Source of the DNA: Nemertoderma westbladi
Lineage: Eukaryota > Animalia > Xenacoelomorpha
NCBI GenBank assembly: GCA_032718475.1
Contig: JAUCBJ010000638.1
Span: forward strand, 1 to 53,224
DNA length: 53,224 bases
Reading direction: 5' to 3'
In this document: positions 1-53,224 of the stretch, one piece after another
How the letters are laid out: the number at the start of each line of letters is the position of its first letter
Position numbering within the stretch: position 1 is the first letter of the stretch
Position numbers and translations under genes: made by a program
The notes under the pieces: model-generated
Told to the model about the DNA's origin: nothing
Seen by the model: only the letters and a program-made list of their open reading frames with translations
Databases searched by the model: none

Positions 1-1040
1 GTACATATTGCGAATGTTTATGCTTACATTACTTGCACTTCCTTATTTATATATTATTATTATATTCTGTCAATAAAATTACTACTACTACAACTACTAT
101 ATTTATTTATACTGTACAGTATTAGTTAGTACGAAATTTTGCAAAACCGAAAAACGGGGGTGTTCACTTTAGAAATTTTTTAGATCTTCGCTCAATAATT
201 ACAATTTCCATGGTATAAGGGTTTTCGAGGTCGCTGATCGTGATAAAACTTGTTAAACATATTTCCTGCCATAATTTTTGGTGCTATGTTGTTCCCCAGG
301 ACGAAAAGTTCAAGTAAAAAAAAAATGTTTGACATCAAGAAAAAAGATTATCGGTTTTCCCAACAAACCTCACTCAAAGATACAGATAAATAACAAAAAA
401 TTTATAAAATGACCCCCACCCCCGGGCCAATACAACTCATAGTACTGGAATTAAATATTAATTTTCCTTGGTAAAAGTGTTTTGGAAAGATAATTAACCA
501 TTTTAACGGCGATTAACCAAATTGTCATTGGAAAGATAATTAAATAATCCACATGGGCCAGTTATTAATTGGTTATAAATTCCACTAAGAACCAACAAAC
601 AACGTGATTTATAAATATTAATAGGCGTTTATGATTAATGAAACGCATTGCACTAACATTCGTTTAGAATTAACAGGTTGCCAAGTAACTACCAATTCTA
701 TTGTCATTAACACATATAAAATAGAGGAAAGCTTCTGGAACATTTGGTTTCCCAGAGATACCAAGAGATAACGACATGATTCCTATATAAGTTTCTGAAT
801 TACATATTTTACGCTTTCTGAATTACATTTTGAATAGGTGTAGAGAGCAGCTTAACAACTTTAAACAAATTAATAATGGATATTGAGTTCCGTTTTAGAG
901 TTGACCTTGCAGACACTAAAGTAGCATTAACTTTTGGGCAATAACTTTTAATTAAAAATTATATTATTAAAAATAACTAGGAACAAACGGTGATAATTTG
1001 GCCCTTTGATGATAACCTGCTGTGTTTGTTGTTTTTACAG

Positions 1041-1120
1041 GATTCAGACCGCCATCCAGTAGTCACCTAGCAACAGGGACGCCGCAATTTCTTCCTCCAC
1101 CACCGCCGCCGCCTTCTTAG
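1041..1120 (+). CDS. Possible terminal coding exon of an upstream gene (proline-rich C-terminus)
   Basis: Pyrimidine tract plus TTTTTACAG acceptor ending at 1040, then a GC-rich island reading xFRPPSSSHLATGTPQFLPPPPPPPS-stop (TAG 1118-1120). No upstream exon identified. Confidence 0.3.
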
Positions 1121-1210
1121 AACTTGTTACCATAGCGACCAGTTGATACATTTCGTGGGTAGTGGAATAATATTGAGTGTATAGACTATACGATATGCTA
1201 TGTAATAAGG

Positions 1211-1390
1211 GGAGCCCCTAAAGGGGCATGTAATAAAATTATTTTTGCTAACTCGTGCGAACGACGTACAACTAGTGCGAACAACTTATTAAGTCGTGTG
1301 AGAAGATTTCTTTCACACGAGTTAGTAAGTCGTTCTCACAGAAGTTCGCAAACAAATTGATAATTCTTTCACGTCCCTTTAGGCATTCCT
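1211..1390. mobile_element. Short MITE-like element
   Basis: Imperfect terminal inverted repeats (CCCCTAAAGGGGCATG ... CACGTCCCTTTAGGC) around short CTCGTGCGAAC-type internal repeats. Confidence 0.4.
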
Positions 1391-1404
1391 TACTAAACAA
1401 TAGT

Positions 1405-2222
1405 GGGTCGATTACGCAAAAAGTGGCCAAATTTGTGTCGCTAAAAGCTTATTTCATGATCTACAATCCAGTACTAGTCGTTATGCGGGTACACTTCTTT
1501 ATAGTTTTGTTTTTTGAGGAATGAAATAATGCTACATGTTCGTTTTTATAAATTTTTTAGGTGTTGTAACGCTCGTATTTGAAACATAACTTTTTATTGT
1601 GAAATGTGTTTGTTTCAAGGTAAGTATTTTCCGAAAGATAATTTTATTGGCTATCCATACATATACGAATGAACGCTAATCGATAAAGTCCAGCAGAAAT
1701 TATGCCCAAAAGTTTGCCAAGTAGTTTTTTAACGTCATTGGAAATGTCCATCTTGTAACTCCCTTATTTTTGCTCTAAATTTTCTTCCACAAATCGGATT
1801 CACTTAATGTAAAGTTTATTTATACCGCTTCTGAAAGCGCTATATCTAATGATATACAAGGTCAAGCGTTCACGTTAACCTAATGACATTGCTAAGCATG
1901 TCCACAGTTGTCCTGCATATAACGCATTGTAACGCTGTCTCACTTGTAAAGCATGCACAGAAAGATGTAACGCAAATAAACTCGTTACTGATGAGACATA
2001 ACGCATGTTTAAACAAGGAAATTTATGAGACAAAGCGTTACCGACGAGACATACGTTTTTCGTCCATAACTTTTTTACTATTGATAGAAAAAATGAACCA
2101 CTATGAAATTCGAAATTAGCACGCTAAGGGCTTTTAAAATATGTATGGTTTGATAGGGTTTGAGAAAATTTTTTTTTTAATTTTTTAACGTGGAATTTGA
2201 CCATTTTTTGCGTCTTCGACCC
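1405..2222. mobile_element. Non-autonomous TIR DNA transposon
   Basis: ~29-bp imperfect TIRs: GGGTCGATTACGCAAAAAGTGGCCAAATT at 1405 and AATTTGACCATTTTTTGCGTCTTCGACCC ending 2222; no transposase ORF. Confidence 0.6.
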
Positions 2223-2647
2223 GGTCTGTATATTGAATGACTTACAGCTGTCGGCTTCTTTATCATTCTGGGCTGACTGTATTATTTATTCGTTTAAAAC
2301 CATTCACTAGTTGCAATAATATAAACCGTCGATATATTAATTATCTGATAATTTGTCTGGGGAAATGATTCTATGTGGTTGGATATTTTAAATGAATTAC
2401 CGTCTCCGACTTTATATCAATTTTTTTTCATTTATTTTCCGACTCGAGTATTTTAGTTCGGTGGGCCTGGGTGGTATAGGTCTACATAAATTTAAACCGT
2501 CTTTGACATGGGGTGGTGTGCAGTGCAGCATATATCAGTATATTATGTGGCAAACAGTTTTACATTGAGTGGACTTTATGGACCAACACATTGAGACTCA
2601 GTAACACTGAACCCTGGTAGAAAGAAACATCAAATAGACTGAATCAG

Positions 2648-3439
2648 TTAATTTTTAGTTTCTTGTTTAATTGTTGGTGAATAATATCCCGAAACAATTA
2701 GCGTCGCTAGAATGGGTCCCAACCAAAACACAACGATGTGACCCAATAACTCGTCGTTAACGCAACCAAAGTTCTGGGACGAGGCGATAATTGGGTTCAT
2801 GAACGCTCCTGTTCTCAGTAGCCCTATATATACGAGCGTCATTAGATTAGCTACATTAGCAATGGAGATAGCGGATTTATTAAACAAGTTACTCCGTATC
2901 AGCCAATAGTTAACCCCGAGAAAACAGAGAGTCGAGAGAAATTCCACTAAAAAACCGTGTAAAGTTGCAACTTCTATGGAAGACTGACAGTCAAACGATT
3001 GATATCGAATCACATGAGCTGTAGACACCCCAATAGACCAAAACATACGCGCGTACAACCAGCTAACCTTCAATCCCGCCAATTGGCTAATTAATTCACC
3101 CGCGCAAGATTGTAAACTCTTCCTTCGCAAAATATATTCAACAATGACGGATGAAGGGTCACCAGTTCCATTCCTTAGAATATTAGGATAACTGAATCCT
3201 AAAACAAAACAGTTTATCATGACACCAATCATACCGTAGGACTGATAGATGACACCACCTTCGAACATAATAGCGCAAACTTGGAAACTGGTTACAAATT
3301 GATGAGCCAGTAGTTTCAAGGTTTCGTTGTTTTTCAGCGCGTTGTCGATAAATCTACGATAAATGTCGCAGAACCCGCAGGTTAGCAGATAGTAGGCGAG
3401 AGTTCCCGCAATCGTCGTTTCAAAGTTCCATAACGCCAT
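2648..3439 (-). CDS. AQP12: Unorthodox aquaporin (AQP11/AQP12-like superaquaporin), single coding exon
   Basis: 263 aa with about six hydrophobic helices; GAFMNPIIASSQNFGC second NPA box with the superaquaporin Cys nine residues downstream; VFWLGPILA MIP motif; degenerate first box GTGDPS. AQP11 versus AQP12 orthology cannot be resolved by eye. Confidence 0.88.
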   Translation of the reverse strand: MALWNFETTIAGTLAYYLLTCGFCDIYRRFIDNALKNNETLKLLAHQFVTSFQVCAIMFEGGVIYQSYGMIGVMINCFVLGFSYPNILRNGTGDPSSVIVEYILRRKSLQSCAGELISQLAGLKVSWLYARMFWSIGVSTAHVIRYQSFDCQSSIEVATLHGFLVEFLSTLCFLGVNYWLIRSNLFNKSAISIANVANLMTLVYIGLLRTGAFMNPIIASSQNFGCVNDELLGHIVVFWLGPILATLIVSGYYSPTIKQETKN

Positions 3440-3928
3440 TCTGGGAGTAATAATTCAAAGCACCTTTTATAAATTAATAAACAGATAAAGACTTTAAAAT
3501 ATTGACGATAACTTTCTGTAAAGTGGAATTTATCTTTAGTCTTTAACACATATAATCTGATAATAGGTCAGCAAAATAATATAAATATTTTAAGAAATAA
3601 GTCTGAAATTTATCAACTTGGTGATTTTTTAAATTGTAACTAGGACAATTTCCACCCGGACAATTGCCCCCCAAACGATTGTCTCCGAGGACAATTGCCC
3701 CCCAGACAATTGGCCCCCGATATTTTATTTAATGAATTAAAATTTTGAATTCCTTTGAATGTTTTCCTGTGGTTTTATGAAATTCAAGTAATAATATTAA
3801 CCTTGATCAACAAACTTTCAATTTTTATGCATTTTTAAAATATGCATGATTTTTTTTCTAGAATAATTTGATTGTCTTTACGCTAATGTCTTTTAGCTTT
3901 TTTATGATGTAATTTAATGGCTGGAGTC

Positions 3929-3968
3929 AAGGCCATCGTAATACAATTAATTGTATTACGATGGCCTT
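3929..3968. repeat. Perfect 40-bp palindrome
   Basis: AAGGCCATCGTAATACAATT followed directly by its reverse complement AATTGTATTACGATGGCCTT. Confidence 0.95.
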
Positions 3969-5354
3969 CCTTTAGTGCGTTAACATTTTATTTTTATTGT
4001 AATGAAATACTCCAGTTGGAAACAATCGAAATTATTGAGCACATAAATAAGCAAACATGGATGTTTTATTAAATATAAAACGAACTTATAGCTATATAAA
4101 ATTATTGTTTAATGTTGTAACAAGTTAGGAAGACTAAATTGCTAGGTGGGATAAATATTTCTCCATTTGACGCAACACCGCCGCGGCCGCTATGAGGGAG
4201 GTGAATACCGCGGCCGCTCCTAAAGCCGCAGGCCATCGCTAACTATATAGGTTAACTTGGGATTCTGGGGGACTTTTCGATGAAGGAACTGACCAAATTT
4301 TTTTATTTTCTCACCAGGGGAGCGGCTCGGAATTCTAAGATATTAGCAACTCTAACATTGTTAAATCTAACCCTTCGACGGACACGGCGGACAAAAAACC
4401 GTCATTTTTTCGACAATTTTAAAATTTTTTTGAAAGGCGCTCTACAGTGGCTCGAAAAAACCCTAGGTTATTGCTTAGCCGACGCCGGGATACGATAGAA
4501 GGGATTAATTAGTGAATTCGTTTTTTTTTTCAAAAAAGATTACCACGCCTTTTTTCCGAAAATGTCCGTCAAAGTTGAAAAAACGGACAAAATGACTTTG
4601 CGGGATCCGCTATAACTCGGCTAATATTAATCGTACGGGGACGAAAGTAACGCGGTTGGAAAGGGGAAGAGTGGTACTACCTTCGTATCGAATGGGGGTA
4701 AGATATTTATTAAAATTTCAGGTGGAAAAAAGGGCTGTAAATTTGTACGTTTTTGTCCGTCTTTTTTGGAAAACTTATTTCCGAAATGTTTAATTATTCG
4801 ACAACAACGCGGGTAGGAATCCACGAATTATTTTATGAAACTCGTAGAAGACCATTGGGGCTACGTTCCTATCGAATGGGGGTACAAAAAATATGTCGGC
4901 AATAGGGGCCAAAAAGGGCCAGAATTTGTAAAGTAGTTTTTATCGAATAATTTTTTATTTTTAACTTTAGTTGGTTAAGGTACATTCTATACAGTCAATA
5001 TCCATACGGGGAATTCAAATATGCTATCGGTTTTGCTCCAAGGATGATATTAAAAAAATGAGGGCCAAAATTATAATTTCGCGCTTCAAACTTGCTTCGC
5101 GGGAAATCGTCTAGCTCAAAAACTACTTAACTTACGGGAGATTTGTTTACACAGACTTATAGTGCGTTAAATTATCTATCTAACAGCGTTAATCACAGCG
5201 CCGGAGGTATTATAAAACTGTAGCGGCAGGCGATCGTGTGAAATATAATATTTATAAAAAGGGACGAAAATTTTTTTTTTTTTAACAAATCGCTATTCCA
5301 TTATAATTTAGCGTATTGCGCCAAAAGTACCTGTAAAAAGTATCAAATTAACTC

Positions 5355-6608
5355 TGTAAAAGCTTCTGTGGGATATAACTGGCCCTTTTGCTTCGCAATC
5401 CAGTTTCCCCCCAGGCGCTGGAATACTCTAAAAGGCTCTCTAACTATATATATATTCCCCTCGCCCGCAAGGTACCGTTATAGGTGTTTTAACGGACATA
5501 AAAGTCATTCTTCTATATACGTGTTTTGGCGGACATGGTAAGGCAAAAAACCCGCAATGCACCAAATACCTTTACACAGCTTAGCCTTGATAATTCAGAT
5601 TATGACATCTAACAGCTGGTTGCTGACATGGAAACGGCCATTGGACACACGGTTCTTTGTTTAGCTTAAGCCAATCAGAGCGATTTTTTCTGTCGATGTG
5701 GAGATATTCGGCCGATCATACTAGGAGTGTTCAGTCTTACTGTTTTTTGTGATACTCTTGTGTTGTTGCTATCTAGGCCAGGAACACCGGCTCTAGAGTC
5801 AATTCGTTTTCATACTTTAGAAGAAACATTAGTAGGCTTAAATTATAGAGCGTATAACTGTTATCAGTGCATAACAATCAACTTATCTCAATTCAGTCTT
5901 ACATTATCGGTTCAACATACATTATTATACTGCTGTTTACTGTTGTGTTTTGGTTGAATATTATTTGGAGAACATATATAAAGAACCCAAATTTCCCAAT
6001 TTTCTTGATACACTACAGGTTAGAGAGACGGGTTATATATAGCGATTGCGACTTATATTATTGTGGTTTGTAGTGAATTTAATGCTATTTGATAAGCACT
6101 ACATGAGTCCGTTGCTGTTCTCTTTATATATGATAAAATTCATTGACGGTCGGCAAATTAGTGAGCAGTATTGTGTGTTACCGGTAGTGTGCATGATTGT
6201 GGCTGATAACTAAGCATTTCCTAAAGAATGCGCCTCATACGTGAATCATAAGCCTTACCGACTTACCGTTGTGATTAGTACAAGTCATATCTCTGTTTAC
6301 CTAGATAGAGCGCCACGTCCTAAAGGAACTGTTAATATTTCCCGAAAGTGAATAATATTAGTCAGAAATTATTTATTAACGATCAATCGAATAATACAGT
6401 AAGCTTACACTGCAATAATAATCTAAGCCCTCAGAATCCAGTCTCCCGGGTATATCCAGCGGGTGAATGGACGCGCACTAGGCTGGCTTCTGCTAATGTT
6501 GTGTTTATTGGTATTAAATATTTGTCAATTTCTAAAGTCTATTTATAAACCAAAAGACATATAAATTTTGGCAGGTTAAACTGCTAAAGGTCTTCAAAAG
6601 CGCGTACA
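5355..6608 (+). repeat. 5' LTR of BEL/Pao element
   Basis: TGTAAAAGCTTC...GCGCGTACA; nearly identical to 15979-17232 (four substitutions spotted by eye). Confidence 0.95.
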
Positions 6609-6889
6609 ATAACAGTTATTGTCTTTATTGCAGTAAGCAATAAAGTTGAAAGTACCGGTCGACCGGTAAACCTGAACCGGTACTTCTGTAGGTCAGTAGG
6701 CCCAACTGTCCTAACCGGTACTTCCAGTATAAGTACATTAGTATTGTTCGATTTTGATTATTGTATACCGGTAGGTCTCGATATTAAATCGGGGACGCCT
6801 GGTTTTTATTGGGATTTTACTTAGGTCTATTTCTGTCAGTTTTATTTCCAAGTAAGTTAATATTGAGCTGAAGACGTGTAAGTCTGCTC

Positions 6890-7465
6890 AGATTGTTCAG
6901 ATAACTGTAGGCCGGACTGTTGTCGGATTGTTGTTGGGTTTGGAGAGATTACGGCGTGTGTAGAGTTTGTCCGATAGAGTGCCAGTTAGTAAGTTGGGGC
7001 AGCCATAGCTGTAAGGTCAATCCCCTCTTAAAGAATAAGTCGTACTACCGTGTTAGAACGCATACTAACTAACCATTTTGGAATCTGCACATACTGTAGT
7101 TTATTTAGGCTTGACAGTATTCTGCCAGCGTTTTGGCATGTGTTTGTTTGTGTGGTCTGTTCAGGTACCGTAATAGTTATTACTCAGATATTTTGTAGGC
7201 TGGATTGTTGTCTAGGTATTATTAGGTCTGAAGAGATTGCTGCTTGTGTAGAGTTTGTCTGATAAAGTGCCAGTTAGTAAGTTGGGGCAGCCATAGCTGT
7301 AAGGTCAATCCCCTCTTAAAGAATAAGTCGTACTACCGTGTTAGAACGCATACTAACTAACCATTTTGGAATCTGCACATACTGTAGTTTATTTAGGCTT
7401 GGTGGTAGTCTGCCAGCGTTTGGTTTGGATTTTGTTTGAGTATTCTGTACGGGTAGCGTAATATT
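6890..7465 (+). repeat. ~288-bp tandem duplication in the BEL 5' leader
   Basis: GCCAGTTAGTAAGTTGGGGCAGCC...TTTAGGCTT block at 6981 and again at 7269; flanks more diverged. Confidence 0.85.
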
Positions 7466-8782
7466 TATTATTCAGAGTTTATGCGATTATTCGCAACATT
7501 CCTATCCCTAAGTTTATTCCTACAGTAATTGTGCTTGTTATATATACCGTTATAGTTAAATTAACCCCAGTACTACACGGGCTGCTTGGCGTAGGTAAAG
7601 ACTGGTGATTTTGTGCACCGGTCACTCCAGCAGATGCCGTGGTTCTTTTAGCTGTTCAAGTATTTTTAACTTCTGATTATTTGTTGTACCAGTACTTGTA
7701 CCTAATTTAGGGTTTAGTGTACAGTGCTTTCCGAAGGTAATTAGTGTGTAGGCAGTATATTTGTGTTGTAAAGTGGTTAATAGGCACGTTGGTTCTGGTA
7801 GACCGCGGTAATTAACTTCTAGGTAGGGACACTCCGTGATACATAACGTAGTACCTATAGCGATACGGTTATAGGTCGTCAGGCGGTGGTATTTTCCTAT
7901 CTGGACAACACAGTGTATTTACTACTACTTATTATTTTCAAATACCGTAGTATCCTGTCCGTTTGTAATAACCAGATTTCTAACCCTTTGTTAGGCTGGT
8001 TTGTAGACTTCTTGTAAAATTACCCTAAAATTTCGTACGTAATATTTTGTTGTGTTTAATTAGAGATTTAATCTCACCCGTATCGTAAGTAATTTGTAGA
8101 TAAGTAACTTAGGAAGTAGAATTATCTGTTTTAGTGTCTAATAAGTAGCACTCCACTGAGAGCGCACAGCTTCTGTGTAGTGACTCCCCCCAGAAATAGT
8201 AACATCTATTTCAATATTGTAACAAAACCCCTCATAAGGGTACATATAAATCCACTAAATCTATTAATAAAATAGTAGGCCTGTTATACAACACTTAGGT
8301 CTTAATATCAGTTGGACTGCTGCTCAAATAACGGTAATAAAGTAAGTAAAGTAACCAAGTAACCCCTAACATTCAGAAATTCAATTATTTTAAAATAATT
8401 GACATACCGGTATTTACAATAGGCTTATTATATTTATTCTATAAATTTAGGCTGAAATCATACCGGTACTCTGTAATTAATTCTAGTCCAGAATTATACT
8501 TATATACTATAAGTGTAAGCTGCATACCGGTATTCACGATAGGCCTATTATATATTTATATATATTTGTGCCAAAATTATATACCTGTATTCTGTGACAA
8601 ATCTAGTCTGTAATAATACTTATGTATCTACTATAAGCATACCGGTATTCTAATATATTATATATATCACGCTACACTGAGTAGCAGTATCGGTAATTAA
8701 TTGTGAGGCTAACAGTGATACTGAATTACTAGACTTGCTTTAACTGTAATATAGCAGTAGGCATTCAACTGTACAATCAAAC

Positions 8783-11700
8783 ATGGCTGACACAAGGCAA
8801 ACTCTGTCAGATAGTCTCCTAGAAACAACAGCCTGTTTCTCAGATCAAAGTGTAGAGAATCCCAGACCGAGGTCTGAAACCCCTCATACTGTAAGAAGGG
8901 AAACCCCTGCAGTGGTTGTGACAGAACCTGGGTTGGTAGAAAAGATTTCGCAATTTGCGAAGTTAGTGAAGCGCCGTTGGTCTGCCATAGGTACTCGGGC
9001 CCAAGTCAAGCGGGATCAAGAAGAAGCTATAAAACAGCAGCAACCTCCTAGCCAAGAACCTAGTTCTCAGCGGCCCGATAGCTCCAGTAGTTCGGATACT
9101 GTTGAGCGGACGCCCGAACGCGGAGCGAAGATGGCGGATACGGTTTATGATGAGCGGCCAACCTATGAAGAATCAACCGACGCCACTTCTTCTCAAGTGG
9201 AAAGCGAGGTGGAAAGCGAAGTGGAAAGCGAATTAACAGCAGCAGAGAAGCCGCGAACTAGAGACGCCATTGACATCTCTCTGTCAGACTATCAGCGATT
9301 CATAGGAGACGAAGAGTTGAGGAGACGACTGTCTGGACTTCGCCCTAATAGTGAAGGAACCAAGCTTGTGTTGGACGCAATCGATGCGGAAATGTTAGCT
9401 GCAAACCAAGCCAAATTTGATGAAAAACTCCGCCTCGCTAGAGTCCAAGAAGAACAAGTAAAGAAAAAACGGATAGAGGACAGAAAGGCAGTAGCAGCGG
9501 CGAAAGCGGCAGCGGCAGTGGAAGCGGCAAAGGCAGTAGCATCGGCGAAAGCGGCAGAGGCAGTAGCAGAAGCAAAAGCGGCAGCGGCAGTGGAAGCAGC
9601 CAAAGCAGCAGCAGCAATGGCATTGGCAGACGCAGAACAGAGAGCGTCTGAAGAGACCACACAACTGGAGTTGGAAAATCTTCAAGAGACGCAAGACTGC
9701 ATAAATAAACAGTTAACTGCTAGTCAAATGCAGATGAGGAGTCGATCTACTCCCAAGCGCCAAGGATACACATCATCGGAGGAAGGCGAGACCACCGATC
9801 CTGAAGGCGGAGGAAATAGATCTCGTCTAAGCAGGCGTAGAAAAACATCTCACCGTCACAAATTGCCTGATTTGCCCCCAGCGGTTAGAAGACAACTAGC
9901 TAGCACAGACTTAGGTAGTACAGAACCCACAGAACAAATTATTCAGGTCAAAGGACTCCCTACAATAGTTGATGAGCCTGAAATAATTGGGCCTGTCGTT
10001 CCCAAAGCCACTCCTGTGCTAGAGACCCCTGTACTTCCAGAGCTTAACTCTAAATTCCCTTTACACAGTACTACACTGCCTGTACCCGGTAGAACAGTCC
10101 ATGAGAATATCCCTGTCCTGGAAGCTGAGAGAGAAATCAAAGATTTGTCTCCCATCGTCCCACGTCAGCCCGCTACAATGTTGGCGACTCCCGCTTCGGC
10201 GGTCGAGTGGGTAGAGGAGGGACGGCGGGGGATGAATCTCCTGCTCGGACAGATGCAGGAGACTGTCTACCAACTTAAGGGAACAGTAAGGGAAGGTAGG
10301 GCCGAATTGCAAGAAGTGCAGCAAAGTATCGCGCTAGAACGCGACAAATTAGTCAACATACAAAAAGGTATACCCATACCCCCTGTAACATTGTGTCAGC
10401 CTGTTAGGTCTGAAGTATTACATGCGCAAGGTGTGGAGCCTACACGCATCTATACTGCTAGTGAAGTAGAAACTCCTATAGCAAACCCTGTTAAGGGTGA
10501 TTATAGACCTGTTGTTAATGATATTCCCTATAGACCTGATAATGATCCGAGAAATTTATATACCGATAATTCGATATTAAATAACACGATGGCCCAAGAA
10601 AGCTTTACGCGTCAGATGGCTAGAACAGAAGCCCGCCAAGCGGTCAAAGTGGGAGAGATCGTCAAATTCAATGGAGATGAGATGAAATGGTTACCTTTCA
10701 ACGAATATTACAAAGACAGCATACAGAACTCTGTGCTATCTAACGGAGAGAAACTTAGGTTCCTCATCAAGTGCTTGGAAGGACCTCCCAAGTTAATGGC
10801 TTTAAAGCTTATTGGACATCCAGAAGGATTAAGACAAGTTTGGGATACATTAAACATCAGGTATGGTAACAAGGATAACATAGCTAAGTATTTGTATGCA
10901 AAATTAGTAGCCCCCCGAAACTTCCTTAGTAGCGGGATTATAGAGTTTTCCGATGAGATTCAGGAGATCTGTAGACAATTGGACTGGTTAGGTAAGTCTC
11001 ATGAATATCAGAGTTCCATGGTTATTGGAGCCGTAGTCTCTACTTTACCCAAGGGTGGAGTATGTACACGCTGGGACAAGAAAGTGTTGTATATGAATGA
11101 GCAGCAACGACGAAGCCCTACCATGGCTGATCTCATGTCCTTCTTAGATAGTGAAGTAAAATTACAACTCATAAAGCAGTCCAGAGAGAAAACATCGGAA
11201 AATAAGGTAAGTGAGAAACCCGTTTCTAGGAGAAGGATAATACCAGTGTATTATACTGACGACGGCGAAAGCCAAGCCTCTCAAGAAGAGGACAGCGGGA
11301 AAGACACAGCAAAATCTTACTATGACAACAAGACCTATAAAGACGTAAGTAAATACAAGTCTCGAACCAGTGACAGGAGAGAACAGGTAACAACAACCCC
11401 TCCTACGTCTCCTAAGAGAATTTACGGAAGAAAGCCCGAAGAAAGAACGAGAGTGCATAACGTTACCCAAGGTAAGGTGAGTAACATCAAACCAAAATGT
11501 GCGCTGTGCGACGGGCCCCACCGTTTGAGTGCGTGTGCTGAATTTCTAAAGAAATCCCTTGTAGACAGACGTACAGTCCTGTGGAATAAGCGGTTATGCT
11601 ATAATTGCCTCAGACCAGGACACCAACGGCGAACCTGTTACTCCGACATAAAGTGTGCAAAGTGTGACGCGAAACATCACATCTTGTTACACAGTGAGTT

Positions 11701-11929
11701 CGAACGAGACAAACAGAGTCAGGTAAGTGAGCCCGAACTACATGTCCAATTCAGTGATGTAAATGACACTGATCAGGAGTCTGAGATGGAAGGATTCTAT
11801 ACTGACGAATTCTCCGACGCCAACGAATCCTGTTACCTAATCAATACCGCGGTGTATCGAGCACTTACTTATGAAAAGGACACCGAAAATGAGTTCCCCC
11901 CAACTACCTTTGACAGACAACCAAACTAG
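8783..11929 (+). CDS. gag: BEL/Pao Gag with ~600-aa N-terminal extension
   Basis: Capsid-like DUF1759-type segment KFNGDEMKWLPF...EKLRFLIKCLEG; three knuckles CALCDGPHRLSAC, CYNCLRPGHQRRTC, CAKCDAKHHILLH; Ala/Lys/Glu coiled-coil repeats in the N-terminal part. Confidence 0.93.
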   Translation: MADTRQTLSDSLLETTACFSDQSVENPRPRSETPHTVRRETPAVVVTEPGLVEKISQFAKLVKRRWSAIGTRAQVKRDQEEAIKQQQPPSQEPSSQRPDSSSSSDTVERTPERGAKMADTVYDERPTYEESTDATSSQVESEVESEVESELTAAEKPRTRDAIDISLSDYQRFIGDEELRRRLSGLRPNSEGTKLVLDAIDAEMLAANQAKFDEKLRLARVQEEQVKKKRIEDRKAVAAAKAAAAVEAAKAVASAKAAEAVAEAKAAAAVEAAKAAAAMALADAEQRASEETTQLELENLQETQDCINKQLTASQMQMRSRSTPKRQGYTSSEEGETTDPEGGGNRSRLSRRRKTSHRHKLPDLPPAVRRQLASTDLGSTEPTEQIIQVKGLPTIVDEPEIIGPVVPKATPVLETPVLPELNSKFPLHSTTLPVPGRTVHENIPVLEAEREIKDLSPIVPRQPATMLATPASAVEWVEEGRRGMNLLLGQMQETVYQLKGTVREGRAELQEVQQSIALERDKLVNIQKGIPIPPVTLCQPVRSEVLHAQGVEPTRIYTASEVETPIANPVKGDYRPVVNDIPYRPDNDPRNLYTDNSILNNTMAQESFTRQMARTEARQAVKVGEIVKFNGDEMKWLPFNEYYKDSIQNSVLSNGEKLRFLIKCLEGPPKLMALKLIGHPEGLRQVWDTLNIRYGNKDNIAKYLYAKLVAPRNFLSSGIIEFSDEIQEICRQLDWLGKSHEYQSSMVIGAVVSTLPKGGVCTRWDKKVLYMNEQQRRSPTMADLMSFLDSEVKLQLIKQSREKTSENKVSEKPVSRRRIIPVYYTDDGESQASQEEDSGKDTAKSYYDNKTYKDVSKYKSRTSDRREQVTTTPPTSPKRIYGRKPEERTRVHNVTQGKVSNIKPKCALCDGPHRLSACAEFLKKSLVDRRTVLWNKRLCYNCLRPGHQRRTCYSDIKCAKCDAKHHILLHSEFERDKQSQVSEPELHVQFSDVNDTDQESEMEGFYTDEFSDANESCYLINTAVYRALTYEKDTENEFPPTTFDRQPN

Positions 11930-12795
11930 CCGAAGATATCTTTGCTGGACAACCCAAATTCCGGACTAAATTGAATATGTCAGGAATTATGCAGGTTTGG
12001 AAATCTACCCTAACGGCAGACTACTATGTAGGTGTGTTGTCCACCCCCCAGGATAAATTAGGAGCACAAGGTATAAGGTCGGTAAAAATGGTGGCTATAA
12101 AGAACTTCGCTACTACCCAAGCAGACCTTTATAATTGGGACGAGGATGAGAGCATCCAACATCTTAAGATACCTCGATTCCAGACAGATTATCCTGGAGT
12201 GCAAATACTCATCGGCCAAAACGCGCATGAGGCGCTCGAGACATTGGAGAAACGGCCTGCTCAACCGCAGCCACTACAAACCTATGCGGTAAGAACTAGA
12301 GTAGGTTGGTACTTCACTGGCCCTTCCCGTAGAACTCTCAAAGAGAGATTACCTCAACAACAGGTATACCAAGTAAAGGAATGGGAAGTGGAGAGCAGTG
12401 ATGTGGACGATCCAACTGAGGGAACACCATACTCCTCAGATAATGACGATATTAACTCCAATGTAGATCAATGGAGACATTGCCTTGGGACGATTAATCC
12501 AGCCGACATCGCTTCCAGAGGAGCAACTCCTCAAGAACTAATAGATACTCCAGGCTGGTTAGGTGGATCCGACTTCTTAAGTAAAGAAGAAGAAGAATGG
12601 CCTCCTCATCTTACCACGGCGGAGGTTAGACAGGCCAAGGGAGCGGAGAAAGTAACACAACAACTCAATCGCCCAGCTAGTCGTTTATGTTTACTGGAAA
12701 GAGACCGAAAACTGTCCGGAAACTATGGAAGACAAGATACTCTTCCTACGACTACTTACCTAATCCGACAAATATCTAGGGACTCCATAACGTGA
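11914..12795 (+). pseudogene. pol: Internally deleted BEL/Pao pol remnant (protease tail + RNase H tail + integrase tail in one frame)
   Basis: ILIGQNAH...AVRTRVGWYFTG (BEL protease C-terminal part), QWRHCLGTINPADIASRG...WLGGSDFL...WP (Pao RNase H end), RPASRLCLLE (integrase C-terminal end); no DSG/DTG, no YxDD, no HHCC/DDE core. Confidence 0.88.
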
Positions 12796-14423
12796 TAGCA
12801 TGTGGAGTGGGCGTGTGACTATATCATTTTATATTTGTTTTTATTTTATATTTATGTATGTATTATTATGTAATTTTATTATAATCGTTTTCTTTAATTT
12901 TATTTAGTAGAATGTTATTTTAGTGATTATTTAGTAGATTAGTGCAATATATTAGTGTTTATTACGTACGTAATTACTTATAATATATATTTAGTGCGAC
13001 GGCGAGAAATAATTATTTTTTCTCTTTCCTTACTGTCCGTATCATATTATAAATACGTGACTACAGTAAGATGAAATGTCAGTACTTATTAAAGTACAAT
13101 AAAGCTCCTACTATACTTAAGTATTATTGGTAGGCAGAGTATTAGGAATGCAAAGTTCAGATCCTCGTGTCTCGGCTAAACCAAGCTCTGGGTAGACCTT
13201 GGAAACGACTTGCCTCTTCACACTGACATTGCTTCGTGCGATATTGCTCTCATACCATATATAATAATACATATAGTAGCGTGATCTCCCTCTAACAGTA
13301 GCGTAAAACGCAAATAAATCTGTTAAACCTTTTGACCATCTGTAATTCTAGTCGATTAAGATATCGCGGCACCCACCGATATACTTGAAAGACAAATTAT
13401 AGAATCAGTGGTTAACGTCCCCAGACAAGTTCTGGAATAAATCGGTGCCCATCTTAAATATTAATTTAATATTTATTAAAATCTGTAAAATTCAGATCCT
13501 TTAAAATCTCTAGTCAATTAAGATATCGCAGCACTTACCGATGCTCTTAAAAGACAATTTTATAGAATTAAGGATCCTAGGTCCCCAGACAGGCTCTGGA
13601 ATAAAATTGTGTCAATTTTACCATCAAATAATAAAATTCACGGGAATAAATTTAAATTCATATCTTAAATGAATTTCATAAATTGTCATTTTGTGCAATT
13701 TATAACATTCCCAAAATTCCATTAATTAATAGATCATGGGAGCGGAGATTCATCATATTGAGTGTATTAGAGTGCGAGAATCTCCAACATATAGTCAATA
13801 GCCGATAAAATTAATAAAATCATGCATAAAGAGGATATTGACAGTTAAAGAATTACTATTAAATAGCATCCCAGATCTGTATGCATGAGAATTACCCTAA
13901 TTCTACCGCTAGCTTTCCATAATGTCACCATAGCAACACCCACGCTAGAATTAGAAGCAAGTTAAAAGAACAACAGAAAGCTTGTCCCATTGCATAGCAT
14001 AGAGAATACATAGCACACTGTTAGTATCCAAGGATACACAGTAATAACGTGACATTCTGGAAGGCACTGACTAACGGACAAATGGCCTGTATGTGTACAA
14101 TTGGTGACAGTTGTGTGGAATTTGTGCGTTTGTAGGTGAATGTTACTGCTAAGGTATGTTTACAGTAGCTAGTCGCAATTGTGAAAGTAGCCCAACTCTC
14201 CTATAGAAAGAACCTAAAGTGGATTCAAGCCTTTGGGACGGACAGTGGAGTGACTTGTGCCGGTTATCGTTGTCGTGCTGTTGCTACATGTTGGCGAAAA
14301 CACCGCGACGACGGTACATCGGCGCTGAGAATCCCACTGTCCGGGGGCAAAGAGAGGTAGGCAGCGACGTCCGCTCGCCTAAACATAAACTCATTTCGAT
14401 ATTAATAAACTCAGATAGCAGAT

Positions 14424-15899
14424 ATGACGGAGTTGATAGAAGATGATCTTGGTATCAGGGAGCGATATACTCTACCTTTACAAGCATTTGTGGATAGCTT
14501 GATACGCGGTGAAACCGATCCAACCATTACGGAGGACGATGGTCGTTATATCGAACCGCCGATGTCCCAAGAGCAACTTACGCGTGAATTGGACTATCGA
14601 AAATTCACCGCTCGCTATACGCATCGTAATAGTACGTATATGGACTTCCTAACTACCGGCCATCCTATCGATTTACATGATACGGACGATGTAGACACCG
14701 AAAGGGAAATGGTTCTATTTAAATATCATACCCAGCGGAGTCGTAACGATAAACCGAGAATAGATCACGAAAATTCTATTCGTAACAGACTGGGAAGACG
14801 AACCAATATGCCTAGAATCTGAGGAGATTCAGCCTATCGCGCCCGGAACAGCGACAACGATTACATCCTAGAATGGTATCAAGGTCCACAGTGTCTCACT
14901 GCGTACAATTATCGCCATGCCAACTATGTTTCTCGGCAACGTTGTCGGTTATGCGCATCGAGAGACCATGTTACGCCCATGGACACAAACGTCCGCTGTT
15001 CCTATTTCCACGAACAACCGGCGATGGAAATTTATTGTGCGTATTGCAGACTCAATAACTTGCACATTTTTTGCAGTTTATGACTATTTGAGTCAGTTTT
15101 AAGTTTAGTCAATTTATGACTCAATGGCAACATTGTCAACTAAAGGGACGCGCCAGTTTCGATTGCCCTTTTTAATCACGATTTGGAAAGCGTAGATGAA
15201 ATGATCACACTACGTTACATCAGAGCTTGGGAAGCAAACGCTGATTTACATTGTGATTCGCGCCATCGTTATTATCCTGGACGCGCTTACGAAGGAATTT
15301 ATGCGTTCCATCCTTATCTATTCGCTTCTGTCGAACAGAAATCACGCATATCGAGTTACGAACTACTGAAGCGCGTCGGAGAATGTATTTCAACCAAGTT
15401 CGTACGCAAATTTCTCAGGAGTGTTAATCCTAGCGACCTTCATTCCTATAACTTAATCAATTATATCCGTCAGGATCCGGACTATGGAGACTTATTTGTT
15501 AACTCACACCCCGAGTTACAGGAAGTGTATCGACGACCTTATGAATACCGAGCCCGCGAACGCGAGTTGGAAAGAACCATTAAACCCAGGAGGTTTCTGA
15601 CTGCCTATGGTCCACCCACGGCTCTCGTTCAGACCACTCGTAAAGGACCCGTCAGAGCGGCTGTCCTAAAACGCGCTCTCAAGGCCGTTAAACCCCTCTC
15701 CCCCGACGTTGATGTCAATCAACCCGGCACTTCGACTGGCGGATACACCGACCATAATCCTACACCCTCTGATGCAATCATATTGCACCCTTCACCCAGG
15801 AGTTATAGCCCTCCTTGTAAAGTGGCTCGCCCCAAAGAGAAAAAGACTCTGGTCAGCTTTAAAAAACTGCGTAAACGCCGTCCGCGCAAGAAAGACTAA
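14424..15899 (+). pseudogene. Accessory 3' reading frame of the BEL element, unknown function, interrupted by in-frame stops
   Basis: ORFs 14424-14822 and 15183-15899 share a frame; the intervening sequence reads open to 15080 with CRLC-x27-CAYC; stops at 14820, 15081, 15117, 15141; basic C-terminal tail KKLRKRRPRKKD. Confidence 0.6.
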
Positions 15900-15970
15900 C
15901 TGTTTAGAGTATTTACGTATATTAGAAACTGTGATTTTTGTATATTTTATAGACTCAAATCCCATTTTCT

Positions 15971-15978
15971 GGGAGCGG
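15971..15978 (+). promoter_or_regulatory. Polypurine tract of BEL element
   Basis: GGGAGCGG immediately before the TG of the 3' LTR. Confidence 0.75.
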
Positions 15979-17232
15979 TGTAAAAGCTTCTGTGGGATAT
16001 AACTGGCCCTTTTGCTTCGCAATCCAGTTTCCCCCCAGGCGCTGGAATACTCTAAAAGGCTCTCTAACTATATATATATTCCCCTCGCCCGCAAGGTACC
16101 GTTATAGGTGTTTTAACGGACATAAAAGTCATTCTTCTATATACGTGTTTTGGCGGACATGGTAAGGCAAAAAACCCGCAATGCACCAAATACCTTTACA
16201 CAGCTTAGCCTTGATAATTCAGATTACGACATCTAACAGCTGGTTGCTGACATGGAAACGGCCATTGGACACACGGTTCTTTGTTTAGCTTAAGCCAATC
16301 AGAGCGATTTTTTCTGTAGATGTGGAGATATTCGGCCGATCATACTAGGAGTGTTCAGTCTTACTGTTTTTTGTGATACTGTTGTGTTGTTGCTATCTAG
16401 GCCAGGAACACCGGCTCTAGAGTCAATTCGTTTTCATACTTTAGAAGAAACATTAGTAGGCTTAAATTATAGAGCGTATAACTGTTATCAGTGCATAACA
16501 ATCAACTTATCTCAATTCAGTCTTACATTATCGGTTCAACATACATTATTATACTGCTGTTTACTGTTGTGTTTTGGTTGAATATTATTTGGAGAACATA
16601 TATAAAGAACCCAAATTTCCCAATTTTCTTGATACACTACAGGTTAGAGAGACGGGTTATATATAGCGATTGCGACTTATATTATTGTGGTTTGTAGTGA
16701 ATTTAATGCTATTTGATAAGCACTACATGAGTCCGTTGCTGTTCTCTTTATATATGATAAAATTCATTGACGGTCGGCAAATTAGTGAGCAGTATTGTGT
16801 GTTACCGGTAGTGTGCATGATTGTGGCTGATAACTAAGCATTTCCTAAAGAATGCGCCTCATACGTGAATCATAAGCCTTACCGACTTACCGTTGTGATT
16901 AGTACAAGTCATATCTCTGTTTACCTAGATAGAGCGCCACGTCCTAAAGGAACTGTTAATATTTCCCGAAAGTGAATAATATTAGTCAGAAATTATTTAT
17001 TAACGATCAATCGAATAATACAGTAAGCTTACACTGCAATAATAATCTAAGCCCTCAGAATCCAGTCTCCCGGGTATATCCAGCGGGTGAATGGACGCGC
17101 ACTAGGCTGGCTTCTGCTAATGTTGTGTTTATTGGTATTAAATATTTGTCAACTTCTAAAGTCTATTTATAAACCAAAAGACATATAAATTTTGGCAGGT
17201 TAAACTGCTAAAGGTCTTCAAAAGCGCGTACA
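15979..17232 (+). repeat. 3' LTR of BEL/Pao element
   Basis: 1254-bp direct repeat of 5355-6608 followed by TSD AACTC. Confidence 0.95.
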
Positions 17233-17485
17233 AACTCCGCCATCTTTTATCTTAACATATAAAATTAAAATTACGAATTTTAAGGGTCGAAAAATATCGC
17301 GTTATTTTGGCCCTTTTTTTAAATTTTTTTGGGGCCAAAAATAACCCCTTCTCAAAAGATTAAGAAAAAAATTACGGCAAAGAATATACCAATTTTATTA
17401 AATTTGGACCACCAGAACCGAAGTTAGAGCGATTTTAGTGAAAAAATAAAAATAATTTTTTTTGAAAAAAAATTAAGAATGGTCA

Positions 17486-17558
17486 GGTCAATATTGGATT
17501 TCGAACCCGCGAACTTAGGTTTCATTAACGTGATTGATAACCACTAGACTATGTGACC
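17486..17558 (-). pseudogene. tRNA-like / SINE-head sequence in the 3-kb unit (copy 1)
   Basis: Minus strand GGTCACA-TAGTCTAGTGGTTA (A box)...GGTTCGAAATCC (B box)...TGACC; 73 nt; anticodon arm does not pair well. Confidence 0.55.
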
Positions 17559-19054
17559 AAGAGGATTTGAAATTTTCGAGTGACTATTTTTAAACATAAA
17601 TAACTTCGGTTCTACAGGGCCGTTTAATCTGAAACTTTTTTCGTTGGAAAGAGGATAGATTGTAGTGTGTGAAATAGGATAAAACTTGGGAAAAGACGCA
17701 TGTGCACTTAGTCCAAAATGCACTTAAATAGTGAACATTTTTTCGATATTTCAAACACTATTATTTCCAGTTCTATTCATCGTAGAATGTTATTTTTTGG
17801 ATTAAAATGTAATTTGGAATGATTTAACTATAATCGTAACATTTGTTTAACTTTTTATGTCTATAAAGTGACTTAAAATGTCCATGAATATGGTCCAAAA
17901 TCGCAAATCCAGATTTATTAAATTGGATTTTTGACACTTTTAGCGACTGACACTTGATCATACACCATCGTAGATCGGTAGAGGATAAACATAAGTTTGT
18001 TAAATAAGAGCCACCATTACGATCTGCTAAAGTGCATTTGTACAAATAAGTGTGCAAAAGTGCAAATTTTTTAATAAGGTCAAATTATATAGTATCGGGT
18101 TATTTTCTTTGCAGATACTTTATTTTCATATTAATATATTGTTTGGACCATACTGAGCGCATTAGGGATAAGTGTACAAATAAACGGCCCTTATGAGTCT
18201 TCGATTGGGTAAATTAATAAAACATAAGGTTGTAATATTCTAAAAAACCAGTGTGATATTAAATGCACTTTAAATAATAAATAGAAATCAAATAACAATT
18301 GGACCACACAATTAAAAACTCACACAATTTTGTACTTATTATATCGCTTCAAATTAATTCAACAGTGGATATTTGTGGGAAGGGGGAAGTTACAGTGTGC
18401 ATTCGGGGGAAGTTTGGTGAACTGCATTTATGCAGTGAATCCAAACTTCCCCCTTTGATATATCATATACTTAATACATGCTAGGGTGACGGGGAAATAT
18501 TTGTTACTGTCACACTTTGCTTCCATTTATCCTATCCTTTATTATTACCCCAGTCAGATAAGAGATAATAAATCAGTAAAAACTAAACTAAACTGTCTTT
18601 CATGCAAACAAATTTCTAACTAAAGACGGGTGAATGACCATGACCATGGAAATAATATTAAATATAATTGTATATCAACTATTTGGGGAGGCTTCCAAGT
18701 TAAACCCGAAAACAATTATTTTGTTACATATATAGTAAATAACGTTGTATGTTCTTCTTCCTCTCATAATAAAATATAAATGAAATATCTCAGATAGCTA
18801 TGCCCTGTAACATTTCACAACCAAAATATTTAAGTGTGAAAAGTGTAGGCCTACCACACTCCGCCCAAACAACCGCAAACGCATAGCCAACAAATTTAAC
18901 AAAAGGTTACATACATGTTGGGTTCATGACGAGATGAGTGAAAATTGATCGCGTAATATAAAGTAAAAAATTAAGAGACGGGCTGGCTCTCCTCCACTTT
19001 CTTACCCAATGGATATGTTGTTGTAATAATCTAATATTGGGGCGGCTTTCTCTC

Positions 19055-22000
19055 GGTGGGATAAATATTTCTCCATTTGACGCAACACCGCCGCGGCCGC
19101 TATGAGGGAGGTGAATACCGCGGCCGCTCCTAAAGCCGCAGGCCATCGCTAACTATATAGGTTAACTTGGGATTCTGGGGGACTTTTCGATGAAGGAACT
19201 GACCAAATTTTTTTATTTTCTCACCAGGGGAGCGGCTCGGAATTCTAAGATATTAGCAACTCTAACATTATTAAATCTAACCCTTCGACGGACACGGCGG
19301 ACAAAAAACCGTCATTTTTTCTACAATTTTAAAATTTTTTTGAAAGGCGCTCTACAGTGGCTCGAAAAAACCCTAGGTTATTGCTTAGCCGACGCCGGGA
19401 TACGATAGAAGGGATTAATTAGTGAATTCGTTTTTTTTTTCAAAAAAGATTACCACGCCTTTTTTCCGAAAATGTCCGTCAAAGTTGAAAAAACGGACAA
19501 AATGACTTTGCGGGATCCGCTATAACTCGGCTAATATTAATTGTACGGGGACGAAAGTAACGCGGTTGGAAAGGGGAAGAGTGGTACTACCTTCGTATCG
19601 AATGGGGGTAAGATATTTATTAAAATTTGGGGTGGAAAAAGGGGCTGTAAATTTGTACGTTTTTGTCCGTCTTTTTTGGAAAACTTATTTCCGAAATGTT
19701 TAATTCGACAACGCGGGTTGGAATCCACTAATTCTTTTATGAAACTCGTAGAAGACCATTGGGGCTACGTTCCTATCGAATGGGGGTACAAAAAATATGT
19801 CGGCAATAGGGGCCAAAAAGGGCCAGAATTTGTAAAGTAGTTTTTATCGAATGATTTTTTATTTTTAACTTTAGTTGGTTAAGGTACATTCTATACAGTC
19901 AATATCCATACGGGGAATTCAAATATGCTATCGGTTTTGCTCCAAGGATGATATTAAAAAAATGAGGGCCAAAATTATAATTTCGCGCTTCAAACTTGCT
20001 TCGCGGGAAATCGTCTAGCTCGAAAACTACTTAACTTACGGGAGATTTGTTTACACAGACTTATAGTGCGTTAAATTATCTATCCAACAGCGTTAATCAC
20101 AGCGCCGGAGGTATTATAAAACTGGAGCGGCAGGCGATCGTGTGAAATATAATATTTATAAAAAGGGACGAAAATTTTTTTTTTTAACAAATCACTATTC
20201 CATTATAATTTAGCGTATTGCGCCAAAAGTACCTGTAAAAAGTATCAAATTAACTCCGCTATCTTTTATCTTAACATATATAATTAAAATTCTGAATTTT
20301 AAGGGTCGAAAAATATCGCGTTATTTTGGCCCTTTTTTTAATTTTTTTGGGGCCAAAAATAACCCCTTCTCAAAAGATTAAGAAAAAAAATTACGGCAAA
20401 GAATATACCAATTTTATTGAATTTGGACCACCAGAACCGAAGTTAGAGCGATTTTAGTGAAAAAATAAAAATAATTCTTTTTGCAAAAAAATTAAGAATG
20501 GTCAGGTCAATATTGGATTTCGAACCCGCGAACTTAGGTTTCATTAACGTGATTGATAACCACTAGACTATGTGACCAAGAGAATTTGAAATTTTCGAGT
20601 GACTATTTTTAAACATAAATAACTTCGGTTCTACAGGGCCGTTTAATCTGAAACTTTTTTCATTGGATATAGGATAGATTGTAGTGTGTGAAATAGGATG
20701 AAACTTGTGAAAAGACTTATGTGCACTTAGTGCAAAATGCACTTAAATAGTGTACATTTTTTTCGATATTTCAAACACTATTATTTCCAGTTCTATTCAT
20801 CGTAGAATGTTATTTTTTGGATTAAAATGTAGTTTGGAATGATTTCTAACTATAATCGTAACATTTGTTTAACTTTTTATGTCTATAAAGTGACTTAAAA
20901 TGTCCATGAATATGGTCCAAAATCGCAAATCCAGATTTATTAAATTGGATTTTTGACACTTTTAGCGACTGACACATCATACACAATCGTAGATCGGTAG
21001 AGGATAAACATAAGTTTGTTAAATAAGAGCCACCATTACGATCTGCTAAAGTGCATTTGTACAAATAAGTGTGCAAAAGTGCAAATTTTTTAATAAGGTA
21101 AAATTATATAGTATTGGGTTCTTTTCTTTGCAGATACTTTATTTTCATATTAATATGTTGTTTGAACCTTACTGAGCGCATTAGGGGATATGCGTACAAA
21201 TAACCGGCCCTTATGAGGCTTCGATTGGGTAAATTAATAAAACATAAGGTTGTATAGTATAATATTCTAAAAACCAGTGTGATATTAAATGCACTTTAAA
21301 TAATAAATAGAAATCAAATAACAATTGGACCACACAATTAAAAACTCGCACAATTTTGTACTTATTATATAGCTTCAAATTAATTCAACAGTGGATATTT
21401 GGGGGAAGGGGGAAGTTACAGTCTGCATTCGGGGGAAGTTTGGTGAACTGCATTTATGCAGTGAATCCAAACTTCCCCCTTTGATATATCATATACTTAA
21501 GACATGCTAGGGTGACGGGGAAATATTTGTTTAGTTACTGTCACACTTTGCTTCCATTTATCCTATCCTTTATTATTACCCCAGTCAGATAAGAGATAAT
21601 AAATCAGTAAAAACTAAACTAAACTGTCTTTCATGCAAACAAATTTCTAACTAAAGACGGGTGAATGACCATGACCATGGAAATAATTTTAAATATAATT
21701 GTATATCAACTATTTGGGGAGGCTTCCAAGTTAAACCCGAAAACAATTATTTTGTTACATATAATATAGTAAATAACGTTGTATGTTCTTCTTCCTCTCA
21801 TAATAAAATATAAATGAAATATCTCAGATCGCTATGCCCTGTAACATTTCACAACCAAAATATTTAAGTGTGAAAAGTGTAGGCCTACCACACCCCCCGC
21901 CCAAACAGACGCAAACGTATAGCCAACAAATTTAACAAAAGGTTACATACATGTTGGGTTCATGACGAGATGAGTGAAAATTGATCGCGTAATATAAAGT

Positions 22001-22090
22001 AAAAAATTAAGAGACGGGCTGGCTCTCCTCCACTTTCTTACCCAATGGAAATGTTGTTGTAATAATCTAATATTGGGGCGGCTTTCTCTC
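19055..22090. repeat. Copy 2 (uninterrupted) of the ~3.03-kb tandem unit
   Basis: Head-to-tail with copy 1 at CTTTCTCTC|GGTGGG; carries the empty BEL target site. Confidence 0.92.
20505..20577 (-). pseudogene. tRNA-like / SINE-head sequence in the 3-kb unit (copy 2)
   Basis: Same sequence as 17486-17558. Confidence 0.55.
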
Positions 22091-22173
22091 GTTAAGAACG
22101 TGATTTTAATTATTGATAGTAACAATGTGTTGGCAAGCTGTATTTATCGAGGTGTTTGTTATTATACATTTAT

Positions 22174-22313
22174 TATAGGAAGGGATCTAGGGTTCTTAAC
22201 CTCGAATGATAAGTTTATTTTACCGAAAATAACTTATCTTAAGAAAATGATAAGTTATTTTCGGTAAAATAAACTTATCATTCGAGGTTAAGACCCCTAG
22301 ATCCCTTCCTATA
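22174..22313. mobile_element. 140-bp hairpin (MITE-like)
   Basis: ~65-bp arms TATAGGAAGGGATCTAGGG...AACTTATC / GATAAGTT...CTAGATCCCTTCCTATA with a 10-nt spacer. Confidence 0.8.
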
Positions 22314-22384
22314 GTTAAGAACGACCTTATTTATTTTGCAATTTTCCTTGGGGCCATTTATTGTTTGGTGGGTAACTATAATTG

Positions 22385-22785
22385 ACGGGCAATTGTCCCG
22401 AGAGGCAATTGTCCGCGTGGCAATTGTCCGGTGGGCAATTTTCAGCGTGGCATTTGTACGGGATGGCAATTTTCCGCGTGGCAATTGTCCGGGGGGCAAT
22501 TGTCTGGGTGGCAATTGTTCGGGTGGCAATTGTCCGGGGGGCAATTGTCCGCGTGGCAATTGTCCGGGGGGCAATTTTCCGCGTGGCATTTTTACGGGAT
22601 GGCAATTTTCCGCGTGGCATTTGTACGGGATGGCAATTTTCCGCGTGGCAATTGTCTGGGGGAAATTGTCCGGGGGGCAATAGTCCTGGGGGCAATTGTC
22701 CGGGGGGGCAATAGTCCTGGGGGCAATTGTCCGGGGGGGGGGGGGGCAATAGTCCGGGGGGCAATTGTCCGGGGGGTAATTGTGC
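22385..22785. repeat. 15-bp minisatellite (GGCAATTGTCCGGGG variants)
   Basis: Tandem array seen directly; explains the stacked GQLPP / GNCPG / RTIA ORFs in all six frames. Confidence 0.92.
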
Positions 22786-24527
22786 TGTCACGTTTAAAAT
22801 TATCTTTGCTATTATGGAATTTAGCAGCAGTACAAGTCTGGGACCGTCGTGTACCGGATATGTAAGCCACCACCAACCGTCAGCTATAATCATAACACGT
22901 CCTGATGTTTCTATGTTTTTTAAGTTTGTGGGGCTCTAATGTTAACCTCTTTAGTTTAATACAATTACAGCGACCTCATGTACTAATTGTGTAATCCTGT
23001 ATGTATGCTATTCTGGGGAGGGAAAACCAATCCCCCAGGTGGGCAGACAAGAGGGCAACTAGGTAAGACCTGAAACGTGTGCTACTTGTTGTTCATATAC
23101 TATCCATATCCAACCACCAGGGCCGAAGAATGCAAAAATTTTATTAAAGAATGCTATCCAAATATAACTTATTATTGAATTAGAATTGAAACTATTAATA
23201 AACAATAAGTCTGTATTGTGATCCAATATACAGGAATAATTGTTGGAAATACGTTTCTGAGAACCCAATATTTGTCAATATGTTGAGCAGACAGCTCTCT
23301 CAATTACACTGCCACCTACCTGCCTCCACCCTGAAGCTCCGATAGGACGTTGTCTTGGCAACGATATTCTGGGCTTGGCTATCCGGTGGCCGGTGGGAGG
23401 CAGAAGGCATTGGCTTCCGACAGTCCGACGGTTCGGACTCACACAAACAGACATTTGGTAAACGGACATAACCGCTCGCGTATGGCCAGCAATTCTGACA
23501 GGATTTAATTGCTATTATTTTATAGATAAAGATAAGAATCCAATTTGTTGAATCGAAAAAATACTTTAAAAGGTCTAAAACTGCCTCTAATTGGCCCTAA
23601 ATATAAATGGAAATCAAACCCCATAAATAAATATATATAATAATTAAATTTTTAAATATACAGTTAATCATAACGAGAACATTTTTAAAAAAAGTATCGT
23701 AAAAATTTCATTAAAATTAAACCAGATGGCCTTAATTAAGATTACACATTTAATGATTAACATAATATTTTTATTATTTCTTTCAGTTGAGTTATACTGC
23801 AGCCTGAAAAAGACAATATTCAATGACTATCGTTTCTGGTAACGAACTAATTATAACAACAGTTGGGGTAAGAGTAGAGCGTGCGTGGGTAGATAATTGG
23901 GTGTGCGTGGACGAATTATCTCGCCATGTTTTTTATCATATGGTGACGTGTATTTGAGAGCAATTGCTTAATTTGTGGTTAATTGGTGTTTCAAAGCTTC
24001 TCCGATGGACCATTAAATTAAATAAAGCATCCAAAACCCCAAAGTGCGCACTTGCCTAAACAGAGTGGGGAGTCACACCATTGCGTATAGATATACTTCG
24101 TTGCCTTGCATTCATATCTCTGCTGCGGAAACCATTTTAACGGGAATTACTCATGAAATTTCGTGATGAAACGACGGGGGTAAACCAACTTATATTTTTT
24201 AGGCTACCAATTAAAGTCACACCAAAATCGATGAAAATTTCACCAAAAAAAATTATGTTACACCAAATTAAATAATGTGACCCGAAAAAAAATTATTCAA
24301 CACCAAAAACAATTACCCCGCACCAAAATAAATAACTGCTCCCCAAACCCAATTATTCACACCAAAATAAATGACAAAACCCCAAAATAAGTGCAAATTT
24401 TCACAAAATAAATACAAATTTTCCCAAAATAAATGCTTATTCCCCCATAATAATCAATTATTCTTCCAAAATAAACAGACTCTTAGTTAAAGACTCTCAG
24501 TTGCAGACTATTGGTACGAGGTTCGTG

Positions 24528-25973
24528 GGGTGAGTACAAAACAAAGACCAAAGTCTGCCCGTTCTGTACAAAACAAAGAAGTAAAGTCGCATTAAGTCCC
24601 AAAGAGCGTTAGGTCCCAAAGAGCGTTAGGTCCCAAAGAGCGTTAGGTCCCAAAGAGCGTTAGATCCCAAAGAGCGTTAGGTCCCAAAGAGTGTTAGGTT
24701 CCAAAGAGCGTTAGGTCTCAAAGAGCATTAGGTCCCAAAGAGCGTTAGGTCCCAAAGAGCGTTAGGTCCCAAAGAGCGTTAGGTTCCAAAGAGCGTTAGG
24801 TTCCAAAGAGCGTTAGGTCCCAAAGAGCGTTAGGTCCCAAAGAGCGTTATGTACCAAAGAGCGTTAGGTCCCAAAGAGCGTTAGGTCCCAAAGAGCGTTA
24901 GGTTCCAAAGAGCGTTAGGTCCCAAAGAGCGTTAGGTCCCAAAGAGCATTAGGTCCCAAAGAGCGTTAGGTCCCAAAGAGTGTTAGGTTCCAAAGAGCAT
25001 TATGTCCCAAAGAGCGTTAGGTCCCAAAGAGCGTTAGGTCCCAAAGAGCGTTAGGTCCCAAAGAGCGTTAGGTCCCAAAGAGCATTAGGTCCCAAAGAGC
25101 GTTAGGTCCCAAAGAGTGTTAGGTTCCAAAGAGCATTAGGTCCCAAAGAGCGTTAGGTCCCAAAGAGCATTAGGTCCCAAAGAGCGTTAGACCCCAAAGA
25201 GCGTTAGGTCCCAAAGAGCGTTAGATCCCAAAGAGCGTTAGGTCCCAAAGAGTGTTAGGTTCCAAAGAGCGTTAGGTCCCAAAGAGCGTTAGGTCCCAAA
25301 GAGCATTAGGTCCCAAAGAGCGTTAGGTCCCAAAGAGTGTTAGGTTCCAAAGAGCATTAGGTCCCAAAGAGCGTTAGGTCCCAAAGAGCGTTAGGTCCCA
25401 AAGAGCGTTAGGTCCCAAAGAGCGTTAGGTCCCAAAGAGCGTTAGGTCCCAAAGAGCGTTAGGTCCCAAAGAGCGTTAGGTCCCAAAGAGCGTTAGGTCC
25501 CAAACAGCGTTAGGTCCCAAAGAGCGTTAGGTCCCAAAGAGCGTTAGGTCCCAAAGAGCGTTAGACCCCAAAGAGCGTTAGGTCCCAAAGAGCGTTAGGT
25601 CCCAAAGAGTGTTTAGGTCCCAAAGAGCGTTAGGTTCCAAAGAGCGTTAGGTCCCAAAGAGCGTTAGGTCCCAAAGAGCGTTAGGTCCCAAAGAGCGTTA
25701 GGTCCCAAACAGCGTTAGGTCCCAAACAGCGTTAGGTCCCAAAGAGCGTTAGGTCCCAAAGAGCGTTAGGTCCCAAACAGCGTTAGGTCCCAAAGAGCGT
25801 TAGGTCCCAAAGAGCGTTAGGTCCCAAAGAGCGTTAGGTCCCATTTCCATTTAAAGGATCAGGTTACAGAGACGTGTTGGGGGAACCACAAAAATAAACA
25901 AAAGTTACAAGATGTTACAAGATTATGCAGGTCTTTATACATTGGGTCTTTGGTTTTTGTTTTATACTCATCC
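24528..25973. mobile_element. TIR element enclosing the 17-bp satellite
   Basis: GGTGAGTACAAAACAAAGACCAAAGTC at ~24529 is inverted to GGTCTTTGGTTTTTGTTTTATACTCATCC ending ~25973. Confidence 0.6.
24591..25843. repeat. 17-bp minisatellite (GTTAGGTCCCAAAGAGC), about 73 copies
   Basis: Uninterrupted tandem array with single-base variants and no unique spacers. Confidence 0.97.
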
Positions 25974-26097
25974 GAGGATCGTCGGATCCGAGGATCGAAT
26001 TATTTTAGGGAGATTAAGTTATTATTGTTTTTGGGGTATGATAATTGTTTTTGGGTATGGATAATTGCTTTTGGTGAGAGAGATGTATATTGGTGCT

Positions 26098-28111
26098 GGC
26101 TCATTCCAAAGTAAAGTACGGGACATTCGTACATAATTTTGAACTTTGATTGCCTGTACAATGTTATCCACAGCACATATGTGCACAAAATTGTGCTTGG
26201 ATTGAATCAGCTTTGATTTTGCGAAGCTTGTGGCGGGACTTAGTCACTTTTGAGAAAACACTAGCTTGTCCAATTAAGGTAAAGTACGGATTCGTACGAA
26301 ATGGTTTTTTTTATTTTATGATTTCAATTCTAAAATTTAGCGAATTGTGCGCAGGTACGGTGTTGAGTTGATGTTTAGGATAAAACTGTATTATTAAGCT
26401 TAAATAAAAATATAAATATCAGACGAATTGCTACATTGCTAATTTTTTACAGTGTGGTGTGTGTGGTAAAGTATGGGACATTGCTAGGTAAAGTACGGGA
26501 CCTGTACGAATTTTATGGTCAAAATGGTCTCTTACACTTAACCTAACAGTAATTTCTGGATAATTAGTGATAATAAAGTGCAACTAAGTATTTCCAACCA
26601 AGATATGGATGCAAAATGTGGGGCGACCCACAAATTTACCCGAAGTCTTAGCATATGGGTGCCCTTGAGGAGTTGTCTGTCATCTGTCTAATTTTTGATC
26701 GCTAATACTGTATAACTCGGTCATTTATAGATGAAATTAAACCAAACCTGGTACGTACTGATAGTCTGCCAAAAGTTTGGAAAGAATCTGAGGTTTAAGG
26801 AATCAAAGGTCACATATCAGACAGTCTGTCTGTTGGTACCGATAGTTTCAAAATTTTGATAAAAACCGAAATAAGTCCGCCAATCATTGATGAAATATAA
26901 CCAAACTTGGTACACATGTAGTCTGTGAAAAGTTTAGAAATTCTTTCCATTTTTCTGAAAATGTATCAATTACTGTACTTACCGATCTTCTTATCTGCTA
27001 AAAAACTAAATTTTTTGAAATTTGTTGTAAAGTACGGGACTTTCTTTACATGCATAAACTCAAAGATTAGTTAACTGAGGAATGATTCTTAGTTCAAATA
27101 CATACTTCTATGCTTCCCCCTACTATCACCCTAAAGCATTATAACACTCCTGCCCTCCAGGTTTACATATATTACATTAATACAGTGCACTAAAATGTAA
27201 TCGCCATTATAATGGTAAAGTATGGGACAATTTCCAATTGGCCGTCATGATGTTTTTGAGGGAGTAGATTATGAAACTACAGGTAATTGTTTCTTAAGAT
27301 GACGCAAAACAAACGTGCTTTGCATTCCACTGGGTGATTGGGCTGAGTTAGACTACTTCTCTGTGTATAAATTAAAAATTTCACTATTTTTTGGTAAAGT
27401 ATGGGACTTTACATGCATAAACCCAAAGATTTCTTGACTGAGGAATGATTCTCAGTTCAAATATAGACTCATATTCTTACGGCCGACTATGACCTTAGAG
27501 TATTATAACACTCATGGCTTCACATATTACATTAATACAGTGCACTAATATAATCGCAATTTTAATGGTAAAGTATGGGACAATTTTCAATTGGCCGCCA
27601 TGATATTTCTGAGGGAGTGAAGATGAAACTAATTGTTTTATACGATGACGCAACACAAATGTGCTTTGCATTCCACTGGGTGATTAGGCTGAGTTACATC
27701 TCTGTGAATAAACTAAAAATTTCACTATTTCAGGTAAAGTATGGGACATCACATGATTAACTTTATCGATTTCATTACAGAGGAATGAAACACTTGTGAA
27801 ATTAAATGAAACCAAAAAAGTTCGAAAATGGGTTTGTTTTTGATTTGGTACATGCTCAGAAATGTTAATTTATTGGTCATAGGAAGTGCCTACAGGAAAC
27901 GAAACTTTTGCACACTTTTATTCCCATTTTGTGCAGAGCAGGTGCATAATTTGTAATTCGACTATTTTTGAGAAACCACCTGTGTTGATACAATTTTTAG
28001 AACTGAATTCATGAAGTAACGATAAATGTTGACCTTAAATAAGTATAAATTCAAAGCTACATCTCATTTTTCGAAATTAGTGGGGAGGTTGACCTTTTCA
28101 TGGAATGAGCC
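26098..28111. mobile_element. Non-autonomous DNA transposon with 11-bp TIRs and 4-bp TSD
   Basis: GGCTCATTCCA (26098) / TGGAATGAGCC (28111), flanked on both sides by TGCT; recurrent AAAGTAYGGGAC motif; internal ~360-bp duplication at 27030-27750. Confidence 0.8.
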
Positions 28112-28950
28112 TGCTACAAAAAAATATATTTGGTGCTAAATATTTTTTTGGTGTGAAATCATCTAATTTGGGGTGGCATTCAATTAGTGGCGTATTTTTT
28201 ATCGCGTCTCTTTAATGCGCGAGGGGGGGGGGGGGGGGGGGACTTTCGACGCAAAATAAATTCATCGTTCTCCAGGCGAGATATTAATTCGCCGAGCAAG
28301 TTTCCCACCCTGTCTGTCAATACCACCCTATACCGACCCACGGTTTTCCGTTACTGAAAACTATTAATGAATAGCACAGTGTACAAGTAATAAGTCTAGT
28401 TCCCATGCACCAGTGTCATGAAATGTAATCAAAAAATCATTGTTGGGGGCCACAGTACAGTCGAACCACGCACCAGTATCTACTAGGGTTGTATTGTAAA
28501 GGAAAAACATGTAACACATCGCGGTACCCTAAAAATATATCGCTACAGTACATCGAAAATACAGTTGATACGGGGATCATGAAGATTAATTACTTACACT
28601 AATCAATCACAGGCATATTTCATGTGCGCATGCGCAATCTTAGGATTCAACTTTATATTTAGAAAATTTAATGTTCAACAAAATTATCATTAATTAATTG
28701 GAAAATTCCGGACTAATTAATTTATCTATTTGATACCAAAAATAAAATTCCGTTGGAAATTCTTATTCCTAAATTTTTTTGTGACTAAAGTCTTGTCTTT
28801 TAAATTGATTGGCTATGCACTCACTGTTTTTATAGTTGGTTTACAGCACAAAATGTATATTATCCACGCCTTTGTAAATTTGCTGAGTTCGTTCGTAGGA
28901 AATTAACTAGTCTGTTAAACAGAAAACATTGGAATAAACTATTTAAACGT

Positions 28951-29487
<537 letters not shown>

Positions 29488-29966
29488 TCAATAAATTAAT
29501 TACCAGCAAAGACTCCTCAAGTCGAGTCAAGATTAATCAGTCATTTGTTAATGACATACAGCATGTATTTATACTGTATATTAGGATTTAGTTGGCATTA
29601 TTTTGCTTATTTTCGGCACAGATTAAGTAATATTTAATATTTTATTTCTCGAACGTTACGTAATTTGAACCCAAAGTTTGAACTTTATACCCGGTTACCT
29701 TTCCAACTACGAGATAAATGTTTCGGAAACAATATTAATATTTATGTTTATGTATAAACATGTAAGAAATTCTTAATAATGTATGTATTAATTAAAGGAG
29801 ATAGTGCAATAATAATATATGTGCCTTCTGTACTAAATTTAGAAGGCTTGTTAACTTACTTATACTTAGTATTTTAAAAGCATTATGATGGTGCATGTTA
29901 TGCCTATAATAAATTATTTTGCTTGGGCAATGATTTAATACTAGAATTATAATGATTATACTGTTA

Positions 29967-30188
<222 letters not shown>

Positions 30189-31236
30189 TTATAATATAAT
30201 AATATACACCCGGGGTAAATTAATTGAAACTGCTAAAATAAGAACTGTAAAAGGACGCACTATTAGTAAAATATGTATAGTTAGTGATATAAAAAATAAA
30301 TATTAATTTAATTATAATAAAATAAAAGTTGATTAGTGTATGGATGCCTCATGGTAGGTTTGCTAGTGTGGATAACGAGGTGCTGCAGGGGCACGCAAGG
30401 TCATGGTAGAGGTTGTCACAGCGGAGCGCGTAGAAACTGCATACGCACTCCGAGGTTCTCGTATGGAATGGCTGGCAGTTGCAGCATAGTTTGTGATGGA
30501 GCCCATGGGCCGTTGTACGCATTACTAGCGAGCGGATTTTCTGTCCGGGGCCCTTCCATGAGAACTGGAAAAACCCTTTCGTTATAATTATATGATGTTA
30601 GACAACCACGGCTTCAGGGGGATTGAGATATTAATATAGCTTATAGCATATATTAATATATGCTAGGTAGTATCTGAGGGAATAAGACCCCATGTCCTAT
30701 TTTATTGCTTTCGTTATAAGTCCGTTTTTATCAACGCACAACTCGGACGTATTAATAATTATGTGACAACACCATTGTGATTGGCATCCTGATTGGGAAT
30801 ATCGCCTCAATTTTGGGATCCGCTGATTTCACCTCCGAGGGGCGGATGTACAACACACTGGAGCCACAGTATAGCGTCAAAGAGTTGTTTTTAACATTTT
30901 AAAGTTTTAGTGTTTTAATTAAATAAAAGTACATTTTGTTTAATATTACTAAATCGTAATTATACTTTATATTACTCCTATCAGACTGTTTTTATTCGTG
31001 CTGTGCACTTTTTATTTCACCTATTATACTATTTAATTAAATTTAATGTAAATCATTTATTAACTTTAATTTTCATCTCGGGATCGAATCAGATGTCACC
31101 AATAAACCAAGGGCTACTTTAGTAAATAACTGGGAATTGTGTACTGGTATATATGAATAGTAATTATTTTAGTAAATAACACATAACATATTATTTTTAA
31201 TAAAAAATATACACGTATATATATTATTGGATTTAC

Positions 31237-34200
31237 CTAGTAGAATAATCGTTAAATACAATATTTCCTTCATTTGGCCAGCTCTCTGGCGGTCTGTTAC
31301 TCTCAATATACCAAGGGGCCTCCTGTTTGCAATCTGTATACTCCTTTAATCTCTCCACGCTTACTATATTTGCTTCCATCTCGGCGTACTGCAACACGAG
31401 TTGCGTCATAGCGATCGTAACACTGAGCGCATAGGTGACTGAGAGCCCGACAACACCAGGGGTCAAATCGTCGCGACTTATAACGGCAAAAAGAGCAGCA
31501 AAAAATACTACAAAAGCCGCCATCGACTCTAGCAGCACTGACATCCAACGGTAACAGCAGATAACCATGAAGTTACATTGGGTGTTGCTGTCGATTGCCT
31601 CCAGGTTCTTATTGATAAAGGCGCTGTTCATTCTATAAGCTCGAATCGTACTCATTCCGACTAAAGTCTGTTGGAAGTTTGTGTAGATGGGGCTTCTACT
31701 CACTGATTCGATTCTCTTCACTTGTCTATTTGTATTGATATAGAAGCGAAGGATAAGATAATATATGATTGCTATTGGGACAAGAGCTATGGTGAACAAT
31801 GGTGTAGCCGTAATTATAATCACACAAACTAGGATTACCATTGTGGCCTGCGATAAAAGAAAGGAAACATTGAAAGGCAACACAACATCGACTGTGTCTG
31901 TGTCCTTTCCAAATCTATTTAGGATTCGACCCATTGGTGTGATGTCGAAGAAACTCATAGGACATCGAACTAAATTGAACAACATATTTTTGTGTAGATT
32001 TCGTGAACTTCGCAATGAGTTTATCGCCAACAATGAAAAAGCAGCCATTGTAAAGCATGAACTTACAACCCCAAACATGCCATATAATCCCAAATAATAG
32101 CCCCTGTCTTCAGATGACTGTGTACCATTTAGTGGCATGCTATTGGTCCATTCCGTCAGCCATAAATCCCCAGCAACAATGGAAATGCTTTGTAAAACAA
32201 AGGCAGCCATCATACATAGAGCTCCAAAAAATCCCATTGACTTAATATAGGCATAATAAACAGCTGTTTTAACCTCCTTTTCTTCTATTTTTTCATTTTC
32301 AACCAGCTTCCCTGCTTTTTCTTTAACAATTTGATCCTTGAAATAAATTTCACCTCTTTTCACAGGATCTTGCCATGGTTGAACGTTTGACTGATGCCGC
32401 TTTTGTTTCGCTTGTTTCTTTGTTTGTATTTCAGAGTCATCTCCAGAAGTAGTTGCCCCAGATTTCCCAGAGTCTCTGCTTCGCATCCGCTGTATTTTAT
32501 GTTTAACAGCCTCTGGGGCAGCATCAGTCCGCAGACCTAGCACAACCTTGTCACCTTCTGCCTCAGATATCTCACTTAATATATCTTCATGTATACTAAA
32601 TGTGATAGGGTCAAGTTCATCTTCATCATCCTCAACATCATTGTCTTTAGAAAATGTCTTCATCAGTTCTGCAAATGGCCCTTCTATACTTATTAATTCA
32701 AAATATGACCCTATTTCTGAAATCGTTCCTTCACTTAGAACAATAACCATATCACACTTAGGAAGAAAATGTATACCATGAGTTACTAGCAGGCGGGTTT
32801 TATCCTTAAGAACTCCATTTGGTCCAATTACTTGCTCAAAGATGTGCCTTCCAACATGGGCATCAACTGCACTTAGTGGGTCATCTAAAATGTAGAGATC
32901 TTTGTTGGCGTAAACTGCTCTTGCTATACTTATTCGCTGACGTTGACCTCCGCTGATATTGATTCCCTTTTCTCCAATCTCAGTTTGGTCACCACCCTCA
33001 AGCAATTCAATATCAGGAACTAAAGCGCATCTTTCAATAGTATCCAAATACCGCACCTTCTCAAATTGAGACTCAAATATTATGTTGTTTTGCAATGTCG
33101 TATTGACCACAAACGGCTGTTGAGGTACATAGGCTAGGCTTGGTATTATTTGAACATCTCCTTCAATTTTTTCCATTTCACCGAGTATAGCCGAAACTAA
33201 AGAACTCTTTCCGGCTCCAACTGTACCCACTATACCAACTAGAGCACCAGATGGAATGTCTAAATTGATATTTGAGAGTGTTGGCAATATATCCCCTGTT
33301 TCCCATGCAAATTTACCATTGCATATCGATACGGACAACCCCAATCTTGGATTATTACCTATGCTGCTTTCACACTTTTCTTCTAATAGTAGAAATTTAG
33401 ACAATCTTTTCAATGATACTTGCACCTGTGTTACTTGTGAAATTAGCATCGGAATTACCATCATTGGTATTCGTAAAAGATTAAACAGAGATAATGCCGT
33501 AAAAGCAATTTCAGCAGTTAGACTGTTCCCCATCATCACGTATGTGGAAAATGATACTAGATTGACAAGAAATGGTGATATGTAAAACAACATCATTGTG
33601 GCTGAACGTAAGATAGATCCCTTAAACAGCTCGTTTAGTTCAATTTCCCTCAGGTTTGTTATCATATTAAACATTGGAAGCTCACAGCCATATATTTTAA
33701 TTACCTTTATTCCTGTGAGTAATTCATTTTCTTTTTTCATTCGTTTATCCTTGAGGCGCATTTGAGCGGCATAGAATTTCCGAGCAAATGTAGCAATCAA
33801 TCCAGTTAAAGGCATCATTGCTATAAGAACAGCCAAACCTGCAAATGCTGCAGGGCCTATCACATTATACAGCAGACCAATCTCTATAACTAGTGTTACT
33901 ACAGAGGCCCATATAAAGGTGCTCAACATTGAGAAGTCGAAAAGCCGTTGAGAATCGAGAGCCATGAGGTTGACAATTTCCCCAGTGCTTGATTCATTCC
34001 TGGATTTGTTGGAAAGCCGCATTGATTTTTTGTATATCATGGATATAATTGCTGCTCTAACACGCAGTCCTAAGCCCTGAGTGAGATAGTAATGGTAGTG
34101 GGTGCACATAGACTTTCCTAGTCCTAAAAACAAAAAAACAACTGCATAAAGATATCCATGCCAGGCAATCTGTTCATCACTGCTCACAAATGCAATAAAT

Positions 34201-35318
34201 TGCTGAAGTATCACTGGGTTCAGGTGCATGAAGGTGATTCCCAGAGCATAATAGAATGATGCACCACAGTAAGTGAAAGCTGAGAAACGCCAGATGGCCT
34301 TCCACAGACGGGGATTAGCTTGAGCTTTCAGGGGGGCTTCATTCGGTGGTGTAGGGATGTGTTCACTTTGCTGATAAGAATTTTGGTATGAAGTTTTATT
34401 CAATAATGATGCAGTTTCGTACGATTTTTGATTTTTATCAATCAAAGGATGGTTCTCCGTTTCTGTATCATCTTGCGAGGTTTTTCGCCGAAAAGCAGAA
34501 CTTGCATGCCTCTTCCTAGGAGCGGGCGCATCACTCACTTTTATAGTCTTTCTTAACTCCTTGTTCCATTCTCGCATTAAATTGGATTCTTGTCTACTAA
34601 CGATATCACATTCTCGAATTGTGTAAAGGTCATCATGTTTCAATGCTCGTCTGAAACCTTTAACCATTATTTTAGTCATCCAAAGGAAAGTGACCTTTAT
34701 CGGGTAAGAGCTTCTGTAATCAGGATTTGAATTCGGGTCTTTCTCCTCAGGGATGTGGGAGTAACGGCCATCCGGGATAAACATTAAAATCAATTCGAGG
34801 AAAGTTGATCCCGTAATGACAAAAAACATGACTACGGTAAGACTCTCAGTGTCCACTTCCATCCGATTCAGAAGAGAGTAAAGATTTAAACTTACAGCCA
34901 GGGTTTGCAAAATCCAAAAAATAAATGAAAGACCTGAAGGTTGGACTCCATGACGCCTTTCGATCTGCATAATTAAAATCAGAAAGAGTAGGGAAGCAAT
35001 TGCTATTGGGGGTCCTGTGAAGTAAACTGGATATACATATTGTGTGCTATTAAGCATTAACTTAGAGATAAGAACGACCCCATAACATATAATACATAAA
35101 ACTATTAGGAATACCCTTAGCAGGTGGACTTTCGATAAAGGGTTCGCTGGCCGTTTTCCTTTTAATAATGAGATAATGTAAAATGGTCCGAAGATCCATA
35201 GGACTACAACGGGTCCGCACATTAGGATAGACCATTGGAAGCATTTTGAGAAATCGGGATCAACATTGAACCATGTTTGGTTTATATTCCAAAATTCCCC
35301 TTCACAGAATTTATTCAT
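31237..35318 (-). CDS. ABCC1: ABCC/MRP1-like transporter, coding exon 1 (TMD0-TMD1-NBD1-TMD2); spliced product about 1591 aa
   Basis: N-terminal FCEGEFWN...PDFSKCFQ TMD0; Walker A GTVGAGKS; EIGEKGINISGGQRQR signature; LDDPLSAVDAHVG; donor AG|GTAAAT at 31236. ABCC1/2/3 group; exact orthologue uncertain. Confidence 0.95.
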
Positions 35319-36234
35319 GGTGTTTCTTTTTTGTGTAGTTCTTCTCCTCTGATAATTTATAATATGGTCACTGTAGCAACCATCTCACGTCGATAAATAT
35401 TACATCAGCATTAACTCTTATTGGTAATAGTTATTTGAAAGATTTTTCTTACATTTTAATTTTGTTGGCCTGACTACAGTAACATTTCAAAGAAAAATAA
35501 CTGTAAATAAAAAATTAATTTAATGTTAAATTAAAAACCGGTCGAGTTTAACATCACTTCACATTGTATTATTCTATTATTATTAGAAAATTAGATTATT
35601 TTTTATTAGAAATTGGTGGAGAACGTGTTATTCAACCTGACTGTCTGTTCAGGTTCTGAATTCAAATGTATTCTAGTTCAGCTGCTCAATCAGGAAATCT
35701 TATAAGATGCGGTATGTAATGCGACAGGCTCTGGATGCAGGAAATATCATATAAACTGGAGAGTTTCGCCGAATATTTGTAAAGTAACCAAATGGGTTTG
35801 CCATTGTGCTAAATATATATTTATTACAACCAACTCAGATAGGGGGGAACTCTTCACCCAATTAAAAACATCCATCCCTCTCCAGGCGAAAATCAGTTAC
35901 TCACAAAATAACTTGTTATGTTCTATACTGCAACCTGTTCTATTGGTGTTCGTTTATTGTTTTGGTTAGAATAACGTGCCACTGTATGCCGCTCCTTTCC
36001 CTTAATTTATAATTTAACATTGAGACGAGATATTAGTTTGCCGAGATAAGTGTACATTCCCCCACCACCGTATCAACCAACTAGGCCCTACATATCGATA
36101 AGATGGTATTGATGTTGCATTATTTAATGGTGCATGGTACTAAATGTAAGTGAAATCTCGTCTTTATCCACCCCATTTGCGTTAGTAACCCACCACTTGG
36201 CTATAAACCGTGCTATAAAATGTTGTACATATAC

Positions 36235-37803
36235 CGTGAGGGGGGGGGGTCATATTGACCGGGGGGGGGGGGGGGGGGGGGGGTCAATATTTCCCCCTCC
36301 CCCTCTAAAATGTACTAATTTTAACAAAAACGTCTAATGTTTTGTTTATACGTAGATTTCTCTAGACGAATACGACCGAAATTTTTTTAGAAAAAATGTA
36401 TGTGGTGGTTATATTGCAGCACCAAAATTACAAGTAGTGAACAATTTTCATATACTTTGAAAGATATAGATTTCGGCCAATTGTTTTTCAATACAGGTTT
36501 TCTGGAGCGCAAAATCCATTGCAAAATGTTTAAAAATGATCTGATTACAATAAATGGCCGTTTAGTCCTCTACGTAGGCAAAAAAATGAAAAAAAAAACA
36601 AGTAACCCGCACTTTTCGGTTTGAACACAAAATTTTTAATTCACATATACGATGCCATAAATTCACATTTTCAGGTTTTCTAGGGCGCTGATTCTAATGG
36701 AATACATTTCTAATTTGCCAGATCATTGCTGCTCGTATTTTCGGCGTAATGTGACAAATTTTGGTGCTAGCAGCAAATTTCGTACCATATCCAAAAAGTA
36801 CAAGTTTGAGATGTCCAGTGGTGTTTTTATTGATTCCATCAGATTCAGGACCCTTATACACCCGTATAACGCAAGAAACAAGATGTTACTATCTATTGAT
36901 CAATTTGCTTATTTTCAAAAATTTGGTGCTGGCACAACAATTTTCACCCACCGGCGAAAAATACAAGTTTGAAAACTCTTATGCAATTTTTACTTATTCC
37001 ATTGTATTCAGAACCCTCACAAACCCGTATAACGCAAGAAACAAGGTGACACAATCAATTGATATATTTGATGGTTTTCAAAATTTGGTGCTAGCACCAC
37101 ATTTTGCACCCACTTCCGAAAAATACAAGTTTGAGATGTCTAGTTAAATAATTATTTATTCAATTGAATTCAGAACCGCCATAAACCTCTAAAACGCGAG
37201 AAATAAGTTGTCTGAAGAATTGAACTAGTGAATGGATTTTCAAAATTTCGTGCTGGCACTGTCAAATTTTGCATATAGCATCGAAAAATGCAAGTTTGAT
37301 ACCCGTGGTGCAACTCATATATATTCCATCGAAATCAGAACAGAACACCAAATAACCCCTATTGCATAAAAAACAGGTTCAAACAATCAATTTCCAAAAT
37401 GAAATTTTTTAAAATTTGGTGATGGCACCCAAATTTGGCTCCCGCCGAAAAAAGCAAGTTTGAAATTTCTAAATTAATTTATATGAATTCCTCATAATTG
37501 CAAACACATAAAAAACCGGTGTAAATAAAAATTAGAGATGTTACAAATCATATTTGATGAAATGTAATTTTTAAAAAACGTCTAAAAAAATGGTCAAATG
37601 TTGGGTTAAAAAATGGTGCTACAGTATAACTCGAAAATACCTAATATTTTTGAAAACCGGTTTCACTATTAGCAAGACAATAGATTTTTAGGAAAAAGTC
37701 ATAAAATTTCATATTCCTAACTGCGTTTGTTTCAGAGATATAATAAAAAACCACGGGGGGTGGGGGGTGATATTGAACCTCCCCACCGGGTTTAATAGGG
37801 TCA
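36235..37803. mobile_element. Non-autonomous DNA transposon with internal ~162-bp tandem repeats
   Basis: G-rich ends with GGGTCAATAT / ATATTGAACC motifs in inverted orientation; about five diverged units containing AAATTTGGTGCT at ~36757, 36919, 37081, 37243, 37411. Confidence 0.5.
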
Positions 37804-38519
37804 ATATACCCGAGTTGAGAAAATCTATCAAACTTGAAATTAGAAACTTGAAAAGTGTTCGTCTGTTGGATAGCTTTTCAGTTGTGTAGAACTGTATTCA
37901 TGTGCGATTGTGACACTAATACCGTGGGCGCACAATACAATCAATTCACATCCCTCGCACTTTTTTTTATCAGAAAACGGGGGATATCAAAATCTGATTA
38001 AATACAGATAAAGTATTCTGCTTCGATTTCAACCCCTCCCAACAATTTGTCAAGAATCGTGCAAGTAATATCCTAAAATAGAAAGTTTAATAAAATAATA
38101 CTTAATATGTTGTAATAGTAGGAATAGAAGGCCAAATTATAAAACAAATTAATGAATCTTGAAATAATACGAAAGGGATATGTTAAGTTTATCTCATTTC
38201 ATATTATATAAGATTCGAACTTTATATGACTCGTAAATATTTCTCTATAATTGTGTAAATATAGAGAAAAATATAACACTCCCTTTTTGCATTATGATTT
38301 CAATAACAATTTCACTATCTCTTGGTTAAATACACAGTACCTTGAACTGGGAGACAGTTTGATGTAAAGGTCATTGATTCGTAATTCACATAAATAAATT
38401 GGGTTCTTAGATATATTACGCGAAATGAGTAATACTCATTTGGGTCATTAGACATTATAATTAAGCCATTAAGCCATTTTTAAGCAATTAAGCCATTTTA
38501 ATTAGGTGGGAGTGTGAGT

Positions 38520-38590
38520 GTCAGGGGCTAGTGGCTGAGCTGGTTAGCGCTACTGATGAGGCCTCTTAGGCCGAAACGAACCTATAACAT
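38520..38590 (+). ncRNA. Degenerate hammerhead ribozyme downstream of a Pol III A box (unit 1)
   Basis: TGGCTGAGCTGGTT-AGCGCTA-CTGATGA-GGCCT(CTT)AGGCC-GAAAC; 3' strands of stems III and I decayed (GAACCTATAACATT versus GTACGTATAGCGCT in unit 2). Confidence 0.65.
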
Positions 38591-38820
38591 TACACCTTTA
38601 ATTACAGTTGCAACAGCTCATCTCCAATTTATTTACTTAATATCACCAGGCAGCAATACTCGAGCTTAATATTTCTTTATTTGTACCTATTTTACTCTAG
38701 CATACTTGAGGCCGTTAGGTCCGCTGTTAAAGATAGAATATATGCAACTTAAGACTGCCCTTTCAATAGAAGTGGATTAGATGGGAGAGTGAATGTCAGG
38801 GGCAAGTGGCTGAGGTGGAT

Positions 38821-38866
38821 AGCGCTACTGAAGAGGCCTGTTAGGCTGAAACGTACGTATAGCGCT
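38821..38866 (+). ncRNA. Minimal type-I hammerhead ribozyme inside a tRNA-like cassette (38795-38887)
   Basis: Stem I AGCGCTA/TAGCGCT; core CTGAAGA (38828-38834); stem II GGCCT-GTT-AGGCT; GAAA; short stem III with palindromic GTAC loop; GUA cleavage triplet ending 38859. Confidence 0.85.
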
Positions 38867-39822
38867 GGTTCAACCCCCCGTTGTGACGCGTTTTCTCATT
38901 TTTTCCACTTCTGAACAAAACCATAATATTACACAGTTATAATTAATTACCCAATTCATATGCATTAGAAAAGCCAGCAAGCTGGCTATAAGAAGCCCGT
39001 CCATAGACAAACGTAACGTAGTGTAATTGTGTCCCTCCACATTGAACAGCTTGGCTTACAGTCTGAGAGAGAGTAATCCAAGGAGTAATCCCAGCCCCTA
39101 AATCTCATTATTAACCTATAAAACATTTAAACGGCCCAGTGCTTACAATTCAATCAGCTGGCCGCCCACCTAACATAGCAGTGAGTAAACCTTATAGATA
39201 TCCCCATAGGATTCACTGGGAAGAGCTATTCAGCTGGCGGGGTAATACATTACAAACTGACAGTTGATGTTTGCTTATTTTCTGGGAAAGAATGAGAGGT
39301 AATGTTTTTTCCACATCCTGGGGTTAACCTGCGTCGATTAATATAACTTTCATTGATCGACGAGCGATAGCTTAGGATAAGTTCATCTGACTGATATACA
39401 TACATAGTGAATATTTTTACTGTAAGAATCCGAACTGTCTTCTAATAATGGGATTTAGGCCTACATCAATGGGTTCCTTTTGTAATAAGCTGCGCAGCTT
39501 TTGGGGTAATGGGCTATATCCTATGTTATGTTGGACATATACATTTTCGGTGTATTGTTATTGTTTTACGTAATATCTATCTATCTATATTTACCTATTC
39601 CATACCCATTTATTATAATCAAATAGACCAAACAATATCGTTGCAAGTGGTAACTATATGGGCATGCAATAACGAGGCTTTAGGTTCAAAATACCGTGTG
39701 GTACTGATCAATGTTCCGGCGCAGACATCTTTCATATTTCTTCACTGGTCAATAAAATTACAAACTATGGAAGAGCGAGCCTGGGCGGAAGAGCTTAGTG
39801 CGGAAACCAACATGACTGTATA

Positions 39823-40060
39823 CGGTGGCTGATTACGGCCAATTATTTCAAATTTTTTAATGCTTTTCTCCCGGGTGATAAATGTTTTTCACCCGGGTGA
39901 TAAATGTTTTTCACCCGGGTGATAAATGTTTTTCACCAAGGTGATAAATGTTTTTCACCAAGGTGATAAATGTTTTTCACCCGGGTGATAAATGTTTTTC
40001 ACCGGGGGAAAATAAAATAATTTAAAAAATGGAAATAATTGCCCGCAATCAGCCTCACCG
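39823..40060. mobile_element. MITE with TA TSD and internal 22-bp tandem repeats
   Basis: ~40-bp TIRs CGGTGGCTGATTACGGCCAATTATTTC / GAAATAATTGCCCGCAATCAGCCTCACCG flanked by TA; about six copies of CCGGGTGATAAATGTTTTTCAC. Confidence 0.8.
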
Positions 40061-40933
40061 TACATGTACTACTTCTACTTATTTGCTGCGAAATAAACTT
40101 TCGGTCACAAACACATTATTTGCGGACACATAAATATTTTACACATGTACGTACATGCGCGTGATTTAGAACATTAAGTTTGAATTATCATTCACCCAAG
40201 TTAACTTATTTCTAATGTTTTTATAGAGTGATAAACACAAACATAATTTACCGCTCTTTTTAGTTTTATTGACAGTGTTATTGGTGGTGGGCTTAACAGT
40301 TGTACATTTCGATATAAATGTAAAATGTTAATCGGCGGTGATGGTTCTTTACCATATAGAACAACACATGTTGTGTTTTACGAGATCCGTTATCAAGTTG
40401 GGTGTGAATATTGGTGGTAGTGTATCGACTACCCCCCCCCCCCCCCACACCCCCTCCCCTAACACGTTTACTGTAGTAAAAGTGTAATATTAATATAGTA
40501 AGTCTAACTGTTGGAATACAACAGCGCGGAATCGATATCTGTAATTATGTTGTTATGCAGTATTGTTTATATATAGTCTTACATAATAACATTCAGTATG
40601 GATCATCAGCTCTCATTTTACCGAATATATTCGATAACTTAATTCAACATTTTATAATTCAGTTACCTATTCCGTAACTCTCATCATATACATACAAATT
40701 GTAAACCTTCTATTATTTAAAATTGTAAAAACGGTCTTTCACCATCTGGAGCACACACATAGGTCCACATTTAAAAATAACATTATTAATATCGGATTAT
40801 TACCAAAACAATAAAAGAAAGACAATGGAACTGGTTAGTTTTATTTTTGCGTGTTATCAGCTGTTATTTAAGCGTCTATTTTCTCTTCGAGAGGTTTGAA
40901 TTTAGGTTGCGTCCCAAGTCCCTCTAATCGTTT

Positions 40934-41185
40934 GTAAACGCTACGTCTACACTACACTACAGCTACGCCTATTTCCTACACATACAGGTACCGTAAGCCT
41001 GTAGGCCTATACATCTGATTGTTGATTCTCAAGCTGTTGATTCTTAATTCAATTTGGGTTTTCTACAATATTCCTAACTCTCGTTTATTGTTTTGGTTCC
41101 TTTCAACCCGCCTCTGTAACCTCTGCTTCATTACTAGAAGGTGTAGGTGTGGAAGTGTATAAGCGTAGGTAGGCGTAGCGTTTAC
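40934..41185. mobile_element. Short MITE-like element
   Basis: Inverted ends GTAAACGCTACGTCTAC / GTAGGCGTAGCGTTTAC. Confidence 0.45.
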
Positions 41186-41969
41186 TGGTCATTTATTAAG
41201 TAATTCTAAAAAAAATAATGTTGATTATTTTTCAAATTGTCACTTCAAAATTAATTTAACAGCAATGATAATGGACAGACATGAGACAGACTCCAGAAAA
41301 TACAATAGTTCATACTATGCTGTGCCACCATGTACTCTTCAAATTTAGGAAAAAAATTCGAAAAATTATATTTCCCAGAATTTTTTAGATTGCGAGGGAG
41401 CTGGATTTATTTAGCTAAGGGTTTCTGAAACGGCTGCTATAAGCTTCATATATATATGAATTTGTAACTCAATGAAAAACAGAATCAAATAAATTAAATT
41501 TTGGTCTGTTATTCATGGCACTTAGCAGACAGCAGTAATAGCTCATGTCAAAGTTAATGATGGAATGTTAGCCTCAACATCATTAAAACTGACATTTTTA
41601 TACGAATTACATTTCGTTACTAGAGTGAAGTTAACTTGGGTTTATAAAATTTATAAAAAACATAAGCTAGACTAGCAACTGAATATATTATTTAGGATAT
41701 ATATATATTAATCCATTTAATCCCTTTAATTCATTTATTTATTTTGAACAGGCATTTTTGCTGTATAAATATAATTTTATATAAGTTTAGAGTTCCTGGA
41801 ACATGCTAGTTTTGTCTATAAAATATAACCGCTCAAAGAAAATGATTTTACTTACGTGTTATAATTTATTAATAATATATATAAATAATTCATAAACCAT
41901 AAACCCTTTCGAAACTCACCGACAATATTTGTTATATGATGCAATGAATGGTACATTGAAACTAATTCT

Positions 41970-42100
41970 ATGGTGTATATTCCGCATTCAATAATATTTA
42001 TTGTAATAATTTCACAAGTTGTTACTTCCACTGATGCTCAACACAGTTCAGGCAATCCAGGTAGTCTACATGACTTGAATGGGTTGTTGAACCATACAAA
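41970..42100 (+). CDS. Inferred first coding exon (signal peptide + short ectodomain) of an orphan type-I membrane protein
   Basis: ATG at 41970 reads MVYIPHSIIFIVIISQVVTSTDAQHSSGNPGSLHDLNGLLNHT(K) to a consensus GTAAGT donor at 42101, phase 2, compatible with the acceptor at 50319. Confidence 0.55.
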
Positions 42101-42447
42101 GTAAGTGCTGAATTACTGGAATATGTAAACAATAAAAATGACATGTGGTCTTATTCCTGTTAGTAGTATAGGCTTGGGCGGTGGTATAGGATCAATTATA
42201 GGGCCTAGCCCCTTAATATAAAAGGGCGGTAAATTTAAACTGAATATATTTAGATATATAATTAACTACTTATTAGCCTAGGGTAATATTGCAGTACCGG
42301 TAGATTGGTACCGTCTGACCGTAATGAACCGGATTACATATATAAGATTATTGCTTATATTCCAATAACTTTATGCCTATCTATAAATAACAATAATATA
42401 GACGTTATATTGCTGGTTATTGCCCTGTCTTACTTATTATCATACTA

Positions 42448-42459
42448 TGGCGCTGCGAG
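42448..42459 (+). promoter_or_regulatory. Primer binding site (probably tRNA-Ser)
   Basis: TGGCGCTGCGAG directly after the 5' LTR, complementary to a tRNA 3' end ...GCAGCGCCA. Confidence 0.75.
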
Positions 42460-42585
42460 TTGTTGACCTCAGTTAGAAGATGAAATTCTAAGGCGATAAC
42501 AACATAACTAACATATTGAGGGGAAATAATAATTTCTGAATCTATACAAAAATAAACCAGGTCAGTCCAAAAAGTAAGTTACATA

Positions 42586-44547
42586 ATGTCAGCATCACGT
42601 GTCGAGGTCTCAAAGCTGAAATCTTCAAGAGCAGGTTATAAATCAGCCTGTACAAGATCCTCAAACATGTTTGATAATGCTGTACTGGAGTATGACTGGG
42701 ATGAAGACCCGGATTACTTGGAAGTCCTTGTTGAAGATTGGAAAGTTAAGGTAGAAAAGTACCAGACAGCAGAGAATGAGGTTATAGCACATCCTTTGGC
42801 CGAGTCGACGGATGCAGACCCCGAACTTTACAAACACGAGTTGGGTTTGTCAAAGGCGACAGCCAAAGTGCAGGGAATTCGACGGGATCTGGAAGCCCGG
42901 CGAACTCAACAAGGAATAAATAACTCTACAGCTAACATGAGTATATCTAACCCTCTATTACCAGACAACGTACAACCCATTTCTCAGGAGTTGCCACGTT
43001 TTTCGGCTAAATGCCCACAAAGTCTGGAGGAAGATATCGACTTCCGGGGGTTTAAGGCATGGCAAGCATTATGGGAAAATTATGCAGCTTTAATGGAACT
43101 AGGAAAGAGACCAAGAACGGTACAGGTATCGGCCTTATGGGAATGCTGCTCACCTGGGTTCCTCCGCACTGTACATAACACTTTAGGTATCCCAGCAAAC
43201 ACCAGTCGCGATGTCAGTGACATATTGGAGACAATAATTCGACATCTTCGAGAATTATGTAATCGCCATGTGGATATGAAAGACTTGTTAGCTGTTAGAC
43301 AAAAAGACAACCAGTCTATTGTCCATCTTTGCAATGAAATTGTAGAGTTAGGGGACTATGCAGATACTGCAGCAATAACACAAGATCGTCTGCATACATC
43401 ATTACTGGTGCAAGCCATTCAAAGCGACGAGGATCGAGCTAAGCTAATGGCAAAAGACCCACCAGATTTTGCTGCAGCACGAACATTCCTTACAAATCTG
43501 GAAACATCTCGAAAAGGGGCACACCAGATTGGTCAGGATTCAGGTGGGTCAAATTATAATAGCTGCGGGGTATATGCAAAGAAACCTACAGCGTACAAAA
43601 CACGCCAAACAGCAGGTCCTGTGGGGAACTTTTCTTCTGGAAAAGCAGTTTGCTCACATTGCGGAGAATATCGATCGGGCCAACATACCTGCCCAGCCCG
43701 GAAAGCAATATGCACAATTTGTAATAAAAAAGGACACTTTGGAACAGTATGCCGCAAAAATCCAAGGAGGCTAAGCGTAAGTCATTTAGATTCTCTTACT
43801 ATAGCATCTACGAAACGGACCTCTGACTATTTACCTGTAACAATTACCATAGAAAATGGTGAGAGGTATGCTCACCCAGCTTGGCCCGATACTGGGGCAG
43901 GGGTTACAGTTATGGGGATATCTGATTTTAAACACTCAGGATTGGCTGAAAGGATTTATCTTCAGCCACCTCTTAGACTGGAGATTTTAGCCATTGATAA
44001 TAAGCCCCTCATTCAAGCTGGGACATTTCAGGCAGCATTATCGGCAAATGGTTACAGTGTACAAGACACAATAGTTGTTTGTTATAATATTGAAGGTTTC
44101 TATTTATCTTTGGAAGTATGCAAGGGATTCGCAATTGCTAACCACGACTTTCCACAACCACTACAAAAAACTAAACCTACTCCTAACGAAACCATTTTTG
44201 GTAATGGGAGTAAGATTGGGTCTGAGTCAGTCCAGGCTACGGCAGAAGATACTGCTGATATAAATTCTTTGACTTTTAATTATAATAACAATGAGTCGGG
44301 TTTCAATATAATAGATGAATCCAAATCATTAAAATTGGAACCACGCAAACTAGATAAAGAAATATGGTCTGAAAGAGAAACCTGGATAACTACATTACCC
44401 AATGAACCAACATCGAAAACATTTATGGAGGTTTCAGAAATGCTTCATATAAAGTATGCAGTAGTTTTTGATGACACAGATACGTTGAAGCCTATGTGTG
44501 GACCGGTAGTAGGAGAGCCAATGAAATTTACCGCCCTTTTATATTAA
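42586..44547 (+). CDS. gag-pro: Gypsy Gag-protease, truncated at the start of RT
   Basis: Tandem knuckles CSHCG...HTCPARKAICTICNKKGHFGTVC (Mag-type); protease motif PDTGA; ends just after YAVVFDD...EPMK. Confidence 0.9.
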   Translation: MSASRVEVSKLKSSRAGYKSACTRSSNMFDNAVLEYDWDEDPDYLEVLVEDWKVKVEKYQTAENEVIAHPLAESTDADPELYKHELGLSKATAKVQGIRRDLEARRTQQGINNSTANMSISNPLLPDNVQPISQELPRFSAKCPQSLEEDIDFRGFKAWQALWENYAALMELGKRPRTVQVSALWECCSPGFLRTVHNTLGIPANTSRDVSDILETIIRHLRELCNRHVDMKDLLAVRQKDNQSIVHLCNEIVELGDYADTAAITQDRLHTSLLVQAIQSDEDRAKLMAKDPPDFAAARTFLTNLETSRKGAHQIGQDSGGSNYNSCGVYAKKPTAYKTRQTAGPVGNFSSGKAVCSHCGEYRSGQHTCPARKAICTICNKKGHFGTVCRKNPRRLSVSHLDSLTIASTKRTSDYLPVTITIENGERYAHPAWPDTGAGVTVMGISDFKHSGLAERIYLQPPLRLEILAIDNKPLIQAGTFQAALSANGYSVQDTIVVCYNIEGFYLSLEVCKGFAIANHDFPQPLQKTKPTPNETIFGNGSKIGSESVQATAEDTADINSLTFNYNNNESGFNIIDESKSLKLEPRKLDKEIWSERETWITTLPNEPTSKTFMEVSEMLHIKYAVVFDDTDTLKPMCGPVVGEPMKFTALLY

Positions 44548-44625
44548 GGGGCTAGGCCCTATAATTGATCCTATACAGTTATTACAGACCACAAACCCCT
44601 TGAATCGTTATTCAATAAATACAGT

Positions 44626-46164
44626 ATGGCTGAAATCGAGAATCCCAAGGTACAGGCTTATCGTGCTAAACTTGCAACATACAATTTTACTGTGTCATTG
44701 AGGAAAGGATCGAAACATGCGATTCCTGACGCATTATCGAGAGCCCCAGTCAGTGATCCAGAAGAAGATGACATGACCCCAGTTCATAATCATGAATCTC
44801 AGATCCATGTGAACGTAATCCAACAAGCAATATCCGATGTTGTTCCAGATCTCATATTGGATTCTCTTAGAGCCCAAGCGAACATCTGTAAGGATTACAG
44901 GGCCTTAGTAGAGGCAGTCATAAATGGGTCAGTTGCGGATAACTCTAATTCTTATATCCGTCAATTTAGTAAAATTTCTGAGGAGCTCTCAGTGGATAAA
45001 ACAAGTTCGGGTTCACTTGTGTTCCGGGGCCCACGTATTATCATACCTCCCAATGCCATAAAGGATGTCCTAAAACGACTGCATGTCAGTCATCAAGGAA
45101 TTCAGAAGACTCAACGTCGAGCCCGTCAGGCAGTATATTGGCCCGGTATTTCGAACAACATTAAGACAACTTTAGATTCGTGTGAACAATGCCAACGGTC
45201 TCATTCCTCAAATCCACCAGAACCTCTTATCCAAGAACAAGCTATGCCCACTAGACCATTCGAAATGGCTACCTCGGACCTATTTCAATATGGAGGGCGA
45301 CATTACTTAGTATATGCGGATAGATGTTCAGGGTATCCTCTAGTAGATAAATTCGATCATGATCCCACTGCTTCAGAGGTTGTCTCCATCCTTCGATATA
45401 ATTTTGCTCTTATGGGTATTCCAAATATTTTACGCAGCGATAGAGGACCACAATATAAGGCTTATTTAACTCAACAGTTCCTCAAGGAATGGGGTGTTGT
45501 GTGGAGGCCTTCATTTCCTTACCATCCACAAAGCAATGGACATGAGGAAATGATTGTCAAGATGGTTAAGGGCCTTCTAGCCAAAAGTGGTGGTGATATC
45601 AACAGCAATGATTTCCTCAGTGGATTGTTAGAGTTGCGAAATGGTCCACGGGCAGATGGTTTATCACCAGCCCAACGAATATTTGGAAGACCATTGCGTT
45701 CCCGAGTTCCCTCTAATAAGGAATCATACATCCCAGACCATTCATCACAATTTGACATTGCGAATGAAAAACGCATCATAAATGACCAAAAGAGAAAAGT
45801 TTATTACGACTACTCCACAACCCCACTCGTAGAAATCCCAAAGGGCGACCTTGTTCGGGTACAGAACCCAAAGACCACACATTGGGATCGTTTGGCTGAA
45901 GTTATACGCAGCGAACAAAACAAACGTTGCTATCTACTTCGATTTGAAAATGGACATTCGTTATGGCGTAATAGAAGACACCTAAGACAAGTGCTGAAAG
46001 ACCTAAGAACACCAAATGATATAAAGGCATCTCCATCCATACCACTATCTGGAGAGAAGGGAGAGTCAACGATAATGGACCAGAAAGTACAAAAGGATTC
46101 ACCACAACGTGAACGAATGATACCAAATCGTTTAAACTATCATCACTTTGGTGGCAGTAACTAA
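44626..46164 (+). CDS. int: Gypsy RNase H tail + integrase
   Basis: Preceded in frame by TVITDHKPL; KGSKHAIPDALSR; HHCC (LHVSHQG...CEQC); catalytic D (SDLF), D (SDRGPQY), E (SNGHEE). Confidence 0.92.
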   Translation: MAEIENPKVQAYRAKLATYNFTVSLRKGSKHAIPDALSRAPVSDPEEDDMTPVHNHESQIHVNVIQQAISDVVPDLILDSLRAQANICKDYRALVEAVINGSVADNSNSYIRQFSKISEELSVDKTSSGSLVFRGPRIIIPPNAIKDVLKRLHVSHQGIQKTQRRARQAVYWPGISNNIKTTLDSCEQCQRSHSSNPPEPLIQEQAMPTRPFEMATSDLFQYGGRHYLVYADRCSGYPLVDKFDHDPTASEVVSILRYNFALMGIPNILRSDRGPQYKAYLTQQFLKEWGVVWRPSFPYHPQSNGHEEMIVKMVKGLLAKSGGDINSNDFLSGLLELRNGPRADGLSPAQRIFGRPLRSRVPSNKESYIPDHSSQFDIANEKRIINDQKRKVYYDYSTTPLVEIPKGDLVRVQNPKTTHWDRLAEVIRSEQNKRCYLLRFENGHSLWRNRRHLRQVLKDLRTPNDIKASPSIPLSGEKGESTIMDQKVQKDSPQRERMIPNRLNYHHFGGSN

Positions 46165-46803
46165 CTCATTTAAAAAAAAAAAAAAAAAAAAAGGACTTGG
46201 TATAGGATCAATTATAGGGCCTAGCCCCTTAATATAAAAGGGCGGTAAATTTAAACTGAATATATTTAGATATATAATTAACTACTTTTTAGCCTAGGAT
46301 AATATTGCAGTACCGGTAGGTTGGTACCGTCTGACTGTAATGAACCGGATTACATATATAAGATAATTGCTTATATTCCAATAACTTTATGCCTATCTAT
46401 AAATAACAATAATATAGACATTATATTGCTGGTTATTGCCCTGTCTTACTTATTATCATACTAGGCGGCTTTGTGACAGTTAGACCCAACTGACTGGCGC
46501 CAGACTGTCTGGGTGACACCTCCTAATTAGACCCTAATTGATAGGTGTCATCAATTAATTAGTACAATTAAACCCTAAGGTGTCTTACGACTCCTAATTA
46601 GGGTTTAATTGATTATCCTAATTAATCAATCCGATATGCAATGGTGTCAGTGTTGTCTAACCGTACACCTAGAGGCCCAAGAGGGTGTCATAAGTGACAC
46701 CGCAGCTCTTTTATATATTAAATCTTATTTATTTATATTTAATTTTAATTTATTTAATTGTATTTATATTTACTTTATTTATTTGTATTTAATTTTAAAT
46801 TAA

Positions 46804-47943
46804 GGGGGGGGGGGGGGGGGTAGCGCATTTTCAGACCAAAAAGTCGAATTTTTGAAACATATCCTATCTGATGGAGAATTTCATGCTGAATCCAAATATG
46901 GAAACCGTTTTCCCATATCTTGCTTAGTTTTCGAGATATCTGGGATAGAAGATACTGGCTCCGATGTATCGCGATATCGGTAAAGGAGATGAAGTTTGGG
47001 GTTTGCATTCAATTTCTGAATATTTCTGTGCTCAGTGGTGCTAATTGGATGTCTCCACGAGAAAGAGCACAAAATTTTAATTGAGAAGATATTTTTTTAT
47101 GATTATTGGACCTACTGATCAGTTTATAAGACAACTTCAAGTCTCCGGAATGAAGACGGGACTCGAATAAGCGACTCTGCGGTCTTTGCGGGATTACACG
47201 GAATAGACTTATCGGTCATCGGAGATCTTCAAAATGTATAATCTCCAGTTCTAGTGGTCGTACGAAGTTCGTTTTGGGCTCATTCGAAAGCTCTTTTCTC
47301 AGAGACCAAAGTTACCATTTGGTTTGGCAAACTCTTGAAAGCTGCCTGAGCAATCATAACTTGAACAAAATTTGCAAGGCATATTTTACCCAAATTCATG
47401 TTATGTTGCTTTACAACCATTTTGTCTTAAATCAAATGGTAACTTTGTTCTCTAAGAAAAGAGCTTTCGAATGAGCCTAAAACGAACTTCGTACGACCAC
47501 TAGAACTGGAGATTATACATTTTGAAGATCTCCGATGACCAATAAGTCTATTCCGTGTAATCGCGCAAAGACCGCAGAGTCGCTTATTCGAGTCCAGTCT
47601 TCATTCCGGAGACTTGAAGTTGTCTTATAAACTGATCAGTAGGTCCAATAATCATAAAAAAATACCTTCTCAATTAAAATTTTGTGCTCTTTCTCGTGGA
47701 GACATCCAATTGGCACCACTGAGCACAGAAATATGCAGAAATTGAATGCAAACCCCAAACTTCATCGCCTTTACCGATATCGCGATATATCGGAGCCAGT
47801 ATCTTCTATCCCAGATATCTCGAAAACTAAGCAAGATATCGGAAAACGGTTTCCATATTTGGATTCAGCATGAAATTCTGCATCAGATAGGATATGTTTC
47901 AAAAATTCGTCTTTTTGGTCAGAAAATGCGCTACCCCCGGCCC
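46804..47943. mobile_element. 1.14-kb palindromic MITE with TTAA TSD (Kolobok-like termini)
   Basis: TTAA|GGG...CCC|TTAA; ~520-bp near-perfect arms around a ~105-bp spacer; mirrored ORFs 46775-47008(-) and 47746-48069(+). Confidence 0.88.
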
Positions 47944-48749
47944 TTAATTATTCATTTGTACTTTATTTTAGATTTACCAATAATTCGTTTTATATATTGG
48001 TTTCTATATGACCTCATTGACTTTCATCTCGTTAGACATAGGGTATACAACTCCCTTACTGGTAACTAATTACTCTTATCTATATCCAGACAGCTTTATC
48101 GTTGACCTTTGACACCCAATTAGCTTTAACCAAGCAACAGTTTATTAATAATAGTTGTATCCAAGCGCCCCCCCCCCCCCCCCCCTCTCGTGACACCTCT
48201 GATTACTAATTACTCTTACCTATATCCAACCGCCTGCAGTTCCATAGTCTGCCGCTAGAGGGCGTATTATCTGAAAATTAACCTCTTCTCTAACTTTGTT
48301 ATTTTCATTCCGAATAGGTTTAAACTCGGTAGGCATCTACTACGGCATAGGCCATATCTTTTGCGGAGTCATAGAGTAGTCCGAAGTTCCACTGTCTGCC
48401 TCTAGAGGGCGTATTATTTGAAAATTAACATCTTATCTTGCTTTGTTATTTACAATCCGCAAAACTATGAAGTTATATTGCTTAAGAGTTCTAAGGGGCG
48501 AGCCATGAGGCAAGATGTTTGAGACTTATTTAGATATATTATTACTTAATTTTGACCCCCCAGTCGGTATCTATTACAATATGGGCTATATCTTTTACGG
48601 AGACACAGAATAGTCTGAAGTTCCTCAGTCTGCCGCTAGAGGGCGAAATGTCTCAAAGTGAAAACCATATAGTAACCATGAATTGGTTACTAGGCAATAA
48701 TACTGCATTTTGCAAAGTTAGACCTATTGCTGACCGAACGAAAACTGCC

Positions 48750-48818
48750 CTGGTTCATGCGGGGATCGAACCCATGACATGCGGGAGATGTGAATTCAAC
48801 GCAACCACTACACCAAGG
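48750..48818 (-). pseudogene. tRNA-derived SINE head
   Basis: Minus strand TGGTGTAGTGGTT (A box) ... GGTTCGATCCCC (B box); no credible cloverleaf. Confidence 0.5.
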
Positions 48819-48884
48819 TGGAACAGTAACCTTCGAATTTGTTCGTTGACGTTCGAATTTGTAAGACTCTCATTTAAGACCTGA

Positions 48885-49395
48885 CACAGACTATGCCTCA
48901 CTGAGGCATAGACTATGACTCACTGAGGCATAGACTATGCCTCACTGAGGCACTGAGGCATAGACTATGCCTCACTGAGGCACTGAGGCATAGACTATGC
49001 CTCACTGAGGCACTGAGGCTAGACTATGCCTCACTGAGGCATAGACTATGCCTCACTGAGGCACTGAGGCATAGACTATGACTCACTGAGGCATAGACTA
49101 TGCCTCACTGAGGCACTGAGGCATAGACTATGCCTCACTGAGGCACTGAGGCATAGACTATGCCTCACTGAGGCACTGAGGCATAGACTATGCCTCACTG
49201 AGGCACTGAGGCATAGACTATGCCTCACTCACTGAGGCACTGAGGCATAGACTATGCCTCACTGAGGCACTGAGGCATAGACTATGCCTCACTGAGGCAT
49301 AGACTATGCCTCACGTGAGGCATAGACTATGCCTCACTGAGGCATAGTACTATGCCTCACTGAGGCCATAGACTATGCCTTCATTAAATGAGGCA
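48885..49395. repeat. Palindromic 22/30-bp minisatellite
   Basis: Unit CTATGCCTCA-C-TGAGGCATAG-A, with variants carrying an extra CACTGAGG. Confidence 0.95.
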
Positions 49396-50319
49396 ATCGA
49401 GAGCGCTAAATAGTACGAGGTGTGCCCCGATAAATTGTTCATTCATGCGTAACTGGTAACTTAGGCGATAGCTTGTCTTAAGTTTAGGCCCTTCGCTAAC
49501 ATTAACTCCAAAATAGTTACCAGTAAGGGAGCTGTATACTGTATTATTAAAATAAAGTACAAATAAATAATTAATTTAAAATTAAATACAAATAAATAAA
49601 GTAAAATTAAATACAAATAATTAATTAAAATTAAATACAAATAAATAAGTATTAATGAATAAAAGAGCCGCGGTGTCACTTATGACACCCTCTTGGCCCT
49701 CTAGGCGACATTTGGACCACACTGACAATATTGTGTATCGGATTGATTAATTAGGATAATCAATTAAACCCTAATTAGGAGTCGTAAGACACCTATTAGG
49801 GTTTAATTGTACTAATTAATTGATGACACCTGTCAATTAGGGTCTAATGAGCCTAATTAGGAGGTGTCACCCAGACAGTCTGGCGCTAATGACACCCAAT
49901 GACACCCATAGGTGTCATTGGGTGTCACCCAGACAGTCTGGCACCAGTCAGTGGGGTCCAACTGTCACCGAGAGGACCAAGACCCTACTACTACTCCTGT
50001 TTTTCCTGTTGTTATGACATGTGGTCTGATACTACAACTGTTCAGGACATAGCCCTTTGGCTAGGTAGCCACGATTAGTACTTGACATATTCGATGAAAT
50101 GGTATGTCATGTCTACATAATAAATTTAATAAAAATAAGAGATTTTCGGAGATTTAAACCCTGAACCCTGGGATTCGTTGTTATCATCAGCAGCACAAAT
50201 AACACGTCCTATTGCACTACATGAAATAAATAGGTACAGTGGTTCAAGGTACAATAGGTAAATAGGTGTATTAAATCCCTAAAAATAAATTTTCAATCAT
50301 GTATATTTTATTTTTACAG

Positions 50320-51448
50320 AGTTGGATTTATAATTGGAACTGGATTTGTTTTTCTTGCTTCTATGCTTCTCTACATTGCGTGCAAGTGCTGTCGTCCTCG
50401 GTGCCAGAGCAGACACCTCAATGGTCCAAATATAAGGGAAGGGAGACTCATAGACCAACCCGAATGTCTGAATGCAACTGATGGGAGACTCAACACACAA
50501 TGCAACTTGGATCAACCTTTGAACGAGGACCCTTTCTGCCACCCTATGTGTAATACAGTGAGCCCACTTTCTCCTTATAACCCTGCGGTAACATTAGACA
50601 GAGTCTATAAGGGAAAGAAAATCGGACGTTTTTCTGAGAAAGCACTGATAGACCGGGAAAACCTTTTGACACCTGAGTTAGGCATTCGATTTCCAAGAGT
50701 TCAACATTCTACAACACCCGAATTAGGCAGAAATGTTAGACAATGTAAGACACCGGAATTAGGCAGATATGTTAGACAAAGTAAGACACCGGAATTAGGC
50801 AGAAGATCCCCAAATAGAGATTATACAACATACAAATCTGGCAATAAGAGTGTTAGACATTGTACAACACCCGAGTTAGAAAGTAGGGGTAGAAGTCATT
50901 TGCCAGCATCTGATATCGACAGTTGTGGGGGAGTTAAGAAATCTACAACACCTGAGTTCGGTAGTCGGGATGTTAGAAATGCGACTACAACACGAAGTAG
51001 TAGCACACAGACTGAGATATTCATTATAATGCCAACCTCAGATGAGGAATCCTCAGCCAATGAGTTGCCACATTTAAATAGTTTTCGTTCAACTCCCCGT
51101 GCTGCGCACCGTAGAGCGAATTGCACTCAGACTGAAACAACTGCACAGAAAGCAGAAGTACCTCGCAGTCCACGGTACAACAACAGGAGGCCAGTATCGA
51201 GATCAGTAACACCGAGTAACCGGTACCTCTCTCCTCCGACTCCGGTTTCGCCGAACCTATCTGCATGCAATCACACACCCACGCCTGACTTGCGTCTACC
51301 GGTACTGCAGCAATGTCAGTGCTCAGCTTTTCCTAACCGCTGCCTTGTCTGCCAGTGCACACCGGTAACTCCACCCCCAAGACAGCCCATCAGATATGGG
51401 AATAACCAATCACCGAACTCAAACAACAACTGCACAACATCAGTATAA
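50320..51448 (+). CDS. Terminal exon: transmembrane helix + Cys cluster + long S/T/P/R-rich tail with TPELG repeats
   Basis: TTTTTACAG acceptor at 50319; in frame with ORF 50363: VGFIIGTGFVFLASMLLYIA-CKCCRPRC; 376 codons including the stop in otherwise AT-rich DNA. Confidence 0.7.
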
Positions 51449-53224
51449 CTTTTGTATCTGCTGTATTTATTGACATAATGTCGTTTCATAATGTTTAATG
51501 TTTGATAAATTGTTTTAAAGTCAATGTATAGACATGATTATTTAAAATATATTTTTTATTTGTTCAATTAAATATTACTTGTTAAAATTAATCGAAACAG
51601 GTATTGACTCATAAGCGTACGGGAACCATTTCCACCGGGGGGGGGGGGGGGGGGGGGCACGGGCCAACCCCCCCCCCCCTTGTCAATCACCCCCCAAGGA
51701 AAATAAAATATAATATTTATATAAAATTTTAATATTAATAATATTTATAAAATTGTATAATTCGCGGGCAGTGCGATGTCGCGTGGTGGCCACAATAATA
51801 TTAAGTTACTCAAAATATTCACATATTTTAGTGGAATTTATACAACTTTACTTCTCATTTAGCGGTTTATTTTATTTATAGTTACTGTTACTAGTGATAA
51901 TTGAACAGTAACGTATCTAAGTTTCGGTCAAGCAGTAGGATTAACCATGAGTGTTACAATGGCAAAAGTATAGTAGGCCTACACATACTGTACTATAGTA
52001 GTGCCACATGAGAGTAGATAATAAATGGAGGAGGGGGGAGGGGGTATAGGAAGGCATTAGAATTTGAGAGGAAATTGTGGATGTTAAAATAGTTCTTAAA
52101 GCGGAATATTGAATATAAGTGAATGTAGATAACAAGGAAGAAAATGCGATAGGAGCGAGCTGAATTTTTTTTAAACAATGTTGAGATTTGGCACATCTAA
52201 ATCAATCGGGGAACTGCCCTTCCCCAGAATCAGAATCAGACAGAGTTTGAATGCATCAAATAACCGCCAAACTTCTCTCAGTAATTAATTGAACAATTAT
52301 TATTGTATATTCCTATCATCCTTTCCTTTAGGTAATCACATATTCCTTTGCCTATAGAGACCAGTACTACTACAGTACTATATCCATGCTGGGCACTAAC
52401 TGTTGAGCTGAGTACTCTAAGTCTCTTGATGTCACATACACGCGAATGCTAAACCACGTTCGTAGCGACATTACAATAATAGAGACATGACATTCCGAGA
52501 TAATACGATTAAAAACATTCTCTGATACTCGATTAATAAAAACTACAATATTCGGAGGCCACACCGCACCTAACCGACAACACCTGTGACAGTGACAGTG
52601 AGTGAATCTGGCAGTATCCCACATTCACAGTCGTTGCTAATATCGGGATTACATGGTTGAGTTTGAACACAGTAAATAGTTTAATTTAGTTTATATATAT
52701 GGTTCCAGAGTGCGATATTAAATATTGTTGAGGTGCTTTATGGTTTGCGGTTGTTCTCTTTTACTTTATCAATCTAATCATTGTAATAAATAATGCAAAT
52801 CTGGAAGACATAAGTTATTCCAGTGTGTGTTTAAAGACGAACCAAGATCATCAAGATTCGTCAAATGCTCAGTTCGAGTTTCCTGTGACATTAAACATCT
52901 ACATGGCCGGAATATATCGATCTTTTAGACAGGGAAAGACTCTTTCCATCCACATACGAAGTGTTTAATTGTCAGCAAAATGAAGATAAATGCCCCCCCC
53001 CCCCCCCCCCCCCTTTCTAGCGGGAGAATTCCCCAGAGAAACTCAAATAGATCAGGGAAACATCACTGTGGAAATAATTGGCATCATGCTGAAATTGAAT
53101 TGCATCATGATTTTTAGGTCCTCCAACAATACGAGGAGGAGGAAGGCTTTGTTGCGACACTGAATCGATGAAACAACAAGGATTCTAACTATTTACCTGA
53201 GGTTGCAACTTGCAGATATTGCAT

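What the first reader, a model, noticed from the sequence alone, without database searches (positions are those of the whole stretch)
38500..38905. Hammerhead ribozyme grafted into a tRNA-like Pol III cassette, in tandem units 275 bp apart
Seen: unit 2 reads GTCA...TGGCTGAGGTGG (A box) - AGCGCTA CTGAAGA GGCCT GTT AGGCT GAAAC GTAC GTA TAGCGCT (complete minimal type-I hammerhead, 38821-38866) - GGTTCAACCCC (B box) - TGAC - T runs. Unit 1 repeats the upstream flank, A box and core exactly 275 bp earlier but has decayed 3' of GAAAC. Established: minimal type-I hammerheads with a palindromic loop III occur in Penelope-like elements and small tandem retrozymes and cleave as dimers. Inference: the ribozyme replaces the anticodon/variable arms of a tRNA, so the internal promoter and self-cleavage site form one module; cleavage between the A and B boxes of successive units would release a ~275-nt monomer that could circularise and, once re-copied in tandem, restore the promoter. 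This would be a self-promoting SINE/retrozyme hybrid.
Basis: partly seen in the sequence, partly recalled or inferred. Interest (0 to 1): 0.85.

Follow-up and report, generated by a model that had tools for sequence, protein, structure and literature searches.

The report
Hammerhead ribozyme inside a tRNA promoter
This is a worn copy of an abundant, roughly 340-base non-coding repeat of an animal genome in which a hammerhead ribozyme motif sits between the two halves of a tRNA-type promoter motif, so the element likely makes its own RNA, is predicted to cut it through the middle of that promoter, and would regain a working promoter only when copied back from a circle or a tandem.

Summary
The motifs are real: A box 38807-38818, type I hammerhead 38820-38867, B box 38867-38877, T6 38899-38904. 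Contigs of three studies show a high-copy family spanning about 38500-38935. The 275-bp unit is wrong. Unit 1 carries a 64-65-nt deletion (cut site, B box, T-run), and the family monomer is about 337-340 nt. This locus therefore cannot release a monomer; it is a decayed head-spacer-head insertion. No family variant is listed at an invariant core base, and the A and B boxes can pair to extend hammerhead stem I. Best reading: a non-LTR retrozyme with its own Pol III promoter, likely moved by a Penelope-type enzyme. Pol III promoter plus hammerhead with tandem rescue is published for Schistosoma Sm-alpha, but there the ribozyme follows the promoter; nesting between the boxes was not found in eight paper searches. 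Transcription, cleavage and circles are untested. This scan noted the nested layout before elsewhere in this genome (e1-10614364, e1-10653974). A fungal-looking metagenome repeat shows a similar nesting with a type III motif.

The parts
38501..38935 (+). Whole insertion: one family monomer plus a second copy of the head (head-spacer-head). Right end uncertain by about 15 nt (38935-38950).
   Evidence: Depth 23 (X1) and 31.5 (X2) at 38330-38484, 5,392-94,171 and 15,464-223,789 in bins 38516-38949; drop at 38933-38940
38501..38578 (+). Unit 1 head: upstream flank, A box (38532-38543), 5' strand of stem I, core, stem II, GAAAC; followed by a 64-65-nt deletion, so no cut site and no B box
   Evidence: bridging joints
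38587..38775 (+). Spacer, part of the family monomer; no long reading frame
   Evidence: high depth and joints 38921/38924 to 38587; longest stop-free run 54 codons in 38587-38926
38795..38798 (+). GTCA, likely 5' end of the tRNA-derived head and predicted Pol III start region; pairs with TGAC 38884-38887
   Evidence: fold; start site inferred
38807..38818 (+). A box motif; its 3' part can pair with the B box to extend stem I
   Evidence: regex; two-strand fold of unit 1 A side with unit 2 B side
38820..38867 (+). Type I hammerhead motif, predicted cut after 38859; helix III 2 bp with palindromic loop (8-bp self-duplex, -9.8 kcal/mol); G.U at 10.1-11.1 in this copy, G-C in 65-77% of family depth in X1-X3
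38867..38877 (+). B box motif, exact 11-mer, 61 nt from A-box start to 38868
   Evidence: no variant listed
38899..38904 (+). T6: predicted Pol III terminator, kept in other copies; also part of the long hairpin
   Evidence: loose-end consensus behind 38878 in X1-X3
38767..38913 (+). Long imperfect hairpin: purine-rich upstream flank pairs with the T-rich downstream flank and carries the hammerhead at its tip
   Evidence: z -2.92, 1 of 200 shuffles as stable (38762-38920); z -1.91 for 38755-38930
38914..38934 (+). AC-rich stretch at the right end, 74 nt behind the cut, where many contigs leave this window's sequence; candidate reverse-transcription start
   Evidence: loose ends behind 38933: 43 (X1), 43 (X2), 8 (X4) contigs, agreement 0.45-0.69; function inferred from PMC11167929

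Best explanation
This is a decayed copy of a high-copy, roughly 340-nt non-coding repeat family with a hammerhead motif between tRNA-type A and B boxes, likely a Pol III-transcribed retrozyme that is predicted to cut its RNA inside the promoter and is likely pasted back by a Penelope-type enzyme. Shown: anatomy, many copies, head-to-tail joins, the deletion in unit 1, low variation in boxes and core. Inferred steps: (1) TFIIIC binds the A and B boxes (61 nt apart) of an intact head and Pol III starts near 38795. (2) Many transcripts stop at the T6 and give a 110-nt hammerhead RNA; some read through the T-run-poor spacer to the next head and stop at its T6, so they hold two hammerheads. (3) The hammerheads cut, probably helped by pairing of two palindromic loops III; the partner could be the second head or the short RNA. 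(4) The released monomer starts with the B box and ends with the A box and core, so a linear one-unit copy has no promoter; ligation (RtcB-type, as in PMC7229834) rejoins A-hammerhead-B. (5) A Penelope-type RT starts in the AC-rich stretch behind the ribozyme and copies more than one round into AT-rich DNA, giving head-spacer-head insertions like this one. This copy has since lost 64-65 nt of its first head and can at most make the short RNA from unit 2.
For: Family: 790, 1497, 964 and 73 contigs of four runs (three studies) lie on 211 bases; bin depth over single-copy flank depth is 234-4,094 (X1) and 491-7,104 (X2) (summed contig depth is not a copy number, so only 'hundreds to thousands'). 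Head-to-tail: joints 38921/38924 to 38587 and 38786 to 38513, and loose ends before 38501 that read as the end of the spacer. Monomer 340 nt, GC 41%, no ORF fit the non-LTR retrozyme description (PMC7229834 passages). Constraint: none of the 40 variant rows shown (12 not shown) hits an invariant core base or the B box, apart from the free position 7; sites with a minor letter at about 8% or more in X1-X3 are 3 of 71 between the boxes and 6 of 33 in the upstream flank (Fisher p 0.027; threshold chosen by me afterwards). Of the three, one is in loop II, one turns G.U into G-C in stem II, one is the purine of the A box. Both T4 runs of this copy are broken in the family (38693 C about 99%, 38891 C about 97% in X1 and X2), leaving one T>=4 run where about 2 are expected from composition (weak). 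Human Pol III terminates only 52-73% at T4-T9 in vitro (PMC13385618 passages). PAc starts reverse transcription in an AC-rich stem loop 85-92 nt behind its hammerhead cut and nicks AT-rich DNA (PMC11167929 passages); here the right end is AC-rich, 74-90 nt behind the cut, in AT-rich flanks.
Against: No test of transcription, cleavage or circles. T6 is the usual efficient terminator in yeast (10.1101/2021.08.27.457903 passages), so Pol III may rarely make monomers. The 340-nt circle folded from this copy is no more stable than shuffles (z 0.0), whereas retrozyme circles are described as highly self-paired; only the local hairpin stands out. Of the 8 common variants in that hairpin, 5 keep a pair and 3 break one (not phased). 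A2.7 can pair with U1.7, which may hinder the loop contact (PMC11875169 passages). The tRNA cloverleaf is poorly kept (T stem 2-3 of 5 pairs, 12 instead of 7 nt before the A box; ARAGORN and Rfam find no tRNA). No autonomous partner was found; the genome is not held. In PAc the hammerhead cut is not needed for insertion in vitro, and 8 of 9 frog retrozyme dimers did not cleave in vitro.
Confidence: 0.66

Rival explanations
1. Ordinary retrozyme whose tRNA boxes are kept as RNA structure (they extend stem I) or as relics; multimers come from Pol II read-through and Pol III plays no part in copying.
For: A and B boxes pair in a 6-bp helix beyond a 4-nt bulge, which alone could explain their conservation; T6 right behind the head; tRNA fold decayed.
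Against: The whole 11-nt B box shows no listed variant, including bases outside that helix; A-B spacing and a T6 just behind the head match a tRNA gene; T4 runs in the spacer are broken in the family.
Confidence: 0.16
2. The repeat is the terminal repeat (pLTR) of a protein-coding Penelope element with a tRNA-derived promoter, and the short copies are its truncated by-products.
For: Partial-tandem layout, Penelope-like right end, no clear target duplication; earlier AI notes report this in other genomes (e1-8796959, e1-8824559; untested here). About 43 contigs per large run continue behind 38933 in unlike sequence, which could hide an ORF.
Against: The family closes on itself at about 340 nt; those loose ends agree only 0.45-0.47, as for varied flanks; no stop-free run above 61 codons in 38400-39400; helix III is present, unlike most metazoan PLE min-HHRs (PMC4209133).
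Confidence: 0.13
3. A satellite or dispersed repeat spread at DNA level, with chance or dead ribozyme and promoter motifs.
For: No Rfam gathering hit; no expression data.
Against: Chance probability 1e-2 per window for the hammerhead and about 3e-7 for both boxes beside it; core free of listed variants; stem II variant keeps pairing.
Confidence: 0.05

Closest known systems
Sm-alpha / Sj-alpha SINE-like hammerhead retroposons of Schistosoma (seen through PMC6765202, PMC2770079 and PMC2576457 passages; Ferbeyre 1998 not held, Laha 2000 not read)
   Same: tRNA-derived A/B-box promoter plus type I hammerhead in tandem repeats; single cleaved copies are dead, tandems restore transcription.
   Different: There the promoter is followed by the ribozyme and stays whole at the 3' end of the monomer; here the ribozyme lies between the boxes, the cut splits the promoter, the boxes can form the distal part of stem I, and a T6 follows the head.
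Metazoan non-LTR retrozymes (Cervera and de la Pena 2020, PMC7229834: passages and the Discussion read; Li et al. 2026, 10.64898/2026.07.22.740005: abstract and passages)
   Same: Type I hammerhead with short helix III and palindromic loop, 150-450-bp tandem unit, GC below 45%, no ORF, PLE as likely mobiliser.
   Different: Neither main text mentions a Pol III promoter or a tRNA-derived head (term counts; supplements not read).
Penelope-like elements, PAc of Anolis (PMC11167929 passages; PMC8557442 and PMC4209133 passages)
   Same: Partial tandem with a 5'-truncated copy, hammerhead in the repeat, end in an AC-rich stretch behind the ribozyme, AT-rich target.
   Different: No ORF; canonical rather than minimal hammerhead; tRNA-type boxes.
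L1Tc/NARTc Pr77 of Trypanosoma cruzi (PMC3383444, search listing and start of abstract only)
   Same: One short sequence serves as both internal promoter and self-cleaving ribozyme.
   Different: HDV-like ribozyme at the 5' end of a LINE; not a tRNA-type promoter and not a tandem circle-forming unit.

Membership tests
Metazoan non-LTR retrozyme | Canonical type I hammerhead | tested here: met
   descriptor and folds; below Rfam thresholds
Metazoan non-LTR retrozyme | Tandem unit of 150-450 bp, GC below 45-50%, many copies | tested here: met
   about 337-340 nt, GC 41%, head-to-tail joints, hundreds of contigs
Metazoan non-LTR retrozyme | No coding capacity | tested here: met
   longest stop-free run 54 codons in the monomer
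Metazoan non-LTR retrozyme | Highly self-paired monomer circle | tested here: inconclusive
   circle of this decayed copy z 0.0; local hairpin z -2.92
Metazoan non-LTR retrozyme | Self-cleavage; linear and circular monomer RNA in vivo | not testable with these tools
   bench test; only contig runs were available
Sm-alpha-type hammerhead SINE | tRNA-type A and B boxes | tested here: met
   (motif level)
Sm-alpha-type hammerhead SINE | Hammerhead downstream of the whole promoter | tested here: not met
   hammerhead lies between the boxes; Sm-alpha order from PMC6765202
Sm-alpha-type hammerhead SINE | Sequence homology to Sm-alpha | not tested
   no Sm-alpha sequence was available from a tool
Sm-alpha-type hammerhead SINE | Pol III transcription | not testable with these tools
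   needs ChIP, inhibitor or mutant test
Autonomous Penelope-like element (pLTR) | RT plus GIY-YIG ORF next to the repeat | tested here: not met
   none at this locus; other loci could not be read
Autonomous Penelope-like element (pLTR) | Partial tandem, end in AC-rich stretch behind the ribozyme, AT-rich target | tested here: inconclusive
   fits at this one locus and in loose ends behind 38933; no set of aligned insertion ends, no empty site seen
Classical tRNA-derived SINE | LINE-derived or A-rich 3' tail and target site duplication | tested here: inconclusive
   no A tail (longest A run 4); a 10-bp AT-only repeat at 38455-38464 and 38937-38946 may be a duplication or part of the element
tRNA gene | Cloverleaf with anticodon arm | tested here: not met
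   ARAGORN 0, no Rfam tRNA hit at E 10

The most novel reading that the evidence does not exclude
A recurring design, the tRNA-scaffolded hammerhead: the A and B boxes work twice, as Pol III promoter in DNA and as part of ribozyme stem I in RNA, so that cleavage cuts the promoter in two and only circles or tandems propagate; the leaky T6 makes an abundant 110-nt Pol III ribozyme RNA that acts in trans as dimer partner for the rare long transcripts; and a fungal-looking repeat has reached the same nesting independently with a type III hammerhead built on the tRNA D-arm.
Probability: 0.22. Interest if true: 0.78.

Novelty: new variant of a known kind. Interest (0 to 1): 0.5.

Why it matters
How animal retrozymes are transcribed is not addressed in the two papers on them that I could search. 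A family with its own Pol III promoter, split by its own ribozyme, gives a direct test: box mutations, terminator mutations and loop III mutations each predict a different loss (short RNA, monomer, circle). It would also show a 100-nt module that is promoter, ribozyme and terminator at once, and link tRNA-SINEs with Penelope-mobilised RNA circles. The general combination is known from Schistosoma, so the gain is the nested layout, not the concept.

Tried and rejected
No whole genome held. Genome index did not complete, so no other full copies, no alignment, no phased covariation, no partner search and no test in related species. No RNA holder listed; runs X4 and X5 are of guessed kind and were not used as expression evidence. 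Rfam gathering scan of the window: 0. Homologue search with the 268-aa ORF at 2648-3454 to place the animal: 0 of 454 candidates scored; Pfam also names nothing for it. Pattern scan of viral contigs: 6 hits, none folds as a hammerhead by eye on the MFE folds. Pattern scan of metagenomes: 5 hits, none of this family (blastn); L004 has no hammerhead match. Rejected: 275-nt monomer (deletion artefact); CUGAAGA in unit 2 as a relic of a tRNA-Phe anticodon loop (the family reads U at 38832 in about 95% of depth in X1-X3); the first T run as terminator. A resemblance of the head to eukaryotic tRNA-Asn or tRNA-Leu is recalled, not tested. Ferbeyre 1998 and Lunse 2017 were not held.

Full report
Setting. 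The window is AT-rich, repeat-rich eukaryotic DNA with an ABCC-type transporter ORF (TMD0_ABC, ABC_membrane, ABC_tran), a DUF1759 gag-like ORF and an integrase ORF; I read it as an animal genome (inference; DUF1759 as a Bel/Pao mark is recalled). The finding lies about 3.1 kb upstream of the transporter ORF, in non-coding DNA. No whole genome is held.

Observation. All motifs are at the stated places: A box 38807-38818, type I hammerhead 38820-38867 with predicted cut after 38859, B box 38867-38877, T4 at 38891 and T6 at 38899. Unit 1 matches over 86 nt at 87%, 275 bp upstream. A type I descriptor finds this 1 site in the window and 1 site in 100 shuffles; both boxes within 15 nt of a fixed site have a shuffle-based probability near 3e-7. 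Rfam has no hit at gathering level and a weak Hammerhead_3 match on unit 1; ARAGORN finds no tRNA. Helix III has 2 bp and a palindromic tetraloop: closing it costs 1.3 kcal/mol in the monomer, while two loops form an 8-bp duplex of -9.8 kcal/mol, the layout that PMC4209133 (passages) calls canonical and dimer-prone.

It is a family. Six runs were listed, four holding the stretch, from three studies, all kept as contigs; I laid four on 38740-38950 and four on 38330-39230. The left flank has the depth of one contig (23 and 31.5), the stretch 38500-38935 hundreds to thousands of times more (summed contig depth is not a copy number). One contig in each of X1 and X2 spans 38330-38530 without a difference, so the left junction is real. 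The spacer between the two heads belongs to the family.

The unit is about 340 nt, not 275. Unit 1 aligns to unit 2 with one 64-nt gap behind GAAACG; 38575-38600 repeats at 38914-38939, 339 bp on; other copies run from 38921 or 38924 into 38587 and from 38579 through 29 letters holding stem I and a B box into 38888. Most copies lack 3 nt at 38879-38882, hence 337-340 nt. Joint 38786 to 38513 and loose ends before 38501 show head-to-tail arrangement elsewhere (15 joints shown, 65 not shown). So this locus is one monomer plus a second head; its first head has lost the cut site, the 3' strand of stem I, the B box and the T-run, and its loop III equivalent no longer self-pairs (-0.5 kcal/mol). It cannot release a monomer.

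Constraint. In the 40 variant rows shown (12 weaker rows not shown) no invariant core base and no B-box base varies; this copy's own differences are at 38814, 38815, 38819 (A-box region), 38832 (free core position 7) and 38847 (stem II, G.U here, G-C in 65-77% of depth in X1-X3). Folding the A side of unit 1 against the B side of unit 2 as two strands gives stem I, a 4-nt bulge, then 6 more pairs made of A-box and B-box bases (-18.1 kcal/mol): the promoter boxes can be the distal helix of the ribozyme. The flanks form a long hairpin 38767-38913 (z -2.92), in which the T-runs pair with the purine-rich upstream flank; of 8 common variants in it 5 keep a pair and 3 break one. The whole 340-nt circle folded from 38587-38926 is not more stable than shuffles (z 0.0).

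The terminator problem. From 38795 to the end of the T6 is 110 nt. The T6 is present in the loose-end consensus of X1-X3, while both T4 runs of this copy are broken in the family. In yeast 6 Ts give relatively efficient termination but read-through is frequent (10.1101/2021.08.27.457903 passages); human Pol III terminated 52-73% at T4-T9 in vitro (PMC13385618 passages). So I expect a short RNA plus a minority that reaches the next head and holds two hammerheads, enough to release one monomer. That the short RNA acts as dimer partner in trans is speculation.

Mobilisation. About 43 contigs in each of X1 and X2 and 8 in X4 leave the window's sequence behind 38933 with low agreement, as if many copies end there; the stretch is AC-rich and 74 nt behind the cut. 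The Penelope element PAc starts reverse transcription in an AC-rich stem loop at +111-118, with its hammerhead cut at +26, and nicks AT-rich DNA (PMC11167929 passages). A 2026 preprint derives animal retrozymes from Penelope pLTRs (abstract and passages). No clear target duplication or A tail is seen. The partner is inferred, not found.

What is known. Sm-alpha is a tRNA-derived SINE-like element with boxes A and B and a hammerhead (PMC2770079, PMC2576457 passages); it consists of a promoter followed by the ribozyme, single copies are dead and tandems restore transcription (PMC6765202 passages). A hammerhead between the boxes did not come up in paper searches (listings and abstract starts; passages read only in the papers named); Ferbeyre 1998, Laha 2000, Lunse 2017, Repbase and all supplements were not seen, and the supplements of PMC7229834 could hold such an element. 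Earlier notes of this scan describe the nested layout twice in this genome (369-nt array; triple array), and a 411-412-nt family with the Sm-alpha order; a look-up by sequence found no look-alike, so I could not tell whether these are the same family. They are unchecked AI notes and are not counted as support.

A second case. One pattern scan of metagenomes (core, GAAAC, B box) gave 5 loci. Four (L001-L003, L005, one sample, one family) share about 125 identical nt with four different 3' flanks, one in an intron-bearing WD40-like gene, so probably fungal. They match Rfam Hammerhead_3 at 27.6 bits, E 0.0047, below the gathering score. Not asked for by the pattern: an A-box-like 11-mer (L003 39-49) whose D-arm-like hairpin can serve as stem I of a type III hammerhead, and a T-arm-like hairpin round the B box (L003 104-114). 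Against it: the hammerhead fold is 9 kcal/mol above the MFE and its helices have pair probabilities of 0.03-0.07, and the 5' side is cut by contig ends. It is a lead, not a result.

Verdict. A real, decayed member of an abundant retrozyme-like family; a new variant of a known kind, in which the ribozyme interrupts a tRNA-type promoter. Interest 0.5.

Noticed in passing
L001-L003 and L005, positions 1-126 (A-box-like L003 39-49, core 59-65, B box 104-114): Identical repeat in one metagenome, four different 3' flanks, probably fungal: type III hammerhead-like motif whose stem-loop I is a tRNA D-arm-like hairpin, followed by a T-arm-like hairpin with an exact B box. A possible independent case of a hammerhead between A and B boxes.
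   Followed up: partly
window 38966-39230 and beyond: A second multi-copy repeat begins about 30 nt behind the element (summed depth 580-17,000 in X1); no hammerhead core or A box on either strand in 38961-39450.
   Followed up: partly
window 38422-38500: Single-copy left flank with a 19-nt near-palindrome (38423-38441) and short tandem repeats (38461-38499) directly at the junction; may be filler made during insertion. A 10-bp AT-only repeat at 38455-38464 recurs at 38937-38946.
   Followed up: partly
window 38707-38722: A stretch of the spacer resembles the stem II region of the hammerhead and folds as its own hairpin; could be a relic or an alternative pairing partner.
   Followed up: no
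window 31233-35384 and 28951-29487, minus strand: ABCC/MRP-type transporter with 1383 codons in one uninterrupted frame and the C-terminal part 1.7 kb further on; unusually intron-poor for an animal gene of this family (recalled).
   Followed up: no
window 2648-3454, minus strand: Uninterrupted 268-aa ORF that looks to me like an unorthodox aquaporin (recalled); no Pfam family and no homologue found.
   Followed up: partly
window 39827-40054: 41-nt terminal inverted repeats enclosing 6.8 copies of a 22-bp near-palindromic unit: MITE- or foldback-like element.
   Followed up: no
window 8750-12795 and 42556-46164: Two decayed LTR retrotransposons: DUF1759 gag-like ORF and a gag-protease plus integrase pair.
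   Followed up: no
window 24592-25843, 36755-37299, 48888-49380: Satellite-like arrays: 17 bp x 73.6, 162 bp x 3.3, and an 8/22/30-bp higher-order array.
   Followed up: no
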